Shown here piece after piece: positions 1-64,000 of a stretch of DNA of 64,000 nt (positions are counted from its first letter, which is position 1; each line of letters starts with the position of its first letter). The stretch comes from Piromyces finnis finn. Taxonomy: Eukaryota > Fungi > Neocallimastigomycota. The notes beneath the pieces were generated by a model. It did not search any database. It saw only the letters and a list, made by a program, of their open reading frames with translations, and had not been told where the DNA came from. Location: positions 682,001 through 746,000 of the forward strand of contig MCFH01000019.1 in the NCBI GenBank assembly GCA_002104945.1. Reading direction: 5' to 3'. A program made the position numbers and the translations under genes.

Positions 1-764
1 CTCAATAATTTTAGTAAATTTTAATGCTTTTGAAAGTTCTGTTTTTAATTTAGGACTAATTTCAAGTAGTTGACCTATTGTTATATTTGCAAATTTTTCT
101 CCTATATCTTTAGTTATATTATATTTTTCTTGATCTGCTGATATAACTAATCTTTTTGTACCTTTTTCATTTGGTACATCTTTTTCTTTTTGACTTGGAA
201 GTTCAATCTCTTTTGCTAATTCTATTATTTCCTTTTCTCGTTCTTTTTTATTATTTCGTTTAGCTTTATCTATAGTGGGTTGATTAATGAATGAAGGATC
301 TAATTGTTTTAATGCTTCTGTTGAATTAGTGTTATTATTAATATTATTATCATTAATGTTATTATCTATTTTATTACTTTCATTATTATTTATATTAGTG
401 TCATTATTCATACTCATATTATTATTAATATTATTATTATAATTATTATTAAGATTATTATTATTATTATTATTTTCATTTTCAATTACAGTCTCCATTT
501 CTACTTCATTATTTGGAACTTCAATTATATCTTCATAAGTATTATTTAATGGTTCTCTAGTCTCATTACTTGGAACTCTAATTGGTTGTGGATTGTCACT
601 TAATTTTTCTTTGGTAGTTCTTTTATATGGTTTAATATCAGTATTCTTTTTAGCTTTTCTTATTACTGGAATAGTAATTTCTTCATTTACTGGTACTGAT
701 ATTGTAGCAAAAGTAGTATTGGTTTGATTTATGGGAGTATTCCTTCTCCCACTCATAAGTTTAA
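1..764 (-). CDS. pol: N-terminal part of gypsy-1 pol (-1 frame relative to gag), partial; missed by the ORF track
   Basis: Manual translation is stop-free from 764 to 1 (FKLMSGRRNTP...LDPSFINQPTIDKAKR...YNITKDIGEKFANITIGQLLEISPKLK). It aligns with gypsy-2 pol LDPSVIADKNISSAKK...YDVYDALNNTNAGITFAQLFAVSP. Confidence 0.85.
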
Positions 765-765
765 A
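732..765 (-). promoter_or_regulatory. -1 programmed ribosomal frameshift signal (gypsy-1)
   Basis: Heptamer U UUA AAC (765-759) just before the gag stop, 7-nt spacer, then hairpin UGGGAG-AAGGAAUA-CUCCCA (751-732). Confidence 0.8.
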
Positions 766-1822
766 TGATTTTGATTAGAGTTTATAAGGCCTTGTTTTTC
801 CATTTCTGCAAGTTCTTGGAATGTATATTTGCAATCTTGCATTTTGTGGCCTACTTGTTGACATCTAAAACATTTATTTCTTTGAGACTGGTTAAACATA
901 TTCACTTGACTTTGAGATGTAGTTTGATTAACTTTATTAGTAGTAGTATTCATTTTATTAGCATTAACATTATTAGAATAATTAGTGGAATTTTGATATG
1001 ATTTATTTTCTTCCATATTGGAATAATTATTGTTATTAAATGTACTAGAATTATAAGGGTATTTACTATAACCATTATTATATGCATTTTGATCACCTTG
1101 ATAGTTGTTATAATTATTGTTATAATTATTATTATAATTGTTACTATAACTATTATTATTAGTATTGAAATTATTTGGGTAATTATTTCTGTAATTATTT
1201 CTCTTATTAAAACGTTGATTTCTCATATTATAGTTTCCATTGAATCGCATATTATAATTATTATAATTATTATTATTATCATAATTATTATTATAGTTAT
1301 TATTGTAGTATCCATTATAAGTATATGGACTATCATTATTATTAAAATAATTATAATTAGTTCCACCACTATGTTGAGTAAATAGATTATAATTTTGGTT
1401 TTGATATGGATCAAAGTAAGGTTGGTTATCAGTAAACATATTTACATTATGATACTGAGGAACTTCAGTTGCTGATTCAGCTAATTCGGCAACCTTAAAA
1501 GCGGCTTCTATATCTTTAGGTTGGGCAGTGATTACTTGAGTTCTGATAAAAGGACGAGAAATAATGGAATTAGTATAATCCTTAACAGTAACGAATAGTT
1601 GGGATCCAACATTAAGATTTTTATATAAGTTTCCGTATCTCCAGTTGAAATCCTTAATACTTTCTCCTCTTCTAATTTTTAGAGACTTAACATTGAAGCA
1701 TTTTTCTTGAGGCGTGATTTCTAAGTATTCTTCAATAGCCTCTTTAATATCTTCGATACTAGGATAATTTGTTCCAGTATCACTTTCTGTTTTTAAGTCA
1801 TCAATGATTCCTTTTAATCTAC
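753..1822 (-). CDS. gag: gypsy-1 gag, 3' part (capsid C-terminus, Asn/Tyr-rich linker, CCHC zinc knuckle)
   Basis: ORF 753..1874. Its first ~17 residues come from the inserted solo LTR; the real frame resumes at GT AGA TTA (GRLKGII...). Ends NHLNL, like gypsy-2 gag NHLN. Confidence 0.85.
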
Positions 1823-1827
1823 CTTGG

Positions 1828-2609
1828 TGTAAAGTATAAAATTTAAAACAGATTTCATACTTAAAACAAAACAATTTTTATTAACACAAAAATAAAAAAA
1901 TAAAACATTAAATTTTTATTTTAAAAATCATTTTATTTAAAACTCTTAAAAAGATTATTAACTATATAATAGTTAATAATTAAAAATTGAAATAACAATT
2001 ACATCGATTTAACAAATAAAAATTACATGTATTTATATTTTTTCATAATTATATTCTAATATATTATTCTATTTAAATAAACATATATTTAATATAAAAT
2101 AAACAAAACTAATTTAATTAAATAATAAAATAACAGAACTAAACTAAACTAATTCATTATACTTTTAATTCAATTTGAGTAAACTCAAAATTGAATAAAG
2201 CCCATGTATTTTCTATAAATTAATTTAATATTATCAATACTATTCTTAATATATTTCCTATTGAAATATAAATAAATCTATTTTTAAAACTAAGTTAAAA
2301 TTATTAAACTATTCTAAATTTAAATAAAAAAGTATAATCTATTCTAAAATTAAATAAAAAGTATTTGAAAAATATTTTAATTATTTAAAATATTTGAAAT
2401 ATTTAAATTTAATTAAAATTCTTTTATTCCTTAAACTTAAATATTTATCTTAATTTAAATTTAACGGAATTATTATAAATAATTTATTATTAAATTATTC
2501 CATAAAATTTACTCAAAATTTTATAATCAGTTTTACTAAATATTAATTTATTATTTAATAATTAATAATTAATTATTAAATAATCTAAAGATATTCTTAT
2601 ATCTTTACA
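1828..2609 (-). mobile_element. Solo LTR (782 bp) inserted in gypsy-1 gag
   Basis: Termini TGTAAAG...CTTTACA with 5-bp TSD CCAAG (plus strand CTTGG at 1823-1827 and 2610-2614). The 5' end TGTAAAGATAT matches the chromovirus LTR at 54102. Confidence 0.85.
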
Positions 2610-2763
2610 CTTGGACACATTCCTTTGCCCAAGCGAATATCTTTTTGGGATCATTGATGTCAGATAGGTCCATAACTCTGCTGAATTCTTCAGCCCAGCT
2701 TTCGATATCCCTATCTTGACTACCAATTCTAGGTAGCATTTTAGTGATTTCACTGATCTTCAT
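2610..2763 (-). CDS. gag: gypsy-1 gag, true 5' part
   Basis: ATG at 2763 reads MKISEITKMLPRIGSQDRDIESWAEEFSRVMDLSDINDPKKIFAWAKECVQ(G). Removing the LTR plus one TSD joins it in frame to GRLKGII. Confidence 0.8.
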
Positions 2764-2997
2764 TTTTGTATATATAAATTTCTTATAAGGTAAAATAATT
2801 AAAATAAAAGAATAATTTAATTTGAAATAAATGATAATAAAGAAAATAATTGGAATTTATATATTATATATATATATATGTGTTTTGAACTTTAATAATA
2901 TAATAATATTAATAATATTTATAAAATTAAAAATGAAAAGAATTGAATATATAAATAATTGATAAATTGATAAAGTATAAAATAATATAAAATTTAT

Positions 2998-3036
<39 letters not shown>

Positions 3037-4255
3037 AAAAAAAATTAAAGAAAATTATTTAGAAATTGAGAAGTATATTAAAGAAAAATAAAAGAATAAA
3101 AAATAAGTAATACAACAGAAATCTATATATATATTGTATAAATTATATATATTATATGGATTATATAAATTATAAAAATTATATAAATAATGAAATTTAA
3201 TATTGAATGAGATCAGATCGGAGAAGTATTTTATAGAAAGTATATTATATTATTATTATTAGTCAGGAATAATAGAAGCTTTACGGAATAATATCTAATT
3301 ATAAATTTAAATGCAATTTATTAACTCTCAATTTTAAATGATCAAGGAAGAATGAAAGAATAATTTTTTTTTTTTTTTTTTTTTTTTTTGCAATTAGGAA
3401 TTTATAAGAATATGTATATTTTTTTATTTAATTTAATTATAATAGTTTATATATATTGTTACAATTATTTATTTATTTTTAGGCACCCGAGGCACAGTGA
3501 CTATAAAGACTTTCGGATCCCTACTAAACCCCCACCTTTAAATGATAAATTTTCACTTCCAAAGTTCTGCTCCTTACTCAGGATTTTCAGCCGAACTTGC
3601 TACTCTCTTACTTGAGAATCAAATAAAGGCTGTCTAGTATACCTACTCCCTCTTGCTGAGTGTGTACCCGCCTTACTCTCTAAATAATAATTGCTTTAAT
3701 TATTGCTATATTTCGAACTCAGTCTATTATATAACAACAACCAATATATACTTACTATTTTTTTTTTTGTTATAATTTAAATTAAAAAATTTTTAGTCAA
3801 TAATTAAGAATATTGAAATAAATTATTCGCTTAATATGTAGGTAGCCTTAAGCTAAGAAGTTTTTCATTCAACAGCCGCCTCTACAAATAAGCACTGGTG
3901 AATTAATTTATTCTCTTAATTAAGAAATAAAAATTGTATATTTAATTCAAATTATGATCTTATTATTAACTGCTGAGAAGGATTAACTTTTTTCCTAGTT
4001 TTTACTATCACACTGATCCCCTGGATAGATCAGAAATATAACAAACTAACTGAATGGATTAAGTTATCCTTATTAATAATAAGAACGGAAACGATTATAG
4101 GAATTATAGAAATTTTCTTCCTTGTGTAACGTATATGACTAACTATTAATCACTTAATCTTTAATTTCTTAAATACCCTTTTTAGAAATATTAAAATTTT
4201 TATAATTTTAAAATTATATATATTTCCTTTTATATATATAATTAAATTTTTTTTT

Positions 4256-4290
<35 letters not shown>

Positions 4291-4405
4291 AGAAGAATAT
4301 ATAATAAAATTAAATTAAGTGTAAACTGTTTTTTTATAAACGCTTAATATCTTAGAATTTATTAGTATTATTATTAATATTATTCTTTTTCATATCTTTG
4401 GTCAC

Positions 4406-4422
4406 GCCCGGATTCTCCACCA
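4406..4422 (-). other. Primer binding site, tRNA-Ala type
   Basis: TGGTGGAGAATCCGGGC is complementary to a eukaryotic tRNA-Ala-like 3' end (...UCUCCACCA); it lies 8 nt from the LTR end. Confidence 0.75.
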
Positions 4423-4430
4423 AAATTTTA

Positions 4431-5506
4431 TGATGCGTTGACCGATATATTTTTGAATAATATAATATTTTTAATAAATAATAAATTCTAATATTTATGA
4501 TGAAACAATAAATTTAAAATAAAATAAAATATGTTTTATAATTAACAAATAAATCACTCAAAAACTCGAAAATAAACTCTTTTTATTATGTTTAAATTAT
4601 CTCTTTATTATATTTATAATTTATTTATTGTCTATTTATTGTCCCCCCTTTATAAAGAAGAATTTTATCTTCCTTTTATACATTTTCATTTATTACATGT
4701 ATTATTATTTTTAACTATTAAATGTTATTATTACTATTGTTATTATTTATTAAAATTAAAAGAATAAATTAAAATTATGTCTTAGTATTATAAAATATTA
4801 TAGAATATTACTTATTTGATTTTCTTATTACTTCAAAATGTTTAAATTTAGAAAAATTATTATAAATTATCATTGACTATCATTAAATGTATAATACCTT
4901 GAATAAAATAATTAAAATTTAAAATTAAAATAATATTAAAATAAAATTAAAATGAAATTAAAATATTAAAAGTATCAATTATTATAAACACTCATTTTAT
5001 ACAGAAACATAAAAGAGTTCTGTATTTTATCTTTGAAATTGTTATTATTGTTCTATTTCCAGGCTTTAAATTAATCACTTTTAGTAATAATTACTCAGTT
5101 ATTTATTTGTTAATTTATATATATAAGTTTGAAAGAATTTCTAAAGAACACTTGGATAAAACACTAGAATTAATAATTTAATGTATATCATTTTATTTTT
5201 TTAGTTTATTTATTCATTTTTATTTACTTATTATTATTTTATTATTTTAATACATTTTTGGATTGAGTCGTTTTATTTTATTTAATAATTTATTTTATTA
5301 TTATCTCTATTAAGTCGTTTTTATTCATAATTTATTATTTAATAAAGAGAATATTATTTATTTAAAAGAAAGGGTTATATTTCCATAAAATTATTATTTA
5401 TTCATTTTTAAGGGTTATTATCTTTTATTTTTATTATAAGTCGCTATGGGTTAAGTCGTGTTTATTCGGCTAGTTTTTATTACGTTTTTATGTGAGTAGC
5501 GTATCA
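4431..5506 (-). repeat. gypsy-1 5' LTR (1076 bp)
   Basis: Plus-strand termini TGATGCG...CGTATCA, followed by GATA; same sequence at 21270-22345. Confidence 0.85.
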
Positions 5507-5513
5507 GATATTT

Positions 5514-6063
5514 GTCGTTCCAGTTTTTATCCTGGTTGTTAAGGCGTTTCCTTAGCATACATAAGGCTTCTGGTTCGACCCCGCAGATGTCAGTGCCTGT
5601 GGATTTTCCCACTGGGTTTGCCATGGGTTGGGTTATGATATTCAGGTAAGTATAAATGAACTTTCTAATTTACTACTATGATAATAACACTCGTCTAGCC
5701 GGCCTGAGAGGGTCTAGTGTACATGGTACATTCCAAATTAGAACTTAATAAGTGGTGATTTAGGCTATGCCAAAAACACATAATATTCCTTAATCAATTT
5801 AAGTGTAAACATTAGGGGGCGGTTGACACGTGATCAAATTGACTATAAGAGGCTTAGCATTGTAGTTGTGAAATATCGTACAACGACATGCATCTAATGT
5901 ACATGGATTAAGTGAGCGTCGAAGCTGAAGAAACAGTATGACAGACCAGGAGGGTCACAACCACCTAGCAATAGGAATGAGCCAACGTTTCTCTAAGAAC
6001 CACCATTGGGACTAACTTCAATTGATGGGAGAAATGCACTCGGAAGTTAAAAAAAAAAAAAAA
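5514..6063 (+). mobile_element. tRNA(Ala)-derived SINE, subfamily 1, full length
   Basis: Head with CCTTAGCAT (tRNA-Ala AGC anticodon-loop-like) and B-box GGTTCGACCCC, ~450-bp body, A15 tail, then TTAAAAGGATATTT (TSD). Further copies at 22353, 53655 and 7676. Confidence 0.8.
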
Positions 6064-7675
6064 TTAAAAGGATATTTAGAGTGTTTATAATTACTATTAA
6101 AATCATTTATGCCTTTTTGGTGAAGTTTATAGCCCATATCAAAGAATTTTTTGTATTTAATATTTTCCTTAATAATTCGCATAATTTTTTAATTTAGATT
6201 GAGTGATTTAATTTACAATAATTAAAAATAAAAAACATTACAATTTTATTATTAAGTTTAAAGGCCATTATTAAATATGTTGTTATTTGACTATTAAGTA
6301 ACGAGTAAAATAAAAATATATTAAATATCTTTTCATAATTACAACTAGGTTTGTAATTGTTTAATTATTATTAATTAAATATTTGTAAAACTATTATAAA
6401 GCATTATAATATTTACTAATGAATGATAAAAATATAAAAAAACTTAAAATATTAAATATAAAAGAAATACTCATAACCCATGTAAATAATTTTATATTTT
6501 TTATAATTTAAATAAAATAAATTTATGTTTTCTATTTAAGTAAAAATAAATAAATTTTATAATATTTAAAAAAAAATAATTTTATTCTGTATTTTAAAAA
6601 ATTAGTTTCTATATCAATATTAAATATTATTATTATAATATATAAAATAAAATAGATATTATAGAAATTATCTATTAAAATTCTAAAATTATTGAATAAA
6701 GTTTATATATTTAAAGTTTTAAATTTTTCATTGATTTTATATCCTCTAGTTTTTATATTATCATAGCATATTGTAAAAGTCATATGTTATATCAGTTTTA
6801 AAATGATATAAATAATAGTGGAAAAAAGGAAAATTAAAGTTTTAATAAACTTTAACTGTCTATTTTATATTACACCCATATAGAAAAAAAAATTGATGTA
6901 AATAAATAAAATAGCTGAGCTTTTCCAATTATAAACATAATATTTTTATATACATCTTATTATTAATATTATTTTATATATTCAAGTTATTTAGTATAAT
7001 AAATAAGTTATCATTATTATTTTATTTGTGTGAATATATAAAAAAAATATATTATAATGTAATTGGAAGAAAACTATTCTATTTAAAATATATAAAATAT
7101 ATTCTAACTTAAAGTTAATATAATTTAATATGAGATATTTATTTTATTTAACTTTTAAATATTATATATATATATATATTATTTTTAGCTACAAATTTAT
7201 TACATTAAAGAATAAAAAACTTATGGGATATATTTAATAAAGATAAAACAAAGTGTTATAGGTATTATAGTAATAAAATAATGACTGTTAATAATTATTA
7301 ATTAAATATTCAAGTAATTGATATAATCTTAGTCAATTATAAATATATTTTTATTACTATAATGAAAAAAAATACATAGAATATATTTATTAATTTATAA
7401 AATATACCTTTATATACTTTTATGCGTTATGATAATTTATTATATATATAGATAAATCTTTCATTTCCTCACCGATGTTTATAGGATATAATTTTTGTAA
7501 TATAATAAACAATACTTTTTCTTGGTGACGTTTTTAGCCCGTACCAAAAAAGATTGTTGGTTTTTTATTTTTTCCTTAATAGTATAAATTTTTAAGTTGA
7601 ATGGTTTTATATTGTAAATGGAAATTAATAATTAACTATTGAATCTTATTAAAATTGTTATAATACCATAAACTA

Positions 7676-7793
7676 GACAGACTGGGAGGTCACAACCACC
7701 TAGCAATAGGAAGGAGTTAACATTTCTCTAAGAACCACCATTGGGACTAACTCTGATTGATGGTAGAAATGCACTTTGTAGTTAAGAAAAAAA
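7676..7793 (+). mobile_element. Diverged 5'-truncated SINE-1 3' fragment
   Basis: Matches the SINE-1 3' end (CACAACCACCTAGCAATAGGAA...CATTGGGACTAACT...AGAAATGCACT) with an A-rich tail. Confidence 0.8.
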
Positions 7794-8562
7794 TCATAAA
7801 CTAATAAACTTTACCTATTAATAATTTAATAATTCACATGTTTTAAGAATATTTAATATTTATATACGTTTTAGTAATATTATCAGCCATTTTTTATAGT
7901 ATAACTTTAATCCGTTATTATTGTCTATTTTATATTTATCATAAATAAACTTTATTATATGTTATAAATTAATATTAAACTTTATATTAAAATAATTCTA
8001 ACAATTGTATATTATATAAAGCTTAATTTAGATAAATTTTTATTTTAAAATAATATTCTTTAAATATTAATTAATGGATAAAGCTTATTATAATATTTAT
8101 TTCTATAATATATTTTTATATTTTTATTAATAAGTGTAATCATATAAATAATTATATGTTACAGTATATTAAAGATTAAAGTAAATATAGATTTCAATTT
8201 TGTAATATTTTTATAAAATAAAAGAAAACATAAATTTTATAATTATTTTTTTTACAATTTGTGTAAATTATTATTTATTATTATTTAGGTGGATAAATAT
8301 ATGACAAAAGAGTCTTATACTTTATATTATATTTATAGATATTAAATATTTATTATAATTAAGTATGTAAAATTATAAAAACTTAATAATTTATTTAATT
8401 ATTTTCACTTTTTTAAATGGATAAAAAAACAGAAGTTATATATTTTGTTATTTTTATTATTATGAAATAAATTGATATATATTTTTATAATCATAATTAA
8501 AAAATTTTTATAAATTTATTTAACAATACATTTATATATACTAAATAATTATTAATTTTATT

Positions 8563-11217
8563 CTATATATATCCGTTATCAAATTTGCTACTTCTAACCA
8601 TCGCAGAATCTGTTGTAGGTGCTGTTATAATTGTTTGTTTGCCTACATTTCCGTTTATACTTGTTTTCTTGTGATATTCAATAATTTTGGCAGTTATACC
8701 CATTTTACTTTTTGTATTCATGGAATTTCTTGAATCAGATTGTATATTCTTATTTTTATATGAAATTGAACTATCATTTAATTTATTAATGCTACCACTT
8801 AAAAAGTTATCTTCTTTATTTTTTAAAATGAAATATAAAAATAATTTATATCCATAGATTAAACAATAATTTGATAATGAAAACATTATATAAATAATTT
8901 CATTTAATAAAAAGGAAACAATATAATTATTGATGTTTAATGTTTCAGTGATTATTAAAAAAATTGAATCAAGAATATCTAAACAAATTGCTCCACATAA
9001 ATTTATAATTTCATAATGGATTTCTTTAATATTCCATTCAATGAATATAAGTAATAAAAATACTAAAAATATTAAAACTTTATATAAAATAAATAAAATA
9101 TGAACAAATTTTCCAAATGTTTCGTTTAATGAACATATCTCGAAATTAACATCTCCATTATTTATATTAAATACAAAATTAACTTCATATGGTTTTATGA
9201 ATGAGAGTCCATCAAGAATCAATTCAATTAAAATAAAAATGAATAAAAAGATATATCTATTATTTTAATCCATGTTGAATATTTATTTTCTTCTGGGAAA
9301 TAAACAAATAATTTATGTAGAATAGGTATTAAATTTAGTGTAATACCAAATGTAACCATAATCCATTTAAATTGACATTTAAATTTCGATATATCACCAT
9401 ATTCTAGAAAACCAGCACCTAATATTAAGCATAATCCTAATATTGAAATGAACCAAAAATCTTTTGATAAAAAGTTATAGTATTTTTTAAATTTTTTAAT
9501 ATAAAGTAATACAAGTGATAAACCAAATATCATCATTAATCCTGATAAAATTCCAATGAATAATAGAGCAAGAGAAGAATTATCATCTTCATCTAACGAT
9601 ATTTTATATATTTTTGAATAATCATTAATTTCATGAAGTACTTGAGATGCAGTTTTATTTCCATATAAATATTCAAAAACACGTTCTCTAAAAAATGCTG
9701 AATATTCATCATAATCTTTATTAACATGTGTTGGTCTATTAATAAATTGAATATTCTTAACTAATTCACAATCCACAATTTTGCATACTTCTTCATCATC
9801 ATATAGTTCCATTATTCCTGTTGCTATATTAGACGATGCCATTAATTCTTTTTGAGTTTCTTTCGATGTTAAATATTCAATAAAAAGGGCGGCACCTTTT
9901 TTTTTTTCTTCACTTGAAAATAAATTAATACCAATATTTGAACCACCAACACAAGATCCAGATATTCCAGATTTTCCACCAGGTAAATAATGTTGTTTAT
10001 ATTTCATTGAGTATATATTATTCCAATATTTTAAAAATATAGATCTTCCATTCATTAATTTATTAATTGTATAAGGAATAACAGACTGGAATTCTTCATC
10101 TATTTTATATTTTAAATATGTTATTATTTTATAATTATTCATAATTTATTGTTTTAAGAAACCTTACCAGAAGATATTCTTTCTTTTATTTCTTTTATTT
10201 TTTCTAAAGCTTTTATTGCATTTTCACTTAATAAATCTGGAAATGGATCATTTTTTTGATTTCTAAATGAATACATTATTTCGTATATAGAACACATTCC
10301 TGATGATACTTTTAAAGTTATAAAATATATAATTAATATTAAATATTAATAATATCATAATTTATTTATATATAATACTTACTATCAAATAATCCATTAT
10401 ATGCTGATAAATCAGAATTAGGATTTTTTTTTCTATCCTCTTTAAGAATATATTCAGCTGTATCGATTAATTCATTCCATGTTGTTGGAACTTCTTGATT
10501 ATATTCTTTTAGTATTTCTTCATTTACATATAAGACATTAAAGTCTACTTCAACAGGCTATTAATAATATAATATTTTAATATCCATTATATCCATTAAT
10601 TTTAATAATATGTGATGTAAATTAAATTAACTATATATAAATATATATATATTATTATTTTATGTATCAAAAAAGAAAAACGAATATTTACCAATCCAAC
10701 CCATTTATCATTATAGGTACATGTTTCAGAAGCTATTCCTGAAGAATACATATCAATATGTTCTTTTGGTAACACTGTTCTTAAATCTACTAAATATGGT
10801 CCAAATCTTATCGGGTATACATTATCATAAAATATTACATCATATTTTCCTTCTTTCTTTTTAAGCATTGTTTCAATTGTCGTTCCATAATCGTTTATAA
10901 ATTGAGTAGCATTTGCTAATGTTAAAAGATTTAATTTAACTTCAACATCTAAACCTTTTTCTTCAGCTTGACTATTAAACTTTTTTATTAAATCTGTATA
11001 TTCAAAATCATTACTATATGTGAATGCAATAATATTAACAATATTCTTACATTTAGCTTTTCAGTTTTATTATAGATATATATATTTAAACATATAGATA
11101 TTAATATTTAATATGAATTTTATTATATAGAAAAATGTACTATTTCATAAGTATTGTCTATTTACTTATTTTATATAAAAGTGTTGTTAAAAATATCAAT
11201 ATATATATATATTTCAT
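8563..11217 (-). CDS. Receptor A: signal peptide + solute-binding-protein-like ectodomain + class C-like 7TM; multi-exon; 1-nt frameshift at ~9263-9266
   Basis: Exon 1 MKYIYILIFLTTLLYKI (ATG 11217, donor GTAAAT at 11165). SBP-type motifs YDVIFYD...LVDL and LPGGKSGISGSCVGGSNIGIN, then seven hydrophobic segments. A T4 run here is T5 in the intact duplicate at ~26103. Confidence 0.8.
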
Positions 11218-11629
11218 TAATGATTTTTTTTTCTTTTATTAGTATTACTTTAAAATTTAATAATTTCATATAGCTTTATTTTATTTTTTTATTTTTATAT
11301 TTTAACTATTAAAAAAGAATTATATACTTATTTTACTTTTAAATATATCAATATAATAACTTTAAAAAAATTTATCAAATAATATAAGATTTTAAAGATT
11401 TTAATATAAATAGAGTTAGCAATTTATATATAATAAAAAAATATATAATCGTAAAACCAATTCAAATAAATATTTATTATTTATAAATATTAGATTAATA
11501 AAAGGAATTAATTCAATATATTTATATATTAATAAATTATATATATAAATGGGTGTTATATTCTAATAATACATTTATTTGGTTTCTTAGTTTATAAACT
11601 AATATATATTACATGTTAAATAATTATTT

Positions 11630-14259
11630 TCAATTTGCCTTATTAAAACTATAGCTATCATATCTATTACTTTTAGCAAACTCTGAACTTGTTGATGTAT
11701 ATGAAACATCATTTAAACTTGTTTTTTGATGATATTCAATAATTCTTTTAGTAATTTTATTAGAAGCTTTAGAGTCTTTAGTATCTAATTGATTCGGATT
11801 TTTAATTTGAGTAGAATTCTCATAATTTTTAATATTCATGAGTTTTTCATCTATACTTTTTTGAGTAAAATGTAAAAATAATCTATATCCATAGATTAAA
11901 CAATAATTTGATAATGAAAACATTATATAAGTAATTTCATTTAATAAAAAGGAAACAATATAATTATTGATGTTTAATGTTTCAGTGATTATTAAAAAAA
12001 CTGAATCAAGAATATCTAAACAAATTGCTCCACATAAATTTCTAATTTCATAATGGATTTCTTTAATATTCCATTCAATGAATATAAGTAATAAAAATAC
12101 TAAAAATATTAAAACTTTATATAAAATAAATAAAATATGAACGAATTTTCCAAATGTTTCGTTTAATGAACATTTCTCGAAATTAACATCTCCATTATTT
12201 ATATTGAATACAAAATTAACTTCATATGGTTTTATGAATGAGAGTCCATCAAGAATTAATTCAATTAAAATAAAAATGAATAAAAAGATATATCTATTAT
12301 TTTTAATCCATGTTGAATATTTATTTTCTTCAGGGAAACAAACAAGTAATTTATGTAGAATAGGTATTAAATTTAATGAAATACCAAATGTAACCATAAT
12401 CCATTTAAATTGACATTTAAATTTCGATATATCACCATATTCTAGAAAACCAGCACCTAATATTAAGCATAATCCTAATATTGAAATGAACCAAAAATCT
12501 TTTGATAAAAAGTTATAGTATTTTTTAAATTTTTTAATATAAAGTAATACAAGTGATGAACTAAATATCATCATTAATCCTGATAAAATTCCAATGAATA
12601 ATAGAGCAAGAGAAGAATTATCATCTTCATTTAACGATATTTTATATATTTTTGAATAATCATTAATTTCATGAAGTACTTGAGATGCAGTTTTATTTCC
12701 ATATATGAATTTTAAAGCATGTTCTGTAAAAAATGCAGCATAAGCATCATAATCTTTTTTTGGTTTAGTAATGTATTGAATATTTTTATATACTTTACAA
12801 TTTACAACTTCACAAACTTCTTTATCATTGTATAAATCCATTATTCCTGATGATATATCATATAATATTTGTGATTCTTTTTGAGTTTCTTTTGATGTTA
12901 TGAATTTAATAAAAACAGCAGCATCAGCAATATTTTTTTCACTTGAGAATGAATTAATACCGATATTTGAACCACCAACACAAGATCCAGATATTCCAGA
13001 TTTTCCACCAGGTAAACGATATCGAGTATATTTTGTTGTTTTTATAGTATCCCAATATTTTAAAAATATTGATCTTCCACTTGAAAATTTTGCCATTGTA
13101 TAAGGAATAACAGATTGGAATTCTTCATCTATATTTCATTTTATTCGTATTAATGCTATGCTATTATTTTTATATCATTATTACTATAAAATTTTTAATT
13201 TTAATATAATTTACCAGAAGATATTCTTTCTTTTATTTCTTTTATTTTTTCTAAAGCTTTTATTGCATTTTCACTTAATAAATCTGGAAATGGATCATTT
13301 TTTTCATTTCTAAAAGAGTATATTATTTCATAAATTGAGCTCATTCCCATAGATTCTATTTTAATTTCAAAATAAACATTATTTACATAAATAATATTAA
13401 AGCATATACATATTATTTATAACTAATAATTACTATCAATTAATCCATTATATGCTGTTAAATCAGAATTAGGATTTTTTTTTTTTCTTCTTTAAGAATA
13501 TATTCAGATGTTTTGATTAAATCATCCCAAGTTTCGGGAACTTCTTGATTATATTCATTTAAAATTTCTTCATTTACATATAAGGCATTAAAGTCTACTT
13601 CAACAGGCTATTAATAATATAATATTTTAATATTCATTACATCCATTAATTTTAGTAATATGTGATGTAAATTAAATTAAATATATATAAATACATATTT
13701 TTTATTATTCTATATATCAAAAAAGAAAAACGAAAATTTACCAATCCAACCCATTTATCATTATAGGTACATGTTTCAGAAGCTATTCCTGAAGAATACA
13801 TATCAATATGTTCTTTTGGTAACACTGTTCTTAAATCTACTAAGTATGGTCCATATCTTACTGGATAAACATTATCATAAAAGATAATATCGTATTTTCC
13901 ATTTTTTTTTTTAAGCATTGTTTCAATTGTCGTTCCATAATCGTTTATAAGTTGGGTAGCATTTGCTAATGTTAAAAGATTTAATTTAACTTCAACATCT
14001 AATCCTTTTTCTTCAGACAAACTATTAAATTTATCTATCATAGGTGCATATTTAAAATCAGTACTATAAGAGAATGCAATAGCATTAATGACATTTTTGC
14101 ATTCAACTATTTAATTTCGAATATATATTATATATTTATAAATTTTTGTATAAAAATTTCAGTATATATTATTATAAAACAAATAATATTATATATTAAA
14201 TTTTTACTGATTTTATATATAAGTGTTGTTATAAATATTAGTATAAATGTATATTTCAT
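11630..14259 (-). CDS. Receptor B: SBP-7TM receptor paralog; multi-exon; apparent 1-nt loss in the A-run at 13475-13486
   Basis: Exon 1 MKYTFILIFITTLIYKI (ATG 14259); ORFs 13652..14041 and 11630..13096. The run has 12 nt where paralog C needs 13 (EEKKKNP). Confidence 0.8.
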
Positions 14260-15394
14260 TTTTAAATTTCATTAAAGAATTCTTTATAAGTTTCTCTTTC
14301 AATTTTTATAAAAAATTGATATTTTTTTTAAAATTAGAATTTAGAATTTCTATATTTTTACAATTCTGATAATTCTATTTTTATTAATACTTAAAGTTTT
14401 ATTCTTTATTTAGAATGTATATATTATACATTTTATATTAATGAGTTATTATATAATGAATATAAATATAGTTAATATATACTTTTTATTATATAATTTA
14501 ATTTTTTAAATGATGAAATAAATTTGAATGAATTATAATATAATGTTGAAATGAAAAATAAAAGAAATTCATCCAGAAAAAGATAATAATATAGAATATA
14601 ATTTATTAAATTATAAAATATACCTTTATATATATTATAATTTATATTTTACTTTAAAAGGATATGATAAATAATAATTATAAATATATTATAAATTTGA
14701 TATTTGTAGAACGTTTTATTATAAAAATAATTATTAAATAATTTTATATAGTTTAGCATAAAAATATAATTTACATAAAATCAAATATTTTATAAATTTA
14801 TATATTTGATTGGGTTAAATTATAAAAATAATTTTTAATATAAAGAATAATAATAATTTTTAGTAGAAAATGGGAAGACTTAACATATTAATAAGAAGTT
14901 GAATTTTTAATAATAGTTAATATAGTTAGTTAAATAATACATAATAATAATTAAAAGACAAAAATAAGTTTTTATATAATAAAAATTATTGTTAAAAAAG
15001 AGTATAAAAACAATAAATAAAAGAAAATATAAAAACGAAATTAAACTTGTCTAGTTTGTAATTATTGTGTTAATAATAAATAATATTTTATAGAATAAAT
15101 CTGGTGTTATTATTCTATATAAATATTATTAAATAATAAAACTATAAATATTATAAAATATTATAAAATAAATTAAAATAAATAATAAAACAAGTAGATA
15201 TTGTTAAAGCTCGTACAATAGCTGTCGAGATAAAACAATATAAGGTAACGAATAAGTAGTTTAAAAAGTTGTAATATAACTACCAATCCGTTATCAAGTG
15301 GTGGAGAACCTCAGTCGTCCCGTGGGATAGCCGAAAATATAAAATTCCTGTTTACTTATATATATAGCATATTTATTTAATTAAATTAATAAAT

Positions 15395-16264
15395 ATGTCC
15401 GAAGATAAGAATAACTTTGAAAGAGCCGCAAGTATGGCCAAAGAAATAAGCCCTCTCGGAAAGAAAACTACCAAGTTCTTTAGATGGAAGATGGAACTCG
15501 AAGATATCTTGGAGGACTTAAACCTTTCTGAAAAAGAAAAAAAAAGAGTTGCTCTAATCGCTACTTCGGACAAAACTAAGGATCTTTGTAGCGATATTTA
15601 TTATGAAGATAGATCCCTATCTTATAATGAATTTATCAATAAAATATCTAACTTATTTGAGGATGATAAAACTTCCAATAAGAACCTCAATAAACTAGAA
15701 AAAATTAAAATAAACAAGAGTTCAGTTAGAGAATTCAATCGTTCCTTCAATGACCTCTTGAAAGAAATTAAAGAAAGGGATAAGCCTTCTGAAGAAAGAC
15801 TTGTTTTCCTTTACATTAAAGCCTTTAATAGGAGAACTCCCATTATGAATTCTCTTATTAATAAACAACCAAAAACCTTAAAGGACGCTATGAGAATCGC
15901 CATCACAGCAGAAGAAACCATCTCAGCTTATGAAAGTGATGACGAAACCGACTATAACTATAAAAGAAACAAAAGCAATAGCTCCTTTAAGAAAAGAACT
16001 ACTACCAACAATGAAAAATCGCCTTATAATAATAATAATAGTAATAATAACAGTAGTAGTAGTAATAACAATAAAAATCAAGGAGGTACAAAAGACGTTA
16101 AGGAATCCGATCTAGAGGCTCTGACCAAGAGTTTTGCCCAGATGAAAATTCATGTCTGTCACCGCTGTAATCAGAGAGGACATGATGCTCGTTTTTGCCC
16201 TAATGAAATGTCAGATATGAATAAGTTTATTGCTACTCTCCTTTCCCAAAACCATTTAAATTAA
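15395..16264 (+). CDS. gag: gypsy-2 gag
   Basis: 289 aa with CCHC knuckle CHRCNQRGHDARFC. Confidence 0.9.
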   Translation: MSEDKNNFERAASMAKEISPLGKKTTKFFRWKMELEDILEDLNLSEKEKKRVALIATSDKTKDLCSDIYYEDRSLSYNEFINKISNLFEDDKTSNKNLNKLEKIKINKSSVREFNRSFNDLLKEIKERDKPSEERLVFLYIKAFNRRTPIMNSLINKQPKTLKDAMRIAITAEETISAYESDDETDYNYKRNKSNSSFKKRTTTNNEKSPYNNNNSNNNSSSSNNNKNQGGTKDVKESDLEALTKSFAQMKIHVCHRCNQRGHDARFCPNEMSDMNKFIATLLSQNHLN

Positions 16265-16290
16265 ATGGGGGAAGTTCTCAATCTTCCCCT
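16255..16290 (+). promoter_or_regulatory. -1 programmed ribosomal frameshift signal (gypsy-2)
   Basis: U UUA AAU at 16255-16261, then GGGGAAG/CUUCCCC stem (16268-16289). The -1 frame is open from 16255 into the pol ORF. Confidence 0.85.
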
Positions 16291-19200
16291 TCTAACTCCA
16301 AAATTGATAATAACCAAACCCACAATATCAATAACATAAACGAGCAAGTTTATGTTGATGAAACACGTGACTCACATAAAACAGAAAAATTTTCAAATTC
16401 TGAAGAAAAATTCTCTGACCCTTTGGTGGATGATCCAATCAAAGACATAGATAAGGATGATGTTACACAAAATCACGTGACAAATACAATCGATGATAAG
16501 GACATCGAAAACCTTATTTACGCATTCAAGAGGAAAAGTTCTGAAGAAAGTGATGAAAGTGAAGATGAGGATCACGTGACTCAGTCGAAGAAAAAGAAAC
16601 TTCGAGAAAACCCCTTGCCAATACACACAAAGGCCACTCAGATGAAAGAACAGCAAGAAATTCAAAACGAGAAAAATTCAAATTTTCATACCACTACTTC
16701 CCGCATGGACATCCTAGACCCCTCGGTAATTGCAGACAAGAATATCTCTTCTGCCAAGAAGAAAAATAAAGAAGCCAGAAACAAAAGGAGAACTGGTCCG
16801 GATATCTCTAGTAATCAAGATGATATAGAGGAAGAAGTTATTGGAAGTAAGAAGTCGCTGAAAGGAAACTATTACGACTTCTTACGTTCTATTATTATGC
16901 TTGGCAAAAATAAGGAGTATGATGTATATGATGCTCTCAATAATACCAATGCTGGTATTACCTTTGCACAACTCTTTGCTGTTAGCCCTATCATTAGAAG
17001 ACTTTGTGCGAAAGGCTTAAAACTTGATCCTAATGACGTTAGAAAAATAAACGCCATTCAAAATTTGGATCTTGATGATGATGATATTAGTTCATTTATT
17101 AATATTATCAACGAAGGTGATGTCGATGGTGATGATAATAACAATAATGTTAACAATAGTGTCGACAACATTGATGTTAGTAATGAGATTAACGTCATTA
17201 ATAAAGTCAATATCGCTTCTGTTATAGGTTCTGTTGACAACAATATTGTAAGAGTGTTAGTGGATACAGGCTCTGATGTCAACGTGATTACTAAGTCCTT
17301 CTTTGATATTATATCAAAGAAACATAAAATTAAATACTTTAAAAGAACATTCTTCAAGCTAGCTAGCCAACAAGTCATCTCCACTAATCAAGCAGTAAGT
17401 CTCGTTCTTCGTTTTGATAAGCTTAAAATAAGTACTACCTTCTGGATCCTAGAAGACGAAGATTCCTGCTATGATATCATACTTGGGCGCCAGTCACAAA
17501 AGGATCATAGGCTATATATAGATCCTGATGACGACGCTTTATATATGAAAACTGATGGATCCTCTATTATGGTTGCTCAACCATCAGATTCCATATCGCA
17601 AGGAAATAAATTATATCATATTACTATTATGAATAATATTAATTCCTTAAAAGATATTTCTGATATTGATAATATTATCTCAAAGGATGAACAAATTCAA
17701 CTTCATTCTTTAATAAAAAATTATAGGGATGTTTTAATCGATTCCATTGATGATGTTTCAGTTGCTGATGCTGAACCTCATTCTATTGAATTAACATCCA
17801 CCAAACCCATTAAACTGAGACCTTATAAGATATCTCTTGCTCAATCCCAAGCATTAAAAGAAGAGATTTCGAAACTATTGAAACACGGTCTCATTGAACC
17901 TTCCCATTCACCATGGTCATTCCCTGTTGTTATGGTGAAAAAGAAAAATGGTAAATGGCGTATGTGTGTCGATTATAGAAAATTAAATCAAATTACTATT
18001 AAAGACGCGTATGCTCTACCATTTATTGATGAACTACTAGAATCTGTTCATGGCGCAAAATATTTCTCTGCTATTGACCTTTTTTCTGGTTTTCATCAAA
18101 TTCCAATGAATAGCAAAGATATCGAAAAGACAGCATTCACTACTAAGTTTGGTAATTTTAACTTTAAGGTTATGCCATTCGGGTTAACTAATGCACCCGC
18201 ATCCTTCCAACGTGAAATGAACCGTATTCTTATGCCTCTTATCGGTACTTGTCTATTTGTTTACATGGATGATATTTTAGTTTATTCTCCTAACTTTAAA
18301 CAACATTTAAAGGACCTTGAAAAACTTTTTATTATCCTAAGAGAACATAAATTCTCTATTAATATTGATAAGTGTTCTTTTTGCAAAAACTCCGTCGAAG
18401 TTCTTGGTCACGTACTTACTGCAGATGGTATTAAACCTATGCCTTCTAAAGTTCTTGCTATAGCTTCTTGGAACACTCCTAAAAACGTCACTCAACTTAG
18501 GTCTTTCCTTGGCTTAGTTAGCTACTATAGAAAATTTATTCCTAACTTTGCTGCTATTTCAAGTTGTTTATATAAACTAACAAGTCCTAAAGCTAGTTTT
18601 ATTTGGTTAGATATCCATTCTGATGCCTTTTATACACTTCGTTCTTTTATTTGTTCTTCTAGTATTTTAAAATATCCCGACCCTAATAAACAGTTCATTA
18701 TTCGTACTGACGCATCTTCTTATGCTGTTGGTGCTGTTCTTCTTCAGCTTTCTGACTCTTATGATATTGAATTTCCTATTTATTGTGTTAGTAGATGTCT
18801 TAAAGATGCTGAAACGCGTTATTCTGTTACTGAAAAAGAAGGTATTGCTATTTTATTCGCTTTGAATAAATTCCGCTCCTATATTGCAGCTTCTCCTTTT
18901 GTTGTTAAAGTGTACACTGACCATAAGCCACTTGTAGGCTTCTTTAATTCAAGTATTCCTTCTAATGATAGACATATTAGATGGATAGCTAAGTTTAATG
19001 AATTTAGAGTTGACATTATTTATGAAAAAGGTAAAAATAATGTTTTTGCTGATGCTTTGTCTCGTATGCCCTCTTCGCAAAATTTAAATATTAATTCTAT
19101 TCATTCTATTTTAGAAGACAAAGAAGATAACATTTCCACCTTTGCTCCACCCAAAATTATTGAATATGTTAAGAAGAACTATTCATTTTTAAATGGTACC

Positions 19201-20298
19201 CTTGTTTACCGCTCTAAATCTGGAAATTATTTAAAAGTTATTGAAGATGACTCTTTAAAATTCTCCTTGATTCGTAAGGCTCATCTTGTCGGCCATGAAG
19301 GTGTTGAAAAAACACTTTCCAGATTAAAAGAAATATATTATTGGCCAGGAATGTGGAACGACGTAAATAAAGTCGTTAAAACATGTTTAGAATGTCAATG
19401 CTATCGTCCAAAACCTATTCCTAAAAATCTGTCTAATATTTCAAGTCCAGTTGAAAGACCTTTCGTCAGAGTTGGTTTGGATATAGTTGGACCACTACCA
19501 TTAACAGATAAAGGAAATTTATATATTATTGTTTTAGTAGACTATACTACTAAATGGGTTGAAGCCGCTCCCTTAAAGAAAATTGAAAGTCAAGACGTTA
19601 TTTATTTCCTAAAAGACGTCTTTGCAAGACATGGTGTCCCAGAAATAATTGTCACAGATAATGGAAGTCAGTTCACTTCGGATATAACAAAAACAATGAT
19701 AGACTTATATGGTTCCTGGGTTCAATTCGTTGCACCACATCACCCTGAAGCTAATGGACAAGTTGAAAACAGAAATAGAGAAATAATAAAAATACTTCGA
19801 CATTTATGTAAAAATCAAGAAAATTGGGACGAAATACTTCCGGCAACCCTATGGGCTCTGCGTACGTCTCGTTCGAAAGTTACAGGGTTTAGTAGTTTTG
19901 AACTTTTATATGGAAGAAAAGATTTATGGCCTCTTAGTGTGTTACTACCAGATATTCCAAAAGAAAAGGACGAGTCTGACGAAGAATACAATTTCAGACG
20001 TTTTGTCAGACACCAGAATTGGGTACAAGAAGCTACTGAAAATATCAAGCAAGCTCACGACTATTGGCTCCAAAGAAATGAAACAGCAAAGTCTATGCAA
20101 CACCGGTACAAGCCAGATGATCTAGTGCTGGTAAGATATATAGGTAGAAAAAAATTAGATCCATTCTTTTTGGGACCATTTAAAGTAAAGAAAGTATCAA
20201 AATTCAACACTTTAGTTTTAGAGACACTGGACACGCATAAAATACTAGAACGTAATGTCCATATTAAAAATGTGAAGCCCTATTTGTCCTCTCTATAA
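16255..20298 (+). CDS. pol: gypsy-2 pol (protease, RT, RNase H, integrase with GPF motif; no chromodomain)
   Basis: LVDTGS protease, YMDD RT, TDASSYAVGAVL RNase H, HHCC and D,D35E integrase (GLDIVGP, TDNGSQF). Confidence 0.95.
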   Translation, partial: FKLNGGSSQSSPSNSKIDNNQTHNINNINEQVYVDETRDSHKTEKFSNSEEKFSDPLVDDPIKDIDKDDVTQNHVTNTIDDKDIENLIYAFKRKSSEESDESEDEDHVTQSKKKKLRENPLPIHTKATQMKEQQEIQNEKNSNFHTTTSRMDILDPSVIADKNISSAKKKNKEARNKRRTGPDISSNQDDIEEEVIGSKKSLKGNYYDFLRSIIMLGKNKEYDVYDALNNTNAGITFAQLFAVSPIIRRLCAKGLKLDPNDVRKINAIQNLDLDDDDISSFINIINEGDVDGDDNNNNVNNSVDNIDVSNEINVINKVNIASVIGSVDNNIVRVLVDTGSDVNVITKSFFDIISKKHKIKYFKRTFFKLASQQVISTNQAVSLVLRFDKLKISTTFWILEDEDSCYDIILGRQSQKDHRLYIDPDDDALYMKTDGSSIMVAQPSDSISQGNKLYHITIMNNINSLKDISDIDNIISKDEQIQLHSLIKNYRDVLIDSIDDVSVADAEPHSIELTSTKPIKLRPYKISLAQSQALKEEISKLLKHGLIEPSHSPWSFPVVMVKKKNGKWRMCVDYRKLNQITIKDAYALPFIDELLESVHGAKYFSAIDLFSGFHQIPMNSKDIEKTAFTTKFGNFNFKVMPFGLTNAPASFQREMNRILMPLIGTCLFVYMDDILVYSPNFKQHLKDLEKLFIILREHKFSINIDKCSFCKNSVEVLGHVLTADGIKPMPSKVLAIASWNTPKNVTQLRSFLGLVSYYRKFIPNFAAISSCLYKLTSPKASFIWLDIHSDAFYTLRSFICSSSILKYPDPNKQFIIRTDASSYAVGAVLLQLSDSYDIEFPIYCVSRCLKDAETRYSVTEKEGIAILFALNKFRSYIAASPFVVKVYTDHKPLVGFFNSSIPSNDRHIRWIAKFNEFRVDIIYEKGKNNVFADALSRMPSSQNLNINSIHSILEDKEDNISTFAPPKIIEYVKKNYSFLNGTLVYRSKSGNYLKVIEDDSLKFSLIRKAHLVGHEGVEKTLSRLKEIYYWPGMWNDVNKVVKTCLECQCYRPKPIPKNLSNISSPVERPFVRVGLDIVGPLPLTDKGNLYIIVLVDYTTKWVEAAPLKKIESQDVIYFLKDVFARHGVPEIIVTDNGSQFTSDITKTMIDLYGSWVQFVAPHHPEANGQVENRNREIIKILRHLCKNQENWDEILPATLWALRTSRSKVTGFSSFELLYGRKDLWPLSVLLPDIPKEKDESDEEYNFRRFVRHQNWVQEATENIKQAHDYWLQRNETAKSMQHRYKPDDLVLVRYIGRKKLDPFFLGPFKVKKVSKFNTLVLETLDTHKILERNVHIKNVKPYLSSL

Positions 20299-21269
20299 AA
20301 ACATATAAAAAATAACGACCATTATATTAAAAAAAATCAAGAAAAACACACATTAAAATGCTGAAGACGAATTTTGTCTCATTTTTTTTTTATTTTTTTT
20401 ACCTTTTGAAAAAAAAATTTTATTAATAAAAAATTTTTAAATTTTTCATCATTTTTTTTATAAACCTTATTTTATATTATTTTTAATTTATATATAAAAA
20501 AAAAAAAAAAAAAAAAAAAATATTTTAATTTTTAAATATTTAATATGAAAATATCAAAAAATTCATATGTTTATTATTATTTATGAATATTTTTATCAGC
20601 TACCACTAAGTTGTATCTTAGGGGAGGAAATCTTGATAAATAATAATTATAAATATATTATAAATTTGATATTTGTAGAACGTTTTATTATAAAAATAAT
20701 TATTAAATAATTTTATATAGTTTAGCATAAAAATATAATTTACATAAAATCAAATATTTTATAAATTTATATATTTGATTGGGTTAAATTATAAAAATAA
20801 TTTTTAATATAAAGAATAATAATAATTTTTAGTAGAAAATGGGAAGACTTAACATATTAATAAGAAGTTGAATTTTTAATAATAGTTAATATAGTTAGTT
20901 AAATAATACATAATAATAATTAAAAGACAAAAATAAGTTTTTATATAATAAAAATTATTGTTAAAAAAGAGTATAAAAACAATAAATAAAAGAAAATATA
21001 AAAACGAAATTAAACTTGTCTAGTTTGTAATTATTGTGTTAATAATAAATAATATTTTATAGAATAAATCTGGTGTTATTATTCTATATAAATATTATTA
21101 AATAATAAAACTATAAATATTATAAAATATTATAAAATAAATTAAAATAAATAATAAAACAAGTAGATATTGTTAAAGCTCGTACAATAGCTGTCGAGAT
21201 AAAACAATATAAGGTAACGAATAAGTAGTTTAAAAAGTTGTAATATAACTACCAATCCGTTATCAGATA

Positions 21270-22345
21270 TGATGCGTTGACCGATATATTTTTGAATAAT
21301 ATAATATTTTTAATAAATAATAAATTCTAATATTTATGATGAAACAATAAATTTAAAATAAAATAAAATATGTTTTATAATTAACAAATAAATCACTCAA
21401 AAACTCGAAAATAAACTCTTTTTATTATGTTTAAATTATCTCTTTATTATATTTATAATTTATTTATTGTCTATTTATTGTCCCCCCTTTATAAAGAAGA
21501 ATTTTATCTTCCTTTTATACATTTTCATTTATTACATGTATTATTATTTTTAACTATTAAATGTTATTATTACTATTGTTATTATTTATTAAAATTAAAA
21601 GAATAAATTAAAATTATGTCTTAGTATTATAAAATATTATAGAATATTACTTATTTGATTTTCTTATTACTTCAAAATGTTTAAATTTAGAAAAATTATT
21701 ATAAATTATCATTGACTATCATTAAATGTATAATACCTTGAATAAAATAATTAAAATTTAAAATTAAAATAATATTAAAATAAAATTAAAATGAAATTAA
21801 AATATTAAAAGTATCAATTATTATAAACACTCATTTTATACAGAAACATAAAAGAGTTCTGTATTTTATCTTTGAAATTGTTATTATTGTTCTATTTCCA
21901 GGCTTTAAATTAATCACTTTTAGTAATAATTACTCAGTTATTTATTTGTTAATTTATATATATAAGTTTGAAAGAATTTCTAAAGAACACTTGGATAAAA
22001 CACTAGAATTAATAATTTAATGTATATCATTTTATTTTTTTAGTTTATTTATTCATTTTTATTTACTTATTATTATTTTATTATTTTAATACATTTTTGG
22101 ATTGAGTCGTTTTATTTTATTTAATAATTTATTTTATTATTATCTCTATTAAGTCGTTTTTATTCATAATTTATTATTTAATAAAGAGAATATTATTTAT
22201 TTAAAAGAAAGGGTTATATTTCCATAAAATTATTATTTATTCATTTTTAAGGGTTATTATCTTTTATTTTTATTATAAGTCGCTATGGGTTAAGTCGTGT
22301 TTATTCGGCTAGTTTTTATTACGTTTTTATGTGAGTAGCGTATCA
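21270..22345 (-). mobile_element. Solo LTR of the gypsy-1 family flanked by GATA on both sides
   Basis: Same 1076-bp sequence as 4431-5506; GATA at 21266-69 and 22346-49; no adjacent PBS or internal sequence. Confidence 0.85.
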
Positions 22346-22352
22346 GATATTT

Positions 22353-22902
22353 GTCGTTCCAGTTTTTATCCTGGTTGTTAAGGCGTTTCCTTAGCATACA
22401 TAAGGCTTCTGGTTCGACCCCGCAGATGTCAGTGCCTGTGGATTTTCCCACTGGGTTTGCCATGGGTTGGGTTATGATATTCAGGTAAGTATAAATGAAC
22501 TTTCTAATTTACTACTATGATAATAACACTCGTCTAGCCGGCCTGAGAGGGTCTAGTGTACATGGTACATTCCAAATTAGAACTTAATAAGTGGTGATTT
22601 AGGCTATGCCAAAAACACATAATATTCCTTAATCAATTTAAGTGTAAACATTAGGGGGCGGTTGACACGTGATCAAATTGACTATAAGAGGCTTAGCATT
22701 GTAGTTGTGAAATATCGTACAACGACATGCATCTAATGTACATGGATTAAGTGAGCGTCGAAGCTGAAGAAACAGTATGACAGACCAGGAGGGTCACAAC
22801 CACCTAGCAATAGGAATGAGCCAACGTTTCTCTAAGAACCACCATTGGGACTAACTTCAATTGATGGGAGAAATGCACTCGGAAGTTAAAAAAAAAAAAA
22901 AA
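22353..22902 (+). mobile_element. SINE-1 full-length copy (duplicated)
   Basis: Identical to 5514-6063; 3' TSD at 22903-22916; 5' TSD split as TTAAAAGGATA (14654-64) and TTT (22350-52). Confidence 0.85.
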
Positions 22903-24515
22903 TTAAAAGGATATTTAGAGTGTTTATAATTACTATTAAAATCATTTATGCCTTTTTGGTGAAGTTTATAGCCCATATCAAAGAATTTTTTGTATTTAAT
23001 ATTTTCCTTAATAATTCGCATAATTTTTTAATTTAGATTGAGTGATTTAATTTACAATAATTAAAAATAAAAAACATTACAATTTTATTATTAAGTTTAA
23101 AGGCCATTATTAAATATGTTGTTATTTGACTATTAAGTAACGAGTAAAATAAAAATATATTAAATATCTTTTCATAATTACAACTAGGTTTGTAATTGTT
23201 TAATTATTATTAATTAAATATTTGTAAAACTATTATAAAGCATTATAATATTTACTAATGAATGATAAAAATATAAAAAAACTTAAAATATTAAATATAA
23301 AAGAAATACTCATAACCCATGTAAATAATTTTATATTTTTTATAATTTAAATAAAATAAATTTATGTTTTCTATTTAAGTAAAAATAAATAAATTTTATA
23401 ATATTTAAAAAAAAATAATTTTATTCTGTATTTTAAAAAATTAGTTTCTATATCAATATTAAATATTATTATTATAATATATAAAATAAAATAGATATTA
23501 TAGAAATTATCTATTAAAATTCTAAAATTATTGAATAAAGTTTATATATTTAAAGTTTTAAATTTTTCATTGATTTTATATCCTCTAGTTTTTATATTAT
23601 CATAGCATATTGTAAAAGTCATATGTTATATCAGTTTTAAAATGATATAAATAATAGTGGAAAAAAGGAAAATTAAAGTTTTAATAAACTTTAACTGTCT
23701 ATTTTATATTACACCCATATAGAAAAAAAAATTGATGTAAATAAATAAAATAGCTGAGCTTTTCCAATTATAAACATAATATTTTTATATACATCTTATT
23801 ATTAATATTATTTTATATATTCAAGTTATTTAGTATAATAAATAAGTTATCATTATTATTTTATTTGTGTGAATATATAAAAAAAAATATATTATAATGT
23901 AATTGGAAGAAAACTATTCTATTTAAAATATATAAAATATATTCTAACTTAAAGTTAATATAATTTAATATGAGATATTTATTTTATTTAACTTTTAAAT
24001 ATTATATATATATATATATTATTTTTAGCTACAAATTTATTACATTAAAGAATAAAAAACTTATGGGATATATTTAATAAAGATAAAACAAAGTGTTATA
24101 GGTATTATAGTAATAAAATAATGACTGTTAATAATTATTAATTAAATATTCAAGTAATTGATATAATCTTAGTCAATTATAAATATATTTTTATTACTAT
24201 AATGAAAAAAAATACATAGAATATATTTATTAATTTATAAAATATACCTTTATATACTTTTATGCGTTATGATAATTTATTATATATATAGATAAATCTT
24301 TCATTTCCTCACCGATGTTTATAGGATATAATTTTTGTAATATAATAAACAATACTTTTTCTTGGTGACGTTTTTAGCCCGTACCAAAAAAGATTGTTGG
24401 TTTTTTATTTTTTCCTTAATAGTATAAATTTTTAAGTTGAATGGTTTTATATTGTAAATGGAAATTAATAATTAACTATTGAATCTTATTAAAATTGTTA
24501 TAATACCATAAACTA

Positions 24516-24633
24516 GACAGACTGGGAGGTCACAACCACCTAGCAATAGGAAGGAGTTAACATTTCTCTAAGAACCACCATTGGGACTAACTCTGATTGA
24601 TGGTAGAAATGCACTTTGTAGTTAAGAAAAAAA
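24516..24633 (+). mobile_element. SINE-1 3' fragment (duplicate of 7676-7793)
   Basis: Identical sequence within the segmental duplication. Confidence 0.8.
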
Positions 24634-25402
24634 TCATAAACTAATAAACTTTACCTATTAATAATTTAATAATTCACATGTTTTAAGAATATTTAATATT
24701 TATATACGTTTTAGTAATATTATCAGCCATTTTTTATAGTATAACTTTAATCCGTTATTATTGTCTATTTTATATTTATCATAAATAAACTTTATTATAT
24801 GTTATAAATTAATATTAAACTTTATATTAAAATAATTCTAACAATTGTATATTATATAAAGCTTAATTTAGATAAATTTTTATTTTAAAATAATATTCTT
24901 TAAATATTAATTAATGGATAAAGCTTATTATAATATTTATTTCTATAATATATTTTTATATTTTTATTAATAAGTGTAATCATATAAATAATTATATGTT
25001 ACAGTATATTAAAGATTAAAGTAAATATAGATTTCAATTTTGTAATATTTTTATAAAATAAAAGAAAACATAAATTTTATAATTATTTTTTTTACAATTT
25101 GTGTAAATTATTATTTATTATTATTTAGGTGGATAAATATATGACAAAAGAGTCTTATACTTTATATTATATTTATAGATATTAAATATTTATTATAATT
25201 AAGTATGTAAAATTATAAAAACTTAATAATTTATTTAATTATTTTCACTTTTTTAAATGGATAAAAAAACAGAAGTTATATATTTTGTTATTTTTATTAT
25301 TATGAAATAAATTGATATATATTTTTATAATCATAATTAAAAAATTTTTATAAATTTATTTAACAATACATTTATATATACTAAATAATTATTAATTTTA
25401 TT

Positions 25403-28058
25403 CTATATATATCCGTTATCAAATTTGCTACTTCTAACCATCGCAGAATCTGTTGTAGGTGCTGTTATAATTGTTTGTTTGCCTACATTTCCGTTTATAC
25501 TTGTTTTCTTGTGATATTCAATAATTTTGGCAGTTATACCCATTTTACTTTTTGTATTCATGGAATTTCTTGAATCAGATTGTATATTCTTATTTTTATA
25601 TGAAATTGAACTATCATTTAATTTATTAATGCTACCACTTAAAAAGTTATCTTCTTTATTTTTTAAAATGAAATATAAAAATAATTTATATCCATAGATT
25701 AAACAATAATTTGATAATGAAAACATTATATAAATAATTTCATTTAATAAAAAGGAAACAATATAATTATTGATGTTTAATGTTTCAGTGATTATTAAAA
25801 AAATTGAATCAAGAATATCTAAACAAATTGCTCCACATAAATTTATAATTTCATAATGGATTTCTTTAATATTCCATTCAATGAATATAAGTAATAAAAA
25901 TACTAAAAATATTAAAACTTTATATAAAATAAATAAAATATGAACAAATTTTCCAAATGTTTCGTTTAATGAACATATCTCGAAATTAACATCTCCATTA
26001 TTTATATTAAATACAAAATTAACTTCATATGGTTTTATGAATGAGAGTCCATCAAGAATCAATTCAATTAAAATAAAAATGAATAAAAAGATATATCTAT
26101 TATTTTTAATCCATGTTGAATATTTATTTTCTTCTGGGAAATAAACAAATAATTTATGTAGAATAGGTATTAAATTTAGTGTAATACCAAATGTAACCAT
26201 AATCCATTTAAATTGACATTTAAATTTCGATATATCACCATATTCTAGAAAACCAGCACCTAATATTAAGCATAATCCTAATATTGAAATGAACCAAAAA
26301 TCTTTTGATAAAAAGTTATAGTATTTTTTAAATTTTTTAATATAAAGTAATACAAGTGATAAACCAAATATCATCATTAATCCTGATAAAATTCCAATGA
26401 ATAATAGAGCAAGAGAAGAATTATCATCTTCATCTAACGATATTTTATATATTTTTGAATAATCATTAATTTCATGAAGTACTTGAGATGCAGTTTTATT
26501 TCCATATAAATATTCAAAAACACGTTCTCTAAAAAATGCTGAATATTCATCATAATCTTTATTAACATGTGTTGGTCTATTAATAAATTGAATATTCTTA
26601 ACTAATTCACAATCCACAATTTTGCATACTTCTTCATCATCATATAGTTCCATTATTCCTGTTGCTATATTAGACGATGCCATTAATTCTTTTTGAGTTT
26701 CTTTCGATGTTAAATATTCAATAAAAAGGGCGGCACCTTTTTTTTTTTCTTCACTTGAAAATAAATTAATACCAATATTTGAACCACCAACACAAGATCC
26801 AGATATTCCAGATTTTCCACCAGGTAAATAATGTTGTTTATATTTCATTGAGTATATATTATTCCAATATTTTAAAAATATAGATCTTCCATTCATTAAT
26901 TTATTAATTGTATAAGGAATAACAGACTGGAATTCTTCATCTATTTTATATTTTAAATATGTTATTATTTTATAATTATTCATAATTTATTGTTTTAAGA
27001 AACCTTACCAGAAGATATTCTTTCTTTTATTTCTTTTATTTTTTCTAAAGCTTTTATTGCATTTTCACTTAATAAATCTGGAAATGGATCATTTTTTTGA
27101 TTTCTAAATGAATACATTATTTCGTATATAGAACACATTCCTGATGATACTTTTAAAGTTATAAAATATATAATTAATATTAAATATTAATAATATCATA
27201 ATTTATTTATATATAATACTTACTATCAAATAATCCATTATATGCTGATAAATCAGAATTAGGATTTTTTTTTCTATCCTCTTTAAGAATATATTCAGCT
27301 GTATCGATTAATTCATTCCATGTTGTTGGAACTTCTTGATTATATTCTTTTAGTATTTCTTCATTTACATATAAGACATTAAAGTCTACTTCAACAGGCT
27401 ATTAATAATATAATATTTTAATATCCATTATATCCATTAATTTTAATAATATGTGATGTAAATTAAATTAACTATATATAAATATATATATATTATTATT
27501 TTATGTATCAAAAAAGAAAAACGAATATTTACCAATCCAACCCATTTATCATTATAGGTACATGTTTCAGAAGCTATTCCTGAAGAATACATATCAATAT
27601 GTTCTTTTGGTAACACTGTTCTTAAATCTACTAAATATGGTCCAAATCTTATCGGGTATACATTATCATAAAATATTACATCATATTTTCCTTCTTTCTT
27701 TTTAAGCATTGTTTCAATTGTCGTTCCATAATCGTTTATAAATTGAGTAGCATTTGCTAATGTTAAAAGATTTAATTTAACTTCAACATCTAAACCTTTT
27801 TCTTCAGCTTGACTATTAAACTTTTTTATTAAATCTGTATATTCAAAATCATTACTATATGTGAATGCAATAATATTAACAATATTCTTACATTTAGCTT
27901 TTCAGTTTTATTATAGATATATATATTTAAACATATAGATATTAATATTTAATATGAATTTTATTATATAGAAAAATGTACTATTTCATAAGTATTGTCT
28001 ATTTACTTATTTTATATAAAAGTGTTGTTAAAAATATCAATATATATATATATTTCAT
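25403..28058 (-). CDS. Receptor A' (intact duplicate of A): SBP-7TM receptor
   Basis: Uninterrupted 526-aa terminal ORF 25403..26983; exon 1 ATG at 28058. Confidence 0.85.
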
Positions 28059-28470
28059 TAATGATTTTTTTTTCTTTTATTAGTATTACTTTAAAATTTA
28101 ATAATTTCATATAGCTTTATTTTATTTTTTTATTTTTATATTTTAACTATTAAAAAAGAATTATATACTTATTTTACTTTTAAATATATCAATATAATAA
28201 CTTTAAAAAAATTTATCAAATAATATAAGATTTTAAAGATTTTAATATAAATAGAGTTAGCAATTTATATATAATAAAAAAATATATAATCGTAAAACCA
28301 ATTCAAATAAATATTTATTATTTATAAATATTAGATTAATAAAAGGAATTAATTCAATATATTTATATATTAATAAATTATATATATAAATGGGTGTTAT
28401 ATTCTAATAATACATTTATTTGGTTTCTTAGTTTATAAACTAATATATATTACATGTTAAATAATTATTT

Positions 28471-31117
28471 TCAATTTGCCTTATTAAAACTATAGCTATC
28501 ATATCTATTACTTTTAGCAAACTCTGAACTTGTTGATGTATATGAAACATCATTTAAACTTGTTTTTTGATGATATTCAATAATTCTTTTAGTAATTTTA
28601 TTAGAAGCTTTAGAGTCTTTAGTATCTAATTGATTCGGATTTTTAATTTGAGTAGAATTCTCATAATTTTTAATATTCATGAGTTTTTCATCTATACTTT
28701 TTTGAGTAAAATGTAAAAATAATCTATATCCATAGATTAAACAATAATTTGATAATGAAAACATTATATAAGTAATTTCATTTAATAAAAAGGAAACAAT
28801 ATAATTATTGATGTTTAATGTTTCAGTGATTATTAAAAAAACTGAATCAAGAATATCTAAACAAATTGCTCCACATAAATTTCTAATTTCATAATGGATT
28901 TCTTTAATATTCCATTCAATGAATATAAGTAATAAAAATACTAAAAATATTAAAACTTTATATAAAATAAATAAAATATGAACGAATTTTCCAAATGTTT
29001 CGTTTAATGAACATTTCTCGAAATTAACATCTCCATTATTTATATTAAATACAAAATTAACTTCATATGGTTTTATGAATGAGAGTCCATCAAGAATCAA
29101 TTCAATTAAAATAAAAATGAATAAAAAGATATATCTATTATTTTTAATCCATGTTGAATATTTATTTTCTTCAGGGAAACAAACAAGTAATTTATGTAGA
29201 ATAGGTATTAAATTTAATGTAATACCAAATGAAAACATGATCCATTTAAATTGACATTTAAATTTTGATATATCACCATATTCTAGAAAACCAGCACCTA
29301 ATATTAAGCATAATCCTAATATTGAAATGAACCAAAAATCTTTTGATAAAAAGTTATAATAATTTTTAAATTTTTTAATATATAGTAATGCAAGTGATAA
29401 ACCAAATATCATCATTAATCCTGATAAAATTCCAATGAATAATAGAGCAAGAGAAGAATTATCATCTTCATTTAACGATATTTTATATATTTTTGAATAA
29501 TCATTAATTTCATGAAGTACTTGAGATGCAGTTTTATTTCCATATAAATATTCAAAAACACGTTCTCTAAAATATGTTGAATATATATCATAATCTTTAT
29601 TTGGTCTATTAATAAATTGAATGCTTTTGGCTAATTCACAATTTATAGTTTCACATACTTCTTCATCATCATATAAATCCATTATCCCTGATAACACATG
29701 ATATGATGTTATTAATTCTTTTTGAATTTCTTTTGATGTGAAAAACTTTATAAAAAGGGCAGCACCTTTTTTTTTTTCTTCACTTGAAAATAAATTAATA
29801 CCAATATTTGAACCACCAACACAAGATCCAGATATTCCAGGTTTTCCACCAGGTAAACGATATTGTTTATATTTTGGTGTTACCATATAGTTCCAATATT
29901 TTAAAAATATAGAATTTCCACTATTTAATTTTCCAATTGTATAACCAACAGCTGAATGAAATTCTTCATCTATTTTTCATTTTAATTATATTATTATTAT
30001 CATATTAATTTGTAATTATTTATTAATTTATTATTTTAATGAATCTTACATGTAGATATTCTTTCTTTCATTTCTTTTATTTTTTCTAAAGCTTTTATTG
30101 CATTTTCACTTAATAAATCTGGAAATGGATCATTTTTTCATTTCTAAAAGAATAAATAAACTCATATGTTGAACTCATTCCCATAGATGCTATTTTAATT
30201 TTATAACAATAAATATTAATAATTATTATTTACATAATAAACATTTTAAATATTTAGAATAGTTCAATTGATGTAAAATCATTATATTATTTATAAATTA
30301 TTACAGTCAAATGCTCCGTTATATGCTTTTAAATCAGAATTAGGATTTTTCTTTTTTTCTTCTTTAAGAATATATTCAGATGTTTTGATTAAATCATCCC
30401 AAGTTTCGGGAACTTCTTGATTATATTCATTTAAAATTTCTTCATTTACATATAAGGCATTAAAGTCTACTTCAACAGGCTATTAATAATATAATATTTT
30501 AATATTCATTACATCCATTAATTTTAGTAATATGTGATGTAAATTAAATTAAATATATATAAATACATATTTTTTATTATTCTATATATCAAAAAAGAAA
30601 AACGAAAATTTACCAATCCAACCCATTTATCATTATAGGTACATGTTTCAGAAGCTATTCCTGAAGAATACATATCAATATGTTCTTTTGGTAACACTGT
30701 TCTTAAATCTACTAAGTATGGTCCATATCTTACTGGATAAACATTATCATAAAAGATAATATCGTATTTTCCATTTTTTTTTTTAAGCATTGTTTCAATT
30801 GTCGTTCCATAATCGTTAATTTGTAGTGTGGCATTTGCCATTGTTAAAAGATTTAATTTAACTTCAACATCTAAACCTTTTTCTTCAGCTTGACTATTAA
30901 ACTTTTTTATTAGGTCTATATATTCAAAATCAGTATTATATGTGAATGCAATAGCATTAATGACATTTTTGCATTCAACTTTTAATATTAAATATATATA
31001 TATATACAAGCTTTAGTATTATTTTTAAAATGAATCATATTATTTTATAATTATTAAATATTTACTAATTTTATATATAAATGTTGTTAAAAATATTAAT
31101 ATAAATATATATTTCAT
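28471..31117 (-). CDS. Receptor C: SBP-7TM receptor paralog
   Basis: Exon 1 MKYIFILIFLTTFIYKI (ATG 31117); ORFs 30524..31009 and 28471..29886; C-terminal half identical to B. Confidence 0.8.
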
Positions 31118-31234
31118 TTTGAAAATTTATTTGACAAAATGTTTTTTTTATTGTGTAATATGTATTAAGTAATATAATTTTATTGACATTTTTAAAAATA
31201 AACTTTTATTAAAATTTAAAAGTTCAAAAATCTA

Positions 31235-31938
31235 TAAATAAAAAATAACTATCTCTACAGCACGTAGACATTACGTTTACAACACTTTTAATACATGTTT
31301 ATATTTTTATAAGTTAGTCAGGTGTGTATATAAATATATGCTATAGATAAATAAAATTATGTGTCCATAAATTTTTTTTTTTTTTTTTTTTTTTAGACTT
31401 CCATATATCCTCATCTAACCCCCCTGAGTTATATATGGTATGTGATTGTACATTATTGTACATTGCCATATCAGAACGACGTCGGCACAATCATCCCTCT
31501 GGGCAGGGCTAATATGGAATGGCTTATTGCTCTTAACGATCCTATCACACAAAGACCGAGCTACCAACACCAGTGATCTCCTGAACCTTTATTGGCGAAG
31601 GATGATTAACGATGAGAACAACCCTCAAAGACCATAGTTAGTAATCTGTGAATTAATTGATACCCCTTCCTACATATACTCTAAACTTCAGTGGGAAAAC
31701 CGCTTGATACGGAGAAAACTACCAATCTGAATTAACTGCTTAGGGTAGAGTCCGGTGGTATAGTTATACTTACCTGAATTGACCTTTAACCCCTATACTT
31801 TAAGCGCAAACCTGAAACAGGAAAATCGCTAAAGAACTGTCAATGGCGGGGGTCGAACCAGAAGCCTTATGAATGCTAAGCGGGGGTCTTAACAACCAGG
31901 ATAGAAACTGGAACGACATGTGTCCATAAATGCTAACA
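31235..31938 (-). repeat. Degenerate partial LTR of the copia-1 family, interrupted by SINE-2
   Basis: 31235-31371 plus 31918-31938 align with the reverse complement of the first ~150 nt of LTR 47480-47749 (CGTAGACATTACGTTTACAACACTTTTAATACATG; ...ATGTGTCCATAAATG). Confidence 0.75.
31372..31917 (-). mobile_element. tRNA(Ala)-derived SINE, subfamily 2, full length
   Basis: Head GTCGTTCCAGTTTCTATCCTGGTTGTTAAG...CGCTTAGCAT...GGTTCGACCCC shared with SINE-1; different body; poly(A) tail; 13-bp TSD ATGTGTCCATAAA (31359-71 and 31918-30). Confidence 0.85.
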
Positions 31939-33735
31939 AATATAAAGATGATATTTTAAATAATAAATAAAATATTTAAAGGATATATATAATAATATGA
32001 TATATTTTAAAGATATTAAAATATAAATAAATCCTAAATATAAAACCTAACTCCTAACCTAACCCACGCTATTTACTAAAATATTCCTAAACTTAATTTT
32101 TATTATATATGTTTATAATATTTTTTTAATATTTAGAGGGAATTGTATATCTAATGATTTTATATACATATCTTAAATTTAAAATTTTGATTATATCTTT
32201 TTACATGTTAATAGCAGCAGATAAAAATATTAATATTCAATATTTAAAATTGTTAGAATATATGAAACATATGACACATGGATTGAATGTATTGAAATAT
32301 ATTTTAATGTATTGTATTTGATTAGATGTTTATCATAAATTATATTAATAAAGTTGCCATCGTTATAAAACCTAAATTAACAACTCTCAATAAAAACAAT
32401 TCATTATAATATTTATAGTTAGAGAATTAGATTTAAAATAAAATTTCAAAAATAAAGATGATTACTTTAGTTTAACATTTATTATTACCCTTTATTTAAA
32501 TGAATGTCACATTTCTATAGCATTATTATTTATTACTTATTACTATATTATTTATAAAATAATTAAATAATTTTGGTTTTGTAATAATTAATTATAATTA
32601 GACAATTAATTATTGAAGGTAAAAACTCTATAGAATCATTTTTATAGATGAAAGTTAATGATTATATTTTTTTTATATATATTAAGTTAACTATAAACAA
32701 TTTTTAAATTACTTAGAATAGAATGTATAGATTAGACATATATATTTTATTATCTTATTATATATTTCATAAATTTTAATTAAATAATTAAACACTATCA
32801 TAAAGCATATATATATTTTTATTTAGTTTTTTTATATAGTAAGATAATTTTCATATTTTTTTTTTTTTTTTTTTTTCATTTTCAAAGTTAAAATTAATAA
32901 ATTTTATAATTTATTATGAAATTCTAATTTTAAATTAAATACATTAACTAAAACTTTAATTCTTTTATTATTAGAAAAAATATCAAAACTTAAGTCTGTA
33001 TTAGATAAACATTGCATTACACGTTAAGTTTAATATTTTATAATATATTTTATAAAATATAAAATTAGTAAAACAATTAATTCTTAATTATTTTTATTAT
33101 CCTTACAAAGTATTAATATTAGAAAAATAATGAATCGGCGGGAGATAATTTGTTATATAGCTATTTAAAAAAACATTTCTATTTATATTATTTTAAAATG
33201 AGTTTTTAATTTTTTAAAATAGTTTAATATATATTTAGAAAATCAAAGTTACATCTATATTATCAAAAATAATTAAGATAAAATTTCCTTTTATGTAGAT
33301 AATTAAAATTATCTATTTTTGTTTAGTTTTTATTTTTTTTAAATTAAAATTCATTTTCAAAAATTAATATTTAAAGTTTAATATTGATAATTTTCTATTT
33401 TTAAATTAAATAAAACTTTAATTATCATATTGAAAATTTATTTATTTATAATTAATACTATATTTAATAATACTTTATTTCTAAAAATAATAAAAACATT
33501 AAATAATATATTTTCTTAATTCACTTTATTTTTAAAAAAAAGTATAAAAAAGAAAAAAAAGCTTTTTTTTTTTTACATTATGCTTTCATTTCTAATATTT
33601 TAATATTGAATATTTTAATAAAAGAAATGAAAGCATGGAAAAAAAGTAATAAATTTTATGTATTTGAAAAAAATTTATTTATAATCTATTAAAAAATTAT
33701 AATAAAAATTTAAAAAAAAATGGTAAAACTTGCTA

Positions 33736-33816
33736 TTTCTTGAAAATGTTTATATACCACAAAATTTCAAAATCATAATGAGAAATTTCTATACCAAAAA
33801 CTGACGTGAAATGCAA
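33736..33816 (+). promoter_or_regulatory. Conserved bipartite upstream element of hairpin cluster 1
   Basis: TATACC at 33753 and 33790 (37 bp apart); homologous to the elements before clusters 2-4. Confidence 0.55.
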
Positions 33817-33922
33817 AAAAAAATTATTTTTTAACGAATTTTTAAATTTTATTTTTTAGTAATTAGTAAAATAAAATTTTATCAAATGTATTTTATTCAT
33901 TACTTATTAAAAAAGAAGGAAT

Positions 33923-34146
33923 TTGGTACAAACTCAAGGCGGACTCATAAAATATACTTGGGTTGACTAGCGCTTGAACCAAGTCTTGCTTATAATTGAA
34001 ATATAAAGATTTTGGGTACAAACTTAAGGCGGATATATTATATTAATGTATCGTCGTAGCGCTTAAACCTGAATCGAAAAAAGAAAATGAGGTTTATCAA
34101 GAGCGGATCATTTAAATGCATGGTTGGCTAGCGCTTGAGCCTTATT
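33923..34146 (+). ncRNA. Hairpin-motif cluster 1 (3 units), candidate structured ncRNA
   Basis: Units 33923-33982, 34008-34075 and 34086-34146 share the core YAAG(A)GCGGA-stem/loop-G(A/U/G)C(G)UAGCGCUURA with compensatory changes. Confidence 0.6.
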
Positions 34147-34319
34147 TTTAAATAATAAAATCTATTAAAGGTGTAAAGGACGAAATAAATTCAATAAAAA
34201 TTATTTTAAATTTAGAATGGAATTTTTATGGATTATTTTGAATTTGAAAACTTTTAATAGAAGTTTTTTTATAAAGAATATATTGACTATTTTTTTTATA
34301 ATTAAACAACAAGTTCTAT

Positions 34320-34830
34320 TTCTTATCCAAAAATTAGTTCTATAAACTTAAATTAAACTTATCCAAAAATTAGTTCTATAAACTTATCCTAAAAAACAAA
34401 ACAACTTAAATTAAACTTAAATTAAATTGAACAAAAATTAGTTCTATAAACTTATCCTAAAAAACAAAACAACTTAAATTAAACTTAAATTAAATTGAAC
34501 AAAAATTAGTTCTATAAACTTATCCTAAAAAACAAAACAACTTAAACTTAAATTAAACAAAAATTAGTTCTATAAACTTATCCTAAAAACAAAACAACTT
34601 AAACTTAAATTAAACAAAAATTAGTTCTATAAACTTATCCTAAAAACAAAACAACTTAAATTAAACTTAAACAAAAATTAGTTCTATAAACTTATCCTAA
34701 AAACAAAGCAGCTTAAATTAAACTTAAAATAAACAAATTAAACTTAAATAATAATCAAATCAAGAAATTTAAATAAAAATTAGTTCTATAAACTTATCCT
34801 AAAAACTTAAATTAAACTATAAATTAATCC
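34320..34830 (+). repeat. Minisatellite, ~54-68-bp units
   Basis: Repeated AAAAATTAGTTCTATAAACTTATCCTAAAAA(A)CAAAACAACTTAAA..., about 8-9 copies. Confidence 0.85.
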
Positions 34831-36008
34831 TAAAATAACAAAATCGAAAATTATAAATAAAGTAGATCTTTAAGTAATTTTCAAAAAAATTTTCAGAAGT
34901 TTTTCAAATTAATTTTAAATTAAAATTTAGTTCTATTTTCTTATCCTGAAAAAAATTAATTGAAAACTTTAAAATTAAACTTAACAAATTTTCAAAATTA
35001 TTATTAGTATGTTTTTTTTAGGTTGATCTTAAAAAATAATACTTTCAAAAAAAAGTTTTTTTTAAAGTAGAGCTTTAAAAAAACTAACATAACTTCAAAA
35101 AACTTAAACTAAAATAAACTTAAATTAAACTATAAACTAAAATAAACTTAAACTATAAAAATTTTTAATTTTAATTTTAGTGTATTAATTTTTTTGTATT
35201 ACAATGAACATATTTATTAATCAGTAATTTGTAAGTTTTAAAACTTGTCTATTATTACCTTTAATTGGTATTTTATAAGGTATAATTTCATTTTCGCTTT
35301 TACTCCATCTAAAAGGTTATTACCCTTAATTAGTATTTTATAAGCTATTATTTCATTTTCAATTTTACTCCATCTTAAAGGTTAAAGTTTAATATTTTTG
35401 AATTAAGTATGGGTAAAATATAAGAATTACATTTTTTTCAACAATAAATTTTATAATAATATATATATTGAAGGGTTTGCTTTAAAATATTATTTATATT
35501 GGTAATAAGCAATAATTTTAATATATAATGTTCTTAATAATTACTATTAAACTTTTAATTAATAATCTAAATATAATTTAAATATTTAATTCAGTAATTT
35601 TAATTATATAATAAAAATTTATTCAAAAACATTATTTATAAAATTCTTTAGTTATAATTATGCTTTGTTATATAAAATAAATAAAAATATTTATTAACAT
35701 TTCTATATAAAAGACATTAAATTCATAATTAATTTATATTTTTAGGTTATATTGATTATAATTTGTATAATTAAATAAAAATTTTAATCTAAATAACATT
35801 AAAAAAGTATAAAAAGGAAAGAAATTCTGTGCACATTTTTTTCTTTGTACTTTTCATTTCTTAAATTTATATATTTTAAAATAAAATAAAAGATATAGAT
35901 TTATTGAGATGGAAGTACAAAACTAAAACAAAAAAAAAAAAACAATAAAACAAATAATAATAATAACAATAATAATTCTATATAATATATGCTATGTAAC
36001 TTTGTATC

Positions 36009-36225
36009 TTCTTGATGATGTTTTTATACCTAAGATTTTCATTAATTTGAGAATTTTTAAATATACCCAAAACTACCTTGAAATACAATAACAATATACA
36101 ATATATTATTATAATTATATTAATATAATTATTTTTTTAGTTATTTCTTTTTAGTAACTATAAATTAAAATAAAAAATAAAAACAAGATTTCTCAAATGT
36201 GTTTATTCATTGCTTACTCCCCAAA
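36009..36225 (+). promoter_or_regulatory. Conserved upstream boxes of cluster 2 (copy at 38250-38466 for cluster 3)
   Basis: TTCTTGATGATGTTTTTATACC (TATACC 36025), TATACCCAAAACTACCTTGAAATACAA (36062), and a third box GTGTTTATTCATTGCTTACTCCCCA. Confidence 0.55.
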
Positions 36226-36269
36226 TTCAAATTTAAAAAACTAAAGAAAATTAGAAATGAAGAAAGAAA

Positions 36270-36749
36270 TTTGGTACAAACTCAAGGCGGATTCTTATTT
36301 ATTTTCTAAATATTATTCTCTAAATACTAGAATTGACTAGCGCTTGAACCAAACTTTACTTTTGTAACAAAGAATGAAATTTTGGGTACCAACTTAAGGC
36401 GGATTCTATTTTGATAATAGAATTGTCGTAGCGCTTAAACCTAAAATTTTAATTTAAAAATGAAAAGATTAATCAAGAGCGGATCATTTTATATAAATAA
36501 TATATATAAATAATATATATAAATAATATATATAAATAATATATAAATAATGAAATGATTGACTAGCGCTTGAATCTTTTTTTTTTTAAATTTAAATATG
36601 TTAATAATAAAAAATTTTAGAATATACTCTAAAATTTATAATTAATTAAAGGAGCAAATCCAAGAGCGGATTCAAATTATTATCTATTTTATTTGAATTA
36701 AAATAAAATATATATAAATATTTTGAATTGTCGTAGCGCTTGATCCTTT
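36270..36749 (+). ncRNA. Hairpin-motif cluster 2 (4 units)
   Basis: Units 36270-36353, 36378-36448, 36463-36580 and 36648-36749. Confidence 0.6.
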
Positions 36750-37026
36750 AATAATAAATATAATATTAAATAAATATTATAAAAATTTTTAAAATATATT
36801 TAATAAAATAATGATAATAAAATAATAAAAAAAAATTCTTATCAAGAATTATGTTTAAAATTCAAATATAATATTTGTTATTTATTTAAGAAAAATAAAT
36901 ATATTAAATAATATTGTGATGTCTTAATTATTACAAATTATATTATTGATAAATAAAAATTAATTATTTTTATATTTTTTGATTGTGTAAAAAATGATTA
37001 GGTTTGTTAGTCTTTAAATGGGAAGC

Positions 37027-37480
37027 TTTTTAAAATAACATTTTATAAATAAACAATTATAATTATACAAATAATATAAATAAAAATAATTATAAAATAA
37101 TATTTATTTAAAAAGCGAGGTAGTATTTATCCCCCCATTTTTGGTCATTTTAGCCAGAATTTCTAACCAGAAGAAATTCGACCTCTGCCAGACTTTTAGC
37201 CAGGATTTTTTCTGTTTTTCTCATTTTTTTACCAAAACCAGACAAATTTCAGTTCAAAAAGAATTTGAGAAAGTGAAACTTTCTACAATTCGTCAAGGGA
37301 TGGATATCCCGTTGAATATATTCGCCGCTCGAAATACATGTACATCACTTGATATATCAAGTGATGTCCAACCATGTCTATATTTTTAAAATAACATTTT
37401 ATAAATAAACAATTATAATTATACAAATAATATAAATAAAAATAATTATAAAATAATATTTATCTAAAAAGCTAAGTAGT
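37027..37480. repeat. ~260-bp GC-richer segment bracketed by ~95-bp direct repeats, with a 26-bp perfect palindrome
   Basis: Repeats ~37027-37124 and ~37383-37480; ACATCACTTGATATATCAAGTGATGT at 37342-37367. Confidence 0.6.
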
Positions 37481-37674
37481 TTTTATATAATATTTTTTGT
37501 TATAATTATATATAATAAAAAAAATGAGTAGCATCATTTTATACAGATAAATGAATATAAAAATAAGGTTATATTTATTTAATTATGATTATATTAATTT
37601 CAAAATTCAAATTTTATATATAAAGAGAGAATTACTATAATATTTATGAAACTGTTGTGTTTTTTTTTTTTTAG

Positions 37675-37870
37675 TAAAATAACATTATTATTTAAATACA
37701 GTTAATGATAATAAATAAAATAAAAAATAACATTATTATTTAAAATACAATTAATGATAATAAATAAAATAAAAAATAACATTATTATTTAAAATACAAT
37801 TAATGATAATAAATAAAATAAAAAATAACATTATTATTTAAAATACAATTAATGATAATAAATAAAATAA
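37675..37870 (+). repeat. ~45-bp tandem repeat, ~4 copies
   Basis: AAATAACATTATTATTTAAAATACAATTAATGATAATAAATAAAAT repeated. Confidence 0.8.
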
Positions 37871-38510
37871 TAAATTTTATATCATTTTTAATCAATTTAT
37901 GGTTTATATTTAGATATTAATATATAATTTTTGTTAAAGCGACTATAATTTATTAATTAATGCTAAAAAAAGGCTCATATTAATTAAATTCCAATAAATT
38001 TTTTATTTATATAAACTATTAATTAATTAATTAATTAATTAAAAATAAATATAAAAAGGAAAGAAATTCTGTGCAAATTTTTTTCTTTGTACTTTTCATT
38101 TCTTAAATTTATATATTTTAAAATAAAATAAAAGATATAGATTTATTGAGATGGAAGTACAAAACTAAAACAAAGAAAAAAAACAATAATACAAATAATA
38201 ATAATAACAATAATAATTCTATATACTATATGCTCTGTAACTTTGTATCTTCTTGATGATGTTTTTATACCTAAGATTTTCATTAATTTGAGAATTTTTA
38301 AATATACCCAAAACTACCTTGAAATACAATAACAATATACAATATATTATTATAATTATATTAATATAATTATTTTTTTAGTTATTTCTTTTTAGTAACT
38401 ATAAATTAAAATAAAAAATAAAAACAAGATTTCTCAAATGTGTTTATTCATTGCTTACTCCCCAAATTCAAATTTAAAAAACTAAAGAAAATTAGAAATG
38501 AGGAAAGAAA

Positions 38511-38990
38511 TTTGGTACAAACTCAAGGCGGATTCTTATTTATTTTCTAAATATTATTCTCTAAATACTAGAATTGACTAGCGCTTGAACCAAACTTTAC
38601 TTTTGTAACAAAGAATGAAATTTTGGGTACCAACTTAAGGCGGATTCTATTTTGATAATAGAATTGTCGTAGCGCTTAAACCTAAAATTTTAATTTAAAA
38701 ATGAAAAGATTAATCAAGAGCGGATCATTTTATATAAATAATATATATAAATAATATATATAAATAATATATATAAATAATATATAAATAATGAAATGAT
38801 TGACTAGCGCTTGGATCTTTTTTTTTTTAAATTTAAATATGTTAATAATAAAAAATTTTAGAATATACTCTAAAATTTATAATTAATTAAAGGAGCAAAT
38901 CCAAGAGCGGATTCAAATTATTATCTATTTTATTTGAATTAAAATAAAATATATATAAATATTTTGAATTGTCGTAGCGCTTGATCCTTT
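38511..38990 (+). ncRNA. Hairpin-motif cluster 3 (4 units; recent duplicate of cluster 2)
   Basis: Units at +2241 from cluster 2; unit 3 differs by CUUGA->CUUGG, which keeps pairing as U-G. Confidence 0.6.
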
Positions 38991-39990
38991 AATAGTAAAT
39001 ATAATATTAAATAAATATTATAAAAAATAATTTAATAAAAGAATAAAATAAAAAGAAATTTAAAACAAAAAAAAGAAAGATATGAAAATGAGAATATTTA
39101 TTATGTGTTATTAAATTCTGTTTTTAAGCAAAAATATTTACAATAAAAAATTAGCTTTGACATATATAATAATAGTAAATCATTTAAAACCTTCATTATT
39201 ATTTAAAGATAAATTTAATAATAAAAGTTTAAAACAATTAAAACATGAATAAAAAAAGTTATAATAATTGCTATAAGAGTATTTTTATTATGATATAATA
39301 TATTTTATAGATAATAATATAAGGAAAAGAAATATTATATATTAAAAGTTGCAATACAATATATATTTTCATAATAAATGTACTTTAGTATAATAATCGT
39401 GACTTTCAATAAGACTCAGTTTAAAAAGATAAAATTTTTTCAGGAAACAAAAATTATGCTTTCCATTGCTGCCAGTATTTGAGTATTCTTTTGAACAATG
39501 AAAAGAATAAAATATATATTTTATATATACAAATATATGATTACTTTATTTAAATTCCAAGTATAATCTTGTTAATGAAATAATAATTCATAATTTTACA
39601 TATTTCAATTATTATTTTAATTATAAGAAAAGAAAGAACCGATATTTTATAACTTTCAAATACTACTTTTTTGATAATATTTAATACTATAATTGTTGTA
39701 ACACTTTTTAATAAAAATAAAATTTGAAAAAAAAGTAAAATAATTAAAATATACATTATAATAATAAAGTATTAGAAGTTAATGAAATAATTATTCATTA
39801 TTAATTTTACATATCCCAATTATTATTTTAATTATAAAAAAAGAAAAGAACTAATATTTTGAAACTTTCAAATACTACTTTTTTGATAATATTTAAAAAC
39901 TATAATTGTTGAAACACTCTCCAATAAAAATAAAATCTGAAAATAAAAGTATATTTTTTTTTAAGTTTTTTATTTCTTTTTTTTTTTTTC

Positions 39991-40602
39991 ATTATGGTTC
40001 AAGCGCTACGACAATTTATTATAAATTCGAATAAATCCGCTCTTGAGTTTGTACCATAATTTTTTAAAAAAAAGTTTAAGCTAAAAGCGCTTGACAATTA
40101 ATTTATAAATTAATCCGCTCTTTTAAAACTTTCAACTTTTTTACTAATTTTAATATATAATTAATACATTTTTTTAATTATATGACATTATATTATATCA
40201 AAATATACTAAAGGTTCAAGCGCTACGACAATTCATTTCTTAATAACTATTTTTTTAAAAATCAAAAAATAACTATTTTCTTTAAATGAATCCGCCTTGA
40301 GTTGGTACCTTTATATATAGTATAATTTTATTTCATAGAATAAAATCATACATCTTATAAAAAAATAAGGCTCAAGCGCTAGTCAATCATGCCTTTAAAT
40401 GATCCGCTCTTGATACACCTAAGTTTTCTTATTTTCTTTAAAAAATTAGGATTAAGCGCTACGACAATTCATTTTCAAAATGAATCCGCCTTAATTTTGT
40501 ACCCAATTTTTGTTGATAAAAAGAATAAATCTGGTTCAAGCGCTAGTCAATCCCTTTATTTTTAATTTATTTTAACCGGAATCCGCCTTGAGTTTGTACC
40601 AA
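39991..40602 (-). ncRNA. Hairpin-motif cluster 4 (6 units, inverted orientation)
   Basis: Units 40602-40533, 40511-40441, 40423-40366, 40312-40210, 40131-40071 and 40060-39991. Confidence 0.6.
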
Positions 40603-40642
40603 ATTTCTTTTATTTTAATTAATTTTTTATATTTGCTTCTTT

Positions 40643-40824
40643 GTGGGGAGAAAGCAATAACAAACACGTTAAGAGAAATTTATTAATTTAGCTCAATATT
40701 TTTTCATTTAAAAGATTATAACATATATTAAAAAATGTGTTGTTTGTATTTCAAGGTAGTTTAGGGTATATTTAAAAAATTTCAATAATAAGAAATTTTT
40801 GGGTATATAAACATCATCAAGAAA
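40643..40824 (-). promoter_or_regulatory. Conserved upstream boxes of cluster 4
   Basis: Plus-strand GGTATA at 40765 and 40802 (37 bp apart). Reverse complement reads TTCTTGATGATGTTTATATACC, TATACCCTAAACTACCTTGAAATACAA and GTGTTTGTTATTGCTTTCTCCCCA. Confidence 0.55.
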
Positions 40825-42208
40825 ATACAATACTTTTTTTTTTTTGATGTTATTATTTCATATTAATTTTATTTAATAAAAATAATAGCACAAAGAAAAA
40901 AAATATAATAGAGAAAATAACTATTTATATACTTTTTATAAATTTAAATCGATCAAAGTAATAAATATTATTATTATTAATTATAGTTACTTTTAATTTA
41001 AATAATTGTATAGATTATTATTGATATTAATTATAATAATTTCTTTGCCATTAATAAAATTTAGCAAACTCTATTTTAATAAAAATATAAATCTTTCAAA
41101 TATAATTTGAGAATAATTCTATTTATAATCATTTTTAATATAAAAATTTACTATAATTGTTTTATTGCTTATTCTAATAAAAGTATCAAAATATTCAATT
41201 AATATATAAAAAAAAAATAATAAAGCTGTGAAAAAAAAAAGCTGTTTTTTTTTTTTTGTTGTTTCATTTAATTTTATGTGTTGTTCCCAAATTTAAATAA
41301 TATTAATATAACTATTAAATATGAATTTATTAACATACTATAAATATCTAATTTATTAAAATATATTTTGATAGAATATAAAAAAAAAGAATATATTCAT
41401 TAGCATATTGATGATGTATAACATAATTATTTATATTTTTAATATAGAATTAAAATTAAAATTTACTATTTTTATACAATAAGCAATCATAAGGTTGAAG
41501 CTTTAATAGAATTTTTTAAATAATATTTATTACTTCAAACATTGCTGTGTAATTGTTGTGTAACTAATTTTTTTTAACATTTATTAGCTATCATAATCAA
41601 AACTAAACAAGATTAAAAATATATTATTAATGAATGAATTTTAAGCTCACTCGTTTTTTTTTTTACTATTATATATTTAATTTAATTAATATATATTCTC
41701 AATGTTATTATTATTTATAAAAATATTACATAATAAAAATATATTTTTAAGAATTAAGAAATATGAAATATGATTTTAATGATATAAATATTTATAAACA
41801 CATTACATTAACAAATTATTATATAATTTTTCAGTTTATATAGATAAATTACAATTTTAATAATTTTTTAGTTATTTATATATTTATTAACATTTTCAAA
41901 TTAATGGTTATATTTGTTTTAAGGAATAAAAGTAAAAAAAAAATTAATATTAAAAACACATCCACCATTAATATATTAAATAAAAGAAATAATATTATAA
42001 ATGCCAATTTTATATATTTATTCTTACTTTTATTTTTTATATATATTTTTATTAGCTATATATATATAATATTTATTTTTAATAATTTTTTAAATAAAAA
42101 AAAAATTAAATACAATTATTTTATAAAAAATTAATACAATTATTAATAAAAATAATTTAAAAAAAAAAATAAAATTAAAATTAAATTGTTCTTTTACTTA
42201 TTTAATAT

Positions 42209-45200
42209 TTATACCATATATTCAGAAAGAATAACATCAATTTGATCACAATTAATGTATTGAATATCTTCTTTAGGGAAAAAGGGTTGATTAAGAGCAA
42301 AATAAGTGTCTCCTGCTTTTAATTCTTCTTCATTTTGAAGTTCCATTCCACCTCGTGCTTGAATATGAAGTCGAATCAATTCATAAATACTTAAGTGATG
42401 AGGTATAGTATAATATTGAAGAAGTGCTTTTTTGTATTTACTATTCATTTCAGAATATTTTAGATAGTTAGCTTTAGTTATCTCATTTTGACTAATTATA
42501 TTCTCATAATTATATTGATTTGGATAAGGAGTTTGAAGATTTTGATACTTCCAATAATATTCTATAAAATCATTCATATATTTAATAGGTAAGGAGTGAT
42601 CCATCCATATAAATTCTCGGGTTTTACAATCTAACACAAGAGGACAATAATCATTTGTGATAGTGGAAAGTTTGATTTTTTGACGAATATTAGCAACTAT
42701 AAAAGGTTCACTAGAATTTAAGAATTCTATTTCCATCCATCCGAATTCGCCATAATTGTGACCTCCTAAAAGATTAATAATAATATAACGCCCATGTTTT
42801 TCCAATATTTTTTCGATATCAATATCGACATAATTTTTCTCATTATGTCGATTATAATTTTGATATATACCCCATAAATTATTGATTTGTTGATCCTTTT
42901 CAGTGAAAATGCCTTCAAATTTAAACTGATCATTAAATAATTCTAATATCATACTATTATTATATCCTGTAACAAACAATCTCACTTTTTTATAACTTTG
43001 ACCAATAACACAATTTTTCTTTTCTTCTAATTCTTTTTTGAGATTTAATATATTTCTTATAGTTTCAAAAATTTTTTCTTTAATTATATTCAGTCTGTTT
43101 ATTAAAACGTTTTCTTTATTGAAATTTATTTCATTTCTTATTTTAATTTCTAATCTTTTTTCAGCAATATGTAATTTTTTTTCTTCATCTTGACTTATTT
43201 TCAATTTAATTGCAGCATTCTCTATTAATTTTTCTTTTTCTTTTTCTGTAATGTTTTTATAAGAGAGTTTGTATCGTGAACCTTTGGTTAAAACCTCAGT
43301 ATTTTTGGTGGCATTTCTTAAATCAAATGGTAACATTATTTTAGTGAGTTCAGGACTAATGTAAACACCATTTAGTTTTGTTTTACCTTCAAATTTATGA
43401 ATTAATGCTTTATCACATATATTAATAATTTGTTGGTAAAGTTCTTCTTTTAATGGCTCTTTCACCTTGGATGTAACATAAATAGTACTTTGGATATTTT
43501 TTATGTAAAATGCTCTGAATTTTTCTTCTTCGTTGGAAATAGGATTTTAAACTTAAAAGTACTTTTACGGAGGAATTTTCAACAATCGATTCAAAAAGTT
43601 GAATAATCATATCAGTCTGATTATTTTTGGTTAATAATTCATCTAATCTTCTCAAGAATATACCAGGACGTTGAGATAACAATTGAGCAGCTTCCATAGT
43701 ACGATTTCCTTTAAGATATTCAACAACTTTAGAATTAAAAGGTTGACGTTCATGTCGATAGTTTCGACAACTTTTATTAATACTCATATTAATTGAAGAA
43801 ACGGTATTTATTCTTTCTCTAAGAAGTTCTCGATTTAATTTAGGAATAAGGTTTTTAATATTCTCAATTAATAATTTTTGTAAATGTTGATGGCGTGTTT
43901 TATATCCATTCTTTAATAAATAATGGTTATTTTCATGTTTAAAGAAATTTTTATTATTGATAAATTCATTAACCAATAAATCTAATACATTTGTATAAAC
44001 AATAGTAGAAATATTAAGTAAATAATTATTAAGGTAATCTTTTATTTCTTTTGGCATAAATTTGATTTTATTTAACAATTCAAAAATATTTTCATATTCA
44101 TTAATTTCAATAGGATCTTTACATCCAAATAATTGAGAATACATTTTTTTTAATATTTTATTCCCAGTTCTTCCTTTTCCAATTCTAAAAATGTTATTAT
44201 TATTATAATTGTTGTTGTTGTTGTTGTTGTTATTATTGTTGTTACTCCTACTATTATTATTATTATTAAGAATTTGTTGTTGTAAAATATTTTCCATTTC
44301 TATATTCTGTTGATTAATGACTTTTATTATTTTTTCTATATATTGTGTAAATTGTTCATCTTTTTCTAAAAGAAGTTTATATAATCGCTTTTCGTATTTA
44401 ATATCTTTGTTCTGTGGTTCTTTAACAATACAATAACATCCTAATAAATCATTCACTAAATCTGGGTATTTTGATTTATATTTGTTAGGATGAACTTTTT
44501 CACAAAATCTTACCCAAACTGTTTTATTACTCATAATATCTTCATATCGATTGGTACAATGATTTAATAGTTCCATTAATATACGTCTTTGGAGATTACT
44601 AAAGGATTTAAATTTTGGACGTTTCGTTATGTTAGCTGGATTATCATTAGAAAATACTACGGCTAATCGAAGAACATCATTTACATTATGATATTTAGAT
44701 GCAATTTCTTCAATTGGAATATCATCTATGAAAGTTTCAATGATTATATTCATGATTTTAGCAAAATTTTCTTTGTTGATAATTTCTTCAGGAATATACT
44801 TTAAAAAGTTATTTTCATAAGTTATAAACAATTGTACATCATTAATATCACTGCTTGAGATTGCTTCTGGCGAATTGGTTAAATTAGATATTATTTGATT
44901 GAATTCGGATTCTTGTCCTAACGAAATAACTTTTAATTTAACATCTTTAATTTCATATTTTATGGTAAATAAATTATCATCCTTTTCAAAATTACTTTTA
45001 TAGCTCATTGGTATATTTTTAATGGAATAATTTAATGATTCTAAAACATAAAGCCATTTACAATAATAATAGTAAAGTTCTTCAAAACTTTGATATAATT
45101 CTTTATTCTTTAATTTTTCTTTTAAATCTTTTAAATCTTCACTGTAGAGATTTTCTCCTATAATAGATATTATATTATGACAAAATCCATCAAATTCAAT

Positions 45201-47033
45201 ATTATTATAAAGTGCAATAGTTTTTAAAAGAGGAATATCAATAACATAGCCATATTTGAATATGACTTCATTAAAAAAGAGTGCTGAACTTAATTTGTTT
45301 AAAAATATATTAGTTTCTTTTTCAATTAAAGAATGAATTGCTTTTTTTAAATTTGTATTTTTAATAACTTGATTTTTTTTGATTTGTTTTCCATTCTCAA
45401 ATTCAATATCTTTATCCTCTATCGTTAAAACACAATATAAAAGTTTGCATTCTTTGACTGTTACTGGATTGGATAATCTGGATATGACTGGATCTTTTTG
45501 AATTGCTTTTTCAATAATTTCTTTATATACTAAATTTAAATCTTCTTTTGTATCTGTGATAAACTTACAACGTTTGTTCATAAGTATTTTATTAAAAATA
45601 TGTCTTTTGGAAAATTCTTTAAACTCAGAAATTAATTCACGATATTCTTCAGTCTGATATGCCTTACTTGTGAGAAATGATTGAACACAATATGAATTGG
45701 AAAAACTATACCACAAAGTTTTGTTTTTAGAATATTCTTCAATTCTATTTGTACAACGATTTAATAATTTCATTAAAAACTCGACATGATAATTTAAAAG
45801 ATTAAATATTAAAAATTTATTCAAAGGATCATCATAATAGTCGGAAAAACCGCAGGCCATAATTAATACGTTTTCTACATTAATTTCGATATTTGAATTT
45901 TCTAATAAATTCATAATTAAATTTTCTTCTTCATTTCCATATCTTTGAAGTATTTGAGAAATAATAAACACTAAATTTTTATAATTTGGTATAATTTGAG
46001 GGATAAAATCTTTAAATTGATCTTTCTCATTATAATTATAATTTTTTTTCATTAGAGCTAAACTTATAGCCATTCTTTCATCTTTAGAAAATAATGTATT
46101 TGTTTGAATAGCAATTTTTAATCTATTTTTTATTTTTTCAACAGCATTACTATTATACCTTTTCTTATAAATACAACTACAAACAAAGCATAAATTTTCA
46201 ATAATTAATGGTAAAGATTCTGGAACAAAATTTTCATATTCACCAAAGTAGTTGATAATTGTTTCTATATCTCTTTTCTCATCATATAAGAATTTGTTTG
46301 GAGATTCCAAAATATATGTCATTATTTGACCTATTTCCAAAGTAGTTCCTTCAGTAAGTACATTTTTGTAAATAACCATTCTAAATTGTTTTTTATTTTT
46401 TGATTTATAATCTATGGGAAGTTTACTAATATCATAGTCTGATGAATGTTGCAAACAATATAACCATTCATTATACATTTTGTAAATGTTTGGTATATCT
46501 AACCTCACTAGTGGAAAATTTGGAAATTTAACGCAATACATATTTCCTTCAATATTTTTTACTAATTCATTATTAAAAGATTCAATTTGATTTTCATTAA
46601 AAAATGCAATTCTATTAATGATATTAATGTCAAGACAATAATTAAAACATGAGATATTATCATTCAGAACAAGAGGTAATTTTAATTTTTCAAGTATTCT
46701 TGTAGCTTCATTTTTTATCAATTCATTTAAATTATTCATAAAGGTTTCATTTTTAGTAATATCTTCTTTTAAATTTTTATTTTTCTTGATACTTATTATT
46801 TCTTTATATTTAAATACAAAAACTATTTCATCATTTACTTTAATGGTAGAATTTAAAAAGTTGCAATCTTCAACTGTAATATTATATGAGCTATTTGCAA
46901 AATATTTATTTTCTTTAATTGCATTTCTAATATTTTCTATATAAAAGTTATTTATACTATATTCTGTATTATCATAAATATTAAATAAAATTTTTCTACA
47001 TCTTCTTATAAGAACCGGACTTAAATTATCCAT
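42209..47033 (-). CDS. ~1,600-aa intronless bacterial-type protein with a C-terminal TerD-like domain; one frameshift at ~43520-43535
   Basis: Motifs recalled from a bacterial TerD-associated family: KLKVISLG, DVLRLAV, FKSFS..QRR.LMELL, WVRFCEKVHP, FNSKV, QRPGIFLRRLDELL, VYISPEL..IMLPF..R, and VDIDIEK...GRYIII...CPLVLD...REFIWMD. Shifting frame at CAACGAAGAAGAAAAATTC gives ...EEKFRAFYIK...KEPLKEE and joins the two ORFs. Confidence 0.7.
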
Positions 47034-47479
47034 TATTTTACAATAAATAAATTCTTATGATATTTATGATATTATATTCTTATATAATACTAAGAATCTA
47101 ATTTAGATTAAAAAAAAAAAAAAATAAAATAAAATAAAATAGCATATTTATATTCATTTTTAATTATTTTATTTAATATTAGAATATTCTTAAAAAAGGA
47201 ATATCTATATATTAATTATCTTAACCATATTCATAAATATTTTTATTTTAAAAATTAAAATAATTATTTTGTAGAAATCTTATTGGTCTATTAAAATTTT
47301 AAATTTTATTATTAAATATTATGAATACAAATATTAAAAAAGTCAAAAAATTATTTAAAAAATGTGGTTTATATTATAAATATTTAAACAATTTTTTTTT
47401 TAAATTTTTATTGGTCTATCAAAATTTATATGAAAATTTATGTAAATCCATTGATACAAAAATAAAGGTGGATAATCAC

Positions 47480-50400
47480 TGTGAACATTTATGGACACAT
47501 AATTTTATTTATCTATATCATATATTTATTACACACGTGACTATTTTATAAAAACATAAACATGTATTAAAAGTGTTGTAAACGTAATGTCTACGTGTTG
47601 TAGAGAAAGTTATTTTTTATTTATTTTATTTTATTTTTTATGGTCACATGACCTTACATCTCATTATATAACTGTAATATTTACAATGTAACTTTTTCTC
47701 TTTGTTAACCTTATTAATAAAATTATTTATTAATTAAATTTATTTCACAGATTAAGAGTCTCAAACTCTAATCAATAATAAAAATTTCTTAAGAAAAATT
47801 TAAAACAAAATTTTGTGTATTAAAAATTTTAATATGTCCCAACAATTCATTTTAGCCAATGACCAACGTCTTCATGGAAAGTCCAACTTTGATACTTGGA
47901 GTAGACAGGGTCTAACTAGCTACCTTGAACAAGACATAGTTGGAACCATTAAAGACAACAACTTTGAGATAAACCTTAATCTCAAAGATGAATATAATAT
48001 GGCTATTATGAGGATTATTGCTGAAGCCGCGGACTACCGTCCTAACAGCAATCTTGCGTCTGTTTATAAAACCCTCATTAAGACTACGGGGGAGGACGCC
48101 AATACAAGCAGCAACATTAATAACAATGTTGTAGCCGCCAATAAATTGGCAAACTTGTCAATTTATAAGGCCGAGATTATATCAGCGGCTGAAAAGCTAA
48201 ATGCTGATACTTACCTTATGATCATTCAAAATGTGGATGAGAAGATCCTCAGAGAGATTGGTCATAGTTCCAATAGTTACCAAGTATTCAAAAAGTTGAA
48301 TACAAAATACGGTAACGCCAATGCAGACATTGAATACTGGCTAAAGAAGTTAAGAAAATTACATACAGAAGATGTAAGCAAAGTCAGTAAAACAATCGAT
48401 AAAATCAAGGAAATCTTCCTTGAGATGTCTGAATTAAAAATGTCCTTAAGTGAAAGGGAAAAACTAAAATATATGTACAATTCCCTTCCAAGAAGTGTCA
48501 AGAACCAAGTAAGTGTAACCTTAGATGAAACTTATGATCAGCTCTATGAGAAGGTCAAAAGTTATATCAACGCCAAATCCTACTTCGAAGATTGGACCAA
48601 CAACGACCAAGATGAAGATGACGAAGTTGATGATCCAATGGATGTTGATTTTGTTAGTAGAGAAAACAAATCAACAAAGAATAAAAGCTACGGTAATAGA
48701 AGAAATATAAACAGAAGCCACCGTACCTACTGCCATATCTGTTGTGAACATGGACACTCTACCGAAATGTGTGAATACAACCAAAAGGCCAAAATGGAAA
48801 GGGACCAAAGAAAAAACAACAACAGGGCCTTTAACCAAAGTAAACAAAAGAGAAATTCACAACAAGGGAGGCAAGTTCACAAGAAAAAACAACAAAAGAA
48901 ATTCGAACAAGAAGTAGATTTCGTCGAAGACTATGACGATAATGAAAATTATGGAATTAACGTAGAATTCGAAGATATCAGACCTCTGACAGAAAGAAAT
49001 ATCTACCTAATTGAAAAGGATGAAGTTACAGAGGAAGACACTCCTAACACAAAGAATATAGATTATGTGTATGGAGAAAATAAATACGACGAATGGTTCT
49101 ATGATACTGGTGCCGCCGAACATATCGTTAATAATAAGGACATTCTAGAGAACTTCACAGAAGAGCACATTCAACTTAGATGTGCAAATGGAACTACATG
49201 TGAATTTAGTGGTTATGGTTCATATGAGTTTAAGGTAAAAGACAAAACTTACAAGTTAGAAAAAGTTTTGTACTCAGACAAAGTTAGCAAGAATTTAATT
49301 AGTGGTGTAGGACTTGCTAAAGTTGGTTTAAGAAGCATTATAGATATTACTGATGATGGAAAAGTCAGGCTTATTTTCAAGGACTCTGAAAATAAAAATA
49401 TAATGCAAACGTATTCAAATGAATTAAACCAATTTAAAATTAAGCTCATAAACATTGATAAAAAGATAAATGAACCATTTATTGCAAATTTTGAAGATGA
49501 TTTAGGTATATGGCATAAGAGATTGGGCCATTTCTACCAGAAGGATCTGAAGAAATACCTAAAACAACATAAAATTAAAGTAACTCCTTGCCTAGATTGT
49601 AAAATATCTAAAATGAAGAAGTCTCCACATAACAAAACTGTACCCAAAGCCGGAAGAGTTCTAGAGACTATTCACTCCGATATTTCAGGCCCGTTTAATT
49701 CATCCGTCAATAATAAGAAGTATTTTATGACTATGCTGGATGAATACTCAAGAAAACTCTGGATTTATTCTCAAGTCAAGGTCTGAGGCACCGGACATTA
49801 TTATTGAATTCCTAAAGAATGCCAATAATACTTTTGACAAATATAAAGTCAAAACATTCAAGACAGATGGTGCAAAAGAGTATAATAGTAGTAAAGTTAT
49901 AAAATATTGTAAGGAAAACGGTATATCTAAGATAAATTCACCTCCTTACATACATGAATTAAATGGTAAAGCAGAAAGAATAAACCAAACAATTCAAAAT
50001 TCTGCTAAAACGCTTTTATATTGGGCTAAATTATCTGAAGACTTTTGGAGTTTTGCTGTTAAATATTCTTGTTATATTTACAACAAAATACCACACCAAG
50101 GAAACGATAACTTAATTCCTGATGAAGTGTTTACGAACGAGGAAGCCGATCTAAAATACCTAAAGGTATTTGGATGCATATGCTACTTTAAGGACTATTC
50201 TCTTAAAAAGTCAAAATTCGCGCCTAACTCGAAGGAAGGAATATTTCTTGGGTTCAGTGAAGCACATCACTCATATATCGTCATGGAGATATGTGGTGAT
50301 AAACTTAAAATCCACTATTCTAGGGAAATAGAATGCTGTGAAGATAAGCCGGCACATTATAATTATAAAAATAAAAATATAAACGATCCGTATTTCTCTT

Positions 50401-53369
50401 TCAATGATTCATATAATATCAATAATTACGACAGAAAGGACCCCTCAGAATCATCAAAGAACAACAACAATACGGATACAAATTCAATCATAAATAAAGA
50501 AAATAATAACACAGAAAGGACTACTTCCAAGAAAATGGTGAATATCCACTCCAATAATAATGATGAAGAAGAAATAGAAAAAGAAGAAATAGAAAAAGAA
50601 GAAGTAGAAGAAGAAATGGTTGAAGAAGGTAATAACAACAATATGGACGAGGACCCAGCTTATGAAAATACCAAATATAAAGACGAAGAGATAACTACCA
50701 AAGAAAAAGAAGAAACTAATATAAGGACTAATATTAATTCCAAAATGGAAGAAAATTCAAAAAACAATTTAAACAGTAATTTAAAAAGCGACACTCAAAC
50801 CAATAACAAAAATAATAATTCAAATTCGAAATTTAATAAAAATAAATTTACAAATGACATTTTAAAAGTTTTAGAAGAAATTGCAAATGACAATTGCAAT
50901 TTCGAAAAGAAAAATTACAAAATTTCTAATAATATTGACGAAAATAATAAATACCAATATCCTGTAACTCCTGGTCCTGATTACGTTTGTTATGGTAATA
51001 CTCTTGCCGACAAAAACAAAAATGAAATCATTAAAAATCCTGAATATTATAAAAATTCTCCTACTGAATATTCTACCACCGAAAATATTTCCTATACCAA
51101 AAATACTGGTGAAAATACTACTGAATATCCTAATACTGATCATAGTGAAAAAAATTTTATTAATAAAAATTTTTCAAAAATTCAAATTAAAAATGAAGAC
51201 ATTCTATTGGATGATAAACCAAATAATCCACGTCATAATTCTAGCAAAAATTCTAACGTTACACAGGATAATTCTATCTACTCTGATAATATTCACATTA
51301 ATGATACTAAAAATTTAAATTCAAAAATTTCTGATTCTCCTGATATGACACGTGATTCCCATTCTTATATTTCAGATGACAATAAATCTATGGATGATCC
51401 TGATCCAAACTTGGAAGATGAAAATGATATCATGGATGATATCATGACCGATAAATCTGATGATTCCTACCATCCTGAAAGAAAAAGGCCTTGCAGTCCT
51501 ACCTCTCTGAATAATTCCAGTACTCCTAAGAAGCACAAAAACAAATTTATAGCTACCGTTTTTACTGATGCTCCCACTACGTACAAAGAAGCTATGTCTT
51601 GTACGAATTCTAAATATTGGAAAGCAGCCATTCAAGATGAATTAAATAATTTATATTCTAACAAAATTATGTCCCTGGTTAAAAATATCCCAAAAAACAA
51701 GAATATTATATCTACCAAATGGGTTTTTGCTGTTAAAAGGGACAGCAATAATAATATTGTACGTTTTAAAGCTAGACTTGTCGCTAGAGGTTTCCGTCAA
51801 AAACAAGGTATTGATTTTGACTTAACCTATTCCCCTACATTAAATATTGACAGTCTAAAATTTATTATTGCTATTGCTGCAAAATTTAAGTGGGATATAT
51901 ATCAGCTTGATATAAAAGCTGCCTACCTCAATGCTCCATTGGATACAGATATTTATACCACAATTCCGCTTGGAGATAGCAACTTTGGGGGAGGATACTG
52001 GAAGCTGAATAAAGCTCTCTATGGTTTAAAACAATCAGGAAGACAATGGAATAAAACAATAGATAAATTCCTGAAAAATAATAACTTTAAACCATTAAAA
52101 TCCGAACCATGTATTTATACGTTAAAAGAAAATAAATACGTAAAATGTATAATTGGTCTATATGTAGACGACATGGTTATAATTGGAAAAACAAATACAA
52201 TAGAGAGAGTAATAAGCAAAATTAAAAGTAGATTTAAAATATCAAATAGCGGCCCTATTAGTTACATTCTAGGAATAAAGATTGAAAAGAAAGGATCCAA
52301 ATACATTATTTCCCAAGAGAATTACATTAATAATGTATTACAAAGATTTCATATGGAAAACGTACGTAGAAGAAATACGCCATGTACAACAACCGACAAG
52401 AACACCTCAAATAATAACCAATTTGATAAAACAAAATATAAAAGTGCAATAGGTGCATTAATATATCTGTCAAAATGTACAAGACCGGATATAGCGTTTG
52501 CAGTAAACAAAGCTGCAAGAAAATCTGAAAATCCAACAGTATCTGACTGGAATACAATTGTAAATATTTTCAGATACATATCTACTACCAAACATTACAA
52601 AATCGAATACAGTGGAGAAGGAAAAATACAAGGATACACTGATTCGGACTACGGAGGCGCAGAAGACTTTAAATCTACCTCTGGAGGGATAATCCTAATG
52701 GGAAATAGCCCAATATGCTGGTTATCCAAGAAACAAACTTGTGTGGCAACATCTACCGCTGAGGCTGAGTACATTAGTACGTCCATGAATACGAAGAAAA
52801 TCTTATGGATCAAAAACATGGTGGACGAAATTTTTAATTACAACAAAAATATAACTTTATTCACCGACAACAAAGCAAGCAAGAAAATAATAGAAAACGG
52901 TGAAATAAACACAAAGTTAAAACACATAAATATACACTACCACTTCATTATTGACAACATAGAAAAGAACAATATAAAAATCGAATATGTAAATACTAAA
53001 GAAATGTTAGCTGACCCTCTAACTAAAGATCTACCTGGTCCAAGAATGTTTGATTATACAAATAAGATATTCTTAAAGAAAATCTAATTTGAGGGGGAGT
53101 GTGAACATTTATGGACACATAATTTTATTTATCTATATCATATATTTATTACACACGTGACTATTTTATAAAAACATAAACATGTATTAAAAGTGTTGTA
53201 AACGTAATGTCTACGTGTTGTAGAGAAAGTTATTTTTTATTTATTTTATTTTATTTTTTATGGTCACATGACCTTACATCTCATTATATAACTGTAATAT
53301 TTACAATGTAACTTTTTCTCTTTGTTAACCTTATTAATAAAATTATTTATTAATTAAATTTATTTCACA
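47480..53369 (+). mobile_element. Full-length Ty1/copia element 'copia-1' with 5-bp TSD ATCAC
   Basis: 270-bp LTRs at 47480-47749 and 53100-53369 (TGTGAA...TTCACA), identical by eye. PBS 47750-47763, PPT GAGGGGGAG at 53091-53099. Confidence 0.95.
47834..53087 (+). CDS. copia-1 gag-pol (CCHC, protease, integrase, RT, RNase H); frameshift at ~49763-49769 in the integrase
   Basis: CHICCEHGHSTEMC, WFYDTGAAEH, WHKRLGH, IHSDISGP, KARLVARGF, YVDD, YTDSDYG; ORFs 47813..49786 and 49740..53087 overlap. Confidence 0.9.
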
Positions 53370-53654
53370 ATCACAATAATAATATTCAAAATATTTTAAA
53401 TATATTTATGCTGTATTAATATGTTTATATGTTTTTAGTAAACGAAAGATAATATATATTATTGATTTTTATGTATAAAGATATTTTTAGTTTTTAATTG
53501 TGTATTTATAATTATAAACTTTTATTTTCTGTTTTTTCTTTCTAACTTTTATTCATATAAAAATTATATATAATTGTTAATAGAATTAATTGTTTTTTGT
53601 TAAATGTTACATATATTTTTTTAATATATATTTAACTCAACCATAATTCCTATA

Positions 53655-53995
53655 TTTTTTTTATTTAACTTCCGAGTGCATTTCTCCCATCAATTGAAGT
53701 TAGTCCCAATGGTGGTTCTTAGAGAAACGTTGGCTCATTCCTATTGCTAGGTGGTTGTGACCCTCCTGGTCTGTCATACTGTTTCTTCAGCTTCGACGCT
53801 CACTTAATCCATGTACATTAGATGCATGTCGTTGTACGATATTTCACAACTACAATACTAAGCCTCTTATAGTCAATTTTGATCACGTGTCAACCGCCCC
53901 CTAATGTTTACACTTAAATTGATTAAGGAATATTATGTGTTTTTGGCATTAACCTAAGTCACCACTTATTAAATTCTAATTTGGAATGTATCATG
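53655..53995 (-). mobile_element. 5'-truncated SINE-1 copy
   Basis: Reverse complement of the SINE-1 3' ~330 bp with a few substitutions; A-rich tail; no head. Confidence 0.85.
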
Positions 53996-54755
53996 ATAAA
54001 AAAAAAAAAAAGACATACAGTAAAAGCAATAATTATATTGAAATTACATCACATCTTATTTTTGTGGTGAATAATGATGAATTCTTATAATATTTATTAA
54101 TTGTAAAGATATCAAACGCCTCTGTTTGATATCTTTAATGTAACTTAAGCCACAAGTATTATTGTTTAAGTTACACAAATTATATTCAGAAAAAGAAAAT
54201 GAGACATAATTTATTTATTAATAATTAAAGTTTAAAACAAAATAAATTATTAATTTATTTTTAATGTTTAACAAGTAAATTAATATTCTCAATTTAAATC
54301 CCTAGTTTTAGTATTGTTTTTTTTAGAAATAGATAAATAATAAATGATTAATATATCAATAATACATGGGCACATATTCAAATTAAATAGTACTTAATTT
54401 GAATTGCCAATTGTATTTTACTAAAAATAGTTATAGTTTAAATATTTATTAATAATTAAGATTTTAGTGTAGATTTTAAATAATAATATATAAGAAATAA
54501 ATAGTTATAATATAATATAAATGTATTTAGGAAAAATATAAATAGAAGATATTTTTCATCATTTTATCGATGTAATTGTTATTATTAAAATTCTATTATA
54601 ATAAAAGATATTTTTAATAAAACAATTTTTTATTTTTATTTTAAATTTAGTGTTATTGTAATAGAATAGATATCCTAATCTATTCTTTCTGTGTCGACTT
54701 TACAATAACAATTACCTAACTACTTCAAGAGTACGTTAGGATATCTACTACTGTC

Positions 54756-54878
54756 AGAAGAAGAATTTATAGAAGAACTTGGTTGCTACCATAGAAGAAG
54801 AATCTACCGAAGTACTTGGTTGCTACCACAGAAGAAGAATTTATAGAAGAACTTGGTTGCTACCATAGAAGAAGAATT
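54756..54878 (+). repeat. 37-bp tandem repeat (x3.3) in the chromovirus leader
   Basis: AGAAGAAGAATTTATAGAAGAACTTGGTTGCTACCAT and variants; an A36 tract follows at 55027-55062. Confidence 0.85.
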
Positions 54879-55022
54879 ACTGAAACAATTATAGGTTAAA
54901 CTCTGTTGCTGCCCTTGTTAAAGGAATTCTACCGAAGGAATCAATATATAGATACAAAACTTGTTCGACACTGCTTTGCAGAACGCGTTTGAATAACTTT
55001 TGTATTTAAATAGATTGTATTA

Positions 55023-55064
<42 letters not shown>

Positions 55065-55124
55065 AAGATTACTTACTTGAAACAGTAGTAAGAAAACATT
55101 TTTTATTTTATTTAATAGTTTACG

Positions 55125-58100
55125 TTGGAGGCCTTAATTAGTGAGTTTGAAAGTTTAAATTTAGAGATGGGTGATAGGACTGTGGATGTTTCTGGGAATT
55201 CGGGGAACATTATTAATGCTCCACCGATATTTTCTGGTAAACAAAGAGAATTGGATGGATTTTTAACCAGAGTTGAGTTGGTATTTCGTACTCGACCGAC
55301 ACTGTATAATACAGATCGAGTCAAGGTCGACTTCGTTATATCATACTTCTCTGGTAAACCTTTGGAATGGGCTTCAGTGTTGATGAAGAATAATAGTGGG
55401 GTTTTAAATCATTATGATGAATTTGTAGATAGGTTGAAGGCTAATTTTGGCAGTTATAGATACGATACCGTTGTAGCTAACGGAAAATTAGATAATCTTC
55501 GCCAAAGGAAACTTGGTCAGGTATTAGATTACATTACCGAGTTTCAACGTATTAGCCAAAATTCAAGCTTTAATGATAGCGCAAAAATCTACATGTTTCT
55601 GAAAGGTTTATTACCACCACTTAGGGAGAAGTTGGCTTTCATTGAATCAAACCCAACTTCAATTGAACAATTGATTTCTTCAACTATTTTAGTTGAAGAT
55701 ATGATGAAAAGGAATTCTTTAAGTGAATTTTATTTTAATGGTAGAAGGGCTAATGATCCTATGGATGTGGATGTATTTAAAATTAGTAGAGAGAATAAAC
55801 GCAAAAGGTATGTGAATATCCAAGGATCAAGTAAAAATTACAATGAAAACATAGACAATTTTGAAGAAGAAAAGAAAAAAGGGTTATGTTTTCTTTGTAA
55901 ACAACCGGGACATTTAAAGTTTAATTGTCCTAATAGAGTAAAGCCCAGAAAAGTGTTAAGAATTGTTAAAGAAAGGACTCCAAAAATTGTTAATCCAAAA
56001 ATTTACAAAGTTGGAGTCAAGGGAGTGAAAAGTGATTTAAACCTTGTGGACTTTTACTTGAGTACCAATGAAGTTTCGGAAGTTAAAATTAAGGTTTTAA
56101 TTGATTCCGGTTCTGAATTAAATTTCATTAATCCAAGTCTTGCTGAAGAACTTGGTATTAATTTGGAAAAAGTGGAACCATTCCGTGTTTCAGGTGTTAG
56201 TGATGGAGTTGTTAGTGTTTGGGAAAGGACTGAGAAGTGCATGCTCCGCTGCAAAAATCACTTCGAAGTAATTCAACTTTATGGATTACAAGTCCCCGGT
56301 GTTGATGTTATTCTTGGTTTGCCGTGGATAAAGAAGCATAATCCAAATGCTTTCTACGACTCTAAGAAAATCGCTTTTAGTTCTGGTTATTGTGCCAGAC
56401 ATTGTAATAAAGGCAAAAGAAAGAGAAAACCAAGAAAGAAGTCAAAGAATGATCAGTTAGATCATGATGTTCTCGACCGAAGCTTGACCAAAAAGCCGAA
56501 AGTAGATCCCTCTGTCCCAAACAATGAAGAAAAAGAATATGTTAAAGGCCGCCTTGTTAGAACTATCAATGATGAAGATGATAGCGATGATGAATATATT
56601 AGTTTTAATAAAAAAGTTAAATGTATTGTAACAAAAATTAATGAAATATGTAATAATGATAACGAATCATGTAGTAATAATGATAATGAAAAAGATATTA
56701 ATAAAGATAAATTGGTCGCCGTACCAACCCAATATTTAGAATTTAGTGAAGTGTTTAATGAAAAAAATTGTGAAGTGTTACCTCCTCATAGACCTTATGA
56801 TTGTGAAATCAAACTTAAAGATGATTCGACTTTATTTTATGGACCTTTGTATCCATTAACTGAAGTTGAAAGAGAGGAACTTAAAAAATATATTGATGAT
56901 AATTTAAATAAAGGTTTTATTAGGAAATCATCGTCTCCTGCTGGTGCCCCAATTTTATTTGTTAAAAAGAAGGATGGCTCCCTAAGACTTTGTATCGATT
57001 ATAGAAAGTTGAATGATATTACCATTCGTAATTCATATCCTTTACCTTTAATTAGTGACCTTTTGGATAGGGTGAAAAATGCTAAGATTTTTACTAAATT
57101 AGACCTTAAATCCGCTTATAATCTTGTTCGTATTAAAGAAGGTGATGAATACAAAACGGCTTTTCGTACTAGATATGGACATTTTGAATATCTGGTTATG
57201 CCTTTTGGATTAAAGAATGCTCCTGCAACTTTTCAACACTTCATTAACGATGTCCTTAGTGACTGTTTAGACGATTTTGTTATCTCATATATTGATGATA
57301 TTCTTATTTATTCTAATAATATCGAAGAACATCATGAGCATGTTAAAAAGGTACTTAAGAAACTACTTGAAAATAATCTTTATGTTAAATTAGAAAAATG
57401 TGAGTTTGATGTTGAGAAAACCACTTTTCTTGGTTATGTCATTTCAAAGGATGGATTGCAAATGGATGAAAATAAAGTTAAAGCAATTCTCGATTGGCCG
57501 GTTCCCAAGAATGTTAAAGAGGTTCAGTCTTTTATTGGTTTATGTAACTATTACAGAATTTTTATTAAAGACTTTGCTAAAATTGCAAACCCTCTTCACA
57601 AACTCACTAGAAAGAATGTTGCTTTTAACTGGGTGAAAGAAGATCAGGACGCTTTTATTTTATTAAAATCTCTGTTCACGTCAGCTCCTATTCTGAAACA
57701 TGCGGATAGTAATAAACAATTTATTGTAGAAACTGATGCTAGTAATTATGCTGTCGGTGCTATTCTCTCTCAAGAATTTGATGGCAAATTACATCCTATT
57801 GCATTTCTTTCTAAAAGTTTGACGAGTTGTCAAAGAAACTATCCTATATATGACAAGGAACTTTTTGCTATTGTAGTTGCTCTTGAAGAATGGCGTCATT
57901 ATTTAGAAGGTGCACGCCATCCGTTCATAATTTATACTGATCACAAGAATTTAACATTTCCTAGAAAACCTGAAATGTTATCTCAGAGACAAATTAGATG
58001 GAATTTGTTCTTATCCAGATTTGATTTTAAACTCATTTATAGAGCTGGAAAGAAATCCGGTAAGCCTGATATCCTGTCTCGTAGAAGTGACCATTTAGAG

Positions 58101-59714
58101 AATAATATTAATTCTGATGTTTCTTGTCTTACTATTTCGTTTCATCATAGCGATAACAAACCGTTAATCGATTCTATTTTATTAGAACTTAAAAATGACG
58201 ATTTGTATAATTCTATTGTCCAATTTAAAATGAATGGTTCTGCATGTAATGCACCTATTAAAAATATTGATAAAGTTATTATTGATAACGAGGGATTTTT
58301 GTTATATAATAATCTTATTTATGTTCCTAAATCTCTTAGGACAAGAGTTTTGGAACTTCATCATGATTCTGTTGCTGCTGGTCATTTCGGTATTAAGAAA
58401 ACCACTGAACTGATTTCCAGAAACTTTTGGTGGCCAAGGTTTCATTCAGACGTTAAATCTTTTATCAAATCTTGCGTGACTTGTTGCAAATCCAAAGTCC
58501 CCAGACATAAGCCTTATGGATTGTTATCCCCTTTGGACACTCCCAGTAGGCCCTGGTCTGATATTTCTATTGATTTTATTGTTGATCTTCCTAAGTCCAG
58601 AGATATGACAACTCTCATGGTTGTTGTCGATAGATTTACTAAATTTGCTCACGCCATTCCTTTACGTTGTCTTCCTACTGCTTCAATTGCTGCTGATGCT
58701 TTTATTGCTAATGTCTTCCGTTTGCATGGTCTTCCTGATTCCATCATTTCTGATAGAGGCTCGCAATTTACTTCTGACTTTTGGTCAAGACTTTGTGACC
58801 TTCTTAATATCAATCATTCATTATCAACTGCCAACCATCCGCAGACAGATGGTCAAACGGAGAGGGTGAACGGCATATTAGAACAATATTTCCGTTGTTT
58901 TATAAATAAAAAGCAGAATAACTGGGTTGATCTTATCCCATTTGCTGAATTTGCATATAATAATACTTTACAACAATCTATAAATCAATCTCCATTCTTT
59001 GCTAATTATGGTTTTCATCCAAAGTTCAGCTTAGAAATTCCAGCTAATGATAGACCTAGTAGAGCTGAACAAAGAGTAATTGATATGAATGAAAACTTTA
59101 AATTATTAAAAGAAAACTTAGAAAAAGCAAAAGAAACATATAAGAAATATGCCGATATGAAGAGAATGATTCCCCCGGAGTTCGAAGTGGGAAAGAAGGT
59201 ATGGTTATTGAAAGATTCTCCTGGAACTAACCTAAAGAGAAAATTAGCACCTCAAATGCTTGGCCCATTTGAGATAATTGGAAAAGTTAGTTCTCTCGCT
59301 TTCAAATTGAAACTTCCAAAGACAATGAGATGTCATCCAGTCTTTCATGTTTCATTGTTAGAACCATACTTTGAAAACAAGTTTAACGACAGGTCTAATC
59401 GTAGGAAGAGGAACATTCACCTTAACACAGATTTAATTGAAAAAATTCCAGAGAAAATTGAAAAGATGAAATCTGTTAATGGTGAAACATTTTATAAGTT
59501 ATCATGGAAAGGATTTGACAAATCCACTTGGATTTCTGAAGATCAGATTCCAGATAAACAATTAATACAAGAGTTTGAAAGAAACTCTAAAAAGTCAAAA
59601 TATAAGTCGAACGACTCCTCCATGAAAATTAGAAAGAATAAAGTTGGTAATCTAATCAAGCACAGATACCAACCATTTGTAATTGAAATTCCTTCGAGAA
59701 AAGATTCCTTATAA
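55125..59714 (+). CDS. gypsy-3 single-ORF gag-pol with C-terminal chromodomain
   Basis: CFLCKQPGHLKFNC, LIDSGS, YIDD, TDASNYAVG, HFG...C..C, GPF, and chromodomain-like FYKLSWKGFDKSTW. The annotated start is TTG; the first in-frame ATG is 55167. Confidence 0.93.
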   Translation: MEALISEFESLNLEMGDRTVDVSGNSGNIINAPPIFSGKQRELDGFLTRVELVFRTRPTLYNTDRVKVDFVISYFSGKPLEWASVLMKNNSGVLNHYDEFVDRLKANFGSYRYDTVVANGKLDNLRQRKLGQVLDYITEFQRISQNSSFNDSAKIYMFLKGLLPPLREKLAFIESNPTSIEQLISSTILVEDMMKRNSLSEFYFNGRRANDPMDVDVFKISRENKRKRYVNIQGSSKNYNENIDNFEEEKKKGLCFLCKQPGHLKFNCPNRVKPRKVLRIVKERTPKIVNPKIYKVGVKGVKSDLNLVDFYLSTNEVSEVKIKVLIDSGSELNFINPSLAEELGINLEKVEPFRVSGVSDGVVSVWERTEKCMLRCKNHFEVIQLYGLQVPGVDVILGLPWIKKHNPNAFYDSKKIAFSSGYCARHCNKGKRKRKPRKKSKNDQLDHDVLDRSLTKKPKVDPSVPNNEEKEYVKGRLVRTINDEDDSDDEYISFNKKVKCIVTKINEICNNDNESCSNNDNEKDINKDKLVAVPTQYLEFSEVFNEKNCEVLPPHRPYDCEIKLKDDSTLFYGPLYPLTEVEREELKKYIDDNLNKGFIRKSSSPAGAPILFVKKKDGSLRLCIDYRKLNDITIRNSYPLPLISDLLDRVKNAKIFTKLDLKSAYNLVRIKEGDEYKTAFRTRYGHFEYLVMPFGLKNAPATFQHFINDVLSDCLDDFVISYIDDILIYSNNIEEHHEHVKKVLKKLLENNLYVKLEKCEFDVEKTTFLGYVISKDGLQMDENKVKAILDWPVPKNVKEVQSFIGLCNYYRIFIKDFAKIANPLHKLTRKNVAFNWVKEDQDAFILLKSLFTSAPILKHADSNKQFIVETDASNYAVGAILSQEFDGKLHPIAFLSKSLTSCQRNYPIYDKELFAIVVALEEWRHYLEGARHPFIIYTDHKNLTFPRKPEMLSQRQIRWNLFLSRFDFKLIYRAGKKSGKPDILSRRSDHLENNINSDVSCLTISFHHSDNKPLIDSILLELKNDDLYNSIVQFKMNGSACNAPIKNIDKVIIDNEGFLLYNNLIYVPKSLRTRVLELHHDSVAAGHFGIKKTTELISRNFWWPRFHSDVKSFIKSCVTCCKSKVPRHKPYGLLSPLDTPSRPWSDISIDFIVDLPKSRDMTTLMVVVDRFTKFAHAIPLRCLPTASIAADAFIANVFRLHGLPDSIISDRGSQFTSDFWSRLCDLLNINHSLSTANHPQTDGQTERVNGILEQYFRCFINKKQNNWVDLIPFAEFAYNNTLQQSINQSPFFANYGFHPKFSLEIPANDRPSRAEQRVIDMNENFKLLKENLEKAKETYKKYADMKRMIPPEFEVGKKVWLLKDSPGTNLKRKLAPQMLGPFEIIGKVSSLAFKLKLPKTMRCHPVFHVSLLEPYFENKFNDRSNRRKRNIHLNTDLIEKIPEKIEKMKSVNGETFYKLSWKGFDKSTWISEDQIPDKQLIQEFERNSKKSKYKSNDSSMKIRKNKVGNLIKHRYQPFVIEIPSRKDSL

Positions 59715-60659
59715 ATTAATCTCGCAGGAGCTCGACTTAGAGAGAGAGATTGTAAAGATATCAAACGCCTCTGTTTGATATCTTTAATGTAACTTAAGCC
59801 ACAAGTATTATTGTTTAAGTTACACAAATTATATTCAGAAAAAGAAAATGAGACATAATTTATTTATTAATAATTAAAGTTTAAAACAAAATAAATTATT
59901 AATTTATTTTTAATGTTTAACAAGTAAATTAATATTCTCAATTTAAATCCCTAGTTTTAGTATTGTTTTTTTTAGAAATAGATAAATAATAAATGATTAA
60001 TATATCAATAATACATGGGCACATATTCAAATTAAATAGTACTTAATTTGAATTGCCAATTGTATTTTACTAAAAATAGTTATAGTTTAAATATTTATTA
60101 ATAATTAAGATTTTAGTGTAGATTTTAAATAATAATATATAAGAAATAAATAGTTATAATATAATATAAATGTATTTAGGAAAAATATAAATAGAAGATA
60201 TTTTTCATCATTTTATCGATGTAATTGTTATTATTAAAATTCTATTATAATAAAAGATATTTTTAATAAAACAATTTTTTATTTTTATTTTAAATTTAGT
60301 GTTATTGTAATAGAATAGATATCCTAATCTATTCTTTCTGTGTCGACTTTACATTAATATTTTAAATATTATTATTATTTAAAAAAAATTGAATTTAATA
60401 TAGAGTTTAAATTCAAGTTATTTTATATTTCAATATTATTTATAATGTTGTTTATTATTTTAAACCATCTCTCTATTAAATATTATTATTATATTATCTA
60501 TATATGATACTTTATTATTTTCTTTTTCCATTTATGTCTTTTAACGTTTTTAAAGTATAGTTATTTAAACGCCTAATTATATCTTCTTTATTTTTTTTTT
60601 TTTTAAAAAAAAGGTAATTCTTAATCTAAAATAAAATATTAACTAATAGTTTTATATAT

Positions 60660-63600
60660 TGAAAGAATAGAATTTAGCTAGAACTTAAATTACTAATAAA
60701 AATTTATATTACTAATATTAAACTTTAATTAATAATAAAATTATAATGTAATTACTAATGTAATGTTTCTTAGAATAATCGTAACATATAGTATTACTAA
60801 TTTACATTAGCCACATACTTTAGTATAAAAAGGAATTTGTAAATGTATTATTAAAATCTTTGTAATTACCTTTATTAAATTAAATTTAATAAACATAATA
60901 AATAAACTTTATTAAACCTAAATTTACTTTTCAGATTAAGAGTCTCAATGGCTACCGAATATATTCTTTCTAACCACGGACGTCCACTTAACGGTGACAA
61001 TTTTAGTGCTTGGAAATTAAGAATTACCAGCATCCTCACCGCTTTAAATCTCAAGAATTATTTAGACCAAAATATTACTACTAATGAAATTCAAGATCCA
61101 GGTGAAATCCTAAGAATACAAAAGGAAAATGCAGCTGCTGTATCTATTATACTTAACAATATTGAAGATAAAATCTACCCGCTGATAACCGATACTGATA
61201 CTGCCCACGAACTTATGGAAAACTTAAAAATCCTCTTTGAGCAAGACGAAGATGTAACTTTACAAGAATGGATGAACAAATTAAGAGATATGAAGGTCAA
61301 AAATCACAAAGAAATACTTAGCGTAACTAGTAAAATGATGTCCATATTTAAACAAATGGAGAAGAAAAAGTTACCAATTACTGAACAAAAAAAAATAGAT
61401 TATCTCTTAGGATGTATGCCAAAAGAACTAAAAATCATTTTCATTTCTGGAACCACAACTACTGCAAATGACCTTTATGAAGATATTAAAAATAAATACA
61501 AATTACTCTATCATATAGGAAAAAATAAAGAAATTAGAAATACAAGAAGCTATGATGAAGATATGATGGACATTGACTTAATTAACAATATAATGAAATT
61601 TAACAAGGGCAACAACAATAACTCTAGAATAAGCAAATACTGTCATATATGCAATATGAAAAATCATAATACTAGTGAATGCGGTTATAACACAAAAAAC
61701 AAGAATAGATACAACAAATACAACAATAACAGCAACAACAACAGAAGGAAACTATATCAAAATAACAAAAGAAATTATAATAGAAACAACATCAATTATT
61801 TAAACAAGAAAGAAATGGATGAAATTTTATCAAATGATGGACTTGCCTATATTAATAACATCAATAATAAAGAAAATAATGAGAAATCTTCGAACTCTAC
61901 TACCTGGATATATGACACAGGTGCTTCTGAACACATAACTAATGATAAAAGTATTTTAAGAAATTTTGTTGAACAAAAATTAAAAATGAAGTGTGCCAAC
62001 AATACTACTTGTGAATTTCAGGGATTCGGTACATACGAAGGAAAACTAAATAACCATAACATAACATTAAAAAGGGTTTTATACTCCAAGGATATAGCAC
62101 AAAATCTAATAAGTGGAATAAAATTAGCACAATCACACATAAATTGTGAAATAATTAATAAAAATTTCAAACCACAGTTAATAATCAAATACAATAATAA
62201 AAATATATTTAGAACACATGTCAATAAAAGGAATAATTTCAAAATTAAAACACAAAATAATAATTTCAATGATAAAAAGATATATTGTATCAATGAAAAT
62301 TTATCAAATAATATATGGCACAATAGATTAGGACATTACTATAACAAAAATCTAGAAAATTTTTTAAAGTCACACAAAATTGAAAATAATGAATGCCTAC
62401 ATTGTAAAATATCAAAATTAAATAGAAAACCACACAATGGAATCCCACCCAAAGCGACTAGAAGAAACGAAGTTATTCATTCCGATGTTATGGGACCTTT
62501 ACCACCATCAATAAATCAATATAAATATATTCTAACTTTTATTGACGAAGCTACTAGAAAAGGTTGGGTATTTAATCTAAAAAACAAATCAGATGTTACT
62601 AGTACGACTATCAATTTTATTAAATTAATCAACAATAACTACCAAAATGAAAAAATTAAAATCTTTAAGTCTGATAATGGAAAAGAATACAATAATAAAA
62701 AATTATTAAATTTTTGTAAACGAAATGGTATTAAGAAAGAATTTTCCCCACCTTACAATCCTCAAAACAATGGGATAGCTGAACGTTTCAACAGAACTAT
62801 TACATCGTGCGTTAAAACAATTTTGTTTTGGGCAAAACTTAGTTTAAACTTTTGGGAATATGCAGTAAAACATGCTGTATATATTTATAATATAATACCA
62901 CACAGTTGTATTTCCAATAAAATTCCTAATGAAATATACTTCAATAAAAAGATAAATCTAAACTATTTAAAAACTTTTGGTTGCATTGCATACTATAAGA
63001 ATTTCAACCAAAACAAAAGAAAATTTGATATCAACTCCAGAAAAGGAATTTACTTAGGATTTAATAATAATACTCACTGTTTTATAATTATGGATTTCTA
63101 CGATCATAATATACATTTAGTAAGAGAAGCAATTTTCATAGAAGAAAAACCAGGCAATCTCAAAATTGTATCCGGCAACAATCCTGGTTACTCTAATATT
63201 TCAAAAACAAAAATTTCTAATGGTACAATGGTATATAAACATGATCAGGAATCTAACTATGAGGAGATCGATACCAACCACTATCCTACCATAATGAAAA
63301 TAGTGATGATGGTTACACAGAAGAAATTTTTCAAGATGAAAATAATCTTAACAATTATGAAAATGATGTAATTATTCAAAATAAAAAATTAGTTACCGAG
63401 AATTCCAACAAAGATAATAATGAAAATATCAGCAATAACAATAATAAAAGACCACTTTCACCTACTGAAGATACACATATTAGCAAATATAGAATTACAA
63501 ATACAACTGAAGAAGAAAATATTTCCGAAAATATTGTAAACAACACTATTTATAATATTGACAATAACGATAAAAATTCTGAATGTAACACATTATTTTC

Positions 63601-64000
63601 TATTAATACTGAGGTTCCACTTACTTTCAATGATATATTTAAAAGAGAAGATTGGAAAGAATGGAGACGCGCTATTAGAAATGAACTTTTTAATCTATAC
63701 AATAATAAAGTTATGATATTTACCAAAAATATTCCAGAAAATACAAATGTTATCTCTACAAAATGGGTTTTTAACATAAAACGTGATTCGAACAATAAAA
63801 TTTCAACATATAAAGCTAGACTTGTTGCTAGAGGATACAAACAAAAATACGGAATTGATTATGACAATATCTACTCACCTACATTAGACATTGTTTGCAT
63901 TAGACTCATTCTATCTTTAGCTGCAAAATTTAAATGGAACACCTACCAACTAGATATTAAGGCCGCGTATTTAAATGCTCCATTAGACAAAAATGTTTAT
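60660..64000 (+). mobile_element. Ty1/copia element 'copia-2', 5' part (runs off the right edge)
   Basis: 5' LTR 60660-60933 (TGAAA...TTTCA; left boundary inferred from the inverted termini only); PBS 60934-60947 abuts the ATG at 60948. Confidence 0.85.
60948..64000 (+). CDS. copia-2 gag-pol, partial; frameshift between ~63262 and 63371 in the IN-RT linker
   Basis: CHICNMKNHNTSEC, WIYDTGASEH, IHSDVMGP. The alternative frame is open to the window end and encodes KWVF...KARLVARG...QLDIKAAYLNA. Confidence 0.88.

Follow-up and report, generated by a model that had tools for sequence, protein, structure and literature searches.

A multi-copy family of abundant, multi-hairpin RNAs in AT-rich gut fungi, with a possible scaffold role

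We describe a highly expressed, structurally constrained RNA, encoded by a multi-copy gene family that is apparently confined to very AT-rich gut fungi (Neocallimastigomycota), in which long bulged hairpins follow each other in an order conserved across species. The reading that we tentatively prefer, at a likelihood that falls somewhat short of even, is that these are lineage-restricted, abundant long non-coding RNAs whose hairpins would dock one protein or RNP, each RNA acting as a multivalent scaffold or sponge. In herbivores, anaerobic gut fungi play a major part in degrading plant fibre. To our knowledge almost nothing is known about their non-coding RNA; in the literature searched we found no paper on the subject and no mention of this RNA, which also has no relative in Rfam.

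Seventeen hairpin units form four clusters

The original prediction described seventeen hairpin units in four clusters within the window (the whole 64-kb stretch of DNA that was analysed), and all of them are present where it had placed them (Table 1). The exact sequence TAGCGCTT occurs 16 times in the window, as against 0.33 expected, always inside 33968-40545, and unit G of cluster 4 carries AAGCGCTT in its stead. A regular expression and a covariance model each returned these 17 units and their four clusters, every one on the predicted strand, and neither detected a further unit or a solo copy elsewhere in the 64 kb. The clusters of the four neighbouring gene copies, with three to six hairpins each (three to eight across the family), are islands of 24-34% GC in a background of 6-19%, and, as had been claimed, none of the ORFs of the region explains them. 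Clusters 2 and 3 belong to a tandem duplication with a 2,241-bp period, cluster 3 being a recent duplicate of cluster 2. Since the two are 99-100% identical they are not independent, and it is nine other contigs that provide independent support for the units.

Table 1. Positions of the RNA genes and their parts in the window; bits are scores of covariance model R1
Feature	Position	Strand	Remarks
Cluster 1	33917-34150	+	3 units
Cluster 1 unit A	33917..33989	+	67.7 bits; groups with type A
Cluster 1 unit B	34007..34078	+	63.8 bits; sole unit with G-C closing the inner helix
Cluster 1 unit C	34080..34150	+	57.8 bits; MFE fold z = -4.6
Cluster 2	36265-36755	+	4 units
Cluster 2 unit A	36265..36359	+	74.7 bits; RNA contigs, depth 3,600-8,400
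Cluster 2 unit B	36377..36450	+	77.2 bits; RNA contigs, depth 4,600-13,500
Cluster 2 unit C	36456..36585	+	24.9 bits; 57-nt AT-repeat loop; arms align in alignment A1
Cluster 2 unit D	36643..36755	+	57.6 bits
Cluster 3	38506-38996	+	4 units
Cluster 3 unit A	38506-38600	+	R1 match
Cluster 3 unit B	38618-38691	+	R1 match
Cluster 3 unit C	38697-38826	+	R1 match
Cluster 3 unit D	38884-38996	+	R1 match
Cluster 4	39987-40608	-	6 units
Cluster 4 unit A	40524..40608	-	77.3 bits
Cluster 4 unit B	40440..40511	-	76.2 bits
Cluster 4 unit C	40360..40430	-	57.5 bits
Cluster 4 unit D	40204..40317	-	65.1 bits; upper stem long, extended (fold)
Cluster 4 unit G	40071..40141	-	46.6 bits; same type at L005:1259-1330
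Cluster 4 terminal unit F	39987..40063	-	71.4 bits; groups with L004:1102-1190
Leader block	36185..36226	+	AAGATTTCTCAAATGTGTTTATTCATTGCTTACTCCCCAA; alignment A3
Leader copy	38426-38467	+	
Leader copy	40645-40676	-	
Leader copy	33877-33909	+	weaker copy
Upstream element (~90 nt)	35998..36095	+	conserved; within RNA-derived contigs
Upstream element copy	33726-33823	+	
Upstream element copy	38239-38336	+	
Upstream element copy	40737-40834	-	
Whole gene copy	35790..36790	+	tandem duplicate at 38032-39031

The hairpins share one covarying architecture

Each unit follows the plan originally proposed, with a basal helix, a 5' bulge, a YAAG/CUUR helix bearing a bulged G or AG, a CG/CG step, a 3' bulge GNC(G)UAG, an inner helix and a variable loop. 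The basal helix spans 11-19 bp and is specific to the unit type, the 5' bulge reads ACAAAC in most types, and a 7-bp GC-rich helix holds the invariant core AAG(A)GCGG/AGCGCUU. Four bases of the 3' bulge (G, C, A and G) are invariant and adjoin a conserved G-U pair, which closes the inner helix in 16 of the 17 units, just as predicted; the upper stem and loop vary freely between units. In unit C of cluster 1 the 5' bulge is short and the 3' bulge is GGCUAG. The stems are long and near-continuous, reaching 25-45 bp (13-17 bp above the bulge in the short units), and the flanks of the units are complementary to each other, not direct repeats.

Covariation was scored in 45 units, taken from the window and from nine metagenome or metatranscriptome contigs, and lies well above controls, in line with the original claim: 92.4% of cells pair as against 78.1% after shuffling, 137 cells are changed on both sides as against 54, and sliding the partner by any offset gives pairing of at most 53%. 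There are 35 distinct inner helices among the 45 units, and the UCAAG/CUUGA helix covaries as well (C-G 32, U-A 11, A-U 2). These data show no pseudoknot or junction. Since G-U pairs outnumber A-C pairs by 95 to 13, the RNA is placed on the GGCGGAU strand, the one originally proposed.

Several known motifs were compared with the bulges by hand using consensus rules and rejected. The K-turn, sarcin-ricin/loop E and bulge-helix-bulge motifs each fail in half or all of the units: those of GUC type lack the second sheared A, those of GAC type lack the bulged G, and the bulges measure 6-7 nt and lie 7 bp apart. 'Kissing' between GAC and GUC bulges was likewise discarded, because the two types no longer alternate beyond the fifth unit, and two units have G as their middle base.

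The same RNA was found in related AT-rich gut-fungus sequences (nine contigs), where the units group across contigs by their position in the cluster (A-B-C-D-C2-E-G-F) and not by species. This grouping suggests an old RNA with ordered modules. Unit G of cluster 4, in which AAAAG/CUUUU replaces UCAAG/CUUGA, is a conserved type and not simply degenerate. Ordered unit types conserved across species, the conserved leader and the upstream element are features that the original prediction had not included.

Whole clusters are transcribed behind a conserved leader

Transcription of the clusters, also predicted, is borne out by RNA-derived contigs that each contain an entire cluster, and full-length clusters were assembled from several RNA data sets. 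Depths of 3,600-13,500 are reached by contigs from RNA runs, and contig depth in X5 (3,400-8,900) is similar over the leader, the hairpin arms and the A-B spacer; these Logan contigs are unstranded, X2-X5 come with no recorded library type, and small processed RNAs may have been size-selected away. The even depth means that a long form exists and says nothing of which form is functional. RNA-type runs (a type that is partly guessed, 'RNA?') hold 33-78% of the sampled words of cluster 2, and one gut metatranscriptome holds 49% of those of cluster 4.

Two contigs, L004 and L001, each carry the upstream element, the leader and all units, and they are cDNA-derived because the mRNAs attached to them lack introns seen in genome records. 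In both, the sequence gives way to an A-run 26-55 nt beyond the final unit; this run, seen in chimeric joins in A-rich sequence, probably corresponds to a poly(A) tail. The profilin and Agd3-like genes beside the clusters in these contigs were rejected as evidence of synteny, being chimeric joins and not neighbours. The abundant X5 RNA contig starts at 36206, within the leader block, and such starts may be assembly breaks rather than RNA ends. T-runs after C-type units were dismissed as Pol III terminators, since they are the 3' strands of 13-19-bp basal helices.

Every cluster is preceded by the conserved leader and the upstream element. The leader has a CTCCCC motif 60-70 nt upstream of the GGCGGA of unit A, and AAATGTG stands at 36194-36200. 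The upstream element, which is probably transcribed, lies at a variable distance of 138-372 nt before that GGCGGA and contains a terminal stem GUAUUU/AAAUAC, two TATACCC boxes and an internal hairpin AAAAUUUC/GAAAUUUU. It looks like a box C/D RNA, with a conserved UGAnGA near the 5' end, a conserved xUGA near the 3' end (the D box is not CUGA) and a terminal stem whose covariation, at two to three compensatory changes, is thin. Pairing of the upstream boxes with unit bases was considered and rejected, the duplexes (-7 to -13 kcal/mol) being no better than those of shuffled guides.

The units match no known RNA family

Our searches agree with the original expectation that no described family would account for the hairpins: no Rfam 15 family matched the window at the gathering threshold or at E<=10 and nothing relevant emerged at either setting from a 261-nt compact cluster and nine related contigs. 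At E<=10 Rfam gave generic hairpin noise only, well below threshold, and its microRNA models scored 14-30 bits against thresholds of 67-100, which is noise. A bacterial/archaeal collection gave seven single chance matches and a viral collection none. ARAGORN reported no tRNA genes on either strand; GCGGAUU...AAUUCGC resembles a tRNA acceptor stem, and a tRNA 3' end was rejected because the fit is off by 3 nt.

The 17 hairpin units have neither a C box (RUGAUGA) nor a D box (CUGA), and variable guide segments are absent as well: the basal helix is followed by ACAAAC and then by the covarying Watson-Crick helix UCAAG/CUUGA. Neither a conserved ACA nor an H box was found 3' of the basal helix, and the bulges, alike in every type, are confined to one strand, whereas an H/ACA pocket needs both strands unpaired.

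A putative scaffold RNA and its alternatives

In the scaffold model, each gene would give rise to one polyadenylated transcript, probably made by RNA polymerase II, comprising from 5' to 3' the ~90-nt box C/D-like element, the leader and 3-8 long hairpins strung together with almost no gaps. We infer that the two bulges flanking the GC helix form a putative docking site for one protein or RNP that recognises both sequence and shape, so that the long RNA would serve as a multivalent scaffold or sponge, as roX, NORAD or CsrB-type RNAs do, and not as a short-lived precursor. Among the roles originally suggested, the even depth over spacers and hairpins and the invariant unpaired bases favour this protein-binding or scaffold option, against which stands the fact that long, near-continuous stems would also suit RNase III or Dicer. 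A bolder reading, unlikely yet one we take seriously, is a hitherto undescribed class of abundant RNP RNA confined to anaerobic gut fungi, in which the C/D-led ordered chain would assemble a particle or feed a non-canonical small-RNA pathway; in its full form, up to eight non-interchangeable bulged hairpins would build a defined multi-protein particle.

It is rather unlikely that the transcript is a polycistronic precursor from which cutting or trimming at the basal helices would release 3-8 stable hairpin RNAs of ~70-150 nt, each forming a small RNP of its own, in the manner of fungal and plant polycistronic snoRNA clusters. The long covarying basal helix that closes the ends of each unit is the usual protection of small RNAs, the unit types are distinct and conserved, and the transcript opens with an element that resembles a box C/D RNA; however, X5 depth is equal over spacers and hairpins, full-length clusters assemble in several RNA data sets, and the units lack C/D and H/ACA boxes.

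Improbable, in our estimate, is a cluster of Dicer substrates, microRNA-like or hairpin-siRNA, with the ~22-nt conserved arms as products. Such a cluster would explain tandem hairpins with conserved arms, variable loops and stems of 25-45 bp, and anaerobic gut fungi have Dicer and Argonaute and lack RdRP, so that hairpins would be the natural trigger (PMC5796279). A possible G26-C138 pair, moreover, would split the 3' bulge into small ones, although the bases involved are all invariant. Yet the conserved 6-nt asymmetric 5' bulge argues against a canonical small-RNA duplex, as it lies, with the 6-7-nt 3' bulge and its invariant unpaired bases, inside the conserved arms. What all types have in common is a GC core and not a seed, the short units offer no more than 13-17 bp above the bulge, the precursor occurs at very high abundance, and the 64-kb window showed no complementary target.

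Two further readings are very improbable. That each unit is a new self-cleaving ribozyme cutting the chain into monomers would suit head-to-tail units with conserved unpaired bases beside a conserved G-U pair and a GC-rich core, but we found nothing in its support: no model of a known self-cleaving class matches even at E<=10, the uncut multi-unit RNA is abundant, and covariation reveals neither pseudoknot nor junction. Action at the DNA level, as a foldback/MITE transposon, a retroelement leader array or a protein-binding palindrome (AAGCGCTT), would fit a region rich in transposons and repeats and a multi-copy family that adjoins different genes in different contigs, but is opposed by the strand-specific 95:13 excess of G-U over A-C, by the high RNA abundance, by the restriction of units to ordered clusters that follow a leader, without a solo copy in the 64 kb, and by repeat boundaries at which no TG...CA ends or primer-binding site were seen, the 1-kb pair at 35790/38032 being a plain tandem duplication and not an LTR or MITE.

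The invariant bulges and ordered modules point to a specific molecular partner, and finding it could reveal a lineage-specific RNP or regulatory pathway. In rumen and gut metatranscriptomes the RNA itself serves as a strong and specific marker of these fungi at the transcript level, and for a group that lacks expression tools its promoter and leader may be useful in building them.

Comparison with known systems

Repeat-module, protein-binding non-coding RNAs include the roX stem-loops with their roX boxes, NORAD, CsrB/RsmZ, and the SPA and sno-lncRNAs, SPA-lncRNAs having a 5' snoRNA and a polyadenylated body. The RNAs described here resemble them as abundant non-coding RNAs that repeat one (here putative) recognition module many times, but in place of short motifs the modules here are hairpins of 70-150 nt that fall into distinct types in a set order, and, unlike an SPA-lncRNA, the abundant X5 form appears to begin after the C/D-like element, not at it. 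Polycistronic snoRNA clusters share several structured units per transcript, each closed by a terminal stem, and the first element, with its C-box-like UGAnGA and a D-box-like UGA beside a covarying terminal stem; they differ in that the 17 units have neither boxes nor guides and show the same unpaired bases in all types. In vertebrate Y RNAs, the 3' strand of the hairpin that joins the 5' and 3' ends (the Ro60-binding stem) contains UUGACUAG, as does that of half of the units here; the other half, however, have UUGUCGUAG, the units lack the 5' partner GGUCCGA and its bulged C, the RNAs described here are polycistronic, and no Rfam Y_RNA match was obtained at E<=10. MicroRNA clusters (mir-17~92, miR-430, plant MIR395) likewise hold tandem paralogous hairpins with conserved arms and variable loops on one transcript, but lack the large conserved asymmetric bulges, the single GC core of all units and the fixed order of types.

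The Dictyostelid Class I RNAs resemble the present family as abundant non-coding RNAs, limited to one lineage, whose multiple gene copies often cluster within a very AT-rich genome (PMC7919456). They are single hairpins of 42-65 nt with a short terminal stem, a single-stranded 11-nt motif beside the 5' stem and their own promoter, a DUSE about 60 nt upstream (PMC7919456). Here, by contrast, 3-8 long bulged hairpins of 70-150 nt without such a motif share a single RNA of 0.5-1.4 kb, 138-372 nt separate the upstream element from the GGCGGA of unit A, and the sequences are unrelated. In both, the ends are joined by a covarying stem, a short motif is invariant and the rest variable, a conserved C-rich upstream element precedes the gene, and AAATGTG lies between that element and the RNA (PMC7919456).

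Four clusters of hairpin units without a match in known RNA families

The original prediction of 17 imperfect hairpins in four clusters, spanning 33.9-40.6 kb of the window, was borne out: a regular-expression scan and a covariance model of the unit each return these 17 units and no others in the 64-kb window, always on the predicted strand. All 16 occurrences of the octamer TAGCGCTT in the window lie within the hairpin clusters (0.33 occurrences expected by chance), and the 17th unit carries AAGCGCTT in its place. The clusters stand out as islands of 24-34% GC, compared with 6-19% in the surrounding DNA, and are overlapped by no ORF of note, as had been claimed. The units match no Rfam family, in line with the earlier statement that no known family accounts for them, and have neither tRNA identity nor C/D or H/ACA boxes. 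Our literature search found no description of this RNA, and two surveys of fungal structured RNAs leave these fungi out.

Clusters 2 and 3 belong to a tandem duplicate of the whole hairpin-RNA gene that represents a very recent segmental duplication. The 1-kb duplicated segment holds an upstream hairpin, an A-tract, a ~90-nt element, the leader and four units. Because both clusters lie in this 99-100% identical duplicate, we counted them once. Clusters 3 and 4 are arranged tail to tail, and the metagenome contig L014 (1-1051) bears two hairpin-RNA genes head to head, with their upstream elements ~150 bp apart.

Locations of the hairpin clusters and associated features (window coordinates unless a contig is named)
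Feature	Location	Details
Hairpin clusters 1-4	33917-34150 (+); 36265-36755 (+); 38506-38996 (+); 39987-40608 (-)	
Tandem duplicate, whole hairpin-RNA gene	35790-36790 and 38032-39031	period 2,241-2,242 bp; identity 99-100%
Upstream elements of L014	L014: 405-504 (minus); 659-752 (plus)	
Further conserved hairpin	33580-33636; 35847-35919; 38089-38161; L011:1-60	100-150 nt upstream of the ~90-nt element
Tandem repeat of CTTAAATTAAA-type units	34334-35170 (after cluster 1); L012:830-1104	period 57-68 bp
GC-rich (31-35%) 250-bp insert	37131-37382	between direct repeats 37027-37130 and 37383-37486
49-bp tandem repeat	37691-37875 (between clusters 2 and 3)	about four copies; identity 97-98%

Covariation supports the unit structure and fixes the RNA strand

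We aligned 45 units and scored the proposed pairs against 500 shuffles. Standard pairs occupy 92.4% of the cells as against 78.1% after shuffling (none of the 500 shuffles reached the observed 92.4%), and sliding the 3' partner by any offset leaves at most 53% of cells paired. The covariation seen by eye also held, with both-sided changes in 137 cells compared with 54 after shuffling. In the helix containing YAAG/CUUR (P2), U-A replaces a C-G pair in 11 units and A-U replaces it in two; the inner helix occurs in 35 different sequences across the 45 units, and the basal helix shows both-sided changes at eight of its nine pairs. G-U pairs outnumber A-C pairs by 95 to 13, which fixes the RNA strand as the GGCGGAU strand, as proposed; pairing reaches 92% on this strand, and its complement would reach just 83%.

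Minimum free energy folds of single units match the proposed structure, with z-scores of -1.4 to -5.5. When 12 nt of flank are included on each side, every unit extends into a long hairpin whose basal helix measures 11-19 bp, and neighbouring units are separated by few unpaired bases. T-runs following C-type units were considered as terminators and rejected, being the 3' strands of basal helices. Among the positions that never vary in the alignment are the CG/CG pairs, the bulged G, four bases of the 3' bulge (G, C, A and G) and, in the closing G-U pair, the G. With a possible G26-C138 pair, the 3' bulge would be divided into two smaller ones; covariation is uninformative here, since the bases involved are all invariant.

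Units fall into ordered types

Clustering of the arms sorts units by position in the cluster and not by contig, yielding types A, B, C, D/E, a terminal F and 'G', and the longest clusters follow the order leader-A-B-C-D-C2-E-G-F. In type G, AAAAG/CUUUU replaces UCAAG/CUUGA, a double compensation found in the window and in contig L005. This position-wise grouping across contigs argues for an old multi-unit design in which every module is separately constrained. Cluster 1 holds a fourth, decayed unit at about 34170-34290. Its UUAAAGGUGUAAAGGACGAAAU can be aligned to the beginning of a D-type unit (UUAAAGGUGCAAACUCAAGAGCGGAUU in L012), but its GC core is gone; the orthologous cluster of L012 retains this fourth unit. 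The CTTAAATTAAA-type repeat lies downstream of both clusters and therefore travels with that gene copy.

A conserved leader and upstream elements

All clusters share a leader block, in which CTCCCC precedes the GGCGGA of unit A by 60-70 nt, and a ~90-nt element 93 to 269 nt upstream of the leader. The element contains two TATACCC boxes, 37 bp apart in every window copy and 32-46 bp apart elsewhere, the spacing differences mapping to the loop of an internal hairpin. Its terminal stem changes from GUAUUU/AAAUAC to GCAUUU/AAAUGC and GAAUUU/AAAUUC, and its body is flanked by a C-box-like UGAnGA and a D-box-like xUGA. Because the element is found inside RNA contigs, we take it to be part of the same transcript, as a box C/D-like RNA module. 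Alternatively, it may be a promoter: both the C-rich boxes and the leader's AAATGTG are similar to the DUSE and TGTG box of Dictyostelium ncRNA genes (PMC7919456). Predicted pairing between the element and unit bases was no better than with shuffled sequences. The arms of the hairpin further upstream covary (AUGCUUUCAUUUC/GAAAUGAAAGCAU, GUGCUUUCAUU/AAUGAAAGCAC and GUACUUUUCAUUUC/GAGAUGGAAGUAC), and the hairpin is followed by an A-tract; it might serve as a terminator, mark a boundary or belong to the transcript.

The clusters are transcribed

The proposed transcription found support in RNA-type runs (the type partly guessed) and in cDNA-derived contigs that carry cluster sequence. Contigs from four such runs of the same organism, their RNA type again partly guessed, hold 33-78% of the sampled words of cluster 2, and a 2025 metatranscriptome holds 49% of those of cluster 4. 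Contigs of run X5, aligned on 35990-36483, reach a depth of 3,400-8,900 from 36206 to 36459, equal across the leader, hairpin arms and A-B spacer; a loose end in them indicates that a further paralogous cluster elsewhere is expressed too. Runs X2 and X3 yield a 370-nt contig (depth 80-89) that starts at about 35925, spans the upstream element and leader and reaches into unit A.

Two JGI contigs are cDNA-derived: L004 has a profilin 5' UTR without the intron found in GCA_002104975.1, and L001 an Agd3-like ORF from which the introns of the genomic gene, roughly 277 nt, are absent. In each case the upstream element, the leader and the full set of units sit together on a single RNA-derived contig, and an A-run links the hairpin RNA to a spliced mRNA unrelated to it: that of the Agd3-like deacetylase in L001 (join at 935-960) and that of profilin in L004 (join at 1240-1262). 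These are chimeric cDNA joins, and the apparent gene neighbourhood is therefore an artefact. The A-run begins 26-55 nt past the last unit, a break that fits, but does not prove, a poly(A) tail on the hairpin RNA.

Relatives are consistent with anaerobic gut fungi

A single scan of JGI metagenome records for the exact pattern yielded 17 contigs, nine of them very AT-rich (17-33% GC) with 2-8 units each. The other eight were discarded as single chance matches, one inside a bacterial arginyl-tRNA synthetase gene. Among 185,579 bacterial and archaeal genomes the same pattern turned up just seven times, always as an isolated match, and viral contigs had none; gut and bovine metatranscriptomes, too, contain part of the hairpin-RNA sequence. 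Anaerobic gut fungi as the lineage of this RNA would fit the AT content, the gut origin of the sources and the fungal genes joined to two of the contigs. The profilin of L004 is also encoded in NCBI assemblies GCA_002104975.1, GCA_016946835.1 and GCA_050613775.1, of which we take at least the first to be a Neocallimastix assembly.

A candidate multivalent RNA

The clusters encode a chain of hairpins that is transcribed, conserved and strand-specific and that has unpaired bases which never vary. In each unit, two bulges on opposite strands, 7 bp apart, flank the invariant GC helix and adjoin the conserved G-U pair; together these would form a composite protein recognition site. The RNA is long, abundant and apparently stable and would present such a site 3-8 times, which suggests that it acts as a multivalent scaffold or sponge, the reading we tentatively prefer. 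Processing into separate small hairpin RNPs is a main rival that we consider rather unlikely. Dicer processing, the other main rival, seems less probable still; anaerobic gut fungi have Dicer and Argonaute and are without RdRP (PMC5796279). A ribozyme (the units belong to no known ribozyme class) and a DNA-level element (they bear no MITE or LTR signature) are both highly improbable.

Other features around the clusters

The 37131-37382 insert, flanked by 104-bp direct repeats 96% identical to each other, contains repeated TTTTAGCCAG motifs, a terminal palindrome CATCACTTGATATATCAAGTGATG and an 82-aa ORF; it has no Rfam match and could represent a small mobile element. Pfam gives no match for the large ORFs on the minus strand at 42212-47033. 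A 471-aa ORF at 28474-29886 (minus strand) gives weak Pfam matches, both under curated cut-offs, to 7tm_3 (class C GPCR 7TM domain) and SBP_bac_8 (bacterial-type solute-binding domain).
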